Source of the DNA: a virus
Lineage: Duplodnaviria; Heunggongvirae; Uroviricota; Caudoviricetes
IMG/VR virus record: IMGVR_UViG_3300025602_000002
Coordinates: 102,718 to 166,717 of that record
Direction: 5' to 3' (one strand)
DNA: 64,000 nucleotides
The notes under the pieces were generated by a model. The model saw only the letters and a program-made list of their open reading frames with translations. It made no database searches and was not told the DNA's origin. The translations under genes and the position numbers were made by a program. This document shows, piece by piece, positions 1-64,000 of this stretch. Numbering within the stretch: position 1 is the stretch's first letter; each line of letters begins with the position of its first letter.

Positions 1-236
1 TCAGTTATACAGCATCTTCGCAGATAATCGAGTGCTCCTCCTATCTGACTGCACGTTATGGGCCAATTATTCCCACTTTCACTTTACTATGCGGCTTTAA
101 AGCAGTTTAGCTAGTTTATAGTGTTGCCTACAGGTTCACGGCCTCTGGAGATACCAGATATTTATTGGGGCTTGGCTCCTGTAGTACAGATCGCGTATCC
201 TCCGACACCTTAGTCATGGGATAGGTCTTTTCAAAG

Positions 237-321
237 TGACCAGAGAGGGGGTCGAACCCTCATGGGCATAAAGCCCGCGAAATTTTAAGTCTCGTGCGTA
301 TACCAACTCCGCCACCTGGCC
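237..321 (-). tRNA. tRNA-Leu(TAA)
   Basis: Minus-strand cloverleaf with a 7-bp acceptor stem (two G-U pairs), GAGGG/TTCGACC/CCCTC T-arm, anticodon loop CTTAAAA and a long variable arm GGGC-TTTAT-GCCC. Confidence 0.7.
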
Positions 322-602
322 GTTACTTAGTTTTATATTGTCGTTTAGTTTTTCTAAATCGTTTCCAATTTCTATCACGAATAAATGAGCCATTTTCCCA
401 ACCGCCATGGTATGGGCATCTGTCGCAATTAATATTTCTGCGGCTGAGCTCTTTTCTTTTATAGAGTATTTTGTATAGCCTATTAATAGTAGTCCATACA
501 AACTCTTCGTACATTTTGTGTTTCACTTTAACTTCTCCTATTTAAGGGTGTTAAAGTGCGATATATTCCTTTTTCATTTTAAATTTCTTTCGTTAATTAA
601 TA

Positions 603-1643
603 TTATGCCATTTTTCTAAATGGCTCCATTATAGGTACATTGTCTGCTAAAAACCATTCTAAAGTACCTACCGTATCTGCCCCTATTAAGAATCCGTGAT
701 TCTTTAAATTTATAGCAAATAGAGTAGCTAATGGTTTTGTTATTTTAAGAATTTCCTCTACCTCTCTAAGATCCCCGCATGGGTAATAATGTTCAGTACT
801 GCGTCCCTCTTTAAAAAAGGCATGCCCATGAATCATAAAATTAATTTTAGGAAGCTTTTTATATAATTCTAATTGAACCGGTGTATCTACAGAGGGTTTA
901 TTATCCCCAACATAGCCGTCATTAGTTACGTATACCATGTCTCCAGCTTCTAACTCAAGTTTACTAACGTTACGAGGGGAAACTAAACAACCGCTTTCAC
1001 TTCTTACAGATGGAAATGTAGACATACATCTAGTGCTACAGTTGCCAAAGTATCTATCGGAAGTTCCTTCCATTATATTTTTTGCATTTTCTCTTACTAA
1101 ATGCATAAATTCTTCAATTTCAGTATGTTTTGGTGTAGAAACTCTTTTTTGCTGACTATTCCAGTTATAAAATGTATGAATAGTATTAGCTAATGCTGAA
1201 GTATTACAAGTAGTTATCCAAATATTTCCTAAAGCGTCAATAAGACTAAAAGTTTTAAAATTAGGAGTATTTTCAATTGCAATTACTGCATTTGCCCGCA
1301 TTTTAAAAATTCGTTGAACAGCCTCAAAATATTTATGGTGGCCTGTTAGAGCTTTTTCTATTAACCTCTCTGTGCTTTCCGCCCTACGAACCACTTTAGA
1401 AACAATTAAGCAAGAACCTACTTTTTTTATTGGATACTGCTTAGTTACTGCATTAGAAATATTAGGCATCCAAATTGTAAGCCCGTCAACCTTTTCAGGT
1501 AAATCTTTGACATCTCCACCATTATAAACTGTAGGAACCTCAAAAAAGCGTGCTAATTTAATTATAATACTTGATTCTTTTTTTAAAGTTTTATCTCCAA
1601 AAATTGGTTCTTGCCAGTTGCCTCCTACTATTGTAGTTTTCAT
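603..1643 (-). CDS. Hypothetical protein, 346 aa
   Basis: Long ORF in the supplied track, TAA stop. No confident family assignment from sequence. Confidence 0.5.
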   Translation of the reverse strand: MKTTIVGGNWQEPIFGDKTLKKESSIIIKLARFFEVPTVYNGGDVKDLPEKVDGLTIWMPNISNAVTKQYPIKKVGSCLIVSKVVRRAESTERLIEKALTGHHKYFEAVQRIFKMRANAVIAIENTPNFKTFSLIDALGNIWITTCNTSALANTIHTFYNWNSQQKRVSTPKHTEIEEFMHLVRENAKNIMEGTSDRYFGNCSTRCMSTFPSVRSESGCLVSPRNVSKLELEAGDMVYVTNDGYVGDNKPSVDTPVQLELYKKLPKINFMIHGHAFFKEGRSTEHYYPCGDLREVEEILKITKPLATLFAINLKNHGFLIGADTVGTLEWFLADNVPIMEPFRKMA

Positions 1644-1666
1644 TTGTTTTCCTTTTCTTAAATTTG

Positions 1667-1741
1667 TGACCCCTGACGGATTTGAACCGCCGACACCCTG
1701 GATGTAAACCAGGTGCTCTGCCCAGACTGAGCTAAGGAGCC
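1667..1741 (-). tRNA. tRNA-Val(TAC)
   Basis: Acceptor GGCTCCT/AGGGGTC, D-arm GCTCAGTCTGGGCAGAGC, anticodon stem CCTGG/CCAGG with loop TTTACAT, T-loop TTCAAAT. Confidence 0.75.
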
Positions 1742-1745
1742 AAAG

Positions 1746-1792
1746 GGCGGGCTTTTCACCCGCTCGTCGAGGTATAGGCCCCGCTACACTTT
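1746..1792 (-). terminator. Possible rho-independent terminator after CDS 1795..2544
   Basis: GC hairpin GCGGG-TGAAAAG-CCCGC on the minus strand followed by CTTTGG. The T-run is weak. Confidence 0.3.
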
Positions 1793-1794
1793 CT

Positions 1795-2544
1795 TTAGAA
1801 TTCGACAGATAGTGCCAATATCTTAGACTCTCCGTCTTCGTATACTAAATAGGCGTTGCCGAATTTATAACCAATACCCCAAAGGGCTTCGTCATCCATT
1901 TCGCCATATAAACCTACCATATTACCCCACTGAAGTGAAGTAGTATACCAAAGAATCTCATCTTCAACGTATTCAAACTGAACTTTTTCAGTCATATTGA
2001 AAAATGAAGCTTCTGTATTAAAATCCCAAATAGGTTCTGCGCCGGGGGCGTTACTATCTGAATATCCTAACTGAAGCGTGTCTATTCCTAAAAGATCATT
2101 AAAGTTTGGAGCAATTCTCCAACAATAATTATCGTTGTTCTGATAGAAAATTCCAAAATCTCTATCTCCTACTAAAACTCCAGTTTGCACGTCGTGCATT
2201 CTAGGAGTAGAATAGAAGTTGCTTTGAGAAGGTCTATGTAAGGCCCAAGCATTTCCATAAGGAAGTGGTTGTAGTCCTACTGTAAACAATCCAAAACGGA
2301 TGTTGGCTTCTTCTACATTGACCAATTGACTCTCAATGTTGAGGCCCAGGTTCCAATTTTCGCCTTGAAGTTGGAATCCCAGATAGCCAAGATCGTTTGT
2401 TAGTGAATCGCTATCGCTAACATTTAAAAAGGTTTCAAAATCCCCACTAATAGTGATATCCTGCGAAACAGTAGTATCAAATGTAGGGAACTGGGCCATT
2501 GTAAATGTAAACAGCGTTACACATAGCAAAAGTATCTTTTTCAT
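1795..2544 (-). CDS. Putative secreted outer-membrane beta-barrel protein
   Basis: N-terminal signal peptide MKKILLLCVTLFTFTMA and an alternating hydrophobic C-terminus ending in a terminal Phe (...ILALSVEF), as in outer-membrane protein signatures. Confidence 0.45.
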   Translation of the reverse strand: MKKILLLCVTLFTFTMAQFPTFDTTVSQDITISGDFETFLNVSDSDSLTNDLGYLGFQLQGENWNLGLNIESQLVNVEEANIRFGLFTVGLQPLPYGNAWALHRPSQSNFYSTPRMHDVQTGVLVGDRDFGIFYQNNDNYCWRIAPNFNDLLGIDTLQLGYSDSNAPGAEPIWDFNTEASFFNMTEKVQFEYVEDEILWYTTSLQWGNMVGLYGEMDDEALWGIGYKFGNAYLVYEDGESKILALSVEF

Positions 2545-2588
2545 ATTTCTCCTTGTTTATTATTCTATTATCGTGACACATGTCACTG

Positions 2589-2672
2589 TACCTTCGGAGA
2601 GACTTGAACTCTCAAGATCTTTCAACCAACGGTGTCTAAGACCGCCGTGTATACCATTTCCACCACGAAGGC
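2589..2672 (-). tRNA. tRNA-Leu(TAG), class II
   Basis: Anticodon stem GCGGT/ACCGT with loop CTTAGAC, long variable arm, T-arm GAGAG/TTCAAGT/CTCTC. The 1-72 pair is G-T. Confidence 0.55.
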
Positions 2673-2676
2673 ATTG

Positions 2677-2752
2677 TGGCCGGGACAGGGCTCGAACCTG
2701 TAGCTGACAGGGATTTAGAGTCCCCCGCTCTATCCAATTGAGCTACCCAGCC
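2677..2752 (-). tRNA. Amber suppressor tRNA (anticodon CTA); amino-acid identity undetermined
   Basis: GGCTGGG TA GCTC AATTGGATA GAGC G GGGGA-CTCTAAA-TCCCT GTCAGCT ACAGG-TTCGAGC-CCTGT CCCGGCC A. Positions 34-36 of the 7-nt loop are CTA, with U33 and A37 present. The acceptor stem pairs with one G-U. Confidence 0.7.
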
Positions 2753-2757
2753 ACTAT

Positions 2758-3054
2758 TTATAAGGTTCTTAAGCTTTTAAATAATTTATTATTATTTTCA
2801 ACTGCAATAGCAGTTAGTTGCCCGTCTAAATCAGGCTCATAAAAAGAGGAATGACTAACATCCCGGGATGAAAGTTTGTATTGCCATTTTTCGAGCTCCT
2901 GTTCATCCCGAACTGCAAGATAAATGAGATAATCGTTATTCCATTCCTGTGTGTTGCCATTAAGTAAAATTTCTGCAACTGCATGCCCTCCTTGGACTGC
3001 TGCGTAAACTGGATCTAAATCCTTTCTACATAATATAAATAAAAAAGGGGACAT
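2758..3054 (-). CDS. Possible Pth2-like peptidyl-tRNA hydrolase
   Basis: 98 aa. The motif AAVQGGHAVAE resembles the Pth2 catalytic motif. The call is from memory only and is weak. Confidence 0.25.
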   Translation of the reverse strand: MSPFLFILCRKDLDPVYAAVQGGHAVAEILLNGNTQEWNNDYLIYLAVRDEQELEKWQYKLSSRDVSHSSFYEPDLDGQLTAIAVENNNKLFKSLRTL

Positions 3055-3056
3055 GA

Positions 3057-3335
3057 TTATGACCCCTCCTGAATTCTTTCGACGTATTCTTCTTTATATA
3101 ATGTTATTCTAGTTTCATTTGGGGGATTTTTGGTATGTCTCTCGATCTGCTCACGAGTGCGACCTCTAAGCTCACAGCGCGCAATATGCCTATGTCTAAA
3201 CTCTGTAGACTTTGTCTCAATATTACACTGTAATTGCCAATCTGATCCATTTCCTTTTCTTTCCTTTTTGAGATCTCTGATCCCCTTTCCTAAACTTTTT
3301 TGTTCTTCTTTAATTTCTAAAATTGTTTTGTTCAT
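3057..3335 (-). CDS. Hypothetical basic protein
   Basis: ORF of 92 aa, rich in Lys/Arg/Glu. Confidence 0.35.
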   Translation of the reverse strand: MNKTILEIKEEQKSLGKGIRDLKKERKGNGSDWQLQCNIETKSTEFRHRHIARCELRGRTREQIERHTKNPPNETRITLYKEEYVERIQEGS

Positions 3336-3517
3336 GTCTTCTCCTTGAAGTTTGTTACTTAGTTACTTGTATTTTTATGTAATCTAAGTTTCAAGGAGGA
3401 CCTCGCAAACAAATCTAGCTAAATTGCATTATGTAATTCTTCTTCATTTTTAAATATAACTATTAGTTTTGGTTAAATCAATTGTTTTCTTTATCTTTCG
3501 CCACCGCCTTAATATGT

Positions 3518-3590
3518 GGTCCAGGATGGAGTTGAACCATCAACCTCCCGGTTATCAGCCGGGTGCTCTAACCAATTGAGCTACCGGACC
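3518..3590 (-). tRNA. tRNA-Ile(GAT)
   Basis: Acceptor GGTCCGG/CCTGGACC, anticodon stem CCCGG/CCGGG with loop CTGATAA, T-loop TTCAACT. Confidence 0.75.
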
Positions 3591-3596
3591 AGTTTA

Positions 3597-3971
3597 TTAA
3601 GATGCATTTAATAATAAGTGTTGAACGTATCCAGCCTCTATAAAGTGATAAAGCGCTGCAAAAGCTGGTACTAAAAAAGCCACCCCTACAATATGTAAGA
3701 TTATTATGTATTTAGCTATTAAGATTATTGCTATTGCGGCAATAACTTTTAAACTAGCTGAAGTCAAACTTAACTGTTGACTATACTGTACCCCTGCGGT
3801 TTTATATGCGCTAATTGAGAGTAACCCTAACCCTGCAAATATAAAATTGCATACTATTATTTCCACAGAGGTAGTTAAGAGCCCTATTGCAAGAAAAATG
3901 CAATACCATAGAATCATAACGCTAAATCCGTTTTTTATTTGTATATTCCCTAATTGTATAAATGAGAACAT
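3597..3971 (-). CDS. Hypothetical membrane protein
   Basis: Several hydrophobic helices; directly downstream of tRNA-Ile. Confidence 0.4.
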   Translation of the reverse strand: MFSFIQLGNIQIKNGFSVMILWYCIFLAIGLLTTSVEIIVCNFIFAGLGLLSISAYKTAGVQYSQQLSLTSASLKVIAAIAIILIAKYIIILHIVGVAFLVPAFAALYHFIEAGYVQHLLLNAS

Positions 3972-3983
3972 ATTTTTCCTTTC

Positions 3984-4352
3984 TTATTTTTTATATTTTA
4001 TCCATTCCGCAAGCCATATATCTGCTCGAGAATGTATTTTTGGCCAAATAAGTCCCCTAACTTGCACAGGGATTATTTTGAGCTTGTTGAGACGTGTTTT
4101 AAACTGCGCTTTTTTGAAGGCCTCCGCAGCTTCTTTCGTAGGCAATAAATGCCAACCTGAAGTATATACCGTAGCATGACTTCCATCCTTTATTGGTTTC
4201 TGATCAGACTTTAGCCATTTATTAGGCTCTAAGTGTCTAGATCGGTTTGTTCCATGGAATAGTGTGCGTACTCCGCCCTTATACTCTTCCACAATTCTAT
4301 AATATATTGTCGTCGTTTTCAGTTGTCGAATATTAGGGCGATTGTCTTTCAT
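3984..4352 (-). CDS. Hypothetical protein
   Basis: ORF of 122 aa, TAA stop. Confidence 0.4.
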   Translation of the reverse strand: MKDNRPNIRQLKTTTIYYRIVEEYKGGVRTLFHGTNRSRHLEPNKWLKSDQKPIKDGSHATVYTSGWHLLPTKEAAEAFKKAQFKTRLNKLKIIPVQVRGLIWPKIHSRADIWLAEWIKYKK

Positions 4353-4720
4353 TAATTATTTTTGATTGTTATCGTTATTTTTGTATCTTTGGGAATTAGT
4401 TCCTTTCCTGGGCACCATCTCGGACTTGGTATATCTCCAAAAGTAGTAAAGCAGTTTTCGCCTCCAATTTTTGGAAAAGTTGTTACCTTACAGCAATACT
4501 GCATGTACTGTATTCCCTGCCCATTTGCAGTATATTCATGAGTATCTACCAAGTATTTACAACCGTTACAATACTGATCGTAGTTATCTATTTCCCAAAT
4601 GGTAGCTAAGTCATATCCTTTACTTTCACAGGTAGGGCAAGGAATTGGCCACGGTACTAAACCTTTAGCGTCATATTTACCCTTACCCTCGCACGTTTTA
4701 CAAACTATTTTTACTTTCAT
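4352..4720 (-). CDS. Cys-rich, probably zinc-binding, protein
   Basis: CxxC pairs: CKTCEGKG, CPTCESKG, CNGCKY. Confidence 0.4.
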   Translation of the reverse strand: MKVKIVCKTCEGKGKYDAKGLVPWPIPCPTCESKGYDLATIWEIDNYDQYCNGCKYLVDTHEYTANGQGIQYMQYCCKVTTFPKIGGENCFTTFGDIPSPRWCPGKELIPKDTKITITIKNN

Positions 4721-5271
4721 TAGCAGTTACCTATAAATCCACGATCCTCTTGTAAAGAATCATAAATATCGGGAATTAACCCCTTTTTAAATCTTTGTTC
4801 TTTCCGATGAGCTAATACTACATTTACGGCTGCTGCTAAATTAGTACAGTGGGCCGTGGGTAGTACCACAAATCGATGACAATGTTGTAATGTTTTCCAA
4901 TCCAGCCCACCATCTTCTGGGCCGAATACATACACTGCGTTTTCAGGATGTTCAAAATCAAATAACATTTCAGATCCAGGCCTTAATTCTATTGCTACCG
5001 GAACTGTGTCTTCGCTAAAATTTTTCAATGTATGTTTTAACGTATCAACTCTATGCATAGATACTTCTTTGTATCCCTTCATACGTTCTTCCCTTGGAAG
5101 TCTATATTTTTCTGTCCATTCATCTGGATGCTGCACTCTATGTCCAGTCCAATAAACTTGCTCTGCTCCCCAACATGACGCTGCCCTAACTGTAGCTCCA
5201 ACGTTAACTGCAAACTTTGGGTTTGTCAGCATTATTGCAGGAGATATACCTTTAATTCTTTTAGGCTTCAT
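4720..5271 (-). CDS. SpoU/TrmH-family (SPOUT) RNA 2'-O-methyltransferase-like
   Basis: Motifs AVYVFGPEDGGL and FVVLPT...NLAAAVNVVLA match the SPOUT motifs II and III. Confidence 0.45.
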   Translation of the reverse strand: MKPKRIKGISPAIMLTNPKFAVNVGATVRAASCWGAEQVYWTGHRVQHPDEWTEKYRLPREERMKGYKEVSMHRVDTLKHTLKNFSEDTVPVAIELRPGSEMLFDFEHPENAVYVFGPEDGGLDWKTLQHCHRFVVLPTAHCTNLAAAVNVVLAHRKEQRFKKGLIPDIYDSLQEDRGFIGNC

Positions 5272-5631
5272 TTATAGCTCCTTAAACTCTTCCACAAATT
5301 TTGCCCAGGTTCCTGCATGGTCTAATCTAATGGATATTACATTATCATTATATCCGCATTGTATATAAGTACTAGATATGGAATGTAGTGTATAAGCCAC
5401 TGCCATACAAGGGCCCGTGATATCCATATTAGCATACGGAGTCCCATGTAATATGCTAATTATGTCAGGATCTATTATTTGGGCATACTTATTAACATCG
5501 CATGAGTCGCGGAGTCCTGCCTGTACTATAGCTCCTCGTATTAGTGTTAGGGCTTCTATCTGCCAAGTTTTTTCTGAATAGGTAGGGACTACTGGGTTAG
5601 TATAATCTTTATATGTTTTAATTTGTATCAT
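5272..5631 (-). CDS. Hypothetical protein
   Basis: ORF of 119 aa. Confidence 0.35.
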   Translation of the reverse strand: MIQIKTYKDYTNPVVPTYSEKTWQIEALTLIRGAIVQAGLRDSCDVNKYAQIIDPDIISILHGTPYANMDITGPCMAVAYTLHSISSTYIQCGYNDNVISIRLDHAGTWAKFVEEFKEL

Positions 5632-5639
5632 TTTATTTT

Positions 5640-6330
5640 TTGGTTAAGTTATCAGTTATAAACTAAATCGCCGAATAGAAGGGATCTTGGGGCTCTATTC
5701 GACGACTCTTCTCCAGTATTGCTACTGGGTAAAGGTGTTTCAAGTTGTTCAGGTCGCTCACCGAGGATCTCATGAATGTTTGGCGTTAGTTCGATCGGTG
5801 ATCAACCCGATAGCGTAGGCCCTCTCAACAGATCGCTGTGTGCGATACATCCTCTGTTCCAATCGTACATCCTCTGTGCCCTCAAGGCAACTTGAAAGTT
5901 TAATTAATGTATATAAATAGTGTGCTGTTACGCCAAAGACAACTAGGAGGCACTCCTAGCTACAGCCCCCAATGCCTTTTCCCTGGAGGTAGATTTTATC
6001 CAACTGCTACGTCATGTTTAGAGCATGAGTTATCACTCTTTAAAAGATGGCTGCTTCTAAGCCTACTTCCTACTTATAATTTGGTCGCGAGTGTAGTTTA
6101 TTACACTACATTCCCTCTCTAACAAAGAGGTTCCTAGACTTAGACGAACTCGCGTTAATTGGTGGGGAAGTACAGGATCTTGCACCTGCGCTGATATGCA
6201 TCAGCATATATCCGGATAACTTCCCCTCTAGCAGTTAGGATAGGACTTAAACCTATATATGTTACTAATCGCCAGTGACTGTTCACGCCACCCGTTTTTC
6301 ACATGTCTTAGTCTATTTGGACGACCTAAC
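5640..6330. other. GC-rich structured noncoding region upstream of a tRNA cluster
   Basis: No ORF of 60 aa or more on the gene strand. GC content is visibly above the AT-rich coding regions. Stable hairpins such as CTAGGAG-GCA-CTCCTAG are present. Confidence 0.4.
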
Positions 6331-6333
6331 TAT

Positions 6334-6420
6334 TGGTTGCGGTGACAGGACTTTAACCTGTGTCCTCCCCCCTGCCTGGGGGGCGAGCTATTCTCTGCTC
6401 TACACCGCGCCTATTAGGTT
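6334..6420 (-). tRNA. Degenerate initiator-like tRNA element (pseudo-tRNA?)
   Basis: C1-A72 mismatch and a GCAACCA 3' end like the adjacent tRNA-fMet, with good D- and T-arms. The anticodon arm is CCCCC-CAGGCAG-GGGGG with A at position 33, so it is not a canonical decoding tRNA. Confidence 0.35.
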
Positions 6421-6467
6421 TATTGTACCTTATTAACTAATAGGATTATTGCCTTCCGACAATGAAT

Positions 6468-6545
6468 TGGTTGCGGGGGAGGGATTCGAACCCCCGACCT
6501 CAAGGTTATGAGCCTCGCAAGCTACCAGACTGCTATCACCCCGCG
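6468..6545 (-). tRNA. tRNA-fMet (initiator, CAT)
   Basis: Close match to the bacterial initiator: CGCGGGG...GGCTCATAACC...GGTTCGAATCC...CCCCGCAACCA, with the C1-A72 mismatch and an encoded CCA. Confidence 0.75.
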
Positions 6546-6614
6546 TTTGATTTTTAAATTGGTAGCTCTCAACCTCAGCTCATGAGGCCACGGTTTTGTG
6601 CACTGAGAGCCTTG

Positions 6615-6686
6615 TAGCGGGAGCGGGGATCGAACCCGCGTTGAAAGAGTTATGAGTCCTTTCCGGAAGCCAACATCCTTCCCGCG
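6615..6686 (-). tRNA. Atypical tRNA-like element with a CAT anticodon motif
   Basis: Perfect T-arm GCGGG-TTCGATC-CCCGC and a 6-of-7 acceptor stem, but the anticodon arm has a 9-nt loop ACTCATAAC. It may be a degenerate Met/Ile2-type tRNA. Confidence 0.3.
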
Positions 6687-6916
6687 TCTATTTCTTTTCC
6701 GGAGCATTTTCCAATGGACAACCTTTTAAAAGACCTCTATTTTTAAAGTCCGCCTTTTCTCCAAATTGTAACGTCCATTTATCCGGTTCTGACAGTTTGC
6801 TGATTAGAGGGCATCCAGTCCATTTAGGGCATTGGGAACAACTTCCCACCCTTATCATTTTTTGCATAACTGCTCCTTTATTTTGTATACTGGTTATATA
6901 CTTAAGTATAGTGGTT

Positions 6917-7300
6917 TTAATTCTCAAAATCAAATAAGAATTCTACATTATCTACTTCAATTAATTCTTTTAGTCTATTACAAATGATTTTTTCCCAGAT
7001 ACCGTACTTATTAGCCAACCCGCTTCCTAGTTTTGATATGAGGAATATGTTATCATGTTTGACTTGTATCATAGCTGTTAACATATCAAATTCGTTTTCA
7101 AAAACTGTTTTGTATTCTTCCGGATGGTAGTATGAGCTATCTTTATAATTAGGATACTTTTTTGTAATAAACCCAAGGACATTAGGGAGGTCTCTAAGCT
7201 CTGAAGCACCTTTTTTACCTTTTCGTAATAAATTATCTCCAAACACAAAAATGTGTGTGGGATTTTCTATTAGATATTCTTCTGTAATTATTCTTTCCAT
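6917..7300 (-). CDS. Hypothetical protein
   Basis: ORF of 127 aa immediately downstream of the NAD cluster. Confidence 0.4.
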   Translation of the reverse strand: MERIITEEYLIENPTHIFVFGDNLLRKGKKGASELRDLPNVLGFITKKYPNYKDSSYYHPEEYKTVFENEFDMLTAMIQVKHDNIFLISKLGSGLANKYGIWEKIICNRLKELIEVDNVEFLFDFEN

Positions 7301-7303
7301 AAT

Positions 7304-7840
7304 TTATTCTTTATATAGTTGATGTCCTATAATATAGCCAAAGATACTTCCGTCGAGTAATCTTCCAGCCAACTCATACTCAGCTTTACAAATGTGTTCT
7401 CTAACTTTACCGCTACTTGCGTGAGTATACTCTGAAATCTTTCCTAAATCAATCGACTCTATAGCTGCGCATTTTTTAATTTCATCAATATCCTGCCACT
7501 TATGAACTTCTAACCCAGTATCATCATCGCCTACATAAATTACAATATTCACATTATAATACATAATCTGTATATGATTAATTAAACTCATCATATACGT
7601 ATGGTTATAATGTAATATAAAGTTATTTGGGAAAGCTTTAGCACACATTGCTACTTTGTCGTTGTAATCGCTTTGAAGAGGTTGTTCTATTTTAAAGGGA
7701 TTAAATGACGGGCAAATAAGTAATAAATCTGAACTAGGGTATTCGGAGTTATATATTTTATTATTTAAGTATTCAACAGCTGCCATATGTCCCAAGTGAG
7801 GAGGATCAAATGACCCCCCGTATATGTGAATTGTTCTCAT
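7304..7840 (-). CDS. Nicotinamide/nicotinate mononucleotide adenylyltransferase
   Basis: N-terminal motif IYGGSFDPPHLGHM, the (H/T)xGH motif of this family. Confidence 0.75.
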   Translation of the reverse strand: MRTIHIYGGSFDPPHLGHMAAVEYLNNKIYNSEYPSSDLLLICPSFNPFKIEQPLQSDYNDKVAMCAKAFPNNFILHYNHTYMMSLINHIQIMYYNVNIVIYVGDDDTGLEVHKWQDIDEIKKCAAIESIDLGKISEYTHASSGKVREHICKAEYELAGRLLDGSIFGYIIGHQLYKE

Positions 7841-8433
7841 TATTTCATCCTTATATATTCGTAATTTGGAGATTCCATAAAAGATAATCCTGCTGCAAAT
7901 GACAGAAGTCTGCTTGAGATTTCTACTTTTTTTGCTTTTTCAGAGGCTATGAAACTAAGTAAATTATAACCATTAATTAAGATTATTTGGTCTATATCTT
8001 CAAAGTCTCCTAACGACTGTTGCTCTGGTAAGTAACTTCCTAAAGCTCCCATTACTAAATGAGTTGCTTCATCTGACATTCCTGCGGTATTGATGGCTGC
8101 AGGAAATACTCTACAAGCCCCGTCTACTTCATATCCAGTTTCCTCCAACAATTCTCTACGCATAGCGTCTTCTGGAGTTTCTCCCTCTTCTATCATACCT
8201 GCTGGAAATGACCAAATGTAGTTATCTAACGCAGGTCTCCACTCCTTAATTAGTAAGAATCTTCCAGAGCGGTCATGAAATACTCCCGCTACAGACTTTT
8301 GGTTTCCAATTCTTCTAACTATTTCCCAATCAGTAGTTTCTCCAGCTTCATTTTCTAGATTTAATGTTTCAGCTATTACATGTTGGGGCTCTATTAAAGC
8401 GTCTGATACAAATTTAATCTTAATTTTTGGCAT
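7840..8433 (-). CDS. Nudix hydrolase, possibly ADP-ribose pyrophosphatase
   Basis: Nudix box GMIEEGETPEDAMRRELLEETG. Confidence 0.75.
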   Translation of the reverse strand: MPKIKIKFVSDALIEPQHVIAETLNLENEAGETTDWEIVRRIGNQKSVAGVFHDRSGRFLLIKEWRPALDNYIWSFPAGMIEEGETPEDAMRRELLEETGYEVDGACRVFPAAINTAGMSDEATHLVMGALGSYLPEQQSLGDFEDIDQIILINGYNLLSFIASEKAKKVEISSRLLSFAAGLSFMESPNYEYIRMK

Positions 8434-9224
8434 TAGGCTATGTCCCTTAAAAAGCTTGGAATATTATCGCGTTTATGACGGCTATTGTTTATCATACTTT
8501 CGATATTATTCATAACTTCTACAGAAACCGGAGATGGTACATTTTCACAGTCCATAGTACTCCACCAAATCAAATAAGAATCTAGTTCTTGGTATGTAAA
8601 TCCAAATTCTTGTTCATCAGTTTGTCCTTCCCATAATCCCGCAGAAGCTACCGCATTTGCATATTCGTTAGGTAGCTCTAATTCTCTAGCTATTTCTCTA
8701 ACTTCAAATTTGTAAAACTCTAACAATGGTTCAAAATCTACTCCACCGTCTCCATATTTAGTAAAGTACCCTATTTCGTATTCAGACTTGTTAGTTGTTC
8801 CTATTACGAGGTTATTGGTACTATTTGCTAGCAGGTACAGTGCAGACATGCGGGCCCGGGCTTTCATATTCCCTTTTGTGAGGGTAGTTATTGCCTCTGT
8901 TTGGATATAAGTCATACCCTCTATCATGGCGTCTACAGAAGTGGTAATATCTATACAATTAAGGTTTAATTGGAGATGTTTTGCAAGAGCTAGTATATTA
9001 TCAGCTCCATGAAATAAATTAGATATTGAGGGAATAACTGTTTCATGGTAAGGCAGCCACACCGCCATAACCTTCTCTGGCCCTAAAGCTCTTTGAGCTA
9101 AAGCCGCAATTACTGCGGAGTCTACTCCTCCAGATAATCCTATGACTACCCCATCAGCACCTGCATCTTCTACTGTTCTTTTTATAAAATCTTGTAAGTC
9201 AATTATGTCTTGTCTAAGTTTCAT
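8433..9224 (-). CDS. nadE: NH3-dependent NAD+ synthetase
   Basis: PP-loop motif GLSGGVDSAV; length typical for NadE. Confidence 0.8.
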   Translation of the reverse strand: MKLRQDIIDLQDFIKRTVEDAGADGVVIGLSGGVDSAVIAALAQRALGPEKVMAVWLPYHETVIPSISNLFHGADNILALAKHLQLNLNCIDITTSVDAMIEGMTYIQTEAITTLTKGNMKARARMSALYLLANSTNNLVIGTTNKSEYEIGYFTKYGDGGVDFEPLLEFYKFEVREIARELELPNEYANAVASAGLWEGQTDEQEFGFTYQELDSYLIWWSTMDCENVPSPVSVEVMNNIESMINNSRHKRDNIPSFLRDIA

Positions 9225-9241
9225 CTGTTTTCCTTTTTAAA

Positions 9242-9640
9242 TTAAGCAAAGCAGTTGTTTAATATGGTAACCGCCCTGTGTATGTTGTTATCTATGTAAG
9301 CTATTCCTCCTGCAGCATTTACTAACTCTACAGTAGCTTTTAAACTTTTGAGCTGTCCTTTATCAAATCCATCAGGCCTAACGTGCAATATAGTTCGTTT
9401 GCCGTGGGTGTGTGCGCTATTTACAACTTCTGCTATGGAAAATACTCCTTGCATTTCTTTAGAAATAAGATAAAAATGTACATTACATTTATTGTCTTTT
9501 TCATCCATTTCTATTGCTTGGCACGCCTCTGTCCAGTCTTCCACATCTGGATTAAAGTAGTCTATAGTTAGTTGAGGAATTATTTGATTCCTCCAGGTTG
9601 TATGTGCGCAAGTGCCTCCTAAAAATACTCTGTTTATCAC
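9242..9640 (-). CDS. Hypothetical protein, possibly nucleoside 2-deoxyribosyltransferase-like fold
   Basis: 132 aa with an N-terminal MINRVFLGGT Rossmann-like start. Weak. Confidence 0.3.
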   Translation of the reverse strand: MINRVFLGGTCAHTTWRNQIIPQLTIDYFNPDVEDWTEACQAIEMDEKDNKCNVHFYLISKEMQGVFSIAEVVNSAHTHGKRTILHVRPDGFDKGQLKSLKATVELVNAAGGIAYIDNNIHRAVTILNNCFA

Positions 9641-9816
9641 TGTTCCTTTCCTTTTTTACTGTTTAAATCATCTTGGATATTGTTATAAGTTTTTAACAAT
9701 TTAGCTTTTTCTTTGGCTCGTTTTTGATCATCTCCAATAGCCCATAATTTTAGAAACCCAGTCCATGTGACTTGTGGTTTTTCTTTCTTTTCTTTCATTT
9801 ATCCTCTTTGTTATTA

Positions 9817-9905
9817 GTGGCTAGGACAGGACTCGAACCTGCATACGCACCATGCGTCCACTATATAGTATATCTACTGAAGTGTTACTGAGTCGAACAG
9901 CCTAC
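9817..9905 (-). tRNA. tRNA-like 3' half or degenerate tRNA
   Basis: Canonical T-arm GCAGG-TTCGAGT-CCTGT and an acceptor 3' strand CCTAGCC-A, but no complementary 5' acceptor strand could be found. An internal hairpin ACGCA-TGG-TGCGT is present. Confidence 0.25.
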
Positions 9906-9950
9906 TACGCGAAGATGTTTCCCAATTACATCACCTAACCATTTTTTTTG

Positions 9951-10023
9951 TGGGCCCTGCTGGACTCGAACCAGCATCCTACACATTATGAGTGTGTTGC
10001 TCAGCCAATTGAGCTAAAGGCCC
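9951..10023 (-). tRNA. tRNA-Met(CAT), elongator or Ile2-type
   Basis: Acceptor GGGCCTT/AGGGCCC, anticodon stem ACACA/TGTGT with loop CTCATAA, T-loop TTCGAGT. Confidence 0.75.
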
Positions 10024-10116
10024 TGGAGGAGAGGACAGGGATCGAACCTGCAGACCCCCTTGCGGGGGCGCACCGGTTTTCAAGACCGGCAGAATACCAT
10101 TCTCTTACACCTCTCC
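10024..10116 (-). tRNA. tRNA-Ser(TGA), class II
   Basis: Acceptor GGAGAGG/CCTCTCC, anticodon stem CCGGT/ACCGG with loop CTTGAAA, long variable arm GCGCCCCCGCAAGGGGGTC, encoded CCA. Confidence 0.7.
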
Positions 10117-10210
10117 GTAAAGAGCGACGCGATACTTTTTTCTGCAGTTATTATATTGCGCGCTCCCATCTCCTTCTGCTCTTACACGCAAGCGATGGCA
10201 GATGAGTCTG

Positions 10211-10282
10211 TGGCGAAAGATGGAATCGAACCACCGTCGCGTGGATCTTCAATCCACCGCTCTACCCCTGAGCTACCCCGCC
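10211..10282 (-). tRNA. tRNA-Phe(GAA)
   Basis: Anticodon stem GTGGA/TCCAC with loop TTGAAGA, T-loop TTCGATT. The acceptor stem has three G-U pairs. The 5' end overlaps the stop of CDS 10273..10776. Confidence 0.55.
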
Positions 10283-10776
10283 GGAGTATTTAATAATTTA
10301 ATTGCTTGTTCTACATGCTCATCTTGTAGACCTAAATCTGTTTTTGTTTGTACTAGTCGATCCATTAAATGCTCCATGTCTGAGTCATCGTCCAAAATTA
10401 TGAAGGAATCGGCTCTTTCGTGGTAATGTTCTTTAGAGAACTCAGGATCTGCGTCGTATTCGGCATTATGCTCATCAAGCCATTGTTGAATTTCTATGCC
10501 TCTTCTTTTATGTAGTCTTGGGGTACTCTTCCCTATTACGAAGGGTAAATTGAATCCCAAGGCAGCAAATAGATGTCTAAACATAAATGAATCACCATGA
10601 AGTCTCCAAGTTGAGGATACTACTATTTGTGCTCCAGTTGCGTCAATTATTTGCTTTAAGCGTTCTACTAGCGTTATGTCTGGAAGCCATACATTTCCTA
10701 ACTTTTCTTCATGTCGTTTATGTACCGACTCACGATTATTGAGTACGCCGTCGATATCTAAAAATATTACTTTCAA
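10273..10776 (-). CDS. HAD-superfamily phosphatase
   Basis: Motif I (V)IFLDIDGVLN. A TTG start is likely. The TAG stop lies within the 5' end of tRNA-Phe. Confidence 0.5.
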   Translation of the reverse strand: MKVIFLDIDGVLNNRESVHKRHEEKLGNVWLPDITLVERLKQIIDATGAQIVVSSTWRLHGDSFMFRHLFAALGFNLPFVIGKSTPRLHKRRGIEIQQWLDEHNAEYDADPEFSKEHYHERADSFIILDDDSDMEHLMDRLVQTKTDLGLQDEHVEQAIKLLNTPAG

Positions 10777-11133
10777 TTATTCAATTCCTTCTTCTTTTTT
10801 CCATTTCTGGTAACGTTCAACTCTTTCCAAATATATCTCATACTCGGCTCGAGTTCCGCCTTTGCACCCTCCGTGACCGTCTGATCTGATCTGCCAACCA
10901 ACAAAGGCATAATGATCCTTGCATTTAGCTTCATATTTCGCTAATTCGTCTTCTTCAATAGGAAAAAAGTCATAAATTTCTGTTAAACGTTTAAAGGTGT
11001 AGTTGTCATGAGCGTTTGCTCTTGTGCCGTCTGAATATTTTATAGGTTTATAGCTTCTATAGCAATTGTTTGATTCGTCTAATTCCCATATATAGGAATC
11101 GTCTGGCCTGACTATATATTTTGGATTTTTCAT
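10777..11133 (-). CDS. Hypothetical protein
   Basis: ORF of 118 aa, same frame as and adjacent to the HAD phosphatase. Confidence 0.4.
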   Translation of the reverse strand: MKNPKYIVRPDDSYIWELDESNNCYRSYKPIKYSDGTRANAHDNYTFKRLTEIYDFFPIEEDELAKYEAKCKDHYAFVGWQIRSDGHGGCKGGTRAEYEIYLERVERYQKWKKEEGIE

Positions 11134-11153
11134 TTTTTAGTTCCTAAGTTAAT

Positions 11154-11242
11154 TGGGGTGTCGGACGGGATTTGAACCCGCATGAGGAGCAACTCCAACT
11201 CGGGTCACAGCCGAGTGCATTACCAAATCTGCCACCGACAAC
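11154..11242 (-). tRNA. tRNA-His(GTG) with an encoded G-1 and a long variable arm
   Basis: Anticodon stem CTCGG/CCGAG with loop CTGTGAC. The extra 5' G pairs with discriminator C73, which is the His identity element. CCA is encoded. The 17-nt variable arm and a U1-C72 mismatch are unusual. Confidence 0.5.
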
Positions 11243-11243
11243 G

Positions 11244-11327
11244 GGCTGATGGTAGGATTCGAACCTACGTGGACTTTCGTCACCTGATTACAAATCAGGA
11301 CCTTTCGACCGCTCAGGTAACACCAGC
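11244..11327 (-). tRNA. tRNA with anticodon TGT (Thr-like) and class-II-like long variable arm
   Basis: Acceptor GCTGGTG/CATCAGC, anticodon stem CCTGA/TCAGG with loop TTTGTAA, T-arm GTAGG-TTCGAAT-CCTAC. The architecture is atypical. Confidence 0.45.
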
Positions 11328-11337
11328 TCTATTTAAA

Positions 11338-11362
11338 AGTGGGGACGCTTGGCCCCCACGTA
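11338..11362 (-). terminator. Rho-independent terminator downstream of the NAMPT gene
   Basis: Hairpin GTGGGG-ACGCTTG-GCCCCCAC followed on the minus strand by TTTTAAATAG. Confidence 0.5.
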
Positions 11363-11363
11363 T

Positions 11364-12509
11364 TTAAACCTTTAATATTTGTTTACATAACGCAATCTCG
11401 TCTGGATCGCCTGTATGTTTTCCCGGGGAATCTGACAACTTAATAGCTGGTTCCCATACATCATTTAATTTAACAGCGTTAATTTTGATTACCATATTCA
11501 ATGGTGTAACGTCTGTATCATTAGTGAAGTTGGTACCAATTCCGTAAGCCGTTTTAATGTGCTTATTCACTTCTTTTTCGATGTGTACCGCTTTTTCGAG
11601 ATTTAAACTGTCTGAAAAGATTATTAATTTACTTTTCGGATCAATGTTTAAATGCTCATAGTGGTTAATAATTTTGTTAGCAAACACAAGCGGGTCCCCA
11701 CTGTCTTGCCTCACACCGTCAAATAGTTTAGAATACTTCATGGCAAATTCTTTAAGAAAAACGTCTGTAGTAAAGGTATCTGGTAAAGCTGTTCCCAGAC
11801 TTCCTTGAAACACTTCTACCCATTTCTCTAATACCATAGTAGTTGCCATCTTGTAACCGTATAGGCGTGATAAGACCATATATACTTCGTGAGCTTGTGT
11901 ACCTGTTGGGGTTAAATTATATTTTTTGGCAAAATGAACATTAGAGGTTCCTACCAATCCATGCTTTAAAATATTAAGAGTTTTATCATGTACGTCATAA
12001 GAGTGCCTTCGTCTAGTTCCGAAGTCGGCTACGCTTAAATGATTATCGTGTATAATTCTCAATTTTTCTATATTCTGTTTTTCTAACTCATACAGCGGGC
12101 TTAATTCCCCATTAGACATCTCTGAAATAATAGCCATAATAGGTACTTCCCACAGTATAGTCCTATACCAGGGACCTCTAATACATATCTCAAATTGATG
12201 TTGTTTACCGGGTTCATAAATTACTTCTACTTCAGAAGAGTCATACGCATACCCTTTTAAAAAGTCCCTATACACGGGAGTGAAATAATAACATTTCTTT
12301 TTTAAAAAAGTTGCTTCTGAATCAGTTAACCGTAGTGATCCCATTGCGTTAATATTGCTTATCAATTTTGTAGCAAACGAGTCACTAAACTCAACTGGAG
12401 TTCTCAATATCCACTTGTATTCTACTTCCAGGTTTGGAAATTGCTGACAAACAAACATTTGTTGTGTAAATTTATATATGTCGTTATCTAAAATTGAATT
12501 AATTAACAT
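11364..12509 (-). CDS. nadV: Nicotinamide phosphoribosyltransferase (NAMPT/NadV-like)
   Basis: 381 aa, consistent with NadV homologs (call from family-level resemblance, no specific motif cited). Part of the NAD salvage cluster. Confidence 0.8.
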   Translation of the reverse strand: MLINSILDNDIYKFTQQMFVCQQFPNLEVEYKWILRTPVEFSDSFATKLISNINAMGSLRLTDSEATFLKKKCYYFTPVYRDFLKGYAYDSSEVEVIYEPGKQHQFEICIRGPWYRTILWEVPIMAIISEMSNGELSPLYELEKQNIEKLRIIHDNHLSVADFGTRRRHSYDVHDKTLNILKHGLVGTSNVHFAKKYNLTPTGTQAHEVYMVLSRLYGYKMATTMVLEKWVEVFQGSLGTALPDTFTTDVFLKEFAMKYSKLFDGVRQDSGDPLVFANKIINHYEHLNIDPKSKLIIFSDSLNLEKAVHIEKEVNKHIKTAYGIGTNFTNDTDVTPLNMVIKINAVKLNDVWEPAIKLSDSPGKHTGDPDEIALCKQILKV

Positions 12510-12802
12510 TATTTGGTATCCTTTCCAGAGTGTATTGTACGTAATACGGTTAGGCTGGAAGAACCGTCAACCACCTCTATTATACAACGCTCGATAGCAT
12601 AGTCTTTCAATAAAAAGTGTCTTTCTGCTATCTTTCTCCAACCGTAGTTATCGTATCCTTGAACGTCTATTTTAGTGGGACTAACTTTAGTTATTGCCCA
12701 CCTACGTTGTGTCCAGTATGACGGAATGTGGTCTTCGCCAGTACTAGCTCGTACCGTTATAACGTCATCTACTTTTAATTTAAACATCTGTTTCCTCTCC
12801 AT
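12509..12802 (-). CDS. Hypothetical protein
   Basis: ORF of 97 aa; its stop overlaps the nadV start (ATGA overlap). Confidence 0.4.
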   Translation of the reverse strand: MERKQMFKLKVDDVITVRASTGEDHIPSYWTQRRWAITKVSPTKIDVQGYDNYGWRKIAERHFLLKDYAIERCIIEVVDGSSSLTVLRTIHSGKDTK

Positions 12803-12940
12803 TAAGTTTATCGAGTTTTCTACAAATTTGTAATAGAAGTATATCTGTAAGGGTTAGTCTGCCATTTCCAAATTTGGTTTCCAAAATAAGTTGTAAATCC
12901 TCATCTATGGTAGCTTCTAAAGGTAGTATAACCTCACTCA

Positions 12941-13276
12941 TTAATAAACCTTCTCGAGTATTTCCCAACGTGCCTCGGGAATATTAATTACTTGAACTAT
13001 TTCGCCATTGACAAAAAAAGTTAGTTTGTTGTCACCTATTGACACACGATCCGCTAAGTATTCTTTGTCATATTTAATATTATAAGCTTTGTCATAAACT
13101 GTAAGAGTATAGGTAGTTCTAGAATCATTTCCATAACCTAATTCTGTTTTCGTACCATTCGCATCTATAACACCAGAATTAAAAAGCTTTGGTATTGCCA
13201 CTGAGCCTATAATCCCTGCAATTACTAGAACAATAATTAGTTCTATTATTGTAAATCCTTTTTTACTTCCATTCAT
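12941..13276 (-). CDS. Type IV pilin-like (prepilin N-terminus) protein
   Basis: N-terminus MNGSKKGFTIIELIIVLVIAGIIGSVAIP matches the class III signal (G|FTLIE). Confidence 0.4.
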   Translation of the reverse strand: MNGSKKGFTIIELIIVLVIAGIIGSVAIPKLFNSGVIDANGTKTELGYGNDSRTTYTLTVYDKAYNIKYDKEYLADRVSIGDNKLTFFVNGEIVQVINIPEARWEILEKVY

Positions 13277-13724
13277 TTTCTTTTAGTTCCTTTCTTACTT
13301 TCATTAATGCTTTTCCTAAAAGGTTTGTACCTTTACCATTTTTTCCGATGCCCCATATTGCGTCGTTCCATTCAGCCGCGTCTTCTATTAATTCTGCATC
13401 TTGTGTACATAGTAAAATCTTTTTGTAAAGATCTATTTTGAATTTTTCTCTTAAGCACATAACCATAATGTCATATTTTACTTCTTCCCAATCTGGGCGA
13501 AGATTTACTTTATTACCCGCACGTTTAGATTTGCCAGGGGTTTTTAACTGTGCTATTTCTTTACGTATTGTGTTATTAAATGTTTTATGTGCTTGAAACG
13601 CATGCTCTACTGTTGGATATTCAATACCTTCTATAGTAATAGGGGAATGTGCAAAATTAGAAAAATATTGATCATAGCCTGATGGCTTCTTTGCGGAGAA
13701 AATTATTTGGTTTGTGTTTTTCAT
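13263..13724 (-). CDS. NADAR-domain (YbiA-like) protein
   Basis: Motif FSNFAHSPITIEGIEYPTVEHAFQAHKT resembles the NADAR/DUF1768 core. Confidence 0.45.
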   Translation of the reverse strand: MKNTNQIIFSAKKPSGYDQYFSNFAHSPITIEGIEYPTVEHAFQAHKTFNNTIRKEIAQLKTPGKSKRAGNKVNLRPDWEEVKYDIMVMCLREKFKIDLYKKILLCTQDAELIEDAAEWNDAIWGIGKNGKGTNLLGKALMKVRKELKENEWK

Positions 13725-13754
13725 TTGTTAGTTTGATTTTTATTATTTAAAAGT

Positions 13755-13838
13755 GTGGGCAGAGAAGGATTCGAACCTCCGAACCCCGTAGGGACCAGAT
13801 CTACAATCTGGCGCTTTTGACCGCTCGGCCAGCTGCCC
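13755..13838 (-). tRNA. tRNA-Tyr(GTA), class II
   Basis: Anticodon stem CCAGA/TCTGG with loop TTGTAGA, variable stem CCC/GGG, T-loop TTCGAAT, acceptor GGGCAGC/TCTGCCC. Confidence 0.65.
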
Positions 13839-13845
13839 AACTTAA

Positions 13846-14553
13846 TTATCGTTCTCTTCCATGGTAGTCGTTCGGATATAAATCTTCTGATAAGTCTGAT
13901 TGCCAGTACTCATGCGTATTTACATCCATGATAGTAAGTTTTCCTTCCCAACCTGATCCGGTGTCTAACATCCATAGATTGGAAATATTTAAAGGTTTAT
14001 CCGTTCCAAACATTCCTGTAGTTGTATGCCCAACGAATACCTCTTTATAATCTTTAAATTCACGCTTTTGAGTTACGTAAATTTTTGCCACTTCAATGAT
14101 GTGACGATTCCAATACAAATTATACGGATCCTGATCCCGGATAGGGACCTTTTGATCGAATCCTCCGTGTACGTAGATTTTGTTCTCATCATCGATGTGG
14201 TAAAATACTGTTTTGTTACGTAGATAATGTAGGTGCTTAGTTCTCCATTCTAGTGGGGCTGACACGTAGCTGGCAATTGTAGCCATACCACCTTGTCTAG
14301 TCCACAATGAGGGAGTTTGTCCATATTCTAACCACCCAAGTAGCCATACGTCGTGATTACCTATAACCTATATTAAATTCTTAATCTTTAAAAGTTCTTC
14401 GAAACACTTTGCCGTATCTGGCCACCCGTCATTTATATCGCCAAGAAAGACTAATGTATCCTCCTCATAATTGAAGTTAGAACGTTCGAAACATTGGAGC
14501 ATGCCCTGGTAATTACCATGTACGTCTCCCAGTACAAATATTTTATTTTTCAT
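13846..14553 (-). CDS. Calcineurin-like Ser/Thr phosphatase (PPP family) interrupted by one in-frame TAG at 14368-14370
   Basis: Track ORFs 14368..14553 and 13846..14307 share a frame. The translation reads ...GDVHGN...GDINDGW...KIKNLI-TAG-VIGNHDVWLLGWLEYG...HGGF. The PPP phosphoesterase motifs continue straight across the stop. Confidence 0.6.
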
Positions 14554-14789
14554 CCTTCATCCTTTGTAATGTGGTTTATACAGGCAGCTATTCTACTATC
14601 CTGGTAAAATGGATCCATTGCTGTAGCTCTAATCTCTTCTGCTACTTCCGGATAAAGTATATAAAGTGCATTAAAAATACATTGCCCACGTCTCCAGAGG
14701 GGGTTGTTTAGTCCCATTTTATTTGTTGTTTGAAAGAGGGTTTTCATTTCCTCTTGAGTTAATTTATTCATTACCAACGTCTCCCGCAC
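14550..14789 (-). CDS. Hypothetical protein
   Basis: 79 aa; its TGA stop overlaps the ATG of the phosphatase (ATGA overlap). Confidence 0.4.
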   Translation of the reverse strand: MRETLVMNKLTQEEMKTLFQTTNKMGLNNPLWRRGQCIFNALYILYPEVAEEIRATAMDPFYQDSRIAACINHITKDEG

Positions 14790-15019
14790 TCACACTCCCA
14801 GCGTCCTTTATAAACTTTGGTTGCTAATAGTCCGCAACTATGGCATGTCATTTTTGGGGCTATACGGGTATTTATTCCGAATAGTACTCCTTTTAAAAAG
14901 GTGTCAATTACTTGGAAAAGCCCGGTAGTAATTTTATCTTTAGTTTCTTGTTTCATAATTATTTCTCTTTTTTTTCTGTAGCACGAGTGGGCGTCGAACC
15001 CACCTTCCCAGGTTTCCAA
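14771..15019 (-). CDS. Small zinc-ribbon protein
   Basis: CHSCG...CECGRRW. Confidence 0.35.
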   Translation of the reverse strand: METWEGGFDAHSCYRKKREIIMKQETKDKITTGLFQVIDTFLKGVLFGINTRIAPKMTCHSCGLLATKVYKGRWECECGRRW

Positions 15020-15051
15020 AACCCAAGAGCCTCGCCCCCGGTCACCGCACT
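14979..15051 (-). tRNA. tRNA-like element, possibly Pro(TGG)
   Basis: T-arm GTGGG-TTCGACG-CCCAC. The acceptor stem AGTGCGG/TCGTGCT needs three G-U pairs. The anticodon region TGGGT-TTTGGAA-ACCTG is poorly paired. Confidence 0.3.
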
Positions 15052-15063
15052 AAACCTATTTAG

Positions 15064-15300
15064 CTACCTAACTTTCCTAGCTACCGCTATTATTTCATGT
15101 ACAAATACATCTCCCAATTCATAGCTGCCATAAGTATAGGGAGACTTAACTCCGCAAAACCATCTAGCGCCTTCTTTGTTATCATCTATTTGCCATTTTT
15201 TTAAAACTTTCCATTCCCAAGACTGATCTAAAGTTCTCCATATTTCATATGGGTTGTCAAGAGGTCTGGTCTTTCCACATAAATTCTTCTGTCTTGTCAT
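15064..15300 (-). CDS. Hypothetical protein
   Basis: Track ORF trimmed to the internal Met (MTRQKN...) because the upstream part overlaps tRNA-Glu. TAG stop. Confidence 0.35.
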   Translation of the reverse strand: MTRQKNLCGKTRPLDNPYEIWRTLDQSWEWKVLKKWQIDDNKEGARWFCGVKSPYTYGSYELGDVFVHEIIAVARKVR

Positions 15301-15326
15301 TTTATTTTTCTGGTTTGTTACCTTCG

Positions 15327-15398
15327 TAGCGCATAGGAGAATCGAACTCCTGTACCCAGACTGAAAACCTGGTGTCCTAGCCATTAGACGAATGCGCC
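15327..15398 (-). tRNA. tRNA-Glu(TTC)
   Basis: Acceptor GGCGCAT/ATGCGCT, anticodon stem CCAGG/TCTGG with loop TTTTCAG, T-arm AGGAG-TTCGATT-CTCCT. Confidence 0.55.
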
Positions 15399-15410
15399 GT
15401 TATTAATGAG

Positions 15411-15484
15411 TGGAGAAGAGGGGATTTGAACCCCTGACCCTCTGCGTGCAAAGCAGTTGCTCTCCCAGACTGAGCTACAACCCC
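15411..15484 (-). tRNA. tRNA-Ala(TGC)
   Basis: GCTTTGCACGCAG anticodon arm and canonical D-arm as in bacterial tRNA-Ala. The G3-U70 identity pair is present. There are T-T mismatches at positions 5-68 and 6-67. Confidence 0.6.
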
Positions 15485-15490
15485 ATTAAT

Positions 15491-15727
15491 TTATTCTGTT
15501 TGTTCTGTTGCTTGTTTTTCTTCTTCTGCCATGACTACTTCTGATTCGGCCCATGAAAGTATTAAAAGATACCACACGATTCCACAAATGGCATAACAAG
15601 CTAGTCCATATGTTTTTGCCCATCCGGCTTTCTTTGTATACTTTGGCATTAGCGACATTACTAGGAACATAGTTCCAAGCCCAAATATAATTCCCACTGG
15701 TATGAGAAGTACTATAATTCCCATCAT
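15491..15727 (-). CDS. Small membrane protein
   Basis: Two transmembrane helices. Confidence 0.4.
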   Translation of the reverse strand: MMGIIVLLIPVGIIFGLGTMFLVMSLMPKYTKKAGWAKTYGLACYAICGIVWYLLILSWAESEVVMAEEEKQATEQTE

Positions 15728-15752
15728 AACGTTGTCCTTTCTTTTTATTTCG

Positions 15753-15825
15753 CAGAGCGCACGGGGATCGAACCCGCAGTCTCCGGCGTGACAGGCCGGC
15801 GTGTTACCATTAACACTTCCACCCT
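15753..15825 (-). tRNA. tRNA-Asp(GTC)-like
   Basis: Anticodon stem CCGGC/GCCGG with loop CTGTCAC, T-arm GCGGG-TTCGATC-CCCGT and discriminator G as in tRNA-Asp. The 5' strand GGGTGGA does not pair with the 3' strand GCGCTCT, so it may be a pseudogene or I may have misplaced an end. Confidence 0.4.
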
Positions 15826-15834
15826 ATAAATTAG

Positions 15835-15906
15835 AGCCTAGGGAAGGAGTTGAACCTCCATTTCTCTTAGCGGACTAAGAGCGTCTTACCATTAGACGAC
15901 CACGGC
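15835..15906 (-). tRNA. tRNA-like element with an 18-nt anticodon arm (possible 8-nt anticodon loop)
   Basis: D-arm CGTC-TAATGGTAA-GACG and T-arm GGAGG-TTCAACT-CCTTC. The anticodon arm CTCTT-AGTCCGCT-AAGAG is one nt longer than canonical. The acceptor stem has two central mismatches. Confidence 0.35.
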
Positions 15907-15908
15907 GT

Positions 15909-15981
15909 TGGTTGGGGGTGTGGGATTTGAACCCACATTCGCCTGCCTCTGCAGACGTCCTTTACGTTGGATGAGCCCCCA
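15909..15981 (-). tRNA. tRNA-like element with encoded CCA and a tetraloop in place of the anticodon loop
   Basis: Perfect T-arm GTGGG-TTCAAAT-CCCAC and an ACCCCCA-A-CCA 3' end. The central arm is TCTGC-AGAG-GCAGG with only a 4-nt loop. Confidence 0.3.
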
Positions 15982-16018
15982 TTAATTTTTTCTCTCTATG
16001 TCAAAAAACTAGAATCTT

Positions 16019-16258
16019 CTATAGAAGGTTCTTTTGTTTTAAAATACGATTTACATGTAGTTTTGTAATTACAGGCTGTTTATTTTGACTAGCCATATGT
16101 AACGCAATTTTAACCTCTTTACCTTTGTGCCCTGGTTTGCTTGTTGCAAATTTTACAATTCGTCTTGCTATGTTCATTTCCCGTGTTTCACGCCCCAGGT
16201 ATCGTTGGCATTTTATTTTGTCTCTACCCTGTTTGTTAGAGTTTGATTTTTGTGACAT
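16019..16258 (-). CDS. Small basic protein
   Basis: 79 aa, rich in Lys/Arg. Confidence 0.35.
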   Translation of the reverse strand: MSQKSNSNKQGRDKIKCQRYLGRETREMNIARRIVKFATSKPGHKGKEVKIALHMASQNKQPVITKLHVNRILKQKNLL

Positions 16259-16267
16259 TAGCTTTCC

Positions 16268-16663
16268 TTATTTTTTAAATCTTTTTTCCAATTGTTTATA
16301 AAGCTCAAAATCGTCTTTTTCTTTCTTATTCTTCCGTCTTGTCGCGTTTCGCTTTCTAGTTATTTCAGATTTTTTTGCTCTATCTTTTAATACATTCGTT
16401 CTAATAGTAAATTCCTCATCCGTCTCTTTTCGACTCACGCTAACCTCTAATTCGTCGAGCTCTATCCTATCGTCCCACGAGTTGAACTGGCTACAAACTG
16501 CGGTAAACCTCACATCTGGGTTGTCTACCCCTGTCTGTTGTCTAGAAAGAGCTATGATGTGCCTTAGTACCTCTTGTACGTCTTCAAGTTTTCCTTCTAG
16601 ATCATCATAATCATACGGGTGTGCTATTATTATTTTAACTGTTTTCTTTTCATAACTTGCCAT
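16268..16663 (-). CDS. Hypothetical protein
   Basis: 131 aa with a basic C-terminal tail. Confidence 0.4.
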   Translation of the reverse strand: MASYEKKTVKIIIAHPYDYDDLEGKLEDVQEVLRHIIALSRQQTGVDNPDVRFTAVCSQFNSWDDRIELDELEVSVSRKETDEEFTIRTNVLKDRAKKSEITRKRNATRRKNKKEKDDFELYKQLEKRFKK

Positions 16664-16685
16664 TGTTTTTTATTGGTTTTATTTG

Positions 16686-16756
16686 AGCAACTAGAGAGAA
16701 TCGAACTCTCATCGTCTGAGTGGAAGTCAGAAGTCTTACCGTTGGACCATAGCCGC
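16686..16756 (-). tRNA. tRNA-Gly(TCC)
   Basis: Acceptor GCGGCTA/TAGTTGC, anticodon stem TCTGA/TCAGA with loop CTTCCAC, T-arm GAGAG-TTCGATT-CTCTC. Confidence 0.65.
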
Positions 16757-17083
16757 TTTAATTGGTAAAGCTGTGACAATTTCATTAGTTTTCTTATCAT
16801 ATACTACTTTGTATCTAATGCTATTTTGCTCAATAATCATAACTAACCTGTGTCCTACTTTTTCTAGAACGCTTACTCCTTGGTCGTTATACTCGTTCCT
16901 AATTCTATTCAATAATTCTTTTCTTAGCTTTTTGGTCAACGTAATATCATAACGCTCTTCAAATCTTTTTACAGCGTGTTGTCGTTGATTGTGTTTATAA
17001 CTCATGTTGCCCTTTCTATTTATTTGAGCAGCTAGACGGATTTGAACCGACATTCCAACCATGGCAAGGTTGTGTCCTACCAT
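16757..17083 (-). CDS. Hypothetical protein
   Basis: Track ORF 16736..17083 trimmed because its end overlaps tRNA-Gly. Confidence 0.35.
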
Positions 17084-17097
17084 TAGACGATAGCCGC
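17027..17097 (-). tRNA. tRNA-Gly(GCC)
   Basis: Acceptor GCGGCTA/TAGCTGC, anticodon stem CAACC/GGTTG with loop TTGCCAT, T-loop TTCAAAT. Confidence 0.65.
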
Positions 17098-17098
17098 A

Positions 17099-17776
17099 TT
17101 ACCAAGAAACTTTTCTTATTTTTAATAGAAAATCATTTACTAATTTTGAGTTAGCTTCTTTTTTTGTAGACTTATTAAACGCGTCTTCTAGTTTTTCTTC
17201 CCAAGAGCTACAAGTTTTTATAACCTCTGGTATAGTAGATTCGCCTTCCTTATATTTTCTGCAAAGAATGCCTACTTCTGTATCAGCTATTCTGGCTGTA
17301 AAATCGCCAGTTTGTAATAGTTCGTATCCATTATATAACATTCTTAACCAGGCCGCTGATGATTTTCTTTTTCTAATGGTATCTAATTCTACATTTCCAT
17401 TACTAAGGGCTTCATCATTTTCTAAAAGCTTTTTGCGTTGCGATTGAGCATAACCCCTGTACGAGTGGAAAACTAATTTAGAACTCCAAACGTCTGGAAA
17501 TAGACTTCTTAACTCTTCACACCAGTTCTCGTTTTCTGTAGTAAATGTCGCTTTAAAAGTTTCCAGAATTGTAGGATTACTTCTTAATGCGAAATGTAGA
17601 AATCTAGCTAATTCCCAGGTATCTGCTGGATCCTTTGGATCGCTGGGCTGGTGCTCTGGTAAAGCTAAAATATTTGAAGTAGTCTCAATAAATACAGTTT
17701 TATAATCGAAATCACTTATAGGAGTATCTAACCCATGCAATCTACTTCCTACTAACGCTCTCATTAATAATCTCAT
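17099..17776 (-). CDS. Pol-beta-superfamily nucleotidyltransferase
   Basis: GS-x-D-x-D motif GSRLHGLDTPISDFDY near the N-terminus. Confidence 0.45.
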   Translation of the reverse strand: MRLLMRALVGSRLHGLDTPISDFDYKTVFIETTSNILALPEHQPSDPKDPADTWELARFLHFALRSNPTILETFKATFTTENENWCEELRSLFPDVWSSKLVFHSYRGYAQSQRKKLLENDEALSNGNVELDTIRKRKSSAAWLRMLYNGYELLQTGDFTARIADTEVGILCRKYKEGESTIPEVIKTCSSWEEKLEDAFNKSTKKEANSKLVNDFLLKIRKVSW

Positions 17777-17804
17777 TTATAATTCCCTATTGTTAATAAT
17801 TGTT

Positions 17805-17836
17805 AAAAAAAAGACCCAGCGAGTGATCGCCGGGCC
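17805..17836 (-). terminator. Rho-independent terminator
   Basis: Hairpin CCCGGCGA-TCAC-TCGCTGGG followed on the minus strand by an 8-T run. Confidence 0.5.
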
Positions 17837-17901
17837 TAATTTCAAAGATATAAAGCGGTTAAGCTTTATAATGTCTTTTATTGACGATCTACATAGAAGC
17901 G

Positions 17902-18288
17902 CTAGCCTTCGCTAACTGTGAACTCCTGTGGAGTGAATTTCCCTTTTACAGGTATGGCGATGGTTAAAACACCACGAACTAGCGAACTAGTTAATTTTCC
18001 ATAATTAAAATGTTCACCGTTCTGTAATGGAAATTCGTTATAGAAACCTTTACAGAAAGTTCCTTTACCAATCTCTTTATCCGGTCCAGCTGTCACTAAC
18101 AGGCGGTCATGAGTTGAAGGCGAATTGCCGAACGCAGTTCCAGCCTTAGCTATTCTAATTTTAATGTTAGAAGCCTGATAACCTGGTACTAATAGCTCAA
18201 CCATTACGTTTGGCTCGTTCCAGTACAGTACGAAGTCTACTGCATCATATTTTTTATCGTCACTTAATTTTGAGTATAAATTGCTCAT
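17902..18288 (-). CDS. Hypothetical protein
   Basis: 128 aa, TAG stop. Confidence 0.4.
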   Translation of the reverse strand: MSNLYSKLSDDKKYDAVDFVLYWNEPNVMVELLVPGYQASNIKIRIAKAGTAFGNSPSTHDRLLVTAGPDKEIGKGTFCKGFYNEFPLQNGEHFNYGKLTSSLVRGVLTIAIPVKGKFTPQEFTVSEG

Positions 18289-18300
18289 TTGTTGTCTTGA

Positions 18301-19992
18301 TTATTTCATTTTTAGTTGATACATCCGATTCATTTCATAGAACCGAACAATATTGCCCTCGTGGGCCAGTGTCATCGACGACTTGATGGCAGAGTCTTTG
18401 TAGACCTGCACATCACTTGAAGCCTTAGCGCGAAACATTTCTAAAGCGCCATCTTCATGTATACTTATAGTTAATCCGTTAGGTAGGCAGATAAAATTCA
18501 ACATATTATCTGCGTCCTTCAAGATTCTTATATCATATTTTTTGAAATTTTCATCGAATACGATAATAAATTTATCATACTTGCTGCCTGATTGTCCTAT
18601 TATCATACAAACCCTGTCTCGGCATTTTGCATCAATTATCTTGTACTTATCTAGTTCAGGAATTGCTACAATTGCACATTTGTTGGGTGCGTATGGTAAA
18701 TATAAATGAGTTTTACCTAAAATACTAGAACATAATACTCCATCTAACATTTCTGTAGAATTATTGAATATTTCCCAAGTATTTAAAATATAAAACGTAG
18801 GCTTTGAGCCGGTATCTAATACATCTATTTCAAAAAATCTATCCTTGTTTACGCCATATAGCCTATTTTCGTATATCATAGTTTTTTCAACCTTAATATT
18901 TGTACTATGATAAGGAGATTGGCTATCTTCCAATGATCTGTATACTAAAGATTCATCCTTAGTTTTCACAAGAAACGTCTTTTGAGACATACTGTGTGAA
19001 AAAACCTTGGAGGTGGTATCTTTAATATAACTATTATTGTTATATATGACAACATCTTTTTTGGTATATATTATATACTGTCTACCAAAATAAGTGCAGT
19101 CAATTATGTCGCCAGGATAATCGTTTAATTGTTGTATTGTAAAATATTTGCTTCCGGTGTGTGTTGTTATTATAGGAGTTATTGGAAGTATAATGTACTG
19201 CCCTTTCATGTCTGGAGGAGTACTTCTATAACCATTTTCAAATACTTCTTTAAACCAATCATAATAACTCTTAGGTATATTTGTAAAGTCCCTTACTGCG
19301 CCCGGAACACGCGTTTCAGGGTTAAAGATTGATACGTTTGCTCTCATACGTTCTTCTAATGTAGCTCGTTTAAAGTGAGAATTCTTTCCCTTATATGGGT
19401 GAATTCCTATAAACAGTTGACAAGCTATTACAGCGAAGGAAAACCAATCTGAAATTTCTGTGAATTCTGTAGCATGCCAATCTCTAATAGAGGGCATAAT
19501 TACTGTAGCTGGATAATTAGGAGTTTGCCATGAGTTTACATCTATACAATAAGCAGTAGTATGCTTTCTAGTTTCTATTAAATAATTTAATTCGTTACCA
19601 TCGACCATTATTATGTCATGATCGTGCACATGACTAATTGTATCCTTAATATTTGTAACTAATTTAGTAACGGTATCGTTATTTAAATTGTTTCTATTAA
19701 GATACGCAGATGTAAACATTCTTGGTAATGGAATAGACTGAGGTACAGTCTGCATCATAAATCCTATTAACGTGTTTTTTGTAGTGTAAATTAAATTCTC
19801 AGGTTTTATAATGGTATTCTTAGTAAGAACTGACAGTTCCCTAATTTTTTCTTCAGGTATCATAGTTTTTGGGTCATGAAATATTTTATAAGCTCTTCCA
19901 CCTTTTACATATACTTTACCCTCTCCACCTTGAGCTACAAAATTAGAGTCTAATAATGATACTTGCCCCTTTCCTTGTACTAAAACCTTCAT
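18301..19992 (-). CDS. Ser/Thr protein kinase-like protein
   Basis: Glycine-rich loop with an invariant Lys (AQGGEGKVYVKGGRAYKIF) and a catalytic-loop-like segment HDIIMVDGNELN. Confidence 0.5.
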   Translation of the reverse strand: MKVLVQGKGQVSLLDSNFVAQGGEGKVYVKGGRAYKIFHDPKTMIPEEKIRELSVLTKNTIIKPENLIYTTKNTLIGFMMQTVPQSIPLPRMFTSAYLNRNNLNNDTVTKLVTNIKDTISHVHDHDIIMVDGNELNYLIETRKHTTAYCIDVNSWQTPNYPATVIMPSIRDWHATEFTEISDWFSFAVIACQLFIGIHPYKGKNSHFKRATLEERMRANVSIFNPETRVPGAVRDFTNIPKSYYDWFKEVFENGYRSTPPDMKGQYIILPITPIITTHTGSKYFTIQQLNDYPGDIIDCTYFGRQYIIYTKKDVVIYNNNSYIKDTTSKVFSHSMSQKTFLVKTKDESLVYRSLEDSQSPYHSTNIKVEKTMIYENRLYGVNKDRFFEIDVLDTGSKPTFYILNTWEIFNNSTEMLDGVLCSSILGKTHLYLPYAPNKCAIVAIPELDKYKIIDAKCRDRVCMIIGQSGSKYDKFIIVFDENFKKYDIRILKDADNMLNFICLPNGLTISIHEDGALEMFRAKASSDVQVYKDSAIKSSMTLAHEGNIVRFYEMNRMYQLKMK

Positions 19993-20768
19993 AATATTAT
20001 TCCAGCAATTCCAATATCGTCTGCGTTAGTAATATAATTTCTATTCCAGGTTTTCTTAAGAAACCTTAGTTTTCTTACAGCGAATGCTCCTGCGGCACTT
20101 GGGAAATGAGTGATGATATCATCAATCACTACTCTCTCTCCAGTATCCCTATCTATTACTTGGTCTATACCATCAGTAGTTAAAATTACCGAAGCTATCG
20201 GGTAATCAGGCTGAAATATAAAGGGCATTCCAGTTTCTAATGCTACATTGGTAGGATCCTCGTCACCATCATTCATGTGAACAACTGTTTGTCCTTTGTC
20301 CTTTAAACACTCTTTGTATTCTTCCTGATCTTTTCGAGTAATGTTATACGCAGGATAGTATGGAGTATTATGAGGTGATTGAATATCTATATGAAGCGGT
20401 CCTTCTTTTGAATCTAAGAAACAATGTCCATCTCCGGCCATAAGAATATAAAAGCTTTGTTTTTCTTTATTATAGATAGCTACCAACACAGTTGACAGCA
20501 GCATACGGCGGTCCAGGCCTTGGACATCAGTATAACCTTTACATAATTGAAGTTGCCACTCTAATTTTTGACGAGTCAGCTCTCCAAATTCTCTAATGGC
20601 TTGTTCTACACTATGGGCTATTAATCTAGCTCCAAAATCTGTGTGAGGAGCGCTTGAACACCCATCACATACAATAATATAAGCTATCTCATCTGTTTCC
20701 CCATGAAGTGTATAATCTTCACAAACCCGATGAGTGGCCCCTTGAATAAAATGTGAATCTATGTTCAT
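19989..20768 (-). CDS. PP2C-family Ser/Thr phosphatase-like protein
   Basis: GATHRVCEDY...IVCDGCSS...DDIGIAGIIL resemble PP2C motifs. The TGA stop overlaps the kinase ATG. Confidence 0.45.
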   Translation of the reverse strand: MNIDSHFIQGATHRVCEDYTLHGETDEIAYIIVCDGCSSAPHTDFGARLIAHSVEQAIREFGELTRQKLEWQLQLCKGYTDVQGLDRRMLLSTVLVAIYNKEKQSFYILMAGDGHCFLDSKEGPLHIDIQSPHNTPYYPAYNITRKDQEEYKECLKDKGQTVVHMNDGDEDPTNVALETGMPFIFQPDYPIASVILTTDGIDQVIDRDTGERVVIDDIITHFPSAAGAFAVRKLRFLKKTWNRNYITNADDIGIAGIIL

Positions 20769-20797
20769 AGTTTTCCTTTTAATAAGAACGAACGTAA

Positions 20798-20865
20798 CAG
20801 CGCGGATTGGATTCGAACCAATGTCTAGGGTATCCCCTAACTCTACCCTGCTGAGATACCGCCCC
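20798..20865 (-). tRNA. Short tRNA-like element (about 68 nt) with a tetraloop central arm
   Basis: T-arm ATTGG-TTCGAAT-CCAAT and a 6-of-7 acceptor stem. The central arm is TAGGG-GATA-CCCTA. Confidence 0.25.
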
Positions 20866-20896
20866 GTTACGCCGTTTCTTACGTACGTTTTGTAAG

Positions 20897-21661
20897 TTAG
20901 AATTTCATACTAGCTTGAGCAGAAGGTCCGCCAGTGCCAAGTGAATGGCTCTGTGAACTAATGCTTTGGCTAATGAAATTCCCTAATTTTGCAAGAGTTT
21001 TAGCATTTGCATTGCCCGCATCAATATATTGCGTGAGGTCTGCATCATCTTTAAACTCTTTTAATAGTTGTGAAACCCTAGAGCCCCAACCATGGTTGCC
21101 GTCTGTGCCTATCCCGATTAATACGGAAATTAAAGATTCAATTGATTCTTCGGCACGTTTAATGGAGTGTATTCTGTCCTTTACATTAGTGGCTGTCATA
21201 GTCGAAGAATTATCATCTCCGTCTGTAATAACATACACGGCAGCATTTACACTGTATTCCTGGTCCGCTAGGGATTTACCATACTGTTCAATTGATCCGA
21301 TCATATCATAAGTGGCATCAAACAGGTTAGTAGCTGCGTCAGGTACTAATTTCCCTGAATACTCACTTAAATCTATATCGTTTACAGGCTTAAATCCATG
21401 GATTTCCAAAATATCAGTCTGACTATTAAACAGTGTTACCCTAACAAGTAGATTTTCAGAACGTGCAGACATTTTACATGCCCCCACTATTTCTTCAATC
21501 ATCTTTTGTAACATAGTTTCATAACCGCCCACTGATCCGGTAATGTCAACGACTATACCTACTAAGGTATATTCGGAGGCTTCTAGTTCATCTAAGCCTA
21601 TTGCTGAAAACTTAAAATTTCCAGCTCCTAATAAGTCCACACTTTGCATGGTATCTACCAT
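20897..21661 (-). CDS. von Willebrand factor A (vWA) domain protein
   Basis: MIDAS motif DITGSVGG in the N-terminal region. Confidence 0.55.
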   Translation of the reverse strand: MVDTMQSVDLLGAGNFKFSAIGLDELEASEYTLVGIVVDITGSVGGYETMLQKMIEEIVGACKMSARSENLLVRVTLFNSQTDILEIHGFKPVNDIDLSEYSGKLVPDAATNLFDATYDMIGSIEQYGKSLADQEYSVNAAVYVITDGDDNSSTMTATNVKDRIHSIKRAEESIESLISVLIGIGTDGNHGWGSRVSQLLKEFKDDADLTQYIDAGNANAKTLAKLGNFISQSISSQSHSLGTGGPSAQASMKF

Positions 21662-21691
21662 TGATAATCTCCTTTATCTTTGTGTGTTTGT

Positions 21692-22555
21692 TTATTTCAA
21701 AAAGTCTTCAGCTTTACAGATCTGCATACCGCGTGAAACCATTTCCGTTACAAAGTCGGTACCCAATTTCTCAAACCCAGTAACATTTGAAGAAGTGTCT
21801 TCAAGCAGTACTAGTTTTTTGATATTCTCTTCTCCGAAGTTGTCTGCAATATCTTTAACTGTATTAGCTACACAGTGTGATAGAGCCTGACCTGAAAGGG
21901 CAATTATGTCTGCGTCTTTTAAAAGTTTTAAAAGAGTGACGTTTAACTGCGTAGTAGGATCTTCATCGTCAGGTACATCAGCAATAACGCCAGAGTAATG
22001 TTCTGTCCAAGGGTTGTGTCCTTTTGTAACATAGTTTATTCTGCGTTTTCTGCTTTCTTCCCAGGCTTCAAGTTCTGCGTTTACAACATCTACTACATTG
22101 TGGCCCCATGTGCCCACTTTACAATGTGGTGGCCATATACACAGAAGGTATCTGTCGTTGTCTTGGAGAGCTTGCAGGTAAGCTCTGGCTCTTGGAATTC
22201 GATCTGGGCTAGTCGGTGTCCAAACTGATCCGTTTAAGTCGTCTAGACTTATAAGTGTAAACGGGCCCGGATGTTCTCCAGCACTATTCATCCAAAATAA
22301 TGGATGCGAAATATCCAACAATTGGTGGGTATCTAGCGTCACGTGGATCCCAGTAATTTTACCTCTTAAGCGGTTAAGCACCATAGCTAACCTCTCAGAG
22401 TCCTCATAAGCCCCCGGTACCGGTAATTCTGGTTCTGGAAGTCGTAATCCTATATCCGCCAAATTTATGCCGGCTTTTTGAAGTAAGACTAAATCATTGT
22501 TTCGATCCATAAAAGAGTTTTGTGGATCAATTATTAAGAAGTGCAATTTTTGCAT
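21692..22555 (-). CDS. Isochorismatase-family hydrolase, possibly a nicotinamidase
   Basis: N-terminal LIIDPQNSF and a catalytic-Cys context ALSHCVANTV. Confidence 0.45.
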   Translation of the reverse strand: MQKLHFLIIDPQNSFMDRNNDLVLLQKAGINLADIGLRLPEPELPVPGAYEDSERLAMVLNRLRGKITGIHVTLDTHQLLDISHPLFWMNSAGEHPGPFTLISLDDLNGSVWTPTSPDRIPRARAYLQALQDNDRYLLCIWPPHCKVGTWGHNVVDVVNAELEAWEESRKRRINYVTKGHNPWTEHYSGVIADVPDDEDPTTQLNVTLLKLLKDADIIALSGQALSHCVANTVKDIADNFGEENIKKLVLLEDTSSNVTGFEKLGTDFVTEMVSRGMQICKAEDFLK

Positions 22556-22609
22556 TTTGTTTTTTTTCCTTTTCTAACTTGTATGTTATTATTTCGTCAG
22601 TTTATTAAT

Positions 22610-23524
22610 TTAGAAGTTTCCGTAGTTTACTTGGAAACATTGTAGACCTAAGTCTTTACGCCATAGACCAACTACTTGGTCTCTATCATCAAACACGCAA
22701 AATACGTTGTATTTATCTTTAACGTGTTCATCATAAAGTTTGCGTTTAAGAATTGAATCTCTTATATTATGCTCAAACAATGGTCTCATGAACATCTTCC
22801 AATGAGGAAACGGAAGGTTTGCTTTCAAAAACTGTCTAGTTTCTGAAAGGTATTTTTCCGATCTTCCAGATAAAAAGATTATTTGGTATCCCTGTTTGTC
22901 CATAACGTGAAGAATTTCCCCCAAAATCGCATTGTAAGTATCGTTCTCACAAGTAGAGGCGTCATAAGGGTTACGGCCTTTAAGGAATGCCATCGTGCCG
23001 TCTAAGTCACAAATGATTGCCTTAGGTAAGCCGTCTACCAACTCAACCGTGCCTGGAGGCTCAGGATAGTCGTGAGGCTCATCTTTCTTTAGAAACCTAC
23101 TGTACATATCATAAATAACTTTAGAGCCTACATGGGCCGATCCTGTACGTAATGCGTCTCGATCAATGGCATCAAATACATCTGTAGGGAATTCTCTAAC
23201 CACAACTAATACGTCGTGCTTAACTTCCCGTAAAATGTTATAGTCCGCCACTATTTTTCTAATATGCTCCTCATTTGAGCTGTGTAAGTTTGTATCATCT
23301 ACGAATACTGATCTTCCGGCATCTAAGTATCTAAAGATTAAAGAGTCTCTAATTGCTTTAATTATTTTCTCATTTCCTTTAGAGTATACTCCACCATCAA
23401 CCATGCTTCGTAGACTATCCCTATTTACACGTTTGTATGTATCTGGCATTTTATCCATCATATCTACGGCATACGAAGTCTTACCGCTTGCGGGTAACCC
23501 CCGTAGTATTATTACTTGTCTCAT
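22610..23524 (-). CDS. pseT: Polynucleotide 5'-kinase / 3'-phosphatase (T4 Pnk-like)
   Basis: Walker A GLPASGKTSYA and a C-terminal HAD motif IICDLDGTM. Confidence 0.8.
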   Translation of the reverse strand: MRQVIILRGLPASGKTSYAVDMMDKMPDTYKRVNRDSLRSMVDGGVYSKGNEKIIKAIRDSLIFRYLDAGRSVFVDDTNLHSSNEEHIRKIVADYNILREVKHDVLVVVREFPTDVFDAIDRDALRTGSAHVGSKVIYDMYSRFLKKDEPHDYPEPPGTVELVDGLPKAIICDLDGTMAFLKGRNPYDASTCENDTYNAILGEILHVMDKQGYQIIFLSGRSEKYLSETRQFLKANLPFPHWKMFMRPLFEHNIRDSILKRKLYDEHVKDKYNVFCVFDDRDQVVGLWRKDLGLQCFQVNYGNF

Positions 23525-23548
23525 TTTGTATTTCCTTTTATTTATGGC

Positions 23549-23932
23549 TTAGTCTCTATCCCATAACTTTATAGAACTCTCCGCCGTACTCTGGGCGTGT
23601 TTGTACTCAACGTCAGAGTATTGGTATAAAGATGCTTTCCACATATCTTTATTTCGTGCAAATTGTTCAAGATGCTCGGGAGCTATCACTTCTGTTATTG
23701 ACAAACAGTTTCCAGCTGATTCACCTAACTGTGAACTATGTACGCGAGTATTTACATACAAAGTGTCAGAGTCAAAGTCTAACCAGTCGAAAGAGCGCCC
23801 CTCACCCTTTGGAATGAATTTAGTATTTTTGAGTTGGCATATCTCTAACACTGAAGGCTCATATAACCCAGGAAGCACCATTAATACTATATCGCCATCT
23901 TTCAGTGTTTTTAAAAGCTGGTTACTTTTCAT
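23549..23932 (-). CDS. Hypothetical protein
   Basis: 127 aa, between Pnk and the RNA ligase. Confidence 0.4.
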   Translation of the reverse strand: MKSNQLLKTLKDGDIVLMVLPGLYEPSVLEICQLKNTKFIPKGEGRSFDWLDFDSDTLYVNTRVHSSQLGESAGNCLSITEVIAPEHLEQFARNKDMWKASLYQYSDVEYKHAQSTAESSIKLWDRD

Positions 23933-24997
23933 TTATTCTCCAAACTTAATTAAGAAGTCAGGGTTAATTACTTTAAAACTAAAGCTACCATCTCTCGCTC
24001 TAATCACAATTCCCTCTCTTGGGATATCAGGATTTAGAAGGCTTGGGCCTTTAGAAAGCTCTACTAATTCGTCTACTGTATGGTTTAACACCATCTTTGG
24101 ATTAAGGACAGGTACAGTATTAAATATTCTATCTAACCCTCGTACGCGAACTTCCCCCTCAGTTGTGTAGTCCCCAAATATAAGATTTAGAAAGCTCTCA
24201 ATACTTCCAAAGCCACCATCTTGTATAGTAAAAGCGTTAAACATTTTTACTTCTGTAGCAGACAATTTGTATTTATTTTTCTGAATCCCTGGCCCCAGTA
24301 ATTCTCCTTGGAAAATTACATTTATACCAAGTTTAGACATTTTCTCTTCTGCGTCAATATCTCTAGCGACTTTCCAGAAAGAATTTTTGTCATTCTCTAT
24401 TAGGTCAAGCTTCCGACTGCATACTCCGAAAGGTGTTGCTTTTCGGTAGTTAGGTGCATAATAAAAGGTAGATGACGATCCATCTAATTTCTCTGTTATG
24501 TAGCACTCTGTTCCTGCCCATTCTTTTATTTCATCTACAAGATTCTGTACACGTTCTTCATCCGTCTTAGGAATCCAGGAAGGTCTGTGGCCTTTAATCT
24601 GGCCACTTAAGCATGCTGGAATGGGTGCTTCATATTTTACTACTTTCAAAAGTTCACTTACGTCTGTTCCCACTTCGGGGCCATCGGCGAGCTCTTCGAA
24701 AGTATCTAATGGCATGGCTAGCCCTTGACTAATTTGCTTACGCAATTTTATAGTTCGTAAGCGATAACCTCTTGTGCCGTCATCTATTGTTTTGACACCG
24801 TTTTTCTTTAAGAATTCAAACGGCTCTATTTCTGGCAACAAAGAGTCCACTTCAAAGTAGACGCATTTATCACCTATTTGAAATTCCCCCTTCTTAACTA
24901 CTAGATGCCAGCCTTTTACAGTTGCTTTTTCAATTACATCTGCTCCAGAGATAGGCTCTAAATTAGCTATGAGTTGGATTGTTGCTAAATGTCTCAT
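23933..24997 (-). CDS. ATP-dependent RNA ligase
   Basis: Nucleotidyltransferase motif I ITEKLDGSS (KxDG); 354 aa; sits next to the Pnk gene. Confidence 0.65.
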   Translation of the reverse strand: MRHLATIQLIANLEPISGADVIEKATVKGWHLVVKKGEFQIGDKCVYFEVDSLLPEIEPFEFLKKNGVKTIDDGTRGYRLRTIKLRKQISQGLAMPLDTFEELADGPEVGTDVSELLKVVKYEAPIPACLSGQIKGHRPSWIPKTDEERVQNLVDEIKEWAGTECYITEKLDGSSSTFYYAPNYRKATPFGVCSRKLDLIENDKNSFWKVARDIDAEEKMSKLGINVIFQGELLGPGIQKNKYKLSATEVKMFNAFTIQDGGFGSIESFLNLIFGDYTTEGEVRVRGLDRIFNTVPVLNPKMVLNHTVDELVELSKGPSLLNPDIPREGIVIRARDGSFSFKVINPDFLIKFGE

Positions 24998-24998
24998 T

Positions 24999-25520
24999 TT
25001 ATAATTTCCATTCTTGTTTTAAAAAGTTTATTCTGGCTGTTATACTTTTATAATATTGCCAACCTGCTGGAGACTCCCAGCGATTGCCCGCCCTGTAGGA
25101 TCTTACAGTTTTGGACCAGCTACCATTATGTCTCTCATTCTTCCAATAGGTTAGTTCAGTTATTGCTTCTCTACAACTAAGTATGTGACTATCTATGAGC
25201 CATTGGGCCACTACATTCCTATTAAAGGGTGTGTCCTCTATCTCATCTCTATGTCTACTCATATATGTGTTGATATTGATATGGTGAGCTCCTGCGGAAG
25301 GGTCTTGCAAATTTACAAGGTATTTACCTCCTGCAGATTCTTGCCACTCAATAGCAGCTAATGTCCACCCTAAATCAAAGGGCACCCCATATTCATAGGA
25401 TGCCCGTATTGATTCTTGTTGATGGCTTGTTAAAGCTTTCCATTCCTCAGGTAAGGCTCCAACGCATAAACATATATTTGTGAGTAGTATTAGTAAATAT
25501 CTAATCGAGCCAACTTGCAA
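24999..25520 (-). CDS. Hypothetical secreted protein, possibly lytic transglycosylase-like
   Basis: Signal-peptide-like N-terminus. The EWQESAGG motif weakly resembles an SLT domain. Confidence 0.25.
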   Translation of the reverse strand: MQVGSIRYLLILLTNICLCVGALPEEWKALTSHQQESIRASYEYGVPFDLGWTLAAIEWQESAGGKYLVNLQDPSAGAHHININTYMSRHRDEIEDTPFNRNVVAQWLIDSHILSCREAITELTYWKNERHNGSWSKTVRSYRAGNRWESPAGWQYYKSITARINFLKQEWKL

Positions 25521-25701
25521 TTGCAGCTATACCGCCTACAGCTAAAAATAATAAGACGAAGCCAAGCCACAGCGGGGCAGTTATCCACCACCAACTCCAT
25601 GTAATGACTCCAACTAACTTTAGGACAAGTAATACTATAAATAGTATGAATCCGGGATTTTTCATTTTTTCTCCGTTTGTTTTGGTTTTAAATATTTCCA
25701 A
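25501..25701 (-). CDS. Small membrane protein
   Basis: Two transmembrane helices, TAG stop. Confidence 0.35.
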   Translation of the reverse strand: MEIFKTKTNGEKMKNPGFILFIVLLVLKLVGVITWSWWWITAPLWLGFVLLFLAVGGIAAIASWLD

Positions 25702-26735
25702 ATTAAGGGCTTTATGTTTTTCCCTTGTAACATTGTAAATACTAAAGAAATTATTTGTTTATTTCCAATATTTATGACTTTTTCTGCTACTGCTTTGGAA
25801 GTTCGTTTTTTCATATCAATTGATTCTGGGAAACTAGTTATAAGGTGCATGTATTGTTTACAAGCAGTGTTTGCTAATATCACATAATTCTCTCTAAAGT
25901 TATCTATAGAGGTATGAAGCCATTTATAGTATTCATCTGGTACAATATCAATTAACTCTTGTATATCTAATTCTGGATCTGATAAGTATTTCCATACCGT
26001 TTTATCATTGCAAAGCTGCAATATACGGTGATGTCTTACATACCAGTCAAATTTTACTTTAACTCTGAACCCGTTATCATATGCTAACACAAATCCTTCT
26101 TTGTTTTCTTGATTTGGTACATTATATAACTCACTTACATCGCAATCATGTTCATATAGCTCTGTTCTTGGTATACAAGTAGTAACAGCGTGCAACCCTA
26201 TCTCTCTGCCAGTAAACGTATCGCGTACTGCCAATAGCCTTAGGTCGCTCTCTGGGTAGGTGATACAGGTCATCCCCCCTTTCTTAAGAGTAGGTGTTAA
26301 GAACTCATAGCAGTATGTGAAGTCCTCCCTTATAGTAAGGTCAGGGTATTTTTCTTCTAAGACTACATTGGCCTCTGTAATATATTCATTATCAAAAGAG
26401 CCTCTTGTAGATTTAATTAAATGCCCCCTCCACATAACCATTATAAATAGACATCCGTCTAGTTTATTAAAAATGCTGTAGTGGTCATCTGGGAGCTCGA
26501 TACCTAGTCCTTCTAATTCTGTATAGTTGAAAAATTTTCTAAAAGGGTTGGCTACTACAGTTCCATATTCATCTAGTATAAGACCCCTACATCTAGTAGT
26601 GGTATCGTTCCAATTTCGAGCATACTGTGTGGCATGGGTATAATTATATATCCAAAGTGGAAACTCTGGATGTTTTCTTCGCTTTACCCACCCTTCCTTT
26701 ATTTGGGTTTCTAAAACTGTTAGGACTGTATTCAT
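25662..26735 (-). CDS. Second RNA ligase (Rnl2-like family)
   Basis: KxDG motif FNKLDGCLFIM; 357 aa. Confidence 0.5.
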   Translation of the reverse strand: MNTVLTVLETQIKEGWVKRRKHPEFPLWIYNYTHATQYARNWNDTTTRCRGLILDEYGTVVANPFRKFFNYTELEGLGIELPDDHYSIFNKLDGCLFIMVMWRGHLIKSTRGSFDNEYITEANVVLEEKYPDLTIREDFTYCYEFLTPTLKKGGMTCITYPESDLRLLAVRDTFTGREIGLHAVTTCIPRTELYEHDCDVSELYNVPNQENKEGFVLAYDNGFRVKVKFDWYVRHHRILQLCNDKTVWKYLSDPELDIQELIDIVPDEYYKWLHTSIDNFRENYVILANTACKQYMHLITSFPESIDMKKRTSKAVAEKVINIGNKQIISLVFTMLQGKNIKPLIWKYLKPKQTEKK

Positions 26736-26738
26736 TAT

Positions 26739-27755
26739 TTACCTTTTTGTTTTAAAGCCTATATTATGAGAAGAAATTGCTACTTCAGACGTAGCTACCT
26801 CTTGCCTTAGTTTATTAATTCTGTCTATTGATACTTTATAATCTGTATCTAACATTATGACGCTTACTATGAGTTCTTTAATATGTGCGAAAGACCAGTT
26901 ATTAGTATCTTTTACCCAAGTATTTAATTCTTTACCCTTTAAACTACTCTTTAATTGTAAATATTTTTTACGAGTAATTTCATCTGGGTAATCCTGGTGC
27001 ATAACCCTGTCAAACCTCGAAGGTCTATTTTTTAAAGATGTAGGAAGCCGTTCTGGATAAGCAGTTGTAGCTAAAAATACAACATTATTTATTACTCCTA
27101 TTCCATCTAGTAAATCCAGAATCTTTGCTTCAGCTACTGGATCCATTATAATTCTGTCAATGTCTTCAATTATAACAAGTATGGGCCTATTCCCCTCAAT
27201 ATCTCTTATTCTAGTAATACCTTCTGATACTACAAAAGAGCTATCAAATACTAAATATCCTTTTTGAATACAATTTGACATTACTATTTTCATTGTACTA
27301 TTTTTTCCTGAGCCGTCTCCACCATAAATTAGAATTCCTCTTTTATGGCTTTCTCCCCAAGCTTTATAAGCTGATCCAAGTTTCCAAAATTTTCCTAATT
27401 CTAATAATATTTCTTCAGCTATTGAATTACTAAATAAAATTAGGTCCGAGGCTTCTAGCTCAATATTTAAGAACTCTACGGCGGCTCCTCTAGATTCTAA
27501 TACTTCATAATACCCTGCTGGTAAAATTTTTACAAAAGCTGAAGCTGGTAAAAAAGTTCCTTGTTCATTGGTTAAATATCCAGAGGTTACGTTTTCAAGA
27601 TTTAGGTTTTTATCTTCGGGGAGTAGGGCGCTATTCTGGCTATCTTCGGATAAAAAAGTTTCAGGTTCACTATTATTATATAATTCTGAACTTGTAATCT
27701 CTTTTTTCCTAAATTTATCAATTTGTTTTTTATCTACTTCTATTTTGCTAGTCAT
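26739..27755 (-). CDS. AAA-type ATPase
   Basis: Walker A ILIYGGDGSGKNST and a Walker-B-like hhhhDD segment ILVIIEDID. Confidence 0.5.
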   Translation of the reverse strand: MTSKIEVDKKQIDKFRKKEITSSELYNNSEPETFLSEDSQNSALLPEDKNLNLENVTSGYLTNEQGTFLPASAFVKILPAGYYEVLESRGAAVEFLNIELEASDLILFSNSIAEEILLELGKFWKLGSAYKAWGESHKRGILIYGGDGSGKNSTMKIVMSNCIQKGYLVFDSSFVVSEGITRIRDIEGNRPILVIIEDIDRIIMDPVAEAKILDLLDGIGVINNVVFLATTAYPERLPTSLKNRPSRFDRVMHQDYPDEITRKKYLQLKSSLKGKELNTWVKDTNNWSFAHIKELIVSVIMLDTDYKVSIDRINKLRQEVATSEVAISSHNIGFKTKR

Positions 27756-27765
27756 AAATCTCCAT

Positions 27766-27800
27766 AAAGAAAAACGGGGCCGAAACCCCGTTTATATATT
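27766..27800. terminator. Bidirectional rho-independent terminator
   Basis: Hairpin ACGGGG-CCGAAA-CCCCGT flanked by an A-run and a T-run. It lies immediately 3' of CDS 27799..28650 on the minus strand. Confidence 0.65.
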
Positions 27801-28650
27801 AATATCTAGTTGTACACGCTGGACAACATATCCAGGTAGACTTTTTTCGTCTAAGTCCACATTTTTGGCAATAACGTTTCTCTAAATCATTTACCGTAAT
27901 AGGTTTTAATGACATAGGTAATAATTTATAGGTTACTACATGAGAGGGAGTATGCTCAAATTTTTGATAGCTTCTTCCGAACTTTTGTTCTGAATGACTA
28001 CCTTGTTTAATTCTACCCGTCTCTTTCATAGGCGCGCTTGCAAAGCATGCGGTTGTAAGTACTTCGCCACTATCTTCTATCATACCCATAGCCATTTGAG
28101 GCTCTGCTGGATTTGAGCATCTTGTGCCCCTAGCGCTATACATACTTGGCGCTGACATGCCGCTAATTCCCGTGAATTCGCCAGCAAGGTCGGTCCACCA
28201 AGTATTATCGTTGGTTAGTATATCACCTTCCCATGTAAACGGTCTTGGGTAGACATTAGGATTAGTGTATGGGCTACAGTATTTATGCTCGATAGGAAAT
28301 GACTCTCGATAAAACTCTATCTCTAGTAATCCGTTCTCGGCTATAGCTTTGTCTATTTCCTCAGTATCTTCTACGTTATATGTTGAAAATTCAAACTTTC
28401 GATCTACTTCGATATGTCGTTCCAGAAAATAATGCTGTCCAGGGTCAAGCACAAGCCCGCCATTGGAAATATATTTTCCATTAAGTTTTATCCTCAATTT
28501 ACAGGAAGAAGTTTCTAAGTTAGTAAGTTCGATTTCAAATTCGTCTTTATCATTTAAGTAATAAGTTGCTTCTATGCCATTCCAGACATCTAATTGGCTA
28601 TATACTTTTAAACGATTCTTTTGAATTGTAAGGTTGGTTTTTATATTCAT
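27799..28650 (-). CDS. Hypothetical protein with a C-terminal zinc ribbon
   Basis: 283 aa; C-terminal CQKCG...CCPACTTRY. Confidence 0.45.
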   Translation of the reverse strand: MNIKTNLTIQKNRLKVYSQLDVWNGIEATYYLNDKDEFEIELTNLETSSCKLRIKLNGKYISNGGLVLDPGQHYFLERHIEVDRKFEFSTYNVEDTEEIDKAIAENGLLEIEFYRESFPIEHKYCSPYTNPNVYPRPFTWEGDILTNDNTWWTDLAGEFTGISGMSAPSMYSARGTRCSNPAEPQMAMGMIEDSGEVLTTACFASAPMKETGRIKQGSHSEQKFGRSYQKFEHTPSHVVTYKLLPMSLKPITVNDLEKRYCQKCGLRRKKSTWICCPACTTRY

Positions 28651-28786
28651 TATTGTTACCTTGTGTTTACGTCAAATTTGTGTGGAATTGCCACACTCAA
28701 ATGCCACATATTTAATATGACACTCTGATACAATTATCAGGTCTCTTAAATATAACTATTATTTTTAATATAACCAACTATTATAT

Positions 28787-29068
28787 TTATAGCGTAAGCA
28801 TGTCTCCATGCCCACTATCTAGTTTGATACTAGTGCACCCTGCGTTGGGCATACCAAAATCGTCTAGTGGTTCAAATCCGTCGTATTCTCCGCAAATATA
28901 TCCGGTGTAATATAATATATCATCATCGTCATACATTTCGAATTTTCTGCCGAATTCTGTAATTTCTTCTTCGGAATATACAGCCCCTCCTGGGCCTAAT
29001 GTTCCTAATTCATCTTTTAAACTTTCAAGATGGCTTTCGGTTATAATCCAAGCATAAGCTCTACTCAT
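28787..29068 (-). CDS. Hypothetical acidic protein
   Basis: ORF of 93 aa. Confidence 0.35.
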   Translation of the reverse strand: MSRAYAWIITESHLESLKDELGTLGPGGAVYSEEEITEFGRKFEMYDDDDILYYTGYICGEYDGFEPLDDFGMPNAGCTSIKLDSGHGDMLTL

Positions 29069-29081
29069 AGTAGTTTATTGG

Positions 29082-29438
29082 TTAATTAAATAAATATCTC
29101 GGTATTATTATTAAGATAGCTGTAATTACCCAAAGAATCCCAGTACCCATAAATCCGGCTAACATACTTATTAACGCAGTTCCAAAAGTTATTATTATTA
29201 GTTCTTTAGAAGTGCAAAAATTTTCAGTAAATTTTAACATCTCTGTTGACTTGGTATTTATATCTATAGCAGAAGAATCGTCCGTCGTCGCTAACTTTAC
29301 TATATGTATAATAACTAATGTTATTAACGCTATAGTAGTTAAAGTTATGAAAAAGAATATTAGTCCCTCTATGTGAAGTAAGAACATTATTGCAGGTATT
29401 AGTAGTAATAATGTCTTCTTATATTTCATATTAATCAT
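29082..29438 (-). CDS. Membrane protein
   Basis: Three or four transmembrane helices. Confidence 0.4.
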   Translation of the reverse strand: MINMKYKKTLLLLIPAIMFLLHIEGLIFFFITLTTIALITLVIIHIVKLATTDDSSAIDINTKSTEMLKFTENFCTSKELIIITFGTALISMLAGFMGTGILWVITAILIIIPRYLFN

Positions 29439-29784
29439 CTTCTGTTTCCTTTTGTTTTTGTTTTTGTACTAGTTTACATACAGCTTCGTATTTTTTAGGC
29501 TCTTCTTTAGCCTCACTATAGTTACTATAAACTCTTTCCATTTCTTCTTTTATTTCTTGTGCAGTTTGAATGTTGTTGAGAATTTTAATAGGGCCGTCAT
29601 GCTCAATTCGAATTGAACCGATACAAGGTTCACCCCAACCTTCATCCATATGTTCTTGATCTAGTTCAGCTAATTTTTCACTTTCCATTAATTGTGGATA
29701 AGCACTTCCATCCCCACCGTTTTGTACACTGTACCATATTTTAGTTATCATTATTGTTTTTTTTTGATTTAGTTTAGTTGACAT
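29431..29784 (-). CDS. Hypothetical protein
   Basis: ORF of 117 aa. Confidence 0.35.
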   Translation of the reverse strand: MSTKLNQKKTIMITKIWYSVQNGGDGSAYPQLMESEKLAELDQEHMDEGWGEPCIGSIRIEHDGPIKILNNIQTAQEIKEEMERVYSNYSEAKEEPKKYEAVCKLVQKQKQKETEDD

Positions 29785-30073
29785 GCTCTCTAGTATTTAG
29801 AATAGCTTTTACATGTTTAACGAAGGCTTCCCAATCATCACTTAACTTCTTTAAAGCCTTAGCTTCTTCATCTGTTACATTTTTATAACTCGATGTAACA
29901 ACTCCATCCTTGTCTTCATACCATAGAACTTCGCATCTGAATTCGCAACAGTAAAACATACAAGTTTTTCGTAGCTTATTTCGAATCGATTTATAGTAAG
30001 ATAGTAGGCGTTTAGTATTCAATTTGTGCAGCTGTTTATCAGTCAGTATATTAATTTCGTCTTGTAATTCCAT
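29774..30073 (-). CDS. Hypothetical protein
   Basis: ORF of 99 aa. Confidence 0.35.
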   Translation of the reverse strand: MELQDEINILTDKQLHKLNTKRLLSYYKSIRNKLRKTCMFYCCEFRCEVLWYEDKDGVVTSSYKNVTDEEAKALKKLSDDWEAFVKHVKAILNTREHVN

Positions 30074-30092
30074 AGGTTTCCTTTTTTGATTG

Positions 30093-30165
30093 CTGTAACG
30101 ACGAGACTCGAACTCGCAACCACTGCATTAACAGTGCAGCGCTCCACCAATTGAGCTACGTTACA
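30093..30165 (-). tRNA. tRNA-Asn(GTT)
   Basis: Perfect acceptor TGTAACG/CGTTACA, D-arm GCTC-AATTGGTG-GAGC, anticodon stem CTGCA/TGCAG with loop CTGTTAA, T-arm GCGAG-TTCGAGT-CTCGT. Confidence 0.75.
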
Positions 30166-30176
30166 GATTTAATTTA

Positions 30177-30428
30177 TTAGGTCATTTTTGGATAATCAAT
30201 GGAAGAGGCGTGATACTTACCAGCTAAAACATCCAGTTTTTCCATTTCAAAGCTTACTTTTAATACTTGATGAACTGGATAATAACTCATAATTCCATTT
30301 TCAACGTTACGCCATCCTTCTGTTATTATTCTATGTGCATGCTCTCGAGCCACTGCTGAATCACTTACTTCATACTTGAATACTCTTCCGTCTTGCATAT
30401 ACACATTTATTGTAATTGACTTTTTCAT
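30177..30428 (-). CDS. Hypothetical protein
   Basis: ORF of 83 aa, downstream of tRNA-Asn. Confidence 0.35.
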   Translation of the reverse strand: MKKSITINVYMQDGRVFKYEVSDSAVAREHAHRIITEGWRNVENGIMSYYPVHQVLKVSFEMEKLDVLAGKYHASSIDYPKMT

Positions 30429-30657
30429 TTTATCTTTTATTGGTTGATTTTGCTAAATAAGCCTCTTCATCTTCTTTCCAGTTTCCTGTAAGCTCTGGAT
30501 AAATTTCAAAAAACATTCCTGAATTTAATAGTTTATCATAACCTTCTCGAAGATTATCCATTAACTCTTCATATCTTTTGGCAACAGCGTCATCTACTGT
30601 ATGCTCATGATTATAAACAATTATTTTTTTTCATTTGGTTCCTTTTTAATGGGGGCG

Positions 30658-30728
30658 TGAAGGCGGTAGGAATCGAACCTACGTCGGCGGCTTAAAGGGC
30701 CGCTGCTAAACCACTCAGCTACGCCTCC
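30658..30728 (-). tRNA. tRNA-Lys(TTT)-like
   Basis: Acceptor GGAGGCG/CGCCTTC, anticodon stem GCGGC/GCCGC with loop CCTTTAA (C at position 33), T-arm GTAGG-TTCGATT-CCTAC. Confidence 0.45.
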
Positions 30729-30814
30729 ACAGTTTTTATATTATGAGTGTTAATATTAATAGTAGTGCTACAAAATGTAGGAACTGGTCAAAACCTATAG
30801 TATTAAACATAAAC

Positions 30815-31129
30815 CTAATTTTGTTTAAAGCAAATGCTTTTTTTTACTATTCTACTAGTAACAGCGTCTATCCATAAATGTGACATAAATAATAAAGACC
30901 AGCATAGCGCTGCATTTCCTAATGAAATAGTTATTATTGTGCCAAGAGAGGGCGCTAGCATTATAAACGCCGTCAATACAGTGGCATATACTACACAATG
31001 TAAAATTAGAATGCCCCAGTGTTCATGTTTTTTTGAAGCCATTTCCTGTGTTTGAAACAAGAAATCTGCTACCCAATGAACTAGCAATACAACTAGTATT
31101 ATGTGAACTGTAAATGTTGTAGTTAACAT
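30815..31129 (-). CDS. Membrane protein
   Basis: Four predicted transmembrane helices. Confidence 0.4.
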   Translation of the reverse strand: MLTTTFTVHIILVVLLVHWVADFLFQTQEMASKKHEHWGILILHCVVYATVLTAFIMLAPSLGTIITISLGNAALCWSLLFMSHLWIDAVTSRIVKKSICFKQN

Positions 31130-31410
31130 TAGCAGCCTTTATAGTGGGAATCGTAACGTTCTATAAACGCGGCTAACCACCCTGCTAATAAAAGGCAGCC
31201 CGCTATCGTAATAGGAGTACTAGGTAGTATAATTCCTCCAGCTATTACAAATACTCCTGTCAAGAAGTTCAGTAGTAATCTTAATGCTCCGAAAAATTTA
31301 AAATTCATTTTGTGTTCCTTATTATTTTTATTAATTAAAATACTTATCGTAAGTATTGAGGGATGAGTCGGATTCGAACCGACACAGTCCAGGGTTGCAG
31401 CCTGTCGCAT
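31129..31410 (-). CDS. Small membrane protein
   Basis: Two transmembrane helices. The N-terminal part of the ORF overlaps tRNA-Cys and the true start is probably internal. Confidence 0.3.
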   Translation of the reverse strand: MRQAATLDCVGSNPTHPSILTISILINKNNKEHKMNFKFFGALRLLLNFLTGVFVIAGGIILPSTPITIAGCLLLAGWLAAFIERYDSHYKGC

Positions 31411-31433
31411 TAACCAATTTTGCTTACCATCCC
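31359..31433 (-). tRNA. tRNA-Cys(GCA)
   Basis: Acceptor GGGATGG/TCATCCC, anticodon loop CTGCAAC, T-arm GTCGG-TTCGAAT-CCGAC. Confidence 0.5.
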
Positions 31434-31450
31434 TAATTTTTTATCTAAAA

Positions 31451-31484
31451 AGAAAGAGGGCGGATATTGCACCGCTCTCTTTCT
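31451..31484 (-). terminator. Rho-independent terminator after hflC
   Basis: 12-bp stem AGAAAGAGGGCGG/CCGCTCTCTTTCT with one mismatch and loop ATATTGCA, followed on the minus strand by a T-run. Confidence 0.6.
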
Positions 31485-31510
31485 AATCTTTTAAATGTGG
31501 CTTCTAGTAT

Positions 31511-32470
31511 CTATTCAAACAATACTTTTAAGACACCATTTCTGCTGGTCATCATTATGTTGGTCGACGGTGTTACCGCTTTCTCCAACGTTTCCAACGA
31601 TTTCACAAAATTATAAAAGTCTGGATCTGCGCCATAAGCTTCTGCGTAGATCTTGGTAGCTGTTGCATCAGCTGTACCTTTAATCATCTCAGACTCATTA
31701 TAAGCCTCAGACATTAGATTTTTTATTTTGTTATTTCGTCTTCCAGCTAATTCCTGTCTCTCTTTCTGCCCCTGGGCGCGATATTTCTGAGCAATTCGTG
31801 ACTGCTCTGAAACCATTCTATCCTGTATCTTTTTCTTGACTACATTGGTAAAATTTACCCGTTTCAGCTGAACGTCTATAATTTCGATTCCTAATTTACG
31901 TTCGGCTAGTTTTGATTGAGCCATTGCCAGGATTTTAGCCACAATTTCGTCTCGGATTCCTGGTTGCATGAAGCTGGACTCGGTGCCCTGATCTTCAGTA
32001 TTTGTATCTGAGGTTTCCTGCGAACGTAACACCATCTCCCGATTACTAGACCGTACAATTTGAGACATTACATGCTCAGCAATTATGTCACGTGAGCTAC
32101 CATCTATTACATCATCAATTCGAGATTGTGCCTGGTTTTCACGACCACCTACAGCTTTATGATATTCCTGAGGATCACTAATTCTCCATCTGGCAAATAC
32201 ATCAATAAAGACATATTTATTATCTTTTGTAGGTAATTCTTCGGCATCCCCATCCCATTCCAGAATACGTTTGTCATAAACATGCTTATTCTGAATGTAA
32301 GGAATCTTCAGGTGAACCCCTGCGTCAGTAATCGCTTCGCCGCGAATTTTACCAAACTGAGTAATCACCACTTGTTCTTTTTCATCGATAACGTATAAAC
32401 CGCTAAAGAATCCAAAAAGCAGGAACATAAAGAGGAATATGAAAGCCCCTTTTTTAACTGTCAATTCCAT
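31511..32470 (-). CDS. hflC: HflC-like SPFH/band-7 protein
   Basis: N-terminal transmembrane helix followed by an SPFH domain; paired with the upstream HflK-like gene. Confidence 0.65.
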   Translation of the reverse strand: MELTVKKGAFIFLFMFLLFGFFSGLYVIDEKEQVVITQFGKIRGEAITDAGVHLKIPYIQNKHVYDKRILEWDGDAEELPTKDNKYVFIDVFARWRISDPQEYHKAVGGRENQAQSRIDDVIDGSSRDIIAEHVMSQIVRSSNREMVLRSQETSDTNTEDQGTESSFMQPGIRDEIVAKILAMAQSKLAERKLGIEIIDVQLKRVNFTNVVKKKIQDRMVSEQSRIAQKYRAQGQKERQELAGRRNNKIKNLMSEAYNESEMIKGTADATATKIYAEAYGADPDFYNFVKSLETLEKAVTPSTNIMMTSRNGVLKVLFE

Positions 32471-32472
32471 AA

Positions 32473-33396
32473 CTAGTTGCCTCCCAAATTAAAGTGTGGT
32501 AGTGCTGAAATGTTTTCATCAATAAACCAAACGTTTTCTGCTGTCGGTAGAATTTTCTGCATTGTTTCAAAATATAAACGGTCCTTAGTTACCTTAGGAT
32601 TTACTTTATACTCATTATATACTGCAGTAAACCAAGCTGTGTTACCTTTAGCTTCGTTAACTCTTTCGATAGCATAACCATTTGCTTCCTCAACCAGTCT
32701 TGCCGCTTCACCTTCAGTTTCTGTTACCTGCTTGGTGTAGTCTTCCCTGGCCTCATTAATAGTAGTCTCCTGCGTTTGCTCAGCAGAATTTACTTCTTTA
32801 AAGGCAGCCTGAACTAGCGGAGGTGGATCAACAGTTTTCAACTGAACCAACTCTACGATAATGCCGCATTCATATAATGTTAGCATATCCTGCAGGTGAG
32901 TCTTGGCCGTATTGGCTATAGCTACACGATCTTTTTGTAATACTTCATAGAAGGAGCGATCCCCTACCATTAAACGCATTACACTTTCCGAACCGTCTCG
33001 CAAGAGCTCTTCAGGGTTTCTAGTGGCAAACAAATACTGATAAGGATCATTAATCTTATATTGTACAACCCATTGTAGGTACACAATATTTAAATCCCCT
33101 GTCAGCATTTCTGATTCTTCGACGAATCCGCTTTTGTTGTAGTTGGTATTTTTACCAGCAGATACAGTTCTAAATCCAAATTCGGCTTTATATTCATACT
33201 CAGTTCTCACTTTGTATGCTTCATCAATCCCGAACGGAATCTTAAATTGTAGTCCTCCAACAGCGGTAGTACTATTGTACTTCCCCAAACGGAGCACGAC
33301 TGCTTGTTCATTAGCGTCTAGCGTGTATGCAGCTGAGAATGTACCCCAGAGCACTACAACGACTATAGCTATTAAAATGCCTAGCGCTTTGTTCAT
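32473..33396 (-). CDS. hflK: HflK-like SPFH/band-7 protein
   Basis: N-terminal transmembrane helix plus SPFH domain, with a coiled-coil C-terminus. Confidence 0.65.
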   Translation of the reverse strand: MNKALGILIAIVVVVLWGTFSAAYTLDANEQAVVLRLGKYNSTTAVGGLQFKIPFGIDEAYKVRTEYEYKAEFGFRTVSAGKNTNYNKSGFVEESEMLTGDLNIVYLQWVVQYKINDPYQYLFATRNPEELLRDGSESVMRLMVGDRSFYEVLQKDRVAIANTAKTHLQDMLTLYECGIIVELVQLKTVDPPPLVQAAFKEVNSAEQTQETTINEAREDYTKQVTETEGEAARLVEEANGYAIERVNEAKGNTAWFTAVYNEYKVNPKVTKDRLYFETMQKILPTAENVWFIDENISALPHFNLGGN

Positions 33397-33399
33397 GCG

Positions 33400-33591
33400 T
33401 TATCCTTTTTCTTTTGTTATGGCGTCTTTGAGGCTAGCGATTTGTTCTTTCAGGCGGTTGCCTAATTGTAAATCCCCTAGTTCTCTTGTTAATTTATTTA
33501 CTTTACGAACCTCTTTTGGTACTAAAGCATAATATAACATTATGACTATCAGTAGTCCAATAATCCCTCGTAAAAATAGTAATCCGAACAT
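33400..33591 (-). CDS. Small membrane protein
   Basis: 63 aa with one transmembrane helix; in an operon with hflKC. Confidence 0.35.
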   Translation of the reverse strand: MFGLLFLRGIIGLLIVIMLYYALVPKEVRKVNKLTRELGDLQLGNRLKEQIASLKDAITKEKG

Positions 33592-33599
33592 GTATGTTA

Positions 33600-34127
33600 C
33601 TACTCCTTATCTAAATATCCCGGAAGGTTATAAGTCTTTATTAATTTTAGAAACGCTTCCAAATTACCCATAGCGTCATCGATAGAGCTATGTGTATGAG
33701 GAGTATCTCTCAGGTGTTTGAAGTTTTCAAAAGGAGTTTGAACCAACCCTTTAAAAAGACTTCCTAGGTTTGCACTTGAGTGCCCAAAGGGATTTATCCC
33801 TAAGTACTTATGACAGTAATAATTTATGAACTGCCAATCATGCCCATTGTTATCAGATATAAACATCGGCCTTCCTTTTGAAGTTTCTTTTACAAACTCT
33901 GCTAAAGTTTTTATAGCTTCTTCAGGATCTCCGTATCCAAGAGTTTCTTCCCTAGTTACCCCTATCTTTTCTAAAGCTTCAGGTTTCCATAGGTTAGTAA
34001 TAGGCCTTAGGCGCTCGTGGACGGACTCGTCCTTCGCTTCCGTGACCCTTATTGCTGCAAACTCTACCATAGAGAATATTCCAGGGCATTCCCCGTCAGA
34101 CTCTATGTCTATCATGAAATAACTCAT
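33600..34127 (-). CDS. DEDD-family 3'-5' exonuclease
   Basis: Exo I motif MIDIESDG and Exo III motif HSSIDDAMG. Confidence 0.6.
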   Translation of the reverse strand: MSYFMIDIESDGECPGIFSMVEFAAIRVTEAKDESVHERLRPITNLWKPEALEKIGVTREETLGYGDPEEAIKTLAEFVKETSKGRPMFISDNNGHDWQFINYYCHKYLGINPFGHSSANLGSLFKGLVQTPFENFKHLRDTPHTHSSIDDAMGNLEAFLKLIKTYNLPGYLDKE

Positions 34128-34133
34128 ACTACA

Positions 34134-36913
34134 CTACTCCTTGTATTTTAACGTGTCTACTTCGTCTGGAATCCACCAATCGTAGTAATATTCATTATCA
34201 AACTGAACGTGATTGACCCACAAGTTGTACTCGCGTGCAGCCATCTCCGAACTGTTTTCCATTTTATGATGAACTAGGTCTCTAGATATCCATATACTGG
34301 CAAATAAACAGAATACTGCTATTAACTCCCAATATATAGCTTCTGTTTTCCATCTTGGTAATCCAATTGCTTGAAAATACCACGGTACTAAAAAACATAT
34401 AACTAGAAATCCTACTATCCATGATAACATCTTAACCTCCTTCCATTTTTCTTAATTCTTTAAAGCTTCGCCTTTAATTATTTGTTCTATAATCATTCCA
34501 GAATATTCTTCATCCTGATTTACAACCCAATAATTAGGTGCTGCTTCTCTTCCTGTTTTCTCTCTATATTTTTGTATTTTTATTATTATTGCCTGCAGAA
34601 CTAAGCGTTCATCAGGCTCTAGACCTTTGTCAATATCTTCAGTTTTCAGTATTAGGAATAAGTTGTCTTTTATGTTTACTGTACTCATCGGTCTAGATGG
34701 TTAGTTGTTTTATGCTTCTGCCTCTATTCCTGAGCTGGCAGTTGCTCGTTCGATACTAATTGTATCTATTGCTTCTCCGTCGTCTAAAGCTATAGCAGCC
34801 CTTACTAACGACTCAAGTTCGTACATGGTTACCGGTAAACAGGCTCCCAATCGATCTTCTTGATTTTTATGATGCACTACTTTTAATAAGTTTTGCATTA
34901 ACTTCATGTTATCTCCTTTTTCTTATACCTTATTTATTGTTATATTTTTGGCGTTCGCTGTTAGCTAATGCCGAGTATCTACTGGCATAATCCATTGAAA
35001 GTTTTTCAGATACGAAACTAGCCATATTTAAATGTTGAGAAAAGGAAACCATCTCTTCTCCAGGAGTAAACCAGAAAACTCTAACTTCTAAGATACCGTC
35101 TGCATTTTTTCTAAGAGAAAGCTCTACTCTATCTGCCTTTGTAAGTTTAAGAATTTGTTGAAGAGGCTTTATGTCGTTCATAATTTTACATCTCTCAGGT
35201 TTTGTCGTAAGATATCTCCTAAAACTACAACATAGTAAATAGTAGTATCCTCAAATAATATTTTAGTGTTTATCCACTTGCGAGTTACATAACTAGAGGC
35301 ATCTTCTTTATAAGTAGCATAAGATACCCCCATGTAGAACATCACCTCATCGAACTCTACCGGGATAGTGCCGGGTTCTAACTTCATAAGGACTTCTCCA
35401 CATTTAGGGAGAAATTCTACCTTATATTCTAAGATTTCACCTTTTACTATTTTTCTTAATATTTCAGCATTAGTATAGATCATTAGGGTTTTGTTCATTC
35501 GTTTTACAAAAGTCATTGGGGTGCTCATTCGGAACGGATCCCTCCCATTTTGAAAAAGTCTACATTACTTAACCCGGTAAATTTGAAAGAATCTCTGTCT
35601 TTTTTCGAGTATTTATCGCAGACATAATGTTCCATTTCATCAACAAACTGGTTAAAATCCATTTTGTTGAAATAGTTTATAGTATCAATAGCTTCTTTTA
35701 ATTCGTGAAAGTTATGTTTTATTTTTCTTATTGCACACCCGCCTTTAGTTGTGCGAACTATTTCAGTATTCATGAGTTCTCCCCTTTTGCTTATTATATG
35801 GTTCTTTCAAGTAAAAAAAATCACCTAATTCTGAACATTTTCCTTTTTCTGATTCGGTATAGCAGCATGTCCTATGATATTTATGTTTTTGATATTTCGT
35901 ATGACACACACATTCACAGCTTTCCCATTTTTCTTTTGGTTCTGGTATCTTATCCACCAACCATACCACGAAAGGAGTTTCCCAATAAAAATTACCAGAT
36001 TCTCCGGCTTCATATTGAGCTCTTACATTTTCCTCTCTCAAATACTGTTCCATTAGTTTTGTTAATTTCATTCTTTCTCCTTCGGCTTAATAGACTCAGC
36101 AAGCCTCTTGCCTAGATCTGTAGCGCATCTAACTATGTCGTTAGCCATAATATCTAAATACTGTTGAGTATAATTCTCAGGAATATTAAAACAGAATGAT
36201 TCGTCCTCTTCGTTAACAAAGGATATTGTACCTTCATATCTATCATGTCGTTTATGTTCTTTCTTTTCCCAACCATATCCTTGTTTAAACCTGATACTTA
36301 TATTATCAAGTTTCCAATTATTTTCCATTATTTCTCCTTATTTAGGGTTTAATAGCAACATACAAATCTAAGGCTTTATATATTATTTCGCCTTCTTGTA
36401 AATTCGCCCTCACCTTTTCTTCAATATTGCCCCACTCCATAAGATTTTTATAATTGTATCTTTTGTCATGAAAGAAATTAATACTTTTTAGCAAATCTTT
36501 TTCAATCTGTGTTAAATCATTTTTCATTTAGTCTCCTCCAGTTTCTCTGGTATACTGTTCATATAGGCAATCTAATTCACCTGCTGAAAACTCACAATCT
36601 AACTGAGTTGTCGGTCCATAATGACTTAGATGCCCTTCTTCTATTAACCATTCTATGAAGTCTTCCATTGTTGTTAGGTCCCCTTGATAAAATATGTTTC
36701 TTTGTGCCAATATGGGCTTTCTTTTACAACACTTCGATTTTTTTGTTTCTTAAAACATTTTTCACATACCCTGTGCTTTTTTGTAGCCATTCCAAAAGTC
36801 CAATAGATCCAGCTATGCCAGCAAAACCACTTTTTTCGTTGCTTAGTATGTAAAATTAGGTCGAGCTCTTCTCTAGTTAGTCTGTAACTTGTTGGGGTGA
36901 AATCAATTACCAT
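34134..36913 (-). other. Run of 11 small minus-strand ORFs (60-124 aa) of unknown function
   Basis: Track ORFs 34134..34430, 34452..34688, 34710..34907, 34930..35181, 35178..35528, 35525..35773, 35763..36071 (Cys/His-rich), 36068..36328, 36342..36527, 36528..36710 and 36674..36913. They are tightly packed, several with ATGA or TAAATG junctions. Confidence 0.4.
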
Positions 36914-37049
36914 ACTATGCTCCTTTATAATAGTTTTTCATCTGTTTATCCATTTTCTGTAGGGTCGTGTATAATTATTGAGTTTCCTTCACTCTTTGTT
37001 TCAACTACCATTCCTACACTTAATTCTAATTTCATTTCTTTTTCACTCC

Positions 37050-37769
37050 TTAATTATTTTCTATTAAATATACATGTTTTTCAATGTAATCTTTACCCCT
37101 AGCTGAGGCAAACACTGGGATATTCATATCTGGGTGGTTATTGTCTATACAGTACCCTTGTCGTCTTAAACTAGAGAAGTCATCAAAATTAATTCCTATC
37201 TTTTTGGATAGAAGATGTTTTATATTCTCAACACTTCTCATGTGAAGTTCTTTCTGAGAGAAATGCTCTCTTCCTACCATCTGGACAGCGTTGCGTATAG
37301 CATCTTGTTGTCTCCAGATATAATAGTTTGTCACTTCATCTTTTGCCAAATTAAAAGCTCTAGCATCAAACTGCACTTTTTCGCCAGTTATTGAATAAAA
37401 GTTAGTGCTTACGATAGCTGCTGTAATTGATACTATTTTCTGTATGGAATTATTGAACCACGACTGTGTGTTATGAGTTTTATAATCCGTTAATAAAAAA
37501 CTGATCTCATCAGATTGACCATAGCAAAACTTTGTTGACTGCATATCTTCCATAGAAGCCCTAGCAGTTTCCATCATATTTGCAGAGAATCCGGTAGACC
37601 ATCCTCTTCCATATAATTTTCTTGTAAGAGTGTGAAACGCTCTACCGTCTACTCTTATTATTACTGGCATTCTTTTGTGAAGCTTGTATTTATAGGTAGC
37701 TTCATAATCTTTCATACGATCACCTAGTGGGGTTCCGTCTCCCATATTATTTAGTCTCCTCTTTTTCAT
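37050..37769 (-). CDS. tRNA-His guanylyltransferase (Thg1)-like protein
   Basis: Thg1 signature motifs IIRVDGRAFH, YGQSDEISF and WRQQDAIRNA. Confidence 0.8.
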   Translation of the reverse strand: MKKRRLNNMGDGTPLGDRMKDYEATYKYKLHKRMPVIIRVDGRAFHTLTRKLYGRGWSTGFSANMMETARASMEDMQSTKFCYGQSDEISFLLTDYKTHNTQSWFNNSIQKIVSITAAIVSTNFYSITGEKVQFDARAFNLAKDEVTNYYIWRQQDAIRNAVQMVGREHFSQKELHMRSVENIKHLLSKKIGINFDDFSSLRRQGYCIDNNHPDMNIPVFASARGKDYIEKHVYLIENN

Positions 37770-37956
37770 CTACGAACTTTACTTGAAAGTTTTTTCCTTC
37801 TACTTGTTTAGTGTGTTCATCACATACATAAAGGAAGCCTATTAAGTGGTTATCTTTATTACGATGCCCCACCATGTGGATGTCCTTTCTAGTTGAAGAG
37901 CATATACAACAACATAGAATATAATCTTTTCCGCTGTTGTTTCCTACTTTACTCAT
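37747..37956 (-). CDS. Small Cys-rich protein
   Basis: 69 aa; CCCICSS...C. Confidence 0.3.
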   Translation of the reverse strand: MSKVGNNSGKDYILCCCICSSTRKDIHMVGHRNKDNHLIGFLYVCDEHTKQVEGKNFQVKFVDEKEETK

Positions 37957-37997
37957 TGTTTTTCATTGTTGTTTTCCTTTTTAGTTAAAAATAGAAA

Positions 37998-38024
37998 GAG
38001 GCGCACAGAATTATCTGGCGCCCC
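37998..38024 (-). terminator. Rho-independent terminator
   Basis: Hairpin GGCGC-ACAGAATTATCTG-GCGCC followed on the minus strand by a T-rich tract. Confidence 0.45.
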
Positions 38025-38032
38025 TAATTATT

Positions 38033-38656
38033 CTATAGTAATCCTTGTCTTTCTGCGATTGCTATAAGTGTTTCATTTGGTACTTTACGATTTCCTATAC
38101 TCAATCCTGTGTCTTCAAAGACTATTACGTCGCCGTCAAGGAATATTAATGGAGTTGTTTTAACATCTAACACTCTGGAACAGAAGCCAGCTCTAAACAA
38201 ATGACCTCCCTCTAATCCCGATTGTAATAACACATCCATGGCGTTTATACCGCGGTAATAACGTGGACCCGACACCTCACATACCGTTGTAACAGTTTCT
38301 ATATATTCGTCCATGTATCCATGCCAACTACGCCATTCTTTATCCGCATGAATACGTGCGAAATCGCCTTCTCTGAAAGCTACTCCATGAGGAGCTTCTG
38401 CTTTTATTCCATTTTGATTAAATAATCCCTGTAGTCCTGAATCAAGTTGTACTCCATATATAGTAATATTTTGGTCCTGGGGATTAATTGCTGAATCCAT
38501 AATTATTCCCAAGTCACCATTAGCTCCTACTGAGTGGTATTCCTGGTATTTATCGAGACCAAGTTTTCTCGCCATTTCTTCATAGCCACTATATTGTTGC
38601 CCAACGTGGGTTATAGACACTAAAGTATTTTTAGGGATTATATTATAGTCAATCAT
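38033..38656 (-). CDS. Paralog family A member 1
   Basis: Shares the C-terminal ...ERQGLL motif and internal similarity with 38657..39064 and 39094..39732. Confidence 0.45.
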   Translation of the reverse strand: MIDYNIIPKNTLVSITHVGQQYSGYEEMARKLGLDKYQEYHSVGANGDLGIIMDSAINPQDQNITIYGVQLDSGLQGLFNQNGIKAEAPHGVAFREGDFARIHADKEWRSWHGYMDEYIETVTTVCEVSGPRYYRGINAMDVLLQSGLEGGHLFRAGFCSRVLDVKTTPLIFLDGDVIVFEDTGLSIGNRKVPNETLIAIAERQGLL

Positions 38657-39064
38657 TTACAGTAAGCCTTGTCGTTCTAGTACAATTTTAATAGTATCAT
38701 TATCGATACATTGGCATCCTACCTGGATATCATCCTCACTAAAGACTACTTCATGTTCACCTATATACAAGGTTTCCTCTTCTATTTCTTCTGGCTCCAC
38801 TCTCATAAGAACGAAGAAAGGATATGAATTACCGTCTGATAACTCTATTCCTGTGTTAGAGTTTTTGCCTAGATTTGTTATTTTAAGGATATGCTCCTCT
38901 TCAACAGCCTCGGTCATCTCATGGATCCAGCTGTCTCCCCAACCCATTTCACCATCTTCAGCTGTTCTAACAACTTTAATAGATTCTCCTACTTCGAAGT
39001 CAGTGGCCTCGCTTAAAGTCATGTAGGCCATACTTAGTTTTGCGCTTGTTTCGCTATTGTTCAT
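38657..39064 (-). CDS. Paralog family A member 2
   Basis: RTAEDGEMGWGDSW and a C-terminal LERQGLL. Confidence 0.45.
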   Translation of the reverse strand: MNNSETSAKLSMAYMTLSEATDFEVGESIKVVRTAEDGEMGWGDSWIHEMTEAVEEEHILKITNLGKNSNTGIELSDGNSYPFFVLMRVEPEEIEEETLYIGEHEVVFSEDDIQVGCQCIDNDTIKIVLERQGLL

Positions 39065-39093
39065 TGTTTGTTTCCTTTATTTTAAAAGATTTA

Positions 39094-39732
39094 TTAGTTT
39101 CTGGCAATGATGCCTTGTTTTTTGGCAACAGTTAATAATTGATCGTTGGATATAGTTAGGTTTCCAACCCTTACATACTCTTTGTGGAAGTGCATAATAG
39201 ATCCATCAAAGACTAGGGCTACGTCTTCCACAAACTCTAAAACAAACCAAGGTACCCAGTACGGGTTATCTCCCTCTAGGTCTTCAATTTCATAACTATT
39301 GTGATCTTTATTAGTAATTCTATATAAATCGCCAACATCACAATCGTCTAATTCTTCAGGCCACTCCTCTGCCCATCCATATTCATCTTCTTCTGCAGTT
39401 CTGACTAATTTTACTAAATTGCCTGTTTTCAGCTCACACTTTGCGTGGTATTCCTCAAAAATTCCATATAATGAGTTAGTGTTTGTATCTGGTTCTAGTA
39501 CAAACCATGGATACCATCTAGTTCCGGCTGGTGTATCTAACATAATTCCCTGTCTAGGGTCTACAGCTGTTACTGTATAAATATGGTCCACTGTACTGTT
39601 CATGTCCGTTGTCCAAACACAGCCGTACCCCATTTCGCCAGTTTTAGCCGTTCTAATGACTCTTACTTTATCCCTGACTCTAATATTGCAGTTTTCAGTA
39701 AATCGTCTATATAATTCTCGTTCGTTAGTCAT
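39094..39732 (-). CDS. Paralog family A member 3 (internally duplicated)
   Basis: Two copies of the RTA(K/E)xGEMGYG / YGWAEEW module and a C-terminal KKQGII motif. Confidence 0.45.
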   Translation of the reverse strand: MTNERELYRRFTENCNIRVRDKVRVIRTAKTGEMGYGCVWTTDMNSTVDHIYTVTAVDPRQGIMLDTPAGTRWYPWFVLEPDTNTNSLYGIFEEYHAKCELKTGNLVKLVRTAEEDEYGWAEEWPEELDDCDVGDLYRITNKDHNSYEIEDLEGDNPYWVPWFVLEFVEDVALVFDGSIMHFHKEYVRVGNLTISNDQLLTVAKKQGIIARN

Positions 39733-39894
39733 TTGACTTTTCCTTATTTTTATTGTTTATAATAAATGTTGTTTATGTTTGATGTCATATATACTTATGG
39801 CTGTGTTTCGCGCTTCGGCGGTGGAAGATCCATAGGTAATACACATTTTTGGTTAGAGACGGTTCCTCGGTTCCTAGACCCAGACTCCGTCAGG

Positions 39895-39934
39895 TTGATA
39901 GCTTGATAGCTTGATAGCTTGATAGCTTGATAGC
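39895..39934. repeat. Tandem repeat (TTGATAGC) x5
   Basis: Five perfect 8-bp units directly abutting the stop of CDS 39935..40897. Confidence 0.8.
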
Positions 39935-40897
39935 TTAGTCAGAAAATAGTTTAGATTCGCCATAGTTGTTATACGTATTATCTATACTGTCATTATGGTC
40001 ATAGTAGTCATCAGCTGGCATTCCAACTGTTTTAATAAAAGCTTCAGATAGCTCAGCATGTGTAGGTATTTTAGGGTTTACTTCTAATGACCATAAGGGA
40101 TATGACCACTTTACTAAACTTTCATCTGCAAATATACTACGTTTGTCGGTAATGTCGAGATTAGGTTTTAACCATACACGAGCATTATGTATATCTACGC
40201 GATCTACAATAGCAAATCTACCAATTGCTTCATCCATATTAGGAATCCAACAAGCTTTAGCTCCCAAATATTCATCTGGCACTTTAGTAACTATCTTTAC
40301 TGAGTCACCAGCGTGTATATAAGACTCTAATAATATTGAGTAAGCTTCTTTTATAGAAAGGTCTTGAAGTACGGCGCCAAATACGCTATCTTCCTCTTTA
40401 CGTACGTCTTCTGCAATTACTTCAGAAATTAACTTAGGAACTAATAAAGAAGTATAATTATTACTACTGCAGACGCTGGTAGTTTCTTCTAATTCTATCT
40501 TCTTTAAGCACCATATAGGGAAATAGCATTTAACTGCTGCTAATATTGTTTCAGTTGTATGTGTAAATATGCCTCTTTCGGAATACCAAATTGGATCTTC
40601 GCATAAAGTTACGCCATTCACGTAGGAACGTCTGTGCCCGAAAGGAGCGTTTGATAGTGTTTCAGGCGAGTCTATTATATGTATACCTTCAACTATAAAT
40701 CTATGCCCTATTGTTACATCCATTTCTGGTATCCAGTCCGTTGACCAGCCTAGCTTTTTACTAATGTCGCTAGTGTCTGAGGGGCTGTTGATTGTGTATG
40801 GATTTAGGACTTCTACTATATCTCCTGGCTTTAGATACGAACTTTGTAAAGTTTCATAAGCCTTTCTTAATATGATATTTTTGGGGGTGTTATTCAT
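39935..40897 (-). CDS. Paralog family A' member (YPLWSL motif)
   Basis: 320 aa; shares the YPLWSL and IGH(R/V)FIV motifs with 40979..41575. Confidence 0.45.
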   Translation of the reverse strand: MNNTPKNIILRKAYETLQSSYLKPGDIVEVLNPYTINSPSDTSDISKKLGWSTDWIPEMDVTIGHRFIVEGIHIIDSPETLSNAPFGHRRSYVNGVTLCEDPIWYSERGIFTHTTETILAAVKCYFPIWCLKKIELEETTSVCSSNNYTSLLVPKLISEVIAEDVRKEEDSVFGAVLQDLSIKEAYSILLESYIHAGDSVKIVTKVPDEYLGAKACWIPNMDEAIGRFAIVDRVDIHNARVWLKPNLDITDKRSIFADESLVKWSYPLWSLEVNPKIPTHAELSEAFIKTVGMPADDYYDHNDSIDNTYNNYGESKLFSD

Positions 40898-40978
40898 ATT
40901 TGTGTTTCCTTTAATATGTTAAGTTAGTGTGTTGAATTAATATTGTTTATTATTCTGAAAGTATAATTTACTATATGT

Positions 40979-41575
40979 TTAAGTAAAGAGAGAAGGGGTT
41001 ACCTCATATCCTTGTGATGGCTTGTTTAATGGTCCATCTTCTGGATAAGTGCAAGATACATCAGCTGGCTTTGGAGGAGCCAAGGTGCCATCTTTGTCAA
41101 CAACAAAATTTAAGTCTATATATTCAATTGATTGTCTCATTTGTATGCTTACATTTATAGAATCTATTTGTTCTATCATATTTTTATCTAATGTTGTACT
41201 TAGATTTCTACGAATTTCATTACTTACAGCTTTGAGTACATCTGGGTTTTTTGGATACATTGGATGTGGAGGTACTATCTTTTGTAGACTCCATAGCGGG
41301 TATAGATAGTTACTAGCGTAGTCAATTGCTTCGTACTCCTCAGTATCTACGGTATCTTTTAATATAATACTATATTTTGGATGCATCTTAAGAGATATAC
41401 CGCTATATTCTAATTTGTTTACGATAAATACATGACCTATTGCTGGGTGCATATAGTATTCCCAGGAATATGGGTTCCCTGCAAAGTGGCGTGATGTTCG
41501 GTGAGTAACTAGTACTACATCACCGGTTTTTAAATAGGAGTTATATAATGAAGTATATTCGGACGTGTGTGTCAT
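40979..41575 (-). CDS. Paralog family A' member
   Basis: Track ORF 40979..41806 trimmed to the internal Met (MTHTSEY...) because the N-terminal 77 residues are a low-complexity read-through of the iteron region. Confidence 0.4.
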   Translation of the reverse strand: MTHTSEYTSLYNSYLKTGDVVLVTHRTSRHFAGNPYSWEYYMHPAIGHVFIVNKLEYSGISLKMHPKYSIILKDTVDTEEYEAIDYASNYLYPLWSLQKIVPPHPMYPKNPDVLKAVSNEIRRNLSTTLDKNMIEQIDSINVSIQMRQSIEYIDLNFVVDKDGTLAPPKPADVSCTYPEDGPLNKPSQGYEVTPSLFT

Positions 41576-41654
41576 TTTAGTGAGTTCCTGGTTAATTTTG
41601 ATTGTAATTTTTGTAATAATTTGTGTGTTTTGGGACAATTTATTGGTAAAAAGA

Positions 41655-41975
41655 GCGCAAAAGTGGTCAAAAGGTGGTTGAAAGTGGTAAGCAATTGGTC
41701 GAAAGTGGTAACGAAAGTGCTCAAAGTGGTAAAGAAAAGTGTAGTTTTGGTAAGACCTATATGTTGTGTAATGGGTATATAGCTTGTGTACGATATAGTT
41801 CTGCACAACATATGGGTAACCTATATAGCTGCTTGCTCTATCTAAAATAGAAATACACTGGCTTTTTTTGATGGTTTTTTTACCACTTTTGATGTTTTGC
41901 TTACCAGTTTGGGGCGTTCGCTTACCACTTTAGGGGGGTTGGCTTACCAGTTTGGGGGTTTTGCTTACCAGTGCC
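41655..41975. repeat. Iteron-like dyad: about 6 direct copies of AAAGTGGTAA (41655-41755), then 5 inverted copies TTACCA(C/G)TTT (41875-41975), around a 120-bp spacer
   Basis: Read directly from the sequence. The opposite orientation of the two arrays suggests a protein-binding origin or regulatory region. Confidence 0.6.
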
Positions 41976-41999
41976 ATTTTGGTCGAAATTGGGTGTAAG

Positions 42000-42660
42000 T
42001 ATAGGTAAATAATAAAGATAAGAGAAAAGTATAAAAAATCCAAACTACACTTTTGAATCCATTACTACACCATTACTACACATAGTAAAAAAATATATGT
42101 ATATATAATAACAATAACTTATTTGGTCTAAACTACGATTACTACGATTACTACGCTTTCTGGAAGGAGAGACACGTCAGCAAATATTTATAAATTGTCG
42201 ATCTCTTTTTTTTCTGATTAAGGACCCTCTAGTTTTGGCCTAAAAGTGTAGTAATGTAGTTTAGTATTGATAAGTGTATGTAAATAAAGAATATATCCAA
42301 ACTACACTTTTGAAAATAGGTGTAGTAACGTGTAGTAATGAAATTGGTAATTGCTATAAATGCTTAAAAATACTGATGTTATAGATAAAAAAAAGTGTAG
42401 TTTAGAATTTGGAAATATTTCCTTAATTAGGATACGCTTGTCTTTTTAGTATATAAATGATGGTGTAAGTGATGGTGTAAATGGTGTTCCGTGCAGGCTA
42501 CAAGCCTACTTTTTCCTAAAGTTAATTACAAGCGGTTTGCTAGCAACCAACTTGTGTTCTCCTTAGTACGCATTATTGATATATATGCTAACGGAACATT
42601 CAGGAAGTTTAATGGCCTTTCGAGAAGAAAAAGATAGCACGGCCAATTACGGCCAATTAT
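42000..42660. repeat. Repeat-rich AT-rich intergenic region
   Basis: An 18-bp exact direct repeat CCAAACTACACTTTTGAA at about 42039 and 42296. Inverted copies AAAAGTGTAGT at about 42252 and 42400. Tandem ATTACTACG x3 at about 42128. GATGGTGTAA x2 at about 42458. GGCCAATTA(C/T) x2 at 42641. Confidence 0.55.
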
Positions 42661-42682
42661 TCTTCTTCAGGATGTAGTAGTA

Positions 42683-43504
42683 TTATTTGGTTGTGGTGTC
42701 TGCTTTTGATACTAAATCTTCAGCACAAGGTACATAGACTGACTCATAAGTTACTGAATCTTGTTTGTTAGCTATGTGAGCTAACCCACGCCAGGCTGCT
42801 TCAGGTAAGTTCATACATCCTAGTTTTCTGATGGTACCGTTTTCTCTGTATCTTATGTTGTATCCGAAAAGCCTTTGAGGTTTTGGGTCTTGTAGGTGTT
42901 TGTAGTTGAACCCTGGATAGAAGAATGTGCTCTTACCCGGAATTAGGTGAGTCTCGTTCTCATACTCATCGCTGTAGTTTTTTAAGGAGTGTATTCGAAA
43001 TATTGGCTCTAAATAAGAGTCCAGAGCGCTATCGATTATTACACATAGCTCGTCATTTCCAACATTTCCAGGTATTTGAACAATATCACCTTCACAAGGA
43101 GTTGTAACTTTTGAGGGGTTGTATAGCTTTCTTATAAGATCTTTAGAAAACATAATTGATCGAGCATCTGTAGCAGAATATACTATAAATGCACCTTTCA
43201 ACATTGCAAACACAAAGTCTTTAGAGCTGAACAACACTTTAGGTACTAACTCTCTGGGGTAGTATATATTAAAGGCTGAGTGAGATAATTTAGCTCCTGA
43301 GCTATATAGTAATAGATGAGGAGTGTCTACAGATACGCTGTCTTGTTGCATTACTGTTACAACATTATTATTGATATCAGTACATATTCGTAGATGACCT
43401 ATTAACTCGTCAATGCTTTGCTGACTAGACATAAGATAATAGAGCCTTGACATATAGTCTTCTACTGCTAGATTAGCTATTTGGGGATGGTCTTTGAGAT
43501 TCAT
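42683..43504 (-). CDS. Paralog family B member 1
   Basis: Shares the NLIRKI, PCEGD and RLFGY motifs with the next two genes. Confidence 0.45.
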   Translation of the reverse strand: MNLKDHPQIANLAVEDYMSRLYYLMSSQQSIDELIGHLRICTDINNNVVTVMQQDSVSVDTPHLLLYSSGAKLSHSAFNIYYPRELVPKVLFSSKDFVFAMLKGAFIVYSATDARSIMFSKDLIRKLYNPSKVTTPCEGDIVQIPGNVGNDELCVIIDSALDSYLEPIFRIHSLKNYSDEYENETHLIPGKSTFFYPGFNYKHLQDPKPQRLFGYNIRYRENGTIRKLGCMNLPEAAWRGLAHIANKQDSVTYESVYVPCAEDLVSKADTTTK

Positions 43505-43505
43505 G

Positions 43506-44222
43506 TTATCCTTTCATTGCGTTTTTTAGAAGTAAGTCCCATAATTTGGGGTCAATATCTTGGCAACCTACATTTGATATAGCATTTCTTTCTTTATTGT
43601 AAGTTGTACAATTACTACCAAATAGAAATTTGGGAGTAGGGTCTTGTAAAAACTCACAATCTAATAGGTCTGTGTACTCTATGCCTATTTCATAATCATC
43701 TACTATTCTAGTACATCTCATCATTAGTTTATTACCCGCTATGCAGGCGTCCAAGATCATAACCATCTCACCAGTTTTAGTTCTTACTACGTCACCTTCA
43801 CAGGGTTGGTTGGTGTGGTCGCTTCGTCGTATTTTTCTAATGAGGTTTTTTGTAAATACCCAGATTTCATCTCCGTGTAGTAATAAGTAGGCTTCTCCTA
43901 TGTCGGCAACAATATAATCGTTTGTTCCATCCTTATCATAAATAATGTTAGGTATGAGGTGTTCAGGGTATGTGTAAGTTTTTAGCTTTTTGATGGGCGC
44001 GAGGTCCCCTATATGAGTTGAGTGCCAGGTTCTATAAGGCAGTTGTTGATTCATAGGGAAGCCGGGTTTAGAGAACCACATAAACACAGCACCCTCCTGA
44101 GTTCGCTGTATTGAGATGTCTTTAAGTTTAAAAGTGTTGTATCCGCTCAGAACTTCGTCATATAAATGCAGATAAGCTTGTACTAAGGATAGATGATATT
44201 TGTTAATAATATGTTGTAGCAT
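43506..44222 (-). CDS. Paralog family B member 2
   Basis: KNLIRKI...PCEGDVV...FLFG motifs. Confidence 0.45.
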   Translation of the reverse strand: MLQHIINKYHLSLVQAYLHLYDEVLSGYNTFKLKDISIQRTQEGAVFMWFSKPGFPMNQQLPYRTWHSTHIGDLAPIKKLKTYTYPEHLIPNIIYDKDGTNDYIVADIGEAYLLLHGDEIWVFTKNLIRKIRRSDHTNQPCEGDVVRTKTGEMVMILDACIAGNKLMMRCTRIVDDYEIGIEYTDLLDCEFLQDPTPKFLFGSNCTTYNKERNAISNVGCQDIDPKLWDLLLKNAMKG

Positions 44223-44243
44223 ATTTATTCCTTTTTTAATAGT

Positions 44244-44930
44244 TTAAAAATAATCGTTGTTGGCGGATTCAAGTAACACGTCCCACAAGGATTTAGTGAT
44301 CCTATGACATCCAATTTGAACAATCCGGGACTGAGAACCCTCATTAGTAAATCTGGCGTGATACCCGAACAATCGAGGTGGTCTTTTGGTTTGTAAAAAT
44401 TCACAAGAATTTACAAAGCTCATAGATACCTCACGATCGTAGCCCCGAGTGGTGGCTATAGAATAATTGAAAAGATTATTATTTTCTTGAAGAGTTACAT
44501 AATTTATAGTATGTGGGGTATCTTCAAATAATATAACATCACCTTCGCAGGGTACCAGTACTTTAGTAGGAAGGCCTATCTTACGTATCAAGTTTTTGGA
44601 AATATATATATAATCGGAAAGTTCATGATGATACACTAAAAAATGATTTCTAAAAGCTGCGTAAATTGCTGTACCACTTTTACTTAACACTGTAGGCTTT
44701 AATTCTTCTGGAAACTCATAATGGTGAATCGTTTTGGTAGGAGGTAAGCCTGTATAGCTACGAGAATAAGCTGTGTATTTTCCTGTAGACAACACATACC
44801 CTATCGAAACATCGCCGAATATAGTTCTCTGTATAATAACTGGAGTATGTATGTCCCCCATTCTATGTTGCAGGGACATATATTCTTTAGCAAGTTCATA
44901 TGTTAATTTGTCTGTAATAGTTTTAAGCAT
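44244..44930 (-). CDS. Paralog family B member 3
   Basis: KNLIRKI...PCEGDVI...RLFGY motifs. Confidence 0.45.
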   Translation of the reverse strand: MLKTITDKLTYELAKEYMSLQHRMGDIHTPVIIQRTIFGDVSIGYVLSTGKYTAYSRSYTGLPPTKTIHHYEFPEELKPTVLSKSGTAIYAAFRNHFLVYHHELSDYIYISKNLIRKIGLPTKVLVPCEGDVILFEDTPHTINYVTLQENNNLFNYSIATTRGYDREVSMSFVNSCEFLQTKRPPRLFGYHARFTNEGSQSRIVQIGCHRITKSLWDVLLESANNDYF

Positions 44931-44949
44931 TACTGCTCCTTTTTATTTG

Positions 44950-45135
44950 TTAATTAGTTTCGATAAGATATTTAGCAAAATCAGATAAGCTTACGTCTTT
45001 AGGTAATTGTTTCATGTATTTAGAGATAATAACTTTTAGTTCTAGTTCTTTGTTTGATTTTGTAGAACGTAAGGCTTTATTAATTTTGAACACAACCTCT
45101 TTATCGAAGAGATTGTTTAAATCGAATTTAGTCAA
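44950..45135 (-). CDS. Hypothetical small protein
   Basis: 61 aa; first gene downstream of a promoter-like repeat. Confidence 0.3.
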   Translation of the reverse strand: MTKFDLNNLFDKEVVFKINKALRSTKSNKELELKVIISKYMKQLPKDVSLSDFAKYLIETN

Positions 45136-45214
45136 TGATGGGTCTCCTGTGTATTCCAGTATTCTTATACCGGTATTTATTAAATAATGTTATAGGGTTA
45201 AATATTGTCATAGG

Positions 45215-45246
45215 TCTTATACCTACAAATTTAAGGTAAAAAAAAG
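45215..45246 (-). promoter_or_regulatory. Promoter-like conserved repeat, copy 1 (variant)
   Basis: TCTTATACC...TTTAAGGTAAAAAAAAG. On the minus strand this reads TTTTTTTACCTTAAA...GGTATAAGA, upstream of CDS 44950..45135. Confidence 0.4.
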
Positions 45247-45820
45247 AATACGCTTGTAAGATGGCACAGAGTGCACGGGCGTAAGGCCAATTTTTCAGGT
45301 GGCTTTCCTGGTATTCTTTTTATGGAAGATGAGAGTGGCTGAGGGGTAAACTCTTCTTCCGAGGGATGCAACTCCCTTTGCGAGACTTATTAATCCCCGC
45401 ACCACCTACGTTAAGTAGGAAGCCCTATCTTAAATTCTTTTCCAAATTGAAGGCTCTAGCCTTGCAACTCCTTCGGATAGACACCCAACGTTTTTATTAC
45501 GTCTTTGGCCCAGTTTTATGAAGTTTGTACTTTTCCTGAGAATACAGTTAGTACGGTATATCTTTAAAGGGATCATTTCAATTCCCCTCGTTTCCACGCA
45601 GACTTACGTCGTCGTAATACACCAATCACAGCTCCAGGTATGGAGCCAGGTCTTTCCACTTACATTAACTCTACAATTTCACGACTATCTTAGCTGCCGC
45701 CAAGCTTAACCGCTTCCTTATAAATACTGCTGCAACCCTTGCGAGGCGCAGAGCTCGACGTTATACAGGCCGATATTAGTGATCTTTTATTATAAGCAGC
45801 CAGGAATCTAATTGCTTTCA
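45240..45820. other. Structured GC-richer noncoding region at the strand switch
   Basis: No ORF of 60 aa or more on either strand except a short spurious one. Hairpins such as GAGGGA-TGCAAC-TCCCTT are present. It lies next to the tRNA-like element at 45824-45894. Confidence 0.35.
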
Positions 45821-45823
45821 TTA

Positions 45824-45894
45824 TAAATGACGAGAATCGAACTCGTGATCTACGGATTAATATTCCGTTGCTCTACCAACTGAGCTACATTATG
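45824..45894 (-). tRNA. tRNA-like element with an ATATTAA anticodon loop (positions 34-36 = ATT)
   Basis: Canonical D-arm GCTC-AGTTGGTA-GAGC and T-arm ACGAG-TTCGATT-CTCGT, with anticodon stem ACGGA/TCCGT. The acceptor strands pair poorly. Probably a pseudogene or unusual tRNA. Confidence 0.3.
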
Positions 45895-46428
45895 GTTTTT
45901 CTGTGATTGGGAGGACGCGTTCCCGGTTGTGGTTACGTAGTTTTCAGCCACATAATGCCACTCGCCCTCGTAAGTCATTAGCCATGACAGCCTCCGATCC
46001 TTCATCATAGTAGTTGTCTCTTCTTGACTTAGAAGCCAATGAAGGCCTCAATATCTTGATCCCGACAAACTATATAATTGATAACCCGCTTGACAGACAG
46101 GATATCTTGCGATTACTATACAGACATTTCTGCCTACCCCTCAGGGGATACGTATCTCGACCTTCACGCCTCGCAGTTAGCCTGGAGTGTTGGACTATTT
46201 TTTACAAGATAAATAGAAGTTCGCAGTGTATAAATGTTTGCACTCCCGAAGGAGAACAACGCAATGCCAGGTATAATTTCACAGACCCGACTGCTTTTAG
46301 TCCCATTGCTGGGGTTATCTTTAACTGGATGTCATACCACCCAGGTGCTAATTAAGGCTAAGCCTTGATTGCGAAATTCTTATACCAGAAAATATTGTTT
46401 TTTAAAAGACATTGGGTTATATTCAAGT

Positions 46429-47928
46429 ATGGAAAGAAATTATGAAGTATTTAGAGCTAGGGTAGTTTCAGTAGAGAGTCCTGATGTAAACGCCCTAGAT
46501 AAAAAAGACATATATATTCAGGCAATAGATGAGACAGATCCTGAGAAGACGTATTTGGCGTTACCTCCGATATTTATACCAACTTCTGCATTTGGGTCGG
46601 GAGTAGTATCAGTGCCTCCTGAAAATCAGGAGTGTTTGGTGGCCTTGGACAAATGAAATAATGTTGCACAGATTCTTACTTATATCCCCTCAGGACTATC
46701 TTCGGCCTTCGGCGGTTTATCTGCAGAAGCTGTACCAGAGGGGGGAGTGTTATTAAAAATAGGTGGAAAGAACAAAACTAACTTCCTAATGGCTCCAGAT
46801 GGATTCTTTAGTTGGTTTTCTAACGCCTTCGCTGAAATAACTTTGGATGGAGCTTATAAGAAACTAAATATTACAACTAAACGATATGAAAGACGAAGCG
46901 CAACTAATTTTGTTAGAGACTCATATCATCCTAAGAAATCTGCAGGAATAGATAAAGGAGCTACATCACATTTAGAAGTATATTCAAAGTTTGATGATAC
47001 TACTGGGTATCTTGACCATATCTCAGAAAACACTGAGACTCACCGCAGTATTCCTTTCAAGCACCAATTCACAGATCAAACTATTATAAAGTCTGGATAC
47101 ATACCTCATGTTAAGAATTTAAAAGGCACGCCTTATTCCCATTTGTATCAATTAGAGACTAGACAAGCTACTGGAGGTTCTAAACAGAAGAATACCTATA
47201 CTAAGTTACATCTAGGGTATCAAGGGGCTACAGATCTATTTGATATAGGAGAAGAACACCCGGCAGGTTCTTTATTTCATTGGGTATTTAAACGAGCAGT
47301 AACAAATAATAATAGCTCAATGATAAATAGATTTGGGAAATTAGAGTCCGGGAGTTTAGCGGGAGAGTTATATAGACATCAAATATATGATGGAACTTTT
47401 GATGCTACAGCCTGGAAAGCTGGGCAAGGTTACGATTATACTTTTATCAACACCGGAATTAAACAGCAATATGTAAGTAGTTTTGGCAAGTTAAACACGG
47501 GTAGAATATGAGGAAGACACATCCATCAGCTAGAAACCACAACTAATGGTAAAATGTATACTAAAGAGTTTGGCGGTACAGATATATTAAAGACAACAGT
47601 GCAGTCCGGGGATGTTGCAACTCCAGAGTTGAAATTGACAAAGACGTTAAATAATGAGGCATACACTGTTAAACTGAATCTAGGAGATACTACTCTTACT
47701 ATAACTTTGGATAGCAGCGGAATAACTCTTGACGTGCCTGAAGGTAAAAATGTGTATCTCGGAGGCTCAGAGGGTCAGACGTTAGTTACTAAAGAGTTTG
47801 TTACAGAATTATACGCGGGACATACACATGGTACAGGAGTGGGACCTTCGTCACCTCCAATAATTCAGCCAAGTATTTATGATCCTTTGGATGAGAATAT
47901 TTATACTGTGAAGACTTTATCAGAATAA
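46429..47928 (+). CDS. Structural (baseplate/tail-spike-like?) protein with in-frame TGA codons at 46654-46656 and 47509-47511
   Basis: Track ORFs 46369..46656, 46747..47511 and 47554..47928 are in one frame with no TAA or TAG. Coding-like composition continues through both TGA codons. The frame ends at TAA 47926. An ATG at 46429 follows a weak RBS. Confidence 0.55.
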
Positions 47929-48477
47929 TGTTAAGTGAAACTAATTTAAAGACTGAGCTAATCGCGGAGTTTTATAAGTATTATTATTTAGAAGGCGATA
48001 ACCGAATAGCTTATACAGTTGATGAAAAAAGCATCAGGTTAGGGGAGATTATTAGTGAATATATGAGCGAGGCTGTAGTAGGAGTTACTGGAATCACTAC
48101 AAACTTTTCTAATGTAGAAATAACTATACCCGAATGACCAGAGGTTGATGTATCTTTAACTTTTATATCTAACCCATTGGCGGAGATTTCAGGGTCTAGA
48201 GGTATATCTGATGAAGATTTACTAGCGGAAGCTACTACATTAGTACCTACAGCAGTAGGATTTATAACTTATACTCCTGTAGGACCAATAATACCCTTTA
48301 TAACACCCACATGAGGTAGCAGCAATGCAGAGTTAATAGCCCAAACTGTGGAGATCTTTTGTGAAGACTTGGCAACTAGTATCCATAACTATGTAAAACA
48401 AATAAAGTTTCAAATGACAGGAACGTCGGCAAGTGGTGTAGTACTTACAGTAGTATGGACTATAACGTAGATAATAC
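47928..48477 (+). CDS. Hypothetical structural protein with in-frame TGA at 48135-48137 and 48313-48315
   Basis: The frame of track ORF 47928..48137 stays open for 58 more codons, then TGA, then 54 codons, then TAG at 48475. Confidence 0.5.
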
Positions 48478-48550
48478 TTGACTAAAAACCTAAGCTTAGT
48501 TATATTGAAATGTTAGAAGAAACAAAGTTAGTGATTAATTGGAGATAATA

Positions 48551-50728
48551 ATGGACAACTTATTTATAAAGAACTCTTTTACTAAAACAGCGTCATACTC
48601 AGTGGATATGGACGCAACGAAGTGGGTTAGAAATGTAATTACGTATTTTTACGAACAATATCCGTTCGCTCAAAATCAGCCTGCAGTGGTTCAGTGGAAG
48701 AAAAAAGATAGTACAAAGGGATATGCGGTAGGGGTATTAAAGATATCCGGGGCATCCATACCAGTAGTAATCAAAGATTGGAAATTATCTCCTTTAGACA
48801 TAGTTATGGCAGGTGGAAGAACTTTACCACTTAATACTGAGGTGTTAAGAACTATGTTAACTTCGCCAGGAGCATTTGTAGGAGTAGCGTCGTCTCCTCC
48901 TAAATCAGGACTGGACATGTTCTCACAATTACAGTATTCTCCTGATGGGAGTATAAACAATTCAGCTAGCGAGTCTAGTTCACAAGAACGACCTGCTAAA
49001 ATAGCTTCATTTATTGACAAAATTGAGCATATAGACAAAAAAGCCGTTGTTGAAATACTAAATACTGTTAAAAACAACCCAGAAATCCATAATAACTTCA
49101 AAAAGACCGGAAGATTAGACGTTTTAGACAAACTAGCGTCAAAAACAGAGAGTCAAGAAGAAATCGTGGATTCTTTCATTAGGGACCTTGATATAGATAG
49201 ACAGTTAGTTATTAAAGACTCTTTAGGTAATCACACAGTTAAACAAGCTAATTCTAACATAGATTTTGTATGAGAACTCCCTATTAAGGCTTCAGAAGCT
49301 GAAGAATTTGAGATATTAACTGCTTCAAGTTTCCAAGAAAAGACTGCTGAGTCTGTAGATGCTAATTGCTACAAGATTTGGGACACTGATAGACACCTTA
49401 TGGTAACATCGGACAAAGATTATCATGATTTTAGTAGAAATGATGTGAAAACGGCTGAAGCATTTACTTTAGAAGAAGACCAACCACAAGTTGGTGATCT
49501 TGGCGTTTGAAAATTTGGAGAATCAGTCTCTGAACCTTTTGAAGTACTAGGAATGGACAAAGTATCGTCATATTCTTCAAATCTTTATAAACTAGACGGA
49601 GGTCCAGGGTATCTTAGCATCAGTAAGAATAAAGATTGGGTTATTTTAGAGAAATTAGGACAAAAGTCTTCAGAAAATGTAGAAATAGACGGAGATTTTC
49701 CTAAAATAGGAGATTTCGGAGCGTGAGTTATGCCTGATGGCAGTGCCACTAAGCCTTTTGAGATTAGAGAACTATTACAAGACTTAGAAGCTTCTAGCAA
49801 TAAACAAGTACAAGTAGCAGGTTGGGATGGATTGCAGAAGATTGCGTATTACCTGACTGAAATGCCTGTTAAGAGTCTGATGGACTCAGAGAATGGCGGA
49901 AAGTTACTACCTAAAGAAGCAAAGTTTGTTAAATTAGGCAAAGAATTAAGAAAAGTTTCTGAAGTTAGCGAGGATAATCAAGATACCCCATTAAAAGTTA
50001 CAGGATGGGCCGGAAGAGAAAAAGTATCTTATTACATCGACAACACAACTACTTCTGAAGCAAAATATGTAGAAAAAGAATCTAGTTGGTATTTATCTAA
50101 GGACGTGAGCTTCATTAAGCTAGGATCATACTTACAAAATGAAATACCACATACTGTTAAAGTAAATAAACACACAGTTGGAAAAGACTCTGTAGGCCTT
50201 TATTACTTAAAAGGTGCAGAGTTCTCTAAATATGCAGAAAACAGCCATGAATTACGTGATTTAAGCCTCTCAGAGGCAGAATGATCATTAATTCATTGTG
50301 GAGCAACCAAGACTGATATAAATAAGGCGGCAATGTTGCTGAAAGGCACTGAAATGCTAATTGCTTGTCCAATTGAAGCTCCTATACCTCCAAAAGTGTT
50401 TATTGATAAAATAGCAGAAACTTATGAAGATAGTACTAATGACATAGAGATGTTAAAAGTAGACTTAGTAAAAGAGGCTGCGGTTTTATCTGATAAAAGC
50501 ACTGTAGATGCTGTATTGTCTCTTGGAGCTATCAACAAACAGAATATTATAGAATACATAGCTCTATTACCTCAATATGAGATGATTATGAGTGAATTAG
50601 CCAAAATGCTGCTTATGACTAGGTTAGGTATGAGGCATCTTCCGGAGGAAGCCGTAAAGAACGCCATGGATTCAGTAACTAAAATAGTACTGTTGCTTAT
50701 GGGCGTTAACAAACTGTACTCTAATTAG
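48551..50728 (+). CDS. Large structural protein (about 725 aa) with in-frame TGA at 49271, 49508, 49724 and 50282
   Basis: Track ORFs 48539..49273, 49730..50284 and 50333..50728 share one frame. The 456-nt segment between the first two is open except for TGA. The ATG at 48551 follows a GGAG RBS. The gene ends at TAG 50726. Confidence 0.55.
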
Positions 50729-50736
50729 GAGATACT

Positions 50737-51153
50737 ATGAGATCTTTAGGGGATATGGCGCGACAGATGACTTCATTGCAGAAATTAGTGGTTAGCCAGA
50801 ATGATCAAGAAGGCGTAGACGAGGTTGTATATGAAAAGGCGTACGAGTCTACTGCAGGGGCAGATTCTATAGGGCGAAGTATTTATAACGAAGAAGATGG
50901 ATCAGTAATGATATTATCTTTGCCAGAAGGAACAGAGTTTCCACCACATACTCACGAAAATCCAATAGTAGAGTATGGAATCATATTAAAGGGGAGTATA
51001 AGAATTACACAAGAAGGAGTAGATGACGTAATCTATTCTTATCAAGACTGCGTAATTCTTAAAGATGAGGTTATGCATTCTGGAGTAGCTTTAGAAGATA
51101 CGAAGATAATCGCAATAACAATCCCACAAGAGTTAGGATACCCTGGAGCTTAG
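50737..51153 (+). CDS. Cupin-like small protein
   Basis: The ATG is preceded by AGGAG. The HTHENPIVEYGIILKGSIRI beta-strand motif resembles a cupin fold. Confidence 0.4.
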   Translation: MRSLGDMARQMTSLQKLVVSQNDQEGVDEVVYEKAYESTAGADSIGRSIYNEEDGSVMILSLPEGTEFPPHTHENPIVEYGIILKGSIRITQEGVDDVIYSYQDCVILKDEVMHSGVALEDTKIIAITIPQELGYPGA

Positions 51154-51182
51154 TCTCCACATTATAAAATAGGAATATTAGA

Positions 51183-51650
51183 ATGACTGATAAAAAAGGA
51201 CCAATGAGCTGAGAAGAGTTTTTCGTTAAAATCGGAGACAAAGTGGATGAGCATGAAAAGACGTTAGTGACTTTTACTAACGGTAAGTTTAAATCATTAG
51301 AAGATAATGTAGATACTTTAAAAGAGACAGTTGGGGGCATTAAGAATGATATGTCTGAGATTAAAAGAAGACTTCTAGATCCTGAAACCGGCGTAATTCA
51401 CAAAATGAATGAAGCTACGGTATATGTAGGCAAATTACAGAAAGAAGAAACGTTAGACCAGATCAAATTAGTCAAAAAAGCTAATACGAACGTTTCACGG
51501 TTATTCTGGCTAGTTATGACATTTGTTATAGGCTCTTTCTTATCTCAGGTCATACCAGACACTTGGTATCCATATTCAGATAAATATACACCAAAAATAG
51601 AAAATGTTCAGCCTGAACCAGTGATAATACCTGATACTATCGCTAATTAA
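51183..51650 (+). CDS. Hypothetical protein with in-frame TGA at codon 10 (51210-51212) and a C-terminal transmembrane helix
   Basis: ATG 51183 has an AGGAA RBS. It reads MTDKKGPMS-TGA-EEFFVKIGDKVDEHEK... and continues into track ORF 51243..51650. Confidence 0.45.
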
Positions 51651-51772
51651 TATTTGTATAATACCTAGAATCTAACTATATTAAAGAAAGGGGGTAATTC
51701 CAATGATAATACACTGGGGTCTCTCTATAAAAGACAATTTGAAGAATAAAGTATTAAATCAGTATAAAAATA

Positions 51773-52105
51773 ATGCACAATTCGCCTCTCTCGATTACAA
51801 AAGCAGCTGCAATACAGTTAGAAACTAAGAAAATTAGCTTAAATCACCCAAAATCCCACATATTAAACATAAAGTTGGCGCCAAATTACGAAACTGAGAT
51901 GGCACACTTCGATTTTACATATAAAGACATAAAAGATATTAAAAATATAGTGTATGATGATGACTATGCACACACCATGGATTCGGAAACTGCTATGTAT
52001 CTTCTTGGCAGTACATTAGATTATAAGGATAATAGACTTATATTCGATCATATGGAGCTAGATGGCTTAAATAACTTTAATAATATTGATAATAATAGCA
52101 ATTAA
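51773..52105 (+). CDS. Hypothetical protein
   Basis: 110 aa, TAA stop; last gene of the plus-strand block. Confidence 0.4.
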   Translation: MHNSPLSITKAAAIQLETKKISLNHPKSHILNIKLAPNYETEMAHFDFTYKDIKDIKNIVYDDDYAHTMDSETAMYLLGSTLDYKDNRLIFDHMELDGLNNFNNIDNNSN

Positions 52106-52106
52106 T

Positions 52107-52130
52107 AGCTTTTTAAGGTAAAAAGAAGAG
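52107..52130. promoter_or_regulatory. Partial copy of the conserved repeat (TTTTTAAGGTAAAAAGAAG)
   Basis: Matches the 3' half of the repeat only; it sits at the junction of the plus and minus blocks. Confidence 0.25.
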
Positions 52131-52176
52131 CTTTCACTCTCCTTTTGTGCAACTGACGTGTTACACAACGTAATTA

Positions 52177-52383
52177 CTAATCGATAGCAGATTCTTCCAA
52201 GGATGGAAGGTCTGTATTGCGATTATCATAGGCTCGTAATCCAAATGCCCCAGCTGCAACACTTAGGACTACTAATCCAGTGTTTTTCACTGCGGGTTTT
52301 GAGGCAACGGCTTTAATACCATTAACTGCTTTACGAAAATAACCTACTTCTGGGGTCTCAACGACCTTAAGTTCATCAGACAT
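52177..52383 (-). CDS. Small hypothetical protein
   Basis: 68 aa with one hydrophobic helix. Confidence 0.3.
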   Translation of the reverse strand: MSDELKVVETPEVGYFRKAVNGIKAVASKPAVKNTGLVVLSVAAGAFGLRAYDNRNTDLPSLEESAID

Positions 52384-52672
52384 GTTATGTCTCCTTTTAC
52401 GTTATTTAGTTGTTTAATTAACGCCAGACATGGATTTTTCTCATTGTATCCTCTGGCGCATCATTCTTATACCCTATTTGGGGCCAAAATAGCCCATTTT
52501 TGACTAATATGAGCATCATACACTTAATTATTAACGTTTTAAACTCGATCTTGCGGATTAAGGTTCCATATCATGCCCCCTATCCAAATGCACAGAATAA
52601 AACTAAATTGAAGGGTTTAAAATTTTTCCTATATGAGATTTTTTATTTTAAAATTTTTTAATTTATTTTTTT

Positions 52673-53104
52673 TTATTTTAAAACTTTTTCCCCAGATTTC
52701 AACATTTTTTCCCGGTGCTTATGGCAGGCCCATACTTCTTTTAAGTCACTTCTCTTAAGAGTCACGGTATTTATAATATCCCAACCATAGCCCTGAATAG
52801 CTACTTCAAGCCTAATCCGTAAGATTTTAGGCCCATAGGTTCCATGTAGGCGCATACGGGTTAAAATTCCTTCGGGAGATAATGTATAGGTATCCGTGCC
52901 CCCAGGCCATGCTAAACCTATCTTAATTCTCCCAAAAGGTGAATATTTCAATTTATCAAGCACTTGTTTTAAAACTGAGTATTTATATATATGACAACCA
53001 ACCCTTAATCCTTCATGATGCGGTACAATATTCCTATTAATAACCTCATGATCGAGCGCTCCTATGCGTTCCTTGACTTTCCAAGGCCATTTATCATTCA
53101 TCAC
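52673..53104 (-). CDS. Paralog family C member 1
   Basis: Shares VGC...SVL..L...PFG...R.R....GP.KI(L/V)RIR...W...........FKR..LK..W with three adjacent genes and with 58228..58653. Confidence 0.45.
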   Translation of the reverse strand: MMNDKWPWKVKERIGALDHEVINRNIVPHHEGLRVGCHIYKYSVLKQVLDKLKYSPFGRIKIGLAWPGGTDTYTLSPEGILTRMRLHGTYGPKILRIRLEVAIQGYGWDIINTVTLKRSDLKEVWACHKHREKMLKSGEKVLK

Positions 53105-53502
53105 AACTTCTCCATAATAGCTACTATACTCCGGTTATAAGCCCACATGTCCTTTAAAACTTTCCTTTTAAAATAGACGGTGTTTACAGGCCACCAAGAA
53201 CCTTGCCAGCTGATCCCTTCAACAGCGACCCTTACAATTTTAGGCCCAAACCGAACATTTAATCGAGCGTTATATAGAACATTTTCGGAAAAATCATAAA
53301 GTTTTAAATCAACAACATCTTCTATAGCAAGCCTAAATTCCCCAAACGGTAAATATCTCATTGAGGAAACTATTTTATCCAAAATACTTATGCCGAAACA
53401 TAGGCAACCTACCTTTACAACCTCAGTATCTACGATAATACCTCTAGTAACCTGCATACTCTTTAACTGTTCATCTGCAGTCCATTTATATTCTTGCATC
53501 AT
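53101..53502 (-). CDS. Paralog family C member 2
   Basis: Same motif set; 4-nt overlap with its neighbours. Confidence 0.45.
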   Translation of the reverse strand: MMQEYKWTADEQLKSMQVTRGIIVDTEVVKVGCLCFGISILDKIVSSMRYLPFGEFRLAIEDVVDLKLYDFSENVLYNARLNVRFGPKIVRVAVEGISWQGSWWPVNTVYFKRKVLKDMWAYNRSIVAIMEKL

Positions 53503-54002
53503 AAAATTGTCTCCTTATCTTTTTGTAAATCCTCTTTGATATTATTAGCGGTTAACGTATCAGCTTTTAGCTGAAGCTTTGCAGCTTCCCGCTCTCTAAC
53601 CAATAACTCTCTCCATAACTCTCTAAGATCTGATTTTTTAAATACAAGATCCTGCAAAACTATGTCGTAGTTTATACCCCAGCCAGTAGTAACAATAATT
53701 TTTCTTATTCTTACCTTCCTAAGACCCCAACTCATTTTTAGAAGTGTGGCACTAACTCCAGGACTCGGGGTTTCACGGGTGCTAAGCCCAAAAATGCCAC
53801 CACGATCGCGTATATACAAATCACCTCGGCCAAATGGCCACATAACTTTTCTTAGGGCGAGTTCTAATACAGACTTGTGAAAATTATTACAGCCTATATT
53901 TACAAGCATACCGTGTTTTTCAGACTCCCATAACCTTATACCTAGCTTATGGGGTAGGCGGCTATTATAGTATTCTGCGTGTCTCATATTAACGCCTTCC
54001 AT
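53499..54002 (-). CDS. Paralog family C member 3
   Basis: Same motif set. Confidence 0.45.
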   Translation of the reverse strand: MEGVNMRHAEYYNSRLPHKLGIRLWESEKHGMLVNIGCNNFHKSVLELALRKVMWPFGRGDLYIRDRGGIFGLSTRETPSPGVSATLLKMSWGLRKVRIRKIIVTTGWGINYDIVLQDLVFKKSDLRELWRELLVREREAAKLQLKADTLTANNIKEDLQKDKETIL

Positions 54003-54370
54003 GCTTTTTTTAGGTCTGATTTATAGAATACAAGATCTTCTATCACAGAAGCTTCTGAAAATCCCCAACCTTGATAAATCTTTTGTATTCTTAGTTTTCT
54101 AGGACTATAACTAACCTTTAAATATGCACGATGTGGAGCTGTGTTAACGCCTTCTACGTAAAAAATATCCGTATGGACTATTTCTATAGAGAACTTACCA
54201 AATAGCCCTTTAGAACGATGTATTATCTTTTCCAATAACTCTACCCCATACCTTTCACATCCTACTTTTAAATAAGATCCGCCACCCGCGTCGGTAAACC
54301 GCATAGAGTATACACTATAGTGAGCACACACGCTTCGACGGGCTTTCTTGTGCGGACGGGTCTCAAACAT
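53984..54370 (-). CDS. Paralog family C member 4
   Basis: Same motif set. Confidence 0.45.
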   Translation of the reverse strand: MFETRPHKKARRSVCAHYSVYSMRFTDAGGGSYLKVGCERYGVELLEKIIHRSKGLFGKFSIEIVHTDIFYVEGVNTAPHRAYLKVSYSPRKLRIQKIYQGWGFSEASVIEDLVFYKSDLKKAWKALI

Positions 54371-54435
54371 AACTTCTTACTCCTCGGCTGATATGCGACA
54401 TCTTGTTGCCTCCAATAATTTGAGTTTTCTTTTAA

Positions 54436-54906
54436 TTAGTAAATATTATTAGTAGATAAAACTTGTTTTATTTCTATACATTTTTGCATTTTTCCTATTA
54501 ACATAAGAGCCTTACCCATCTCTGTGAGTAGTTCTTCATATATCATATTAGTATGAAATCTAAATAACTGTCCACCAAGTCCTTCAAATTCTAGACTTTT
54601 CCAGGTTGATCCGCTACCTTCGAAAGGAAATGGGTCCCTTGTTACGGGCCCTAATCCTAATGCAGTCCCAATTGACCTAATAGAATCAATATTTACGGTC
54701 ATATAAGAGTCCTTGTTACCGTTCGTATTGGCCGGTATTGCGTCATAATGGGCCCAGTATCGCTGTTGTTGGGCAAAGGTCATGTTACACCCCTCCCAAT
54801 CTTCTATACCCAAGTTTTTATCGAGGTCCCACTGCTCTTGGGAACTTAGTTCAAAATAATTTTTAGGTCTTTTGAAGGACTCTTTGTACATTTGAAATTC
54901 AGTCAT
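54436..54906 (-). CDS. Hypothetical protein
   Basis: ORF of 156 aa. Confidence 0.4.
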   Translation of the reverse strand: MTEFQMYKESFKRPKNYFELSSQEQWDLDKNLGIEDWEGCNMTFAQQQRYWAHYDAIPANTNGNKDSYMTVNIDSIRSIGTALGLGPVTRDPFPFEGSGSTWKSLEFEGLGGQLFRFHTNMIYEELLTEMGKALMLIGKMQKCIEIKQVLSTNNIY

Positions 54907-55172
54907 TATAAGTCTCCTATATATGTGTTGCCATCAGGCAAATCTTCTAGTAATTTTGGAAATCTTCCCATTTTATATAAATAGGAGTCATCTTCATCTG
55001 TAACTTCGTCAACGGTAATATCTTTTACTTTAAAATTGAAGCCTTCTGCTACTTTCATTAAATATAACCTAGAATCACCATCGCCAAGGGTATGTCCCTC
55101 GTCATGAAGCTCTCCATTAATATAGATACCTTCCCAATTCCCACTACCAGAGGTTAATATTAGTACTTGCAT
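54906..55172 (-). CDS. Hypothetical protein
   Basis: ORF of 88 aa. Confidence 0.35.
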   Translation of the reverse strand: MQVLILTSGSGNWEGIYINGELHDEGHTLGDGDSRLYLMKVAEGFNFKVKDITVDEVTDEDDSYLYKMGRFPKLLEDLPDGNTYIGDL

Positions 55173-55577
55173 TTATTTCCTAAGCCCTTTAAGTTCATCT
55201 ATAATTCCTACAAACTCGCGCCCTTCTGCAAAGTTAGCTTCACCGGCAGCCAACCCTCTTAAAACTTCATCTTTAGTTGCAAGTCTGAAAAGGCCGCTAC
55301 TGTTTAAGTGTTCTGCAAATTTAGCTCTAGGATGAACTGCAGCAACCATACCATCAGACATGGATATTAAACAGTAATCGCCTCGGCCACTAATGGCCAC
55401 GTCGTCGTCATCTTCTTTACGATTTTTTATTGCAAGGTAGTCTACATGCCAGCCTATTTTGTATAACATACTAGTAATACTTCTGTTATCGTCAAGAGTT
55501 ACTCTATCTGTATGCACAATATACAGCCCACCAGTAATATCGGCAGTCTCCCATATTGTTTTTATATATTGTCTCAT
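55173..55577 (-). CDS. Hypothetical protein
   Basis: ORF of 134 aa. Confidence 0.4.
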   Translation of the reverse strand: MRQYIKTIWETADITGGLYIVHTDRVTLDDNRSITSMLYKIGWHVDYLAIKNRKEDDDDVAISGRGDYCLISMSDGMVAAVHPRAKFAEHLNSSGLFRLATKDEVLRGLAAGEANFAEGREFVGIIDELKGLRK

Positions 55578-55612
55578 TATTTTTCTCCCATAATCATTTA
55601 TATTTTAAAAGC

Positions 55613-55891
55613 CTACGGGACCTGTGTTATAGTAACAGTGCCGAAAAACTCTACGAAAGTTGTATGATCCCATACGTTTGTTATTAACCCATTTGTATAT
55701 ACTGTGCCGCCAAGTTCTTCCCCATAACTATAGTGTATACACATACCCAAAAGCTCCTTATTGCTGGTGTTGGCACAGCGAACCACTACCACTATATCAC
55801 TGTGTATTCCGAGGTAGTACCTACCCTGGATAAATATCTTCTCTCTAGGGGTCGGCAGAACTGTATCTACCGTAGTAACTATTGTTGACAT
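55613..55891 (-). CDS. Hypothetical protein
   Basis: ORF of 92 aa. Confidence 0.35.
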   Translation of the reverse strand: MSTIVTTVDTVLPTPREKIFIQGRYYLGIHSDIVVVVRCANTSNKELLGMCIHYSYGEELGGTVYTNGLITNVWDHTTFVEFFGTVTITQVP

Positions 55892-56067
55892 TTTTCTTTC
55901 TCCTTATCTTTTAACACCCACTTTAGTATACCTATTTCGGACTCTAAGCCCAGCTGTATAAGTGCTAGTGGTGCATTTGCAAATACGGTAGCCGCTGGAT
56001 ACCCCAACCTTTCATCCCCTTTAAGCTCTTTTAACTTATCCTGGATCTCTTTTTTTGTTTTCATAGT

Positions 56068-56406
56068 CTACTCCTTGATCAATAATGGTAATTTCAACAA
56101 TTCCGCCAAACACCAATCAGAGCGTTCATAGTTATGCCCCTCAGCCTGGATAGCCCAAGCATGTACTTGAGTTCTACCGTGAGTGAACTTATACACACTG
56201 TCGTAATCAGGGAACCTGTCAAAGAGCCAATCATTAACTGCGTGTCTATCGTTCCCAACTAACGTATGGAACAAGAGGTGTTCACTTATATAATTACAAA
56301 TTCCCCAAGTATTTCCAAGAGAATGCTTAGGTTTTAATCTAAACACCTTTTCTGCATCAAGAAGCATGTCCCTAATAACTATCAATAATCTTTGCGATGG
56401 TTCCAT
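56068..56406 (-). CDS. Hypothetical protein
   Basis: ORF of 112 aa. Confidence 0.4.
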   Translation of the reverse strand: MEPSQRLLIVIRDMLLDAEKVFRLKPKHSLGNTWGICNYISEHLLFHTLVGNDRHAVNDWLFDRFPDYDSVYKFTHGRTQVHAWAIQAEGHNYERSDWCLAELLKLPLLIKE

Positions 56407-56408
56407 AA

Positions 56409-56603
56409 TTAATCCTCCTCACAACAAGGTTCATGAGGAAGTATACAATCTGTAACTCTATTGTACGAGCTTGTTATAGGTATCCCTCCAGCCCTAATAC
56501 AGGCGTCTATAGCTTGTTGCTTGACGACCCAAATCCTATCAGCCTCTTTACAACCAATAAATACAAATATACTCATTAGAAGTAATATCTTTATTTTTTT
56601 CAT
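56409..56603 (-). CDS. Small lipoprotein
   Basis: Signal peptide with a lipobox: MKKIKILLLMSIFVFIGC. Confidence 0.45.
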   Translation of the reverse strand: MKKIKILLLMSIFVFIGCKEADRIWVVKQQAIDACIRAGGIPITSSYNRVTDCILPHEPCCEED

Positions 56604-56626
56604 TACTATTCCTTTATTTAAGTCTT

Positions 56627-56929
56627 TTAATATCCACCTAGTTTTTTACCCGTTTTGTGCGACTCTACGGCAATCTCATCTTCTATAAGTATGAGGCTAT
56701 CGTCTAGCGCAGATCTTGCTGCAGCTATTATATCATTCAACAGCTCTGCAGAACTCTTTCGATTATATGAATGAACTACCTTCCCATCTGTGTCGTAAAA
56801 CACTACCCTATATGTATCATCCTTTATTTTCCAAGATGCAGCTTCAAGTTTGGTATATTGTTCTTTTAATTTTTCTAGTTTTGTCATTGTTTTTCCAATT
56901 CTATAACTAATTCGTTTAAAGATCCCCAA
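56627..56929 (-). CDS. Hypothetical protein
   Basis: ORF of 100 aa. Confidence 0.35.
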   Translation of the reverse strand: MGIFKRISYRIGKTMTKLEKLKEQYTKLEAASWKIKDDTYRVVFYDTDGKVVHSYNRKSSAELLNDIIAAARSALDDSLILIEDEIAVESHKTGKKLGGY

Positions 56930-57486
56930 ATATTCATTAACATTCGGTTCATTTCTGTGTCTACTTCTATAGTTTTCTCATTAACAACATTACACGTAGA
57001 ACTCAAACGATCAGAAATTATAGGATATTCTTTTATATACATATTAAAACGGCGTTTACTATGAGACCCACTAAATACCATGTTAGCAAATCGATCACAT
57101 AATTTTACATATAAAGACATTTTACTAATTATGTCTGTCTGCTCTAAAGCTACATATACTGATTCTTTTCTTTTAGCTCTATTGTATCCTGGAGAATCTG
57201 ATACGTTTCTTACTATTTGCGCTGCAGTTTCGCCAAACTCTTTTAATAACTGTTCATAAGTTATCTCAGAGTCCTCAATAACATCATGTAATATACAACC
57301 TAGCATTATATACCTTCGGAGATCGCTAGCAGTTTGCGTATACGCCGGTATAAAATTAGATTCAGCAACTATAACCACCTGTTTTAAATGAAATTTATAA
57401 GGGTATATGTCATAGCTTTGCCCACGATGAGCAGCTTCCGCAACCATCCAGGCGCGCTCATATATAGGAATTTCTTTCGGATACAT
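56884..57486 (-). CDS. HD-domain phosphohydrolase
   Basis: An H...HD motif (LGCILHDVIEDS), consistent with the HD metal-binding residues. Confidence 0.5.
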   Translation of the reverse strand: MYPKEIPIYERAWMVAEAAHRGQSYDIYPYKFHLKQVVIVAESNFIPAYTQTASDLRRYIMLGCILHDVIEDSEITYEQLLKEFGETAAQIVRNVSDSPGYNRAKRKESVYVALEQTDIISKMSLYVKLCDRFANMVFSGSHSKRRFNMYIKEYPIISDRLSSTCNVVNEKTIEVDTEMNRMLMNIWGSLNELVIELEKQ

Positions 57487-57515
57487 TTTATTTTTCTCCT
57501 AATTGTTATCGAACA

Positions 57516-57764
57516 TTATAGATCTTCTACTTCTTCTACTTTTACAGTTACCCTAATCACTAACCTTTTACAGTTCTTATCAACAGGGTTTAACCTGGTA
57601 TGCCTATAACCACGTTTTATTTGGTCCTTTGCGGTATTGAAAATACCACCGGCATGCTCTCTTAGTGTTAAATTTCCATAATCATACACCATTTCTTGTA
57701 ATCCCAACTCTACGGGGGCGGAAAGTGTCCTACTTTTTATAGTGTCTTTACTCATGACACCCAC
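57516..57764 (-). CDS. Hypothetical protein
   Basis: ORF of 82 aa. Confidence 0.35.
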   Translation of the reverse strand: MGVMSKDTIKSRTLSAPVELGLQEMVYDYGNLTLREHAGGIFNTAKDQIKRGYRHTRLNPVDKNCKRLVIRVTVKVEEVEDL

Positions 57765-58005
57765 TCTCTACTTCAAAATAACCTATTTCGCCAAAGGGCT
57801 GCTCTCCCATTTCAGGGGTCCACGTTCCCAAATGCCCTATGCAAGGTTCGTCTAACGGCTCGTTTAAAGACGGGTGTGAATCGTCGTCAAAACATTCACG
57901 ACAAAACCCGGCAATTATTTGGTCTTCACCACGACAAACATGCCCACTAAAACAAGTAGCGTCTTCTTTAAGGCAGGTTATACATTTTGCGGTTGCTAAT
58001 GACAT
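57748..58005 (-). CDS. Cys-rich small protein
   Basis: CITC...C...C..C pattern. Confidence 0.35.
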   Translation of the reverse strand: MSLATAKCITCLKEDATCFSGHVCRGEDQIIAGFCRECFDDDSHPSLNEPLDEPCIGHLGTWTPEMGEQPFGEIGYFEVESGCHE

Positions 58006-58227
58006 TTTTCTTCCTTTTTGCTATTCATCATAATTATTCGTTAACTTCAACTGGGTGGATACTAACAGGTCCATCATCGATAACTTCTTGCTTAGTCATA
58101 CCTACCATCCCCCAAGGGATGTCATAAGAATAGACACTCATTACCCACCAGTCTCAAGCCTTAATAGTCATATTTATTTTTCGGCTATCCTCTAGCGTGT
58201 TTACCAATTTCACCACTTCTCCACATT

Positions 58228-58653
58228 TTATAGAGGCCAAGTACTCTCGTGAGTTTCTATAGCTTTTTTCATTTCTTTAAAAACTTTTCTTTTAAAATGA
58301 AAGTTTTCTTGAGTAACCCAACTAGGGTATGTGTGCCATTGGCACTTAGTTTGTAATAATATGTATACATTTACAAACCCATAACGAACTTTAAGCCTAG
58401 TTTCTCTTTCAGGTATAGACACATATCGTTTTTTATAGAAGTAATGCCCATTGCAGTCTCTCTTTATGAATACATTAAACCACCCAAAAGGGTATCTTCT
58501 TAGTTTGCTAATAACCTTCATTAGCACAGATTTATTAAATCTTCTACAACCTATGGCTACTCCGTCAGCATAAAGATTAATTCGACGTGAGTCTTCCATT
58601 AATCCCCGATCTACAGCTTCCCATTTATCTGATATCAAGTATACAAAATTCAT
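58228..58653 (-). CDS. Paralog family C member 5 (dispersed copy)
   Basis: IGCRRFNKSVLMKVISKLRRYPFG...FKRKVFKEMKK matches the family at 52673-54370. Confidence 0.45.
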   Translation of the reverse strand: MNFVYLISDKWEAVDRGLMEDSRRINLYADGVAIGCRRFNKSVLMKVISKLRRYPFGWFNVFIKRDCNGHYFYKKRYVSIPERETRLKVRYGFVNVYILLQTKCQWHTYPSWVTQENFHFKRKVFKEMKKAIETHESTWPL

Positions 58654-58654
58654 A

Positions 58655-59197
58655 TTATTTTCCCTCTATTATTTGCTCACTTACATTACTTTTTACCCGT
58701 CTTCGGCGAGCACTAATCTCCGCAGGAGTCAGTCTCTTACGGTTAGGGTTTTTCCATTCCGGATTCGGCGCGCTATTACAGCTTAAAAACTGTATAATAT
58801 CTAACCACTCGTTTGGGTGAAAGCCGGCTTTGTCGTCCAGATATATGTCAAAATAAGGCTTGTTTTCATAATAGCCAAAGTCCTCGTATGAACGTACTTC
58901 TGGATTTTCGTTTATATAATCAAACTTAATATGGTGCCCTTCCAATATCTTTAGGTATTCTAGTATTTGATCAGGATAAGAAGAAGTATATAATATTAAT
59001 CTAGTATCGTCACGTAAAGTAAGCATCTGCAAACAGGTACATGCGAATTTATTAACAAAATTCAACTCTAACTTATCTAAATCATAATTAGGATGGCAAA
59101 TCACTCCATGAATATCAATCATCCAGTAACTTTCATACCAATGATATAGCATTTGCTTCTCATGTTGTCGGGCAAGTACATCAATTATTTTACCCAT
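58655..59197 (-). CDS. Hypothetical protein, possibly HAD-like
   Basis: 180 aa; N-terminal MIDIHGVICH with an acidic motif. Weak. Confidence 0.35.
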   Translation of the reverse strand: MGKIIDVLARQHEKQMLYHWYESYWMIDIHGVICHPNYDLDKLELNFVNKFACTCLQMLTLRDDTRLILYTSSYPDQILEYLKILEGHHIKFDYINENPEVRSYEDFGYYENKPYFDIYLDDKAGFHPNEWLDIIQFLSCNSAPNPEWKNPNRKRLTPAEISARRRRVKSNVSEQIIEGK

Positions 59198-59336
59198 CAG
59201 CTATACTCCTCAAAGCCTGCTTCTCAAGCTCTCTGGAGATGTTTCCGATCGTTTCTGCATCTTGTGTATTCATCGATCATTCCTTTTTTTTAATTTAAAA
59301 AGAACGGCATTATACCGTTCTCTTTGTAGTTATTAA

Positions 59337-59771
59337 TCAGTTTTTTTCATCCTGAGCAGCTTCAAAGATAAGCACTATATCGTCACTTACTAAAAGAGAT
59401 ACTATATCATAGTAAGGATTATATCCCCCTATGAATACATTATCTTTATAATAAATCCAAGCGCCTCTATCAGCATCCCAGTGAATCGTATCAAACTCGA
59501 AGAGATCCACTGTGTCATTTAAACGATCACGTACTATTAATATATGCTCTCCCTCAAAATAATGCCCATCTTCCAAGTCTACGAATATTGTAGCATATGA
59601 AGATTGGGTTTCAACGACGGTTGGATCGAAGGAAGTATAACTAACTGTATAGCTATAAAACGGACCAACTGTTACGCTTTGAGGGTGTATTCTATCTTTA
59701 GCCTGTACTTGGCAACCTATTCCAATGATTATTATTAAATCAAATAGGGCAACCTTTATTAAGTTTTTCAT
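59337..59771 (-). CDS. Secreted protein or lipoprotein
   Basis: Signal peptide MKNLIKVALFDLIIIIGIGCQVQA. Confidence 0.4.
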   Translation of the reverse strand: MKNLIKVALFDLIIIIGIGCQVQAKDRIHPQSVTVGPFYSYTVSYTSFDPTVVETQSSYATIFVDLEDGHYFEGEHILIVRDRLNDTVDLFEFDTIHWDADRGAWIYYKDNVFIGGYNPYYDIVSLLVSDDIVLIFEAAQDEKN

Positions 59772-59809
59772 AATAGTTTCCTTTCATAATTTATGATTGA
59801 CTTGTATCT

Positions 59810-59843
59810 ATACTTCTTATACCCTTTTTAAGGTAAAAAAAAG
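59810..59843 (-). promoter_or_regulatory. Promoter-like conserved repeat, copy 3
   Basis: CTATACTTCTTATACCCTTTTTAAGGTAAAAAAAAG, 40 bp upstream of the minus-strand CDS 59337..59771. Confidence 0.45.
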
Positions 59844-60118
59844 AGTATATATTTAAGTTAAAAAAGCAGCTATATCCGTTAGGATACAATCATATACGCT
59901 ACTTTTTTTATAAGACCTTCTACAGCTTCGACCTTCTGTTTTCAGCTTGTGCGTTTTGTTAGGAGGAACGCTTCCTTTTTCAAAATTTAATTATTTTACG
60001 CAAGCTCCTATTTCTTTGAAGAAGGACTTGTATGGCGAGATAATAATCCAATAATTTTAGTTTTTCAAGATTGCTAATTGCCATGATATACCTTTCGTTA
60101 TTTTAGTTATTGTTTGCT

Positions 60119-60152
60119 CTATTATTCTTATACCCTTTTTAAGGTAAAAAAA
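60119..60152 (-). promoter_or_regulatory. Promoter-like conserved repeat, copy 4
   Basis: TTCTTATACCCTTTTTAAGGTAAAAAAATAC. No ORF of 60 aa or more lies immediately downstream on the minus strand, so a small gene or ncRNA may be present. Confidence 0.4.
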
Positions 60153-60410
60153 TACACCTCCCCCGGAGGGGAGGGTACAACTCTTTCTTTTATCTCAGGA
60201 ACAGGAATTAACCTTGCCCCTGGACTGGAAATACAAATGACCTCTACAGCCTTTGTACTTACCGTTTTTGATATCTTGTTTCTGGTTCTTATTCTGTAGC
60301 TGGCGTAAAAAGCTTCTACGGCGAGCAACAGCTTCTGGGGATAAGACGTCAAACGCCTCATTATTTTGAGCAGCCATAATCTTCCTTTCATTTTTAGTTT
60401 ATGTTTAACT

Positions 60411-60445
60411 CTAGTATTCTTATACCCATTTTAAGATAAAAAAAG
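60411..60445 (-). promoter_or_regulatory. Promoter-like conserved repeat, copy 5
   Basis: TTCTTATACCCATTTTAAGATAAAAAAAG, upstream of the minus-strand ORFs 60195..60377 and 60128..60391. Confidence 0.4.
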
Positions 60446-60524
60446 AACTAGCGGGTTGTTACACTAGCTCTTTTTTATAGTTTCTCACTTTATGCTACTG
60501 CATAAGCGGTTCCGCAGTAGAAAA

Positions 60525-60776
60525 TTAAAGATTGTGCACTTCAAATTGATAATGACCTGGAATCGGTTTGACTCCTATAGTCACATCAATAGCGAAATCT
60601 CGAGCATCTTGCCATCGATCATTTTCTGTTATACCCTCATAATTCCATACAACTACGTATACTCTCCAGGCTGCCTTATGAGCGCATATATCCTGTCCCA
60701 CATTAGGGACGTGATTGGTGGAAAAGGTTAGATTCGTTTTCGAAGAATCGTCAAAAGCTATTCGCATCCTAACCAT
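60525..60776 (-). CDS. Hypothetical protein
   Basis: ORF of 83 aa. Confidence 0.3.
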   Translation of the reverse strand: MVRMRIAFDDSSKTNLTFSTNHVPNVGQDICAHKAAWRVYVVVWNYEGITENDRWQDARDFAIDVTIGVKPIPGHYQFEVHNL

Positions 60777-60788
60777 AATTTTATCTCC

Positions 60789-60974
60789 TTACCATAGGTT
60801 ATCTTTGCTTCGAAACCATTTACAACTGCTAATACAATTAACAGATTGTAAACAGCGTTTTAAACTGCAGTTATACCAGTAGCATTTTTTACACGGCTTT
60901 TCAAAATAGCCAGCGTATAAAACACTACCAGCAACTACACAACATCCAATGACTAGAGCAATAACTCCTGTCAT
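60789..60974 (-). CDS. Small membrane protein
   Basis: 61 aa with one transmembrane helix. Confidence 0.3.
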   Translation of the reverse strand: MTGVIALVIGCCVVAGSVLYAGYFEKPCKKCYWYNCSLKRCLQSVNCISSCKWFRSKDNLW

Positions 60975-61073
60975 TTTTTACGACTCCTATTGGAGTTCCA
61001 GGCATAAACCCATTTCCATCCGTGATAGCCAATGAAGACTATCCACACAATGATTACAATAGTTACTAGCATC

Positions 61074-61331
61074 CTACTTTCTCCACCAGATACTAAATGC
61101 GCGTTCCCAATCTTCGAGAACATCAGCTGTATCCTTTCCATGTACAACCCAAACTCCAATACCAGCTATCACTAGTAATACTACGATAGCTCCTATTAGT
61201 CCGAAAATGAGCCATAACACAGAGAAGGCTATCTTAAGTACAAAGATTACAAAGTAACCAATGAGCAAGAGTACCAACCCTATGACTATTCTGGCCATAA
61301 ACGGCGCTTCATATAATGATTTAAAATCCAT
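61074..61331 (-). CDS. Membrane protein
   Basis: Two long transmembrane helices. Confidence 0.35.
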   Translation of the reverse strand: MDFKSLYEAPFMARIVIGLVLLLIGYFVIFVLKIAFSVLWLIFGLIGAIVVLLVIAGIGVWVVHGKDTADVLEDWERAFSIWWRK

Positions 61332-61352
61332 TATTTTCCTTTTTGTTATTTA

Positions 61353-61835
61353 TTAAAATTTATCTCTATCCTCTACGCGGTCAGCACACTTACAATCCTC
61401 AATACAATGCTCATCAGCTTCATAAGGTACTTCCATATCCAAATCGGGCAGTAGTTTCTTAGTGGCGGCCTCAGGATTAGTTAAATACAGAGTCAAATTT
61501 TCTATAAAGTCAGTCAAGTCTGAAAATACTAAAAGTTGACAACCTACATGTACGATAACTCCATTATTTACTCTTTCTATCCTAATATCGTGAATTTGGT
61601 ACCCTTCTTTACCAACACCCCAATAGCTATGCGACCCTCCAATTTCTTCCCTATCTAATATTAAGAAATTATATTTGGGAGGAAACTTAGCGCTATAGAA
61701 ATAGCCGTTGTCGTCTAACCAAAGTACCACCTCGTTTGCAACATTATTAATGGTGTCTAGTAGCAGCGGACCCGTAAAGGTATGCATGATATACCCATTT
61801 TTTGCGTGACTAATAATTATTTTATTTTTGTCCAT
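61353..61835 (-). CDS. Hypothetical protein
   Basis: ORF of 160 aa. Confidence 0.4.
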   Translation of the reverse strand: MDKNKIIISHAKNGYIMHTFTGPLLLDTINNVANEVVLWLDDNGYFYSAKFPPKYNFLILDREEIGGSHSYWGVGKEGYQIHDIRIERVNNGVIVHVGCQLLVFSDLTDFIENLTLYLTNPEAATKKLLPDLDMEVPYEADEHCIEDCKCADRVEDRDKF

Positions 61836-62011
61836 TAGCCTTCCTCATTTACAAATGTTGCAAAATTTTGATCGCACGGAGGCAGACCTTCGGCCTCACA
61901 CCAATTTTCAAAGTCATTATAAAATGCTAAAAGCTCCTCAAAATCGAAGCACGATAACACATCTTTTATTATCTCTGTATCCATATTCTCTCTATTTCTC
62001 CATTTCTTATA

Positions 62012-62515
62012 TTATTTGTTAAACCACACTACATGGCTAAAATCTGTTCTCACATTATCAGGTACATCACTAGGGTAAATGTGTATATCCGAAGCCCGGG
62101 TCGAAGTAGCATACACGCCATCTCCATCAGAATCAAGAAATCCCCCACATTCACAATTTCCAATAAAATCGTCTAAAGAAAAAAGATCTCCAAACGTAGG
62201 CACATAATCTTCGTCTTGAAATACGCTCAAGTATTGCTTTTCAGCTTCTGATACCGGGTATTTAATTGCAAGTATTCGACCCTCTAACCATAGGTTCTTT
62301 GGAGTCGGAGGTAGCACTGAATGATATACAAGAGTATCTACTTCGTCGGTGATGTAGACAACTTCAACGGATATCAATTGACTATTTACGGGCTCTTTAT
62401 AACTGCTAAGCCCTTGGTTGAGCACTCCAGTAAAAATTGCTACCATAATGGATACGACAAATACTATAGCTATGGCATATCTCTTTTTAGTGAATTGTGA
62501 TTTTGTGTGTAACAT
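62012..62515 (-). CDS. Membrane-anchored protein
   Basis: N-terminal transmembrane helix; 167 aa. Confidence 0.4.
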   Translation of the reverse strand: MLHTKSQFTKKRYAIAIVFVVSIMVAIFTGVLNQGLSSYKEPVNSQLISVEVVYITDEVDTLVYHSVLPPTPKNLWLEGRILAIKYPVSEAEKQYLSVFQDEDYVPTFGDLFSLDDFIGNCECGGFLDSDGDGVYATSTRASDIHIYPSDVPDNVRTDFSHVVWFNK

Positions 62516-62533
62516 TATTTTCCTTTTCTTTTA

Positions 62534-62920
62534 TTAATTGTAAAATTTTTGTACTAATTCATCAAGCTCACTACGAGCTAAACTAAATGTAAGAATCACA
62601 TCCTTACAAGGTTTATAGCTATTAGTGCTATTTTTCTTTAATTTCATAGTTTGTGTTAATTGAATTACAATGCTTCCATCCCTTAGATACTGTGCCTGAA
62701 GATTTCCGGAGACTATAGTATCACCAAAACCTCTAGACATTAGCCAGAATCTCAAATCAGGATTAAAGTGCACAGGAACAATGTGAATATGGTCAGGATT
62801 ACCTGTTAAAATCTTTAACACTACTTCTTTAAAAGCTCTAGTGCTTATATCAATGTATGGACGCGTGTCCATCCTTAAGAATTGCCCATTATCTATCCAA
62901 GCGACCCAGCGAGCTATCAT
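62534..62920 (-). CDS. Hypothetical protein
   Basis: ORF of 128 aa. Confidence 0.4.
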   Translation of the reverse strand: MIARWVAWIDNGQFLRMDTRPYIDISTRAFKEVVLKILTGNPDHIHIVPVHFNPDLRFWLMSRGFGDTIVSGNLQAQYLRDGSIVIQLTQTMKLKKNSTNSYKPCKDVILTFSLARSELDELVQKFYN

Positions 62921-62955
62921 ATGCTTCCTTTCATTTAATTAGTTTGGTATTGAAA

Positions 62956-63300
62956 TTACTTGCTCAGCAAAAATTCCATTAGTTGTTTATACTTCTTTTG
63001 TATATTAGTGTCTTTATCAACGGCAAAACGTATGTTATGATGAACACAAGTAACAGCCGTATTTGCTAAATTGGCAAGCGCCTGCATAGCATATATAACG
63101 TCTATAATTCCCCCAGAATAACTCTTACTTATTTGAACAGGTATCACTGTAGAAGCAGTGTATATTTCTTTATTAAGTATTATATCACGTTGAATTAAGG
63201 CTTTTTTAATGGCCAGTTTATTAGCTTCAATTTCTTTAGCTCTTGTCTCTAATTTACGTTCGTACCAGTATTCCAATTCCCACATCGGCTTCCATGACAT
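62956..63300 (-). CDS. Hypothetical protein
   Basis: 114 aa; downstream of a promoter-like repeat. Confidence 0.4.
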   Translation of the reverse strand: MSWKPMWELEYWYERKLETRAKEIEANKLAIKKALIQRDIILNKEIYTASTVIPVQISKSYSGGIIDVIYAMQALANLANTAVTCVHHNIRFAVDKDTNIQKKYKQLMEFLLSK

Positions 63301-63342
63301 ACTACTGACTCCTTTCTATTATTTATAAATATTGATTGTCTT

Positions 63343-63378
63343 CTATACTTCTTATACCCTTTTTAAGGTAAAAAAAGG
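63343..63378 (-). promoter_or_regulatory. Promoter-like conserved repeat, copy 6
   Basis: CTTCTATACTTCTTATACCCTTTTTAAGGTAAAAAAAGGAG, 40 bp upstream of CDS 62956..63300. It shares the extended CTATACTTCTTATACCC with copy 3. Confidence 0.45.
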
Positions 63379-63380
63379 AG

Positions 63381-63965
63381 CTACCCTTTTTCCGAACAAA
63401 ACTTAGTTTCATAAGCTAGTATCGCTCTCATTATTAACCATTCATAATATCCACATTTATCTTCACCAGAGGACTGTGTGCCGTCTGGAAGACTTTTTTG
63501 TTTAGCTCCTAACGCTAATGGGGACGAATTATTAGAATTACCTTTCATAATAATAACTACACTTTTCGGGAATAACTCTTCAAGCTTACTACGTAAGCGG
63601 GGGGATATGTCTCCCCTAGAGTATTTATTCTCACCAACTATTATATACTTCGGCTGTAGGTTATAGTTATTATACCATCCAGGAACGTGGTGTTCCATAG
63701 GGGTATCAACTAAATGTTCCGGCCGAACTATGTTTTTTCTGGGAGTTTCATACTGCAGTATTCCGTGACGTATTACCTCTTCAGGATCAAATAAAAAGAC
63801 TATCGGACGTAAAAGGTCTGCCTGTTTCTCAAACTTATATGACTTGAGATAATTCCATGCAGCATTAACTACGACACTTGCGAACTTAGTAGTTCGTGAT
63901 AGCCATATATTGGTCCAACAATCGGTGCCCTTAAAGCCAACCTTTTCATCTTCTTTAGTAATCAT
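63381..63965 (-). CDS. Hypothetical protein
   Basis: ORF of 194 aa running toward the window edge. Confidence 0.4.
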   Translation of the reverse strand: MITKEDEKVGFKGTDCWTNIWLSRTTKFASVVVNAAWNYLKSYKFEKQADLLRPIVFLFDPEEVIRHGILQYETPRKNIVRPEHLVDTPMEHHVPGWYNNYNLQPKYIIVGENKYSRGDISPRLRSKLEELFPKSVVIIMKGNSNNSSPLALGAKQKSLPDGTQSSGEDKCGYYEWLIMRAILAYETKFCSEKG

Positions 63966-64000
63966 AAGATTTCTAAATTGTCCGAAAAGTGTACAAGCTA

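Follow-up and report, generated by a model that had tools for sequence, protein, structure and literature searches.

An in-frame amber codon in a metallophosphoesterase gene of a marine jumbo phage that also encodes a tRNA with a CUA anticodon

We describe a metallophosphoesterase gene (lambda-PP/NinI/PnkP-phosphatase-like; 13846..14553, minus strand; 235 codons including one internal TAG) in a 64,000-nucleotide stretch of DNA from a marine jumbo phage, referred to below as the window. The TAG is real, the gene around it shows no further damage, and the codon is the one that a suppressor-type tRNA of the same phage would read. The interpretation that we place first, with even confidence, is that the gene carries a suppressible amber allele, the full-length yield of which follows the level of the phage tRNA(CUA); regulation shaped by selection takes perhaps a minor share of that interpretation.

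Results

One reading frame and one fold across the stop

The phosphatase frame runs from 14553 to 13846 and in translation holds only one stop within its 235 codons, the amber codon at codon 62 (14370..14368, minus strand), which has taken the place of an ancestral tyrosine; the stop codon of the gene itself is a TAA (13846..13848). A preliminary description of this DNA had placed two listed open reading frames in one frame, and our analysis bears this out: if the TAG terminates, the first (14368..14553, minus strand) gives a 61-residue N-terminal product with motifs I and II only, and the second (13846..14307, minus strand) would give 153 C-terminal residues from a TTG. Motif I (GDVHG, codons 9–13, 14515..14529) and motif II (GDINDG, codons 38–43, 14425..14442) precede the stop, and GNHD (codons 65–68, 14350..14361), VHGG (codons 128–131) and GH (codons 175–176) follow it on the same minus strand; the order of PPP-family motifs claimed for both sides of the stop is thus correct in the 235-codon frame. 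The TAG stands three codons ahead of GNHD (LKIKNLI-TAG-VIGNHD), and that motif does lie, as had been pointed out, in an uncalled stretch that is reached only by TAG readthrough: no start codon or ribosome-binding site (RBS) is present between the TAG and GNHD, and the first canonical in-frame start 3' of the TAG is the TTG at 14307, 21 codons downstream. As GNHD is missing from the 153-residue product, the C-terminal ORF alone cannot act as an enzyme, and as GNHD sits between the TAG and the next start, two separate pieces could not work either. Judged from the frame, a functional phosphatase would be possible only through TAG readthrough.

At its 5' end the gene overlaps its upstream neighbor (14550..14789, minus strand) by an ATGA at 14550..14553, in which the TGA stop of the upstream gene overlaps the phosphatase ATG; TGA is therefore a real stop in this minus-strand block. 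A tRNA-Tyr(GUA) gene (13755..13838, minus strand), given here for context only, lies 7 nt downstream of the phosphatase gene.

The joined product clears the PF00149 (Metallophos) cut-off of 21.5 bits with a score of 43.7. Its match to phrog_246, "NinI-like Ser/Thr phosphatase", spans the stop (residues 2–228, E=5e-44), and phmmer matches the product to lambda phosphatase (1G5B) at E=1.1e-10. The uninterrupted frame expected of a PF00149 member is broken at codon 62 by the TAG. All five metal/phosphate motifs are intact (G9DVHG13, G38DINDG43, G65NHD68, H129GG and G175H176), and their columns are invariant or nearly so among the phosphatase homologs. An AlphaFold model of the joined chain reached a pLDDT of 94.7 and a pTM of 0.92; in Foldseek it came closest to C. 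thermocellum PnkP (phosphatase domain, 4J6O) and lambda phosphatase (1G5B), both at E~2e-12 and a TM of about 0.7, followed by ApaH. The joined product is thus confidently modeled as a lambda-PP/PnkP-phosphatase fold, the binuclear metallophosphoesterase fold common to lambda PP, the phage phosphatases of phrog_246 and PnkP, and it has the motifs of that group (GDxHG, GDxxD, GNH(D/E), HGG and GH). Unlike lambda PP, NinI and PnkP, it is interrupted by a TAG, and the Arg of motif II is replaced by Gly (GDINDGW) here and throughout its subfamily. Because the structural neighbors include PnkP (an RNA-end phosphatase) and ApaH as well as lambda PP, we leave the substrate range wide; candidate substrates could be a protein, an RNA 2',3'-cyclic/3'-phosphate end or Ap4A. 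The earlier name "Ser/Thr phosphatase" is to be taken as the label of a family only.

The gene neighbors also set this phosphatase apart from the lambda PP/PnkP comparison set. Near it are PNKP, two RNA ligases, a Thg1-like enzyme and genes of NAD salvage, on the minus strand at 17099..27755, 37050..37769 and 7304..12509 with 23 tRNAs interspersed. The RNA-repair/tRNA toolkit consists of PNKP, the two RNA ligases, the Thg1-like guanylyltransferase and RlaP; the NAD-salvage set comprises NadE, NAPRTase, NADAR, a NUDIX enzyme and a nucleotidyltransferase. Also in this block, at 18301..20768 (minus strand), a gene for a 563-residue protein with a weak protein-kinase match shares an ATGA overlap with a gene for a PP2C-type phosphatase, the second phosphatase of the block and unrelated to the amber-split one.

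Several tRNA genes of the block have unusual features of their own. The tRNA-His (11154..11241, minus strand, 88 nt) and the tRNA-Thr (11243..11327, minus strand, 85 nt) are unusually long for class-I tRNAs. A tRNA-like gene at 15834..15906 (minus strand; Rfam tRNA, 38.3 bits) has an abnormal anticodon arm that can be drawn with an 8-nt loop, AGUCCGCU, or with a 7-bp stem and a UCCG tetraloop; it also has two acceptor-stem mismatches and is assigned a two-base anticodon, "cc", by ARAGORN.

Authenticity, fixation and origin of the amber codon

Split gene calls could come from an error of sequencing or assembly, or from an enzyme whose two pieces are translated separately, and they are all that speaks for these readings; with identical DNA in independent assemblies against the former, and a C-terminal piece that would lack a catalytic motif (no start or RBS between TAG and GNHD) against the latter, we find both hardly credible. 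The DNA of three other assemblies (L001, L002 and L006) is 100% identical to the window through the phosphatase gene. The 61-residue N-terminal fragment is found on 43 contigs and C-terminal fragments on 33+11+5+1+1 contigs, from NCBI, JGI, ENA and Logan, the longest contig with the split gene being 211,738 bp; an intact allele of this phage's gene was not found on any of the >40 contigs from several projects. One 235-residue database protein appears intact, with Gln at position 62; it is a code-15 translation of DNA that still reads TAG. As identical DNA in independent assemblies and a split gene on >40 contigs are not explained by a read error, sequencing or assembly error is excluded, and with it the error explanation that the preliminary description had named among the outcomes that would refute its reading.

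The phage population is nearly clonal, since a 51-kb contig from another sample (L012) differs from the window at 1 position in 20,462 bp. This one difference (window 13855, A/T) falls in the phosphatase, where an Arg of the C-terminal tail becomes Ser; as a check for relaxed selection, a sole SNP in 20.5 kb that is nonsynonymous and in this gene gives a weak hint of relaxed constraint. By coordinate arithmetic, scaffold_55 of ERZ23491642 exceeds the window by 123 bp somewhere between 17307 and 52956; an indel or a difference in repeat length between the assemblies could account for this. A megablast search of the region against 50,697 phage records gave no match, and a scan of metagenome contigs returned only ~50% relatives.

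An alignment of the joined product, which the preliminary description had proposed as a check, was made with 119 intact homologs of 45–67% identity, and 116 of the 119 have Y, L or F in the column of the TAG (Y 77, L 26, F 13, and P, M and A 1 each), with Q, K, E or W in 0/119. The nearest ortholog, P0001, shares 67% identity, lies in a syntenic locus rich in tRNAs (L003) and has TAT in this column, and the change is therefore a single T→G transversion from an ancestral Tyr codon; a look at relatives had also been proposed, and this sense codon leans against programmed readthrough. Identity to the ortholog is similar on both sides of the stop (37/61 before the TAG and 118/171 after it), and no second lesion in the gene was found in the motifs, the homolog alignment or the AlphaFold model. 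Downstream of the TAG we found no RNA structure (z=-0.05).

It is quite possible, if short of an even chance, that the allele is a recent nonsense pseudogene, i.e. a dispensable gene that was knocked out by the TAT→TAG change and hitch-hiked to fixation, with the nearby suppressor a coincidence and any product of readthrough without importance. Further lesions or lost catalytic residues, found neither in the alignment nor in the model, would have strengthened this explanation; in a population with 1 SNP per 20.5 kb, however, the mutation can be very young, and therefore no decay would be expected yet. The intact ortholog in the nearest relative and the nonsynonymous nature and location of the only SNP agree with a pseudogene, whereas the recurrence of the TAG allele, and never of a wild-type one, on >40 contigs of several projects does not.

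A tRNA with the amber anticodon

The claim that an amber suppressor tRNA lies 11 kb away holds: a tRNA gene with anticodon CUA (ARAGORN; Rfam tRNA, 58.9 bits) is present at 2676..2752 on the minus strand, the strand of the phosphatase, 11.1 kb from the 3' end of that gene. It sits 3 nt upstream of a tRNA-Leu(UAG) gene and is the only suppressor tRNA detected in 120.8 kb of this phage. The tRNA is a class-I cloverleaf with discriminator A73 and no encoded CCA; its 7-nt anticodon loop, CUCUAAA, is closed by A31:U39, and U33 and a purine at 37 agree with what is required of a suppressor tRNA. Its 9-nt D loop, 7-nt variable loop and 5-bp anticodon stem are not those of tRNA-Pyl, which has a short D loop, a 3-nt variable loop and an elongated anticodon stem and whose name ARAGORN gives from the anticodon only; the D and variable loops also rule out a class-II identity.

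The acceptor stem and T arm of this tRNA are nearly identical to those of tRNA-Leu(UAA) in the related phage locus L003, but it has the D arm and variable loop of a class-I tRNA; a blastn search against phage tRNAs returned mixed isotypes, and derivation from the tRNA-Gln, -Trp, -Lys or -Tyr of the phage was rejected for want of a close paralogue. An unrelated viral contig (IMGVR_UViG_3300042090_001801; L015 333..408, minus strand) also encodes a tRNA(CUA), which shares 36/39 nt of D stem and anticodon arm with the present one and has a Gln-type acceptor (U1:A72, G73) with encoded CCA; the resemblance suggests a suppressor module that is either shared or convergent. The nearest ortholog's 12.9-kb locus has no CUA tRNA among its 19 tRNAs.

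Leu, Gln and Lys are the candidates for insertion at codon 62. Class-I CUA tRNAs in E. coli usually insert Gln or Lys. From the homolog column, Leu would fit at this position, and Gln or Lys would not.

The tRNA also speaks against the pseudogene explanation, in that the stop is the very codon that this suppressor would read. A priori TAG would be ~1 in 3 or 4 of nonsense mutations, a share that is lower still in a genome of 37% GC, and with a CUA tRNA present some full-length protein would be expected even from a knocked-out gene.

TAG usage across the genome

To view the amber codon against the genome, we used a composite of 120,780 bp made of the window and four overlapping loci of the same phage (L010, L011, L013 and L014), which covers about 57% of the ~211-kb genome, including the tRNA-rich, RNAP and packaging/virion blocks. 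The TAG of the phosphatase is the only one in these 120.8 kb that splits a homology-supported gene. Other same-frame TAG junctions were rejected: those at 34136 and 56070 in the window and at -682, -22543 and 90690 in the flanks are gene boundaries with RBS and ATG, and the remaining ones are gene boundaries or antisense noise. TAG ends 21/130 minus-strand genes and 17/67 plus-strand genes (about 16–25%), often in the context AAGGAG-TAG-nnn-ATG, and no signal of backup stops was seen after TAG-ended genes (median extension 10 codons, vs. 7 for TAA and 11 for TGA).

Given a single intragenic TAG and a codon that ends about 16–25% of genes, TAG is not reassigned in the 57% of the genome examined. 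A genome- or block-wide reassignment of the crAss-like and Lak phage kind (code 15, TAG = Gln) would be in keeping with the CUA suppressor tRNA and with one pipeline that used code 15 on a short contig, and about 43% of the genome lies outside the composite; we nevertheless consider it very improbable, as there is one in-frame TAG in 120.8 kb spanning early, RNAP and packaging/virion blocks, as the TAG at the end of many genes is directly followed by an RBS and ATG, and as coding coverage, 0.848 under code 11, gains only 0.012 when the minus strand is read in code 15 (0.860), vs. 0.890 for code 4 on the plus strand. Because TAG is a normal terminator on both strands, its suppression cannot be very efficient. 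A genome otherwise free of in-frame TAGs had been named in the preliminary description as evidence against its reading; such is the case throughout these 120.8 kb, and it argues against the word "programmed". The solitary TAG and the genome-wide use of this codon as a working stop are likewise points in favor of a pseudogene.

In-frame TGA codons on the plus strand

Plus-strand genes contain many in-frame TGA codons. A cluster at 46369..51650 (plus strand), for which PHROGs gave no match, has 9; a plus-strand gene for a 725-residue protein has 4; PhoH (plus strand) has 1, opposite the Phe of GFLPG in 3B85; a gene for a 679-residue plus-strand protein has 2; the large terminase (TerL, plus strand) has 3, and 99% of its joined protein aligns to terminases. 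A fused beta-beta' RNA polymerase of 2,019 residues, a single reading frame on the plus strand (L010 3116..9082, equal to window -15730..-9671), has 5, one of them inside an Rpb2_3 domain match; public gene calls break it into 175, 598 and 1,026 residues. Outside the window, TGA-rich plus-strand regions lie at L010 3650..10402 and in L011/L014. For two proteins (P0131 and P0137) public pipelines had already translated TGA as W. In minus-strand genes TGA is a stop, six of them with ATGA-type overlaps, and coding coverage rises to the value given above when code 4 is applied on the plus strand. These data point to a block-wise code-4-like phage, with TGA as sense in plus-strand blocks and the standard code on the minus strand; the phosphatase is located in a standard-code block.

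The minus strand carries all 28 tRNAs in the composite and a tmRNA (L007 17093..17466; RF00023 in Rfam, 85.3 bits), the tag peptide of which is GRPAVKLAA. None of the 28 tRNAs in the 120.8 kb is a tRNA(UCA), and a tRNA-Sec match proved to be an ordinary tRNA-Ser(UGA). A tRNA-Trp(CCA) gene stands alone at ~69.5 kb of the window coordinates (L011 7063..7135), adjoining the start of a recoded block at 70.6 kb; we rejected it as a Hirsh-type TGA decoder, its D stem having, as read by eye, the ordinary U11:G24.

A relative with 67% amino acid identity to this phage (L023, DAOQAF010000001.1; 204,271 bp, binned as Bacteroidales) has its late genes intact under code 11. The residues that it has opposite the TGAs are three W in TerL, three Y in another protein and one L. 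Because the same genes are intact under code 11 in this relative, with mostly W or Y opposite TGA, the recoding is recent in the lineage and TGA stands for an aromatic residue, probably Trp. The bin of the relative hints at a Bacteroidota host.

Four further observations concern these regions. The TerL match of the relative is in two pieces about 1.2 kb apart, which may reflect an insertion or an intron. A tRNA at 45822..45893 (minus strand), on the edge of the TGA-recoded cluster, was detected by Rfam (58.7 bits) but missed by ARAGORN; it has an imperfect acceptor stem and an anticodon loop, AUAUUAA, with an apparent anticodon AUU. In L013 (8013..10008 and 11748..14087, both plus strand) a reverse transcriptase gene (RVT_1) adjoins a GP88-family gene, and near them is a gene for a 779-residue protein with an intein-splicing domain.

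Discussion

Our analysis suggests how a suppressible amber allele would operate in this phage. The gene would be an accessory metallophosphoesterase gene in a standard-code, tRNA-rich and presumably early minus-strand block; most ribosomes would stop at codon 62 and release an inactive 61-residue peptide; the tRNA(CUA) would compete with RF1, so that a fraction of ribosomes continues to the 235-residue enzyme; and the amount of enzyme made would track how much charged suppressor tRNA is present in the course of infection. Selection may either favor such an arrangement, as a timer or attenuator, or tolerate it, a nonsense mutation being near neutral where a suppressor is present, which is how phage recoding has been proposed to arise. 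In either case some full-length phosphatase is probably made by means of tRNA(CUA).

We favor the suppressible allele on several grounds: the stop is the codon read by the only suppressor tRNA detected in the phage; the gene shows no lesion besides the TAG, which every assembly seen has in fixed form; and the lineage is changing its use of stop codons, with TGA as sense in RNAP, PhoH and TerL. A phage-encoded tmRNA fits a phage that tampers with termination. Several observations weigh on the other side: this is the only intragenic TAG in 120.8 kb; the column at codon 62 is hydrophobic, and Gln or Lys from a class-I CUA tRNA would be a poor fit; the nearest relative keeps an intact ortholog, with no CUA tRNA in the tRNA region around it; and the TAG is without a readthrough-stimulating RNA structure. 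Moreover, the phosphatase may be dispensable, as the phage also has a PP2C phosphatase beside a kinase-like gene, a possible functional back-up that a pseudogene would have had at hand.

The preliminary description had proposed programmed amber readthrough. Part of that proposal is supported, in that readthrough would be required for function, the stop matches the suppressor tRNA, the allele is fixed, no other defect is present and the phage demonstrably gives another stop codon, TGA, a sense meaning elsewhere. The term "programmed" is not supported: the ortholog has TAT, the TAG is alone, TAG is a working terminator, and no RNA structure accompanies it.

Stop-codon recoding in phages with suppressor tRNAs has been described for crAss-like, Lak, "Agate", "Jade" and other phages, with a proposed order of events in which the suppressor tRNA comes first and in-frame stops come after (Borges et al., bioRxiv 10.1101/2021.08.26.457843), and block-wise dual codes in phages have been described by Pfennig et al. 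(bioRxiv 10.1101/2022.06.29.495998). The present phage resembles those phages in encoding a suppressor tRNA and having an in-frame stop in a conserved gene; in having its tRNAs in a standard-code block and RNAP, terminase and virion genes in a recoded block; and in its close relative on the standard code, its low GC and its hinted Bacteroidota host. It shows, in a marine jumbo phage, the block-wise use of two codes that those studies describe, and it adds one case to the suppressor-tRNA-linked in-frame stops already known. It differs from them in three ways: the recoded codon is TGA, with no tRNA(UCA) found in 120.8 kb; the suppressor reads TAG, which is still a common terminator; and the amber codon is a single one, in the standard-code block and not in late genes. 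This combination of a recoded TGA, a suppressor for TAG and a lone amber codon in a standard-code block is unusual.

Classical amber mutants are rescued by suppressor tRNAs, such as E. coli supE, supF and supP and the psu tRNA suppressors of T4, and the anticodon loop of supF is CUCUAAA with an A31:U39 closing pair. The phosphatase gene is like such mutants in that a single TAG is its only defect and its product would need a CUA tRNA in competition with RF1, and the tRNA(CUA) is like supF in both loop and closing pair. Unlike the classical mutants, the amber allele and the suppressor are natural here and fixed together in a wild phage population.

It is conceivable, though we think it unlikely, that the phage has taken the first step of a second stop-codon reassignment, in which TGA has already been recoded in the RNAP, packaging and virion blocks and the newly acquired amber suppressor, with a first amber-split gene now fixed, times or throttles the output of an early-block phosphoesterase. 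If true, one phage would possess a natural system that involves two stop codons.

In conclusion, the phosphatase, PhoH, fused RNAP, terminase and many plus-strand genes of this phage are fragmented in public annotations by gene callers that assume the standard code. If the split gene is a pseudogene only, the finding is an ordinary one; if the amber codon is read through, it would provide a natural example of one gene whose expression depends on a suppressor tRNA. In addition, the phage combines two codes in one genome with a suppressor (CUA) mismatched to the recoded codon (TGA), and the occurrence of a CUA suppressor together with TGA recoding bears on how reassignment starts, with the suppressor first and in-frame stops later.

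Follow-up and report, generated by a model that had tools for sequence, protein, structure and literature searches.

We analysed a 64,000-nucleotide stretch of viral DNA (hereafter the window), in which three consecutive genes on the minus strand encode a 563-residue kinase (18301–19992, stop TAA), a 259-residue PP2C phosphatase (19989–20768, stop TGA) and a 254-residue vWA protein (20897–21661, stop TAA), with boundaries that hold when read from the sequence. The genes are co-directional and adjacent, and the TGA stop of the PP2C gene and the ATG of the kinase gene share an ATGA overlap that is read directly, bearing out both the operon-like arrangement and the overlap of phosphatase stop and kinase start claimed in a preliminary description of this DNA. 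That description presented the genes as a triad; all three are real, but they belong to a unit of four, the nicotinamidase-family gene immediately upstream having been missed. This additional gene (21692–22555, minus strand) encodes a 287-residue PncA-family cysteine hydrolase and is the first of a conserved four-gene cassette, all four products of which are soluble. The kinase, PP2C and vWA reading frames contain no in-frame TAG, so their reading is unaffected by the amber suppressor tRNA of the window, which is carried along with 23 tRNA genes. The nearest relatives of all four cassette proteins are IMG/VR loci, no capsid or terminase genes were found within the window, and the DNA is probably that of a phage.

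Smaller elements lie within and beyond the cassette. The spacer between the vWA and PP2C genes holds a tRNA-like element (20798–20865, minus strand) that scores 37.6 bits against the Rfam tRNA model (gathering threshold 29, E=1e-6) and folds with z=-3.85; its acceptor, D and T arms are normal, and its anticodon arm closes in a 4-nt loop where the Rfam model has 9 nt. ARAGORN made no tRNA call at this position, a tRNA within the cassette is absent from 60 other, related viral loci, and the element is specific to this phage. Downstream of the kinase, a 128-residue open reading frame (17902–18288, minus strand) weakly resembles Hsp20/alpha-crystallin proteins (Pfam HSP20 E=0.085, NCBIfam Hsp14 E=0.006); its homologues are absent from the 167 related loci described below except in the same phage (L008), placing it outside the conserved cassette. 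It is the last gene before a terminator-like hairpin found by a consensus scan (17812–17837, minus strand; 11-bp stem with 7 G-C pairs and a T8 tail), which is likely the end of the transcription unit. Across the region, the scan gave no more such sites in total than expected from shuffled sequence.

Domain architecture of the cassette proteins

The assignments of the three proteins to the kinase, PP2C and vWA families, made in the preliminary description, were borne out by Pfam and profile matches, by AF2 models compared using Foldseek, and by conserved residues. The first protein is a soluble Hanks-type Ser/Thr kinase, with a kinase domain at residues 1–265, a disordered linker at 268–279 and a propeller at 284–562. 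Its Pfam Pkinase match lies under the gathering threshold (E=2e-4), while the AF2 model is confident (pLDDT 89.4) and confirms the kinase fold, with the C-terminal 280 residues folding as a 7-bladed beta-propeller; the top Foldseek match is the kinase+WD40 part of LRRK2. A glycine loop and an invariant lysine had been noted earlier; G22-G23, K36, E52, D131, N136 and D151 do not vary among 42 homologues, and the protein has the catalytic Lys, Asp and Asn that define a Hanks-type kinase. Neither the zinc ribbon of the Ter/CoCoNuT form nor the OB fold of the defence form is present at the kinase C-terminus, the propeller occupying this position instead.

The second protein is a PP2C-type Ser/Thr phosphatase (PP2C_2, PphC-like) that matches Pfam PF13672 above threshold (E=5e-13). 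Residues D18, D35-G36, G112-D113-G114, D199-G200 and D250-D251, which include the metal-binding Asp positions, are invariant in the family alignment, and the enzyme is predicted to be catalytically competent. A second phosphatase reported elsewhere in the window, in an amber-interrupted gene (13846–14553), is also real, with the sequence read through the amber codon giving a single Metallophos domain (E=6e-11).

The vWA protein is a stand-alone domain of the TerY/YegL type, as judged by its AF2 fold, its MIDAS motif and a YegL profile match, the sequence comparison having been made with YegL. The AF2 model (pLDDT 90.2) finds its best Foldseek matches in integrin I domains (E=5e-9). Its Pfam match is weak, and PF00092 is matched by 11 of 37 vWA homologues; homologues carry the JGI name 'YegL', and alignment to E. 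coli YegL using hhalign gave E=2e-4 at a probability of 45%. A MIDAS motif had been described as DxSxS: the motif is present and complete, but it reads DxTxS here (D39-I-T41-G-S43 ... T111 ... D147). Across the family, position 41 can be Ser or Thr; D39, S43, T111 and D147 do not vary. The C-terminal helix and tail are also conserved and rich in serine (FxSQSISSQS..LGTGGPS).

The upstream gene product belongs to the nicotinamidase (PncA) family on the strength of profile comparison. A Pfam search using the single sequence returned no match, the Isochorismatase model having failed, but a profile search against the PDB placed yeast nicotinamidase Pnc1 first (2h0r, E=7e-16), followed by other nicotinamidases. 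The catalytic triad positions D10, K178 and C228, as well as the metal-site positions D75, H77 and H144 of the 'WPPHC' motif, are invariant among 27 sequences. The protein is about 80 residues longer than characterised nicotinamidases and, compared with Pnc1, has about 45 extra residues inserted between two aligned stretches; its substrate could be another amide instead of nicotinamide.

NAD+ salvage genes in the window and in related loci

Further genes of NAD+ metabolism lie on the same strand as the cassette. These encode a nicotinate phosphoribosyltransferase (PncB, 11364–12509; Pfam NAPRTase E=3e-56, NAPRTase_N E=3e-29), an NAD synthetase (NadE, 8433–9224; NAD_synthase E=9e-68), a Nudix hydrolase with an intact Nudix box (7840–8433; NUDIX E=2e-16), a NADAR-domain protein linked to NAD and ADP-ribose (13263–13724; NADAR E=3e-30) and a NadD-like nucleotidyltransferase of the nicotinate/nicotinamide mononucleotide adenylyltransferase family (7304–7840), an assignment based on a general nucleotidyltransferase model (CTP_transf_like E=1e-8). 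The NadD-like protein also matches (E=1e-17) a protein cluster that other viral loci encode between PP2C and kinase. Together with the PncA-like gene, the window encodes a predicted complete Preiss-Handler set of PncA-like, PncB, NadD-like and NadE enzymes. A distance of 6–11 kb, containing tRNA and other genes, separates PncB, NadD and NadE from the cassette, so operonic coupling in the window is loose. The Nudix hydrolase was considered as the regulator NrtR and rejected, as it has no winged-helix domain and aligns with true NrtR at the Nudix box only; no NrtR (Nudix plus winged helix) lies beside the cassette in the window.

We compared 167 loci around kinase homologues, 84 from viral sequences and 83 from genomes, denoting the PncA-like, vWA, PP2C and kinase genes I, V, P and K, and the NAD genes B, E and D. 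Synteny of the three originally described genes extends to more than 100 relatives: the order vWA, PP2C, kinase is kept in 75 of the 84 viral and 41 of the 83 genome loci, each holding all three, and all four genes occur together in 69 viral and 38 genome loci. Of the 118 loci holding both the PncA-like and vWA genes, 98 have the former about 40 nt upstream of the latter, and the median gap is about 40 nt in the viral and genome sets alike. Distance matrices of the four proteins correlate pairwise (Pearson 0.66–0.84, 95 loci), consistent with their being inherited together.

Of the 84 viral loci, 79 have one or more NAD genes within 7 kb, as do 56 of the 83 genome loci; 26 viral loci have I-V-P-K and no further NAD gene within that distance. 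Pfam searches on neighbour families revealed NAPRTase (PncB family) in 38 related loci, where it adjoins the cassette or lies within it, NAD synthase in 21, NadD-like proteins in 17 and an NAD-dependent ligase in 9; NADAR homologues occur in 10, lying between vWA and kinase in two of these (L135, L147). True NrtR with its winged-helix domain is found near the cassette in 29 loci (24 genome, 5 viral), and NAD genes are interleaved with the cassette itself in orders such as I-V-B-E-P-D-K, I-V-B-P-K and V-B-E-P-D-K. Ter and restriction genes are absent from the frequent neighbour clusters of the related loci. The genomic link of the triad to NAD+ salvage is strong, and no account of it turned up in the literature that could be searched.

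Such a link might still arise from a general signalling module that came to lie beside NAD genes through huge-phage ancestry and hitch-hiking, with no functional connection, an explanation that we regard as unlikely. The viral loci are interrelated, and the conserved order among huge phages is partly inherited and could to that extent reflect shared ancestry rather than function; PncB, NadD and NadE are several kilobases away in the window; and in 13 genome loci (Thiotrichales, Desulfobacterales) the kinase stands alone beside housekeeping genes, showing that it can work without the other three genes nearby. However, mean identities are low (about 36% for the kinase and about 29% for PP2C), I-V and P-K stay paired despite insertions and rearrangements, with NAD genes between them, and the association holds independently in several bacterial phyla.

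The neighbourhood in the window also includes genes for RNA repair and tRNA processing (Pnkp, two RNA ligases, RlaP, HAD_SAK_2, Thg1 and tRNA arrays), which the triad could serve, for example in the repair of tRNAs cut by host anticodon nucleases. Pnkp, the RNA ligases and the RlaP nucleotidyltransferase are neighbours in the window, related loci have RtcB (7 loci), Thg1 (9) or a CCA-adding enzyme (6) near the cassette, and a tRNA-like element lies inside it here. Nevertheless, this is a very remote prospect: Pnkp and RlaP, like the Hsp20-like frame, have no homologues in the 167 loci except in the same phage, RNA-repair genes neighbour the cassette far less often than NAD genes do and never lie between its members, and the 60 other viral loci lack the internal tRNA.

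The preliminary description had proposed that the genes reprogram host phosphosignalling or counter kinase-based abortive infection, acting on host proteins independently of NAD metabolism. Phage kinases that modify host proteins do exist, T7 gp0.7 being an example, the catalytic residues of the kinase and PP2C are complete, all four proteins are soluble, and host proteins are possible targets. This proposal found no contextual support, however, and we judge it decidedly unlikely. The cassette occurs in the same order in closed bacterial chromosomes of Capsulimonadaceae (L127, L142, L153, L154), with NAPRTase directly 3' of the kinase in L127, and in many MAGs, where it cannot be directed against a host; it is therefore not a phage-specific weapon against host kinases. 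In addition, a nicotinamidase-family gene constantly accompanies it, NAD salvage genes recur around it, and no anti-defence or defence model matches it.

Huge phages carry defence genes, and the cassette could instead protect against competing phages in the manner of TerY-P, with the PncA-like protein as an effector or helper that, for example, removes nicotinamide needed for NadV-type salvage. TerY-P-like triads are reported to act as stand-alone antiphage systems and as CoCoNuT add-ons (PMC11090510), and the PP2C protein weakly matches the PADLOC candidate PDC-M21C (E=6.5e-4). We find such a role quite unlikely. For the three proteins, no PADLOC model of a validated system matched at E<=0.1, in a library that may not hold TerY-P models, and the only defence models matched by family members were generic kinase models, for example mad6 and PD-T4-6. 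The kinase carries a beta-propeller rather than the C-terminal domains of the described defence forms, and the neighbouring PncB, NadD and NadE build NAD+ rather than destroy it. In Armatimonadota and Acidobacteriota, moreover, the cassette is common to many MAGs of the same families with NrtR and PncB beside it, and so resembles a housekeeping operon rather than a variable defence island.

A proposed switch for nicotinamide recycling

Our preferred reading, held with moderate confidence, is that the triad is part of a four-gene cassette working in Preiss-Handler NAD+ salvage, where it would switch nicotinamide recycling; control of NAD+ rebuilding is most likely its role, rather than general rewiring of host signalling. 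In this route, nicotinamide would be converted to nicotinate by PncA and then pass through PncB, NadD and NadE. The kinase and phosphatase would set the phosphorylation state of a cassette component, for which our best guess is the conserved Ser-rich C-terminal helix and tail of the vWA protein, with the salvage enzymes themselves as the alternative target. The propeller may serve as a sensing or docking domain, and the binding partner of the vWA MIDAS would most likely be the metal-dependent PncA-like enzyme encoded by the adjacent gene. Acting together, kinase, phosphatase, vWA and PncA-like proteins could turn nicotinamide recycling on and off, and a huge phage might in this way rebuild NAD+ from nicotinamide freed by host NADase defences or by its own NAD+ consumers. 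More tentatively, we infer that the vWA-PP2C-kinase(propeller) switch is possibly a built-in controller of nicotinamide salvage, sensing NAD+ breakdown or infection stress and gating PncA-dependent flux.

If correct, this would constitute a fourth kind of phage NAD+ reconstitution route, one under regulation, that opposes NADase immunity. A TerY-P-like triad would then have a defined physiological output for the first time, and prokaryotic NAD+ salvage its first case of Ser/Thr phospho-control. TerY-P-type triads have been known since 2012, but none has a known substrate or physiological output; here, a distinct triad subfamily is tied to one pathway in well over 100 loci from huge phages and several bacterial phyla, and since NAD+ output is easy to measure, the function of TerY-P-type triads becomes directly testable. 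To a picture of phage NAD+ reconstitution that has so far consisted of unregulated two-enzyme pathways, the cassette would add a regulatory layer and a Preiss-Handler-based route against NAD+-depleting immunity. If the link is only positional, the locus is another triad of known type in a known type of NAD-encoding jumbo phage.

Comparison with known systems

The kinship with bacterial vWA-PP2C-STK modules suggested at the outset extends to both the TerY-P triad and the E. coli yegL-pphC-yegI genes. The TerY-P triad comprises a TerY-like vWA protein, a PP2C phosphatase and a Ser/Thr kinase (Anantharaman, Iyer and Aravind 2012, via PMC11090510), and occurs as a stand-alone antiphage form (Gao et al. 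2020) and in association with CoCoNuT (PMC11090510). It shares with the window its three domains and their order, a close co-directional packing of the genes, an intact MIDAS, a PP2C and a kinase predicted to be active, and a proposed phosphorylation-dependent switch. Its kinase carries a zinc ribbon or OB fold, whereas the window kinase has a C-terminal 7-bladed beta-propeller; the window cassette has a nicotinamidase-family gene as a fourth constant member; and the partners of TerY-P are Ter, restriction and CoCoNuT genes, in contrast to PncA, PncB, NadD, NadE, NrtR and NADAR here.

E. coli yegL-pphC-yegI encodes a vWA protein, the PP2C phosphatase PphC and the Hanks kinase YegI, the last two being biochemically active without known substrates (bioRxiv 10.1101/303594, 10.1101/819920). 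The window kinase matches YegI by BLASTP (E=2e-12) and shares unusual kinase-domain motifs with it, and the window PP2C aligns with PphC by hhalign (E=6.7e-5). The yeg and window proteins are about 20% identical or show no identity by BLASTP, and for vWA and PP2C the match is at the level of profiles. The 4-nt ATGA overlap of pphC and yegI in E. coli B and pathogenic strains is the same as that between the PP2C and kinase genes in the window. YegI, however, is a two-pass membrane protein of 648 residues without a propeller, unlike the soluble, propeller-bearing window kinase, and yegL of E. coli K-12 has no adjoining pncA, whereas the window vWA gene has a PncA-like neighbour.

The classical arrangement of the salvage genes is the nrtR-pncA-pncB(-nadD-nadE) operon (Rodionov et al. 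2008, PMC2330246). The enzymes are the same, and the 29 related loci with NrtR share the regulator and the relative order nrtR, pncA ... pncB. Nothing lies between pncA and pncB in the classical operons, whereas vWA, PP2C and kinase genes have been placed there in the loci studied here; in the window, the PncA-like protein is about 80 residues longer, and a Nudix hydrolase is encoded in the absence of NrtR.

Complete Preiss-Handler clusters are already known from jumbo phages, the 'NAD-jumbo phages', and have been suggested to act in counter-defence (PMC11662467). Among the NARP pathways, NARP1 consists of Adps and Namat, NARP2 of Nampt and Nmnat, and NARP3 of PnuC and NadR (bioRxiv 10.1101/2024.02.11.579819; PMC13464706). 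These systems resemble the window in being a complete NAD+ synthesis route in a large phage, with the presumed purpose of keeping up NAD+ during infection against NADase defences. The enzyme pairs of NARP1–3 differ from the PncA-PncB-NadD-NadE set of the window, and a kinase, phosphatase or vWA component is unmentioned in the three reports.

In NAD/ADP-ribose systems, vWA domains have been described as Mg2+-dependent peptide-binding partners (PMC9503650). The Deinococcus radiodurans module DRA0331-0334 contains vWA, STK, FHA and PP2C proteins (bioRxiv 10.64898/2026.01.23.701218) and, compared by description, is like the window an operon combining vWA, Ser/Thr kinase and PP2C as a signalling unit; unlike the window, it has FHA domains and a link to DNA-damage sensing, and neither a nicotinamidase nor a propeller. 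Set against these systems, the cassette is a variant of the TerY-P/YegL-PphC-YegI-like triad tied to Preiss-Handler NAD+ salvage.

Triad genes and their protein folds

The three genes of the triad all lie on the minus strand, at the positions assigned in the preliminary description, and encode a vWA-like protein of 254 aa (20897-21661, stop TAA), a PP2C phosphatase of 259 aa (19989-20768, stop TGA) and a kinase-like protein of 563 aa (18301-19992, stop TAA). Reading of the sequence showed that the stop of PP2C overlaps the start of the kinase gene in the tetranucleotide ATGA; a 128-nt spacer separates the vWA and PP2C genes. TAG recoding was considered as a possible source of altered gene models and was ruled out: beyond the TAA, TGA and TAA stops, none of the three genes contains an in-frame TAG, and TAG read-through yielded no general gain of long ORFs in the window, so the triad gene models stand. 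No close sequenced relative could help, because the window had no match by DNA similarity among 50,697 phage records and an exact 32-mer of the kinase gene was absent from IMG/VR.

The window carries 23 tRNA genes, among them an amber suppressor (anticodon CTA, 2676-2752, minus strand), together with a PPP/calcineurin-like phosphatase gene (13846-14553, minus strand) that is broken by one TAG. Upon read-through, a GNHD motif directly follows the amber codon and a single continuous Metallophos domain is obtained, confirming the earlier proposal of an amber-interrupted PPP-family phosphatase. Since read-through lengthens no other ORFs in the window, amber recoding looks gene-specific. Elsewhere, we observed an odd tRNA (15834-15906, minus strand) for which ARAGORN gives no identity and a two-base 'anticodon' (cc), a GC skew that is positive from roughly 40 to 52 kb (40001-52000) and negative in the remainder, and a scarcity of ORFs of at least 200 aa beyond 45 kb.

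The phosphatase passes Pfam PP2C_2 (E=5e-13), and positions D18, D35-G36, G112-D113-G114, D199-G200 and D250-D251 are invariant in 30 relatives, from a family set rebuilt from the fetched loci (a word-index protein search alone gave 6 homologues). For the kinase, the Pfam score falls under threshold (E=2e-4); a 42-sequence alignment showed invariant G22-G23 in the Gly loop, K36, E52, D131-x-N-E-x-N136, D151, D182-W183 and R256. Its AlphaFold2 model (pLDDT 89.4, pTM 0.87) has three parts, namely a kinase domain (residues 1-265), a disordered linker (268-279) and, in residues 284-562, seven sets of four strands (28 in all), which form a 7-bladed beta-propeller. The top Foldseek match of this model is the kinase and WD40 half of LRRK2 (E=1e-10), ahead of hundreds of kinases.

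Although the vWA protein itself scores weakly against Pfam, 11 of 37 homologues match PF00092, and its AlphaFold2 model (pLDDT 90.2) finds integrin I domains as best Foldseek matches (E=5e-9). The MIDAS is intact (D39-I-T41-G-S43 ... T111 ... D147), and a Ser-rich C-terminal helix and tail (S231, S233, S235, S238, then LGTGGPS) is strongly conserved in the family. The initial assignments thus held for the kinase, through its invariant motifs, model and Foldseek matches, and for the PP2C with its overlapping stop, through the PP2C_2 match, the invariant Asp residues and ATGA; the vWA fold and MIDAS also held, with the correction that the motif is DxTxS and not DxSxS. No membrane segment was detected in any of the proteins. 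PHROGs had no match to either the kinase or PP2C, and the vWA protein matched families of unknown function only.

A four-gene cassette in phages and bacteria

Upstream of the vWA gene, the product of 21692-22555 is, by sequence, a member of the nicotinamidase family (PncA-like). In profile searches against the PDB, yeast Pnc1 was the best match (E=7e-16), followed by other nicotinamidases; the catalytic triad positions (D10, K178, C228) and the metal-site positions (D75, H77 and the WPPHC histidine) are invariant.

Among INPHARED genomes, the kinase has its closest relatives in three huge uncultured phages of 462-595 kb, in which triad genes recur, and two of the three also carry a homologue of the PncA-like gene. 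LR756500 has exactly the order PncA-like, vWA, PP2C, kinase; LR745208 preserves the order but has further genes between the four; and LR756511, within the part examined, has PP2C and kinase only. We then profile-searched 167 loci around kinase homologues (80 from IMG/VR, 80 from GTDB genomes and those fetched earlier). All four genes were found in 69 of the 84 viral loci and in 38 of the 83 genome loci, with many of the remaining contigs ending early, which establishes the synteny in relatives that had been put forward as a check and shows that the conserved unit is larger than the three genes originally described, comprising four. The PncA-like and vWA genes are kept together (median gap about 40 nt), PP2C and kinase are likewise paired, and the distance matrices of the four proteins correlate across 95 loci (Pearson 0.66-0.84).

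The genome loci include closed Capsulimonadaceae chromosomes as well as many Armatimonadota, Acidobacteriota, Myxococcota and Desulfobacterota MAGs. The presence of the cassette in bacterial chromosomes does not fit a takeover of host phosphosignalling by the triad, a role suggested in the preliminary description, which is therefore not borne out.

Several variations accompany the cassette. Immediately after the kinase, 18 genome loci from Acidobacteriota (Pyrinomonadaceae and their relatives) encode a ~740-aa protein bearing a methyltransferase domain at its N-terminus (L110 8725-10947, L119 8728-10950 and 16 others), giving the order NrtR-PncA-vWA-PP2C-kinase-MTase; the viral loci lack this protein. 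Two Armatimonadota loci have a NADAR-domain gene immediately after vWA, in the usual place of PP2C (L135 4847-5293, L147 1719-2201). The kinase-propeller gene also occurs alone in Thiotrichales/Beggiatoa/Thiomargarita and some Desulfobacterales (L005, L007, L096-L099, L102, L105, L106, L117), beside housekeeping genes such as PCMT, TrmO and a response regulator with an NMT1-like domain, and with no vWA, PP2C or PncA within 7 kb.

Within the vWA-PP2C spacer of the window lies a tRNA-like sequence (20798-20865, minus strand; GGTTCGAATCC), which scores 37.6 bits against Rfam tRNA and is not called by ARAGORN. It has normal D and T arms and an acceptor stem extendable to 13 bp; the anticodon arm, a 5-bp stem closed by a 4-nt loop (GATA), contains no anticodon. 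Possible explanations are a decayed tRNA, a signal for processing that separates a PncA-vWA from a PP2C-kinase message, or a decoy. We rejected the element as a conserved part of the cassette, as no tRNA was found inside the cassette in 60 related viral loci.

The window itself probably derives from a phage. In addition to its tRNA genes with the amber suppressor and the phosphatase gene restored by read-through, the nearest relatives of all four proteins are viral (IMG/VR loci), and contigs of >200 kb in many marine samples carry an identical vWA protein (P0121), recorded in 75 sample blocks. Two observations speak against phage origin: searches of 20 ORFs with PHROGs and Pfam revealed no capsid, portal or terminase genes in the 64-kb window, and one public NCBI copy of P0121 carries the label of a Candidatus Scalindua MAG. 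This record is probably a mis-binned phage contig, and several 'archaeal' and CPR MAG contigs among the genome loci (L095, L108, L165, L166) may likewise be mis-binned.

NAD+ salvage genes around the cassette

Clustering of all ORFs in the loci, with Pfam scans of the representatives, revealed as recurrent neighbours NAPRTase (PncB; 38 loci), NAD synthetase (21), a NadD-like nucleotidyltransferase (17), NADAR (10) and NAD-dependent DNA ligase (9). A true NrtR bearing a winged-helix domain also recurs, in 24 genome loci and 5 viral ones. One closed Capsulimonadaceae chromosome has NAPRTase directly after the kinase, and several viral loci have the NAD genes interspersed among those of the triad, for example PncA-vWA-PncB-NadE-PP2C-NadD-kinase. 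Because this interleaving persists at low sequence identity, pure hitch-hiking of the triad beside NAD genes is unlikely.

The window encodes, all on the minus strand, a NAPRTase (11364-12509), an NAD synthetase (8433-9224), a NadD-like enzyme (7304-7840), a Nudix hydrolase (7840-8433) and a NADAR protein (13263-13724). With the PncA-like protein, the NAPRTase, NadD-like enzyme and NAD synthetase would therefore make up a complete Preiss-Handler route, as judged from sequence. A nucleoside 2-deoxyribosyltransferase-like protein (9242-9640) and a DUF7831 protein (6917-7300), also on the minus strand, flank the NadE-Nudix-NadD block and may be further members of this NAD/nucleotide island. Between the NADAR and PncB genes, a small protein (12941-13276, minus strand) has a type IV pilin-like N-terminal methylation motif (N_methyl, E=8e-7), which is unexpected for a phage.

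The gene identities, folds and conserved catalytic residues, and the interleaved order conserved in phages and bacteria, are direct observations; in their best-supported interpretation, the triad serves as a regulatory module for nicotinamide salvage. The kinase and phosphatase would toggle some cassette component, possibly the Ser-rich C-terminus of the vWA protein, whose MIDAS site may engage the neighbouring metalloenzyme PncA, with the propeller as a putative sensor or docking part. For a phage, the outcome would be controlled rebuilding of NAD+ from nicotinamide freed by host NADases. Counted against a salvage module are the solo kinases in Thiotrichales and Desulfobacterales, the 6-11 kb between the cassette and the other NAD genes of the window, and an insert of about 45 residues in the PncA-like protein, for which nicotinamide is a putative substrate.

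RNA-repair and tRNA-maintenance genes are dense among the window tRNA genes (10273-10776, 17099-17776, 22610-23524, 23933-24997, 25662-26735 and 37050-37769, all minus strand), comprising a HAD_SAK_2 phosphatase, an RlaP nucleotidyltransferase, a Pnkp kinase-phosphatase, two RNA ligases from separate families and Thg1. Some cassettes do have RtcB, Thg1 or a CCA-adding enzyme nearby, but Pnkp, RlaP and the Hsp20-like gene of the window are not conserved beside the cassette, and a functional link of the triad to the RNA-repair genes, being weak, was rejected.

Relation to known triads and NAD+ pathways

Several components of this arrangement have been described before: jumbo phages with complete clusters for NAD+ synthesis (PMC11662467), the phage NAD+ pathways NARP1-3 (bioRxiv 10.1101/2024.02.11.579819; PMC13464706), nrtR-pncA-pncB operons (PMC2330246) and TerY-P triads themselves. 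In the searchable literature, coverage of which is incomplete, we found no description of an NAD salvage cluster that contains a kinase, phosphatase or vWA gene, or of a nicotinamidase adjoining a TerY-P triad.

TerY-P triads consist of a TerY-like vWA protein, a PP2C and a Ser/Thr kinase, a proposed phosphorylation switch; they occur with Ter, restriction and CoCoNuT systems, and are reported as a stand-alone defence system where the kinase has an OB fold (PMC11090510). PADLOC models gave no defence-system match to the triad proteins, with only one weak candidate hit, and we therefore did not adopt membership in the Gao-type TerY-P defence system. The cassette may have a defence role, against which stand this lack of a defence-model match, neighbours that build NAD+, and housekeeping-like conservation.

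The biochemically studied example of such a triad is E. coli yegL-pphC-yegI (bioRxiv 10.1101/303594, 10.1101/819920). The YegI alignment spans the entire window kinase domain (E=2e-12). BLASTP of the window vWA against YegL and of PP2C against PphC returned no match, so profile comparison was needed, which aligned the vWA profile with YegL (E=2e-4) and the PP2C profile with PphC (E=6.7e-5). Like the PP2C and kinase genes of the window, pphC and yegI of E. coli B strains share an ATGA overlap.

Follow-up and report, generated by a model that had tools for sequence, protein, structure and literature searches.

Does the accessory arm of a very large uncultured phage encode an RNA repair system, and does that system go beyond the one known from T4? 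We analyzed a 64,000-nt window (the whole stretch of DNA considered here, positions 102,718 to 166,717 of IMGVR_UViG_3300025602_000002, a Caudoviricetes virus), in which the original prediction had seen an RNA repair module of wider capacity than in the T4 model. All of the predicted open reading frames were found in place on the minus strand, and Pfam, PHROG and PDB matches bore out the proposed identities of the Pnk, both ligases, the nucleotidyltransferase, the exonuclease, the methyltransferase and the Thg1-like enzyme, as family-level assignments far above chance (Table 1). Judged from these sequence matches, the phage carries a predicted RNA-mending kit in which a Pnkp is joined by RNA ligases of two kinds, an enzyme that adds nucleotides and some 23 tRNA genes. 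The kit is a good instance of what T4 and jumbo phages already show and is no new system; its predicted difference from the known T4 set is an Rnl5 enzyme as second ligase in place of Rnl2.

The phage had no match in a megablast search against INPHARED. An in-frame TAG together with a tRNA(CUA) suggests a megaphage that recodes a stop codon, and the phage seems to be a member of the group of huge phages that recode TAG.

Table 1. Features of the window discussed in the text, in order of position
Feature	Position	Strand	Basis
tRNA array, 20 tRNA genes with interspersed ORFs	236..17097	-	ARAGORN; Rfam at gathering score
SpoU/TrmH-class 2'-O-methyltransferase, repair link unproven	4720..5271	-	Pfam SpoU_methylase 1.6e-17
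'Swiss-army-knife' HAD phosphatase (HAD_SAK_2), 167 aa	10273..10776	-	Pfam PF18143 5.7e-26; DIDGV motif
RlaP (RNA-ligase-associated Pol-beta nucleotidyltransferase), 225 aa	17099..17776	-	Pfam, PHROG
Pnkp, T4-type bifunctional polynucleotide 5'-kinase/3'-phosphatase, 304 aa	22610..23524	-	Pfam, PHROG, PDB matches, catalytic residues
127-aa protein of unknown function, abuts Rnl5 stop codon	23549..23932	-	ORF
Rnl5-family nick-sealing RNA ligase, N-terminal OB domain	23933..24997	-	Pfam, NgrRnl alignment
T4 Vs.1 homologue (phrog_600), SLT-like motifs, hydrophobic N-terminus; not RNA repair	24999..25520	-	phrog_600 2.4e-34
Small predicted membrane protein, 54-66 aa; not RNA repair	25501..25701	-	Hydrophobic sequence; 54-aa gene in metagenome record
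Rnl1-family RNA ligase, 357 aa	25662..26735	-	Pfam, PHROG, T4 Rnl1 alignment
Terminator-like hairpin just upstream of AAA ATPase gene	27772..27793	-	9-bp stem, 5 GC pairs, T-rich tail
Three further tRNA genes, Asn(GUU), Lys(UUU), Cys(GCA)	30092..31433	-	ARAGORN; Rfam
DEDD (RNase T/DnaQ-type) 3'-5' exonuclease, repair link unproven	33600..34127	-	Pfam RNase_T 8.5e-8
Thg1-like 3'-5' nucleotidyltransferase, 239 aa	37050..37769	-	Pfam Thg1 6.1e-23; phrog_4717 8e-68

A Pnkp and two distinct ligases in one gene string

The Pnkp matched HAD_PNKP (3e-42) and AAA_33 (4.6e-10) in Pfam, phrog_505 'polynucleotide kinase' (2.6e-74) and, over its full length, the structures of Pnkp1 (4xrp, 7.5e-42) and T4 Pnk (1ltq, 3.5e-27). 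Its sequence is nearer to the Bacteroidota Pnkp1 than to T4 Pnkp, with which it shares the bifunctional architecture and catalytic residues. It has the P-loop GLPASGKT, D36, R39 and R122/R126; D173-x-D175-G-T, S219-G-R221, K260 and D279-D280 are also kept, and most of the catalytic residues are invariant among the 14 relatives compared. T4 Pnkp heals 2',3'-cyclic phosphate ends (PMC3592404).

The first of the two KxDG ligases combines a PHA02142 OB domain (residues 4-97, 2.2e-35) with RNA_ligase PF09414 (residues 164-344, 2.8e-18). It aligned over its full length with Naegleria NgrRnl (5cot, 6.5e-68, residues 2-351), and R149, K170 (of KLDG), D172, E232, E328 and K342 align with the NgrRnl motifs; T4 Rnl2 was absent from its PDB matches. 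The two-domain architecture and motif residues are those of NgrRnl and Deinococcus DraRnl from end to end, whereas T4 Rnl2, rather than an OB domain ahead of its nucleotidyltransferase domain, has a C-terminal domain. It had been considered that the second ligase of the set might turn out to be a DNA ligase or a capping enzyme; the Pfam and NgrRnl matches show that it is neither and place it among the Rnl5-family RNA ligases.

The other ligase belongs to a distinct family, Rnl1, with matches to RNA_lig_T4_1 (1.3e-11), phrog_562 (1.8e-52) and T4 Rnl1 (2c5u, 1e-14). Its R49, K67/F69, K91-L-D-G, E144, E213-G214 and K226/K228 correspond to R54, K75/F77, K99, E159, E227-G228 and K240/K242 of T4 Rnl1, and the Rnl1-specific N-terminal residues are common to both. 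It is also 32% identical, end to end, to a Flavobacterium Rnl1 that adjoins a Pnkp.

These genes form a co-directional string, AAA-Rnl1-o66-o173-Rnl5-o127-Pnkp, in which neighbors overlap or lie ≤24 nt apart (non-overlapping junctions of 3, 1, 0 and 24 nt). The hairpin upstream of the AAA gene is the probable upstream boundary of the string; the sole other strong intergenic minus-strand hairpin in the stretch lies just upstream of RlaP (17837-17812). The proposed module spans 4.1 kb, and among its genes stand two that are unrelated to RNA repair, for a T4 Vs.1-like protein and for a small membrane protein. The former had no Pfam match; its tblastn matches are to the gene between regB and vs in T4-like phages, where annotations differ from hypothetical to SLT-domain or 'endoribonuclease' protein. 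The 127-aa protein is a possible accessory factor.

RlaP, tRNA genes and outlying enzymes

The Pol-beta nucleotidyltransferase scored 8.2e-22 (78.5 bits, cutoff 23) against Pfam RlaP (PF10127) and 9.8e-26 against phrog_388, and its G10-S11, D22-x-D24, N67, E72 and R145 are invariant among nine relatives. The nearest of these (45% identity), on contig L027, directly adjoins a Pnkp gene. The RlaP match rules out the antibiotic-resistance or Abi-type MNT identity that had been named as an alternative: this is a Pol-beta family linked to RNA repair, which puts one or two NMPs onto damaged RNA 3' ends and includes T4 NrdC.11 (PMC12776372). HAD_SAK_2 proteins have been described as RNA-end phosphatases of jumbo phages (PMC7824862).

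The estimate of about 20 tRNA genes was close: ARAGORN counted 23 and Rfam, at gathering score, 22. All of them lie on the minus strand, as do the SAK-HAD phosphatase, the Thg1-like enzyme (predicted without coordinates and now located) and the SpoU methylase. RlaP, SAK-HAD, Thg1, SpoU and the DEDD exonuclease lie 5-17 kb from the Pnkp/ligase cluster in an accessory arm packed with genes, where nearness says little about shared function. The exonuclease is 7 kb away, past two SPFH genes, and also matched phrog_192 'DNA polymerase exonuclease subunit' (6.7e-10); the methylase is 17 kb away, with just weak, sub-threshold NCBIfam matches to TrmJ, RlmB and TrmL. Both had been counted as RNA repair parts, and nothing in our analysis ties either to repair. 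The arm as a whole is a mosaic that includes NAD salvage, kinase/phosphatase and SPFH genes.

Recurrence and known systems

Full-length Pnkp relatives were found at 71 viral loci; within ≤10 kb, 31 of these had an Rnl1 relative and 11 an RlaP relative, and only one had Rnl1 plus an Rnl5-like ligase. A further contig, L009, also has all three, side by side. Pnkp-Rnl1(-RlaP) is recurrent in other viral contigs, and Pnkp-Rnl1-Rnl5 is rare. The nearest cellular Pnkp relatives (45-47% identity) are in Bacteroidota Rnl1-Pnkp pairs, whose Rnl1-type ligase is the full-length relative noted above, with Ro60/TROVE, a WYL regulator and RlaP alongside; the Capnocytophaga system (4xrp) is Pnkp1-Rnl-Hen1. 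Ro60/TROVE, WYL regulator and Hen1 were not found among the window ORFs scanned, and the window adds the Rnl5 ligase and tRNA genes.

The set in the window has more tRNA genes than T4, which has 8, and adds the SAK-HAD phosphatase and the Thg1-like enzyme, while its RlaP is short. The claim of a capacity broader than that of T4 stood as to its component genes but was overstated as to breadth, since T4 itself owns Pnkp (pseT), Rnl1 (gp63), a second nick-sealing ligase, Rnl2 (gp24.1), and the RlaP homologue NrdC.11 (PMC12776372; PMC5397189), besides tRNAs, and since the full combination has already been published for jumbo phages. In their survey of RNA repair and tRNA provisioning, Iyer, Anantharaman, Krishnan, Burroughs and Aravind (2021, Viruses 13:63; PMC7824862) describe large tRNA arrays, any combination of ATP-dependent ligases, PNK-HAD and stand-alone 'Swiss-army-knife' HAD proteins, with RlaP mirroring the ligases, Thg1 sporadic, and NAD+ salvage, Nudix and NADAR in the same genomes. 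Essentially every component of the window figures there, although the ligase families named in the survey are Rnl1 and Rnl2, and the Rnl5 type with its N-terminal OB domain is not set apart.

Proposed mechanism and alternatives

From family membership, intact catalytic residues, co-orientation, tight gene packing and recurrence elsewhere, all directly observed, we infer substrates, an order of steps and a counter-defense purpose. We consider it probable that the arm serves the repair of RNA breaks, mainly in tRNA, together with tRNA replacement, along the lines of the T4 pathway in its expanded jumbo-phage form. The HAD domain of Pnkp (Asp173 nucleophile) would strip the cyclic or 3' phosphate and the P-loop kinase domain would phosphorylate the 5'-OH; where a nucleotide had also been excised, as in an RloC-type cut, RlaP would extend the 3'-OH by one or two nucleotides. 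Anticodon-loop breaks would then be sealed by the Rnl1-type ligase (Lys91-AMP), and 3'-OH(RNA)/5'-PO4 nicks in duplex contexts by the Rnl5-type ligase (Lys170-AMP), in the role thought to be that of Rnl2 in T4. Other 3' and 5' ends would probably be tidied by the SAK-HAD phosphatase and the Thg1-like enzyme, and tRNAs beyond repair could be replaced by those of the phage.

The ligase Rnl5 might instead work outside tRNA repair, on RNA 3'-OH duplexes (RNA-primed DNA, RNA:DNA hybrids) during phage replication or repair, and merely sit beside Pnkp-Rnl1; we regard this as rather unlikely. Its family seals duplex nicks with RNA on the 3'-OH strand, accepting DNA in the other strands, and its physiological role is uncharted; the sole genetic evidence points to a role after DNA damage, Deinococcus lacking DraRnl being sensitized to ionizing radiation and delayed in genome reassembly (PMC5397189). 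The characterized DraRnl and NgrRnl have no established RNA repair partner (PMC5397189), and in the fetched flanks of 13 of 14 viral Rnl5 loci neither Pnkp nor Rnl1 was present, so that a link to Pnkp is not a general feature of Rnl5. Against a bystander, however, Rnl5 in the window is wedged between Pnkp and Rnl1, 0-1 nt from its immediate neighbors. In L009, an unrelated viral contig of high GC content, Rnl5, Rnl1 and Pnkp directly follow one another, in L089 they lie together within 8 kb, and Rnl5 homologues occur inside the tRNA array of a Microbacterium phage and near NrdC.11/RlaP in phiM19, which likewise argues against a separate role.

Improbable in our view is that these enzymes serve routine maturation of unusual phage tRNAs (exon joining, processing of long-armed or atypical tRNAs, G-1 addition to tRNA-His, 2'-O-methylation) rather than counter-defense. 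Several tRNA genes of the window are indeed atypical: Thr(UGU) is 85 nt long, His(GUG) is 88 nt long, and another has an aberrant anticodon arm. In Lak megaphages, with which this phage has the o283 family in common, tRNAs with introns were reported, Thr(TGT) among them (bioRxiv 10.1101/356790), and fungal tRNA splicing uses healing-and-sealing enzymes of the same chemistry (PMC6379707). Yet the atypical tRNAs of the window fold into full cloverleaves that have a long variable arm, no gene is obviously split, the scanned ORFs yielded no splicing endonuclease, and many phages and bacteria have Pnkp-Rnl1-RlaP sets without such tRNAs. Finally, incidental co-location of genes with independent roles, such as Rnl1 as a tail-fiber attachment factor, as reported for T4 gp63, would fit the interleaved unrelated genes, the mosaic arm and the PHROG label 'RNA ligase and tail fiber protein attachment catalyst', but is very improbable given that Rnl1 keeps all catalytic residues for ligation and that its adjacency to Pnkp in 31 of the 71 viral loci and in Bacteroidota chromosomes is far above what mosaicism predicts.

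Pnkp and the two RNA ligases

The original prediction of a T4-like Pnk accompanied by two different RNA ligases held up, with the three genes encoding a Pnkp, an Rnl5-type ligase and an Rnl1-type ligase according to Pfam, PHROG and PDB matches and intact motifs (Table). All ORFs named in that prediction were found where they had been placed, each on the minus strand. Pnkp covers the HAD_PNKP profile of Pfam completely (positions 1 to 143 of 143), and its full-length structure matches include Capnocytophaga Pnkp1 (4xrp; 7.5e-42) and T4 Pnk (1ltq; 3.5e-27). The kinase motifs at its N terminus are GLPASGKT (G9 to T16), D36, R39 and R122/R126, to be compared with the P-loop GxxxxGK[ST], the catalytic Asp and the RNA-end-binding Arg residues of the T4 enzyme (K15, D35, R38, R126). 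In an alignment of 14 relatives, G9, G14, K15, D36, R122 and R126 are invariant, as are, S219 excepted, the residues of the phosphatase motifs in the C-terminal HAD domain (D173-L-D175-G-T177, S219-G220-R221, K260 and D279-D280). With the motifs of both domains in place, the product is predicted to be a bifunctional 5'-kinase/3'-phosphatase of the T4 type.

The nearest relatives of Pnkp, at 45 to 47% identity, are chromosomal proteins of Flavobacterium and other Bacteroidota, where the gene order is an Rnl1-type ligase followed by Pnkp, beside Ro60/TROVE and a WYL regulator and with RlaP nearby. An identical copy of Pnkp (P0001) is present in NCBI, under-annotated, as "MAG: AAA family ATPase [Candidatus Scalindua sp.]"; most likely, a contig of phage origin was assigned to a bacterial MAG.

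Table. Features of the 64,000-nt stretch discussed in the text.
Feature	Position	Strand	Length	Matches or motifs
tRNA(CUA)	2676-2752	-		amber suppressor
SpoU methylase	4720-5271	-
NadD-like adenylyltransferase	7304-7840	-
Nudix	7840-8433	-
NadE	8433-9224	-
SAK-HAD ("Swiss-army-knife" HAD) phosphatase	10273-10776	-		Pfam 5.7e-26
tRNA-His(GUG)	11154-11241	-	88 nt
tRNA-Thr(UGU)	11243-11327	-	85 nt
NAPRTase	11364-12509	-
Metallophosphoesterase, lambda-phosphatase/NinI type	13846-14550	-		GDVHG...GDxxDG...GNHD
tRNA-like gene	15834-15906	-		Rfam tRNA 38.3 bits
RlaP	17099-17776	-		PF10127, 8.2e-22, 78.5 bits (curated cutoff 23)
Hairpin upstream of RlaP	17837-17812	-
Trio downstream of Pnkp and o287	18301-21661	-
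o287	21692-22555	-		nicotinamidase-like motifs
Pnkp	22610-23524	-	304 aa	Pfam HAD_PNKP 3e-42 and AAA_33; PHROG "polynucleotide kinase" 2.6e-74
o127	23549-23932	-
Rnl5-type ligase	23933-24997	-	354 aa	PHA02142-type OB domain 2.2e-35, then PF09414
o173	24999-25520	-		phrog_600
Rnl1-type ligase	25662-26735	-	357 aa	PF09511 (T4 Rnl1 family); phrog_562 1.8e-52; T4 Rnl1 structures 1e-14
AAA ATPase	26739-27755	-
Terminator-like hairpin	27793-27772	-
o283	27799-28650	-	283 aa
Two SPFH/Band-7 genes	31511-33396	-		3.5e-28 and 6.3e-23
DEDD exonuclease (RNase T type)	33600-34127	-
Thg1-like gene	37050-37769	-

In the Rnl5-type ligase, PF21189 spans residues 4 to 97 and PF09414 residues 164 to 344, with the protein ending at 354, so that an OB domain lies N-terminal to the adenylyltransferase domain and no C-terminal domain follows, as is the signature of Rnl5. 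NgrRnl, the nick-sealing ligase of Naegleria (5cot), aligns with it end to end (6.5e-68), collinear over NgrRnl residues 5 to 336 of 340. The two proteins share the aligned motifs ERVQNL, KLDGSS, QGE, REG and FSFK, and R149, K170, D172, E232, E328 and K342 are in register with the NgrRnl motifs; these residues presumably have the roles ascribed to them in the NgrRnl literature (lysine nucleophile, metal/ATP binding). An Rnl2 identity was rejected, because the order is OB domain then nucleotidyltransferase domain rather than nucleotidyltransferase domain then Rnl2 C-terminal domain; the T4 Rnl2 chain was absent from the PDB sequence matches at E ≤ 0.01. Rnl5 enzymes seal duplex nicks only if the 3'-OH strand is RNA (PMC5397189).

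The Rnl1-type ligase contains nucleotidyltransferase motifs I (KxDG), III, IV and V at K91-L-D-G, E144, E213-G214 and K226/K228, which align with K99, E159, E227-G228 and K240/K242 of T4. The Rnl1-specific N-terminal elements are also present, with R49 (CRG) and K67-F-F69 (RKFFN) corresponding to CRG and EKFFN (R54, K75, F77) in T4. The tRNA specificity of T4 Rnl1 is conferred by its C-terminal helical domain. The phmmer alignment to T4 Rnl1 ends at residue 285 of the phage protein, and beyond this point the last ∼70 residues align with Rnl1 proteins of Flavobacterium and of actinophage-like origin; the Rnl1 encoded next to Pnkp in Flavobacterium/Bacteroidota is 32% identical over the full length. 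Membership in the bacterial Pnkp1-Rnl-Hen1 system, in which Pnkp1 is partnered by the 2'-O-methyltransferase Hen1 and a dedicated Rnl subunit, was dismissed, given that the ligases match T4 Rnl1 and NgrRnl and matched no 4xrp or 4xru chain. Among about 40 window ORFs scanned with Pfam, none gave a Hen1-type match, and the sole methyltransferase was the SpoU-class enzyme, located 17 kb away. None of the RNA-repair genes looks degraded.

Gene order and accessory enzymes

On the minus strand, the genes are arranged in the order AAA ATPase, Rnl1, a membrane protein of 54 to 66 aa, o173, Rnl5, o127 and Pnkp, with overlaps or gaps of ≤24 nt at the junctions. A strong terminator-like hairpin is located just upstream of the AAA gene; the same strand has its next convincing intergenic hairpin just upstream of RlaP. 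The module is mixed with other genes and not pure. The AAA ATPase was rejected as a module component, being a generic classical AAA protein; 80 Pnkp loci contained no relative of it, and the AAA gene found close to a homologue of o283 is not similar to it. The ORF o173, which has SLT-like motifs and a hydrophobic N terminus, is homologous to vs.1 of T4, which lies between regB and vs, and gave no Pfam match to RegB or SLT. We therefore rejected it as a repair factor: the "endoribonuclease/RegB" labels on some of its homologues look like annotation spill-over from the neighbouring regB, as in OK274152, where five adjacent genes carry the RegB label. Pfam and PHROG searches yielded no family assignment for o127, a member of a family of small SH3-like proteins that recurs near PF09414 ligases. 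A PADLOC scan of ten neighbouring proteins of no assigned function returned nothing meaningful.

The Pol-beta nucleotidyltransferase proposed upstream of the module is real and belongs to the RlaP family. The catalytic signature sought in it was a Pol-beta G[SG] ... DxD motif plus a third carboxylate (three conserved Asp residues in PfRlaP). Nine relatives share G10-S11 and D22-x-D24 without variation, and the third catalytic carboxylate is probably E55 (WEL), judged from the alignment, in which this position is Glu in phage relatives and Asp (WDL) in a Flavobacterium homologue. In this family, a helical domain at the C terminus forms the RNA cleft. The Pfam match spans only profile positions 19 to 169 of 249, and the C-terminal ∼65 residues are conserved solely with the closest viral relative (L027), whose gene directly abuts Pnkp. 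In the window, RlaP is on the same strand as Pnkp and 4.8 kb from it, and hence in the neighbourhood of the ligases or Pnkp. RlaP extends damaged RNA at its 3'-OH by one or two NMPs and has been proposed to put back, prior to ligation, the nucleotides that "smart" ribotoxins such as RloC have taken out (PMC12776372).

The DEDD exonuclease, the SpoU methylase and the Thg1-like gene, the last initially reported without coordinates, were all confirmed at the family level; for the exonuclease and the methylase, no evidence of a link to the RNA-repair pathway was found. The SAK-HAD phosphatase is an addition to the predicted set. The expected ∼20 tRNA genes number 23 by ARAGORN and 22 by Rfam, all on the minus strand.

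Comparison with other viruses and possible role of Rnl5

A single Pnkp query of IMG/VR returned no close relatives, and an alignment-based query was needed to recover relatives there. We scanned 80 viral loci containing Pnkp relatives, with flanks of 10 kb or less, for the window proteins. In the 71 with a full-length Pnkp, an Rnl1 relative was present in the flank of 31 and a RlaP relative in 11, compared with only 3 that had an Rnl5-like ligase; both ligases together occurred in one (L089). Seen from the Rnl5 side, Rnl5-Rnl1-Pnkp was contiguous in 1 of 14 viral loci (L009, of high GC). From these frequencies, we conclude that Pnkp plus Rnl1, with or without RlaP, is the canonical set and that the addition of Rnl5 within a Pnkp-Rnl1 cluster is uncommon but recurrent. 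Rnl5 homologues of cultured phages lie within a tRNA array (a Microbacterium phage) or near NrdC.11 (Sinorhizobium phage phiM19). The RNA-repair neighbourhood is a different one in four phage-like metagenome contigs (L113 to L116), where a PF09414 ligase of Rnl2-like type is accompanied by an R2K ATP-grasp protein, a homologue of o127, a stand-alone AAA_33 kinase and a long RlaP (374 to 377 aa), with Rnl1 in L115 and L116.

The original interpretation was borne out in part: the gene identities are right, but a capacity broader than the T4 model of Pnk plus Rnl1 is overstated, since T4 itself encodes Rnl2, a nick-sealing ligase that shares its in vitro specificity with Rnl5 enzymes (PMC5397189), as well as NrdC.11, a PF10127/RlaP member (PMC12776372). 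The sole architectural difference is that the window has Rnl5 where T4 has Rnl2. Together with the survey of Iyer et al. (PMC7824862), which describes such a kit for jumbo phages, this shows the locus to be of an already described kind. As judged by sequence, it is a well-preserved and probably functional phage RNA heal-and-seal kit.

Based on what is known of these families, host RNases would generate ends with a 2',3'-cyclic phosphate and ends with a 5'-OH, both of which Pnkp would heal; the T4 Pnkp phosphatase does act on cyclic ends (PMC3592404). RlaP would then refill a missing 3' nucleotide, Rnl1 would seal breaks in the anticodon loop, and nicks in duplex contexts would fall to Rnl5. 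Other RNA ends may be the task of SAK-HAD and Thg1, and phage tRNAs could make up for losses.

It seems to us rather improbable that the Rnl5-type ligase is a dedicated second sealer of the Pnkp pathway in this megaphage lineage, with o127 as its accessory factor. If so, Rnl1 would serve loop breaks and Rnl5 stem or duplex nicks, proteins of the o127 family would assist by binding RNA or enzyme, and the locus would provide the first RNA-repair context for the Rnl5 family, the physiology of which has been called "uncharted." The locus is a natural test bed for the in vivo role of Rnl5-type nick-sealing RNA ligases: Rnl5 is located here between Pnkp and Rnl1, and at least one unrelated viral contig shows the same arrangement. 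It also extends the heal-and-seal logic of T4, along with RlaP, SAK-HAD, Thg1 and a large tRNA set, to an uncultured, apparently TAG-recoding huge phage. Otherwise, the described kit is an expected annotation result and no new system.

The phage and its other genes

A megablast search of INPHARED with the module produced no nucleotide match, and the phage has no close cultured relative. Many metagenome contigs, of which the longest fall in the 0.2- to 1-Mb class, encode the exact Rnl5 protein in identical gene order. Homologues of o283 were confined to Lak Prevotella megaphages, to other "huge phages" of 460 to 735 kb and to a few metagenome contigs, and those of o287 to such huge phages and a single short phage contig of faecal origin. 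This restriction to Lak and other huge phages indicates that the source is a huge phage; a Bacteroidota host is plausible.

In o283, the N terminus is a conserved beta-sandwich and the C terminus a zinc ribbon; the protein also has a low-complexity linker and an ETGRIxKG motif, and some homologues contain a SHOCT domain. A relative adjoins Rnl1 in one locus (L086) and lies near Pnkp in another (L105), but linkage to repair genes is inconsistent: there is none in Lak or other huge-phage loci, and metagenome contexts are mixed. Its AF2 model is weak (pLDDT of 57), with generic Ig-like matches, none at E ≤ 0.001. Testing o283 as a new repair-associated protein was thus uninformative. Next to Pnkp, o287 had weak PDB matches to nicotinamidases (E values of 0.0095 to 0.75) and no Pfam match even at E ≤ 10, and is possibly a divergent nicotinamidase. 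The trio directly downstream comprises a vWA-like protein (MIDAS-like DITGS...TDG; a marginal Pfam vWA-TerF match only), a PP2C phosphatase (5.3e-13) and a protein of 563 aa that matches protein kinases weakly (2.2e-4).

One TAG codon (14368-14370) lies in frame within the metallophosphoesterase gene and splits it immediately before GNHD; when this codon is read as Gln, the Pfam Metallophos match spans the junction (residues 3 to 176; 5.3e-11). Taken together with the tRNA(CUA) gene and the kinship to Lak and other huge phages, the split gene points to recoding or read-through of TAG, as in Lak megaphages. Further same-frame TAG junctions are found at 34134-34136, between a 98-aa ORF and the DEDD exonuclease, and at 56068-56070; the RNA-repair genes terminate in TAA or TGA.

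The tRNA-Thr and tRNA-His genes both fold with a long variable arm, a feature normally limited in bacteria to Leu, Ser and Tyr tRNAs. In the His gene, C73 faces a G at -1 (11242), positions 1:72 form a U-C mismatch, and CCA is encoded. The tRNA-like gene, called "tRNA-??? (cc)" by ARAGORN, has an 18-nt anticodon arm (a 7-bp stem with a 4-nt loop, or 5 bp with an 8-nt loop) and may represent a decoy, a tRNA of the frameshift type or a pseudogene. Two adjoining SPFH/Band-7 genes lie between a tRNA-Cys gene and the DEDD exonuclease. The same arm also encodes a Preiss-Handler NAD+ route that is near-complete (minus-strand spans 7304-12509, 13263-13724 and 21692-22555) and includes the NAPRTase, the NadD-like adenylyltransferase, NadE and Nudix, alongside a NADAR domain protein.
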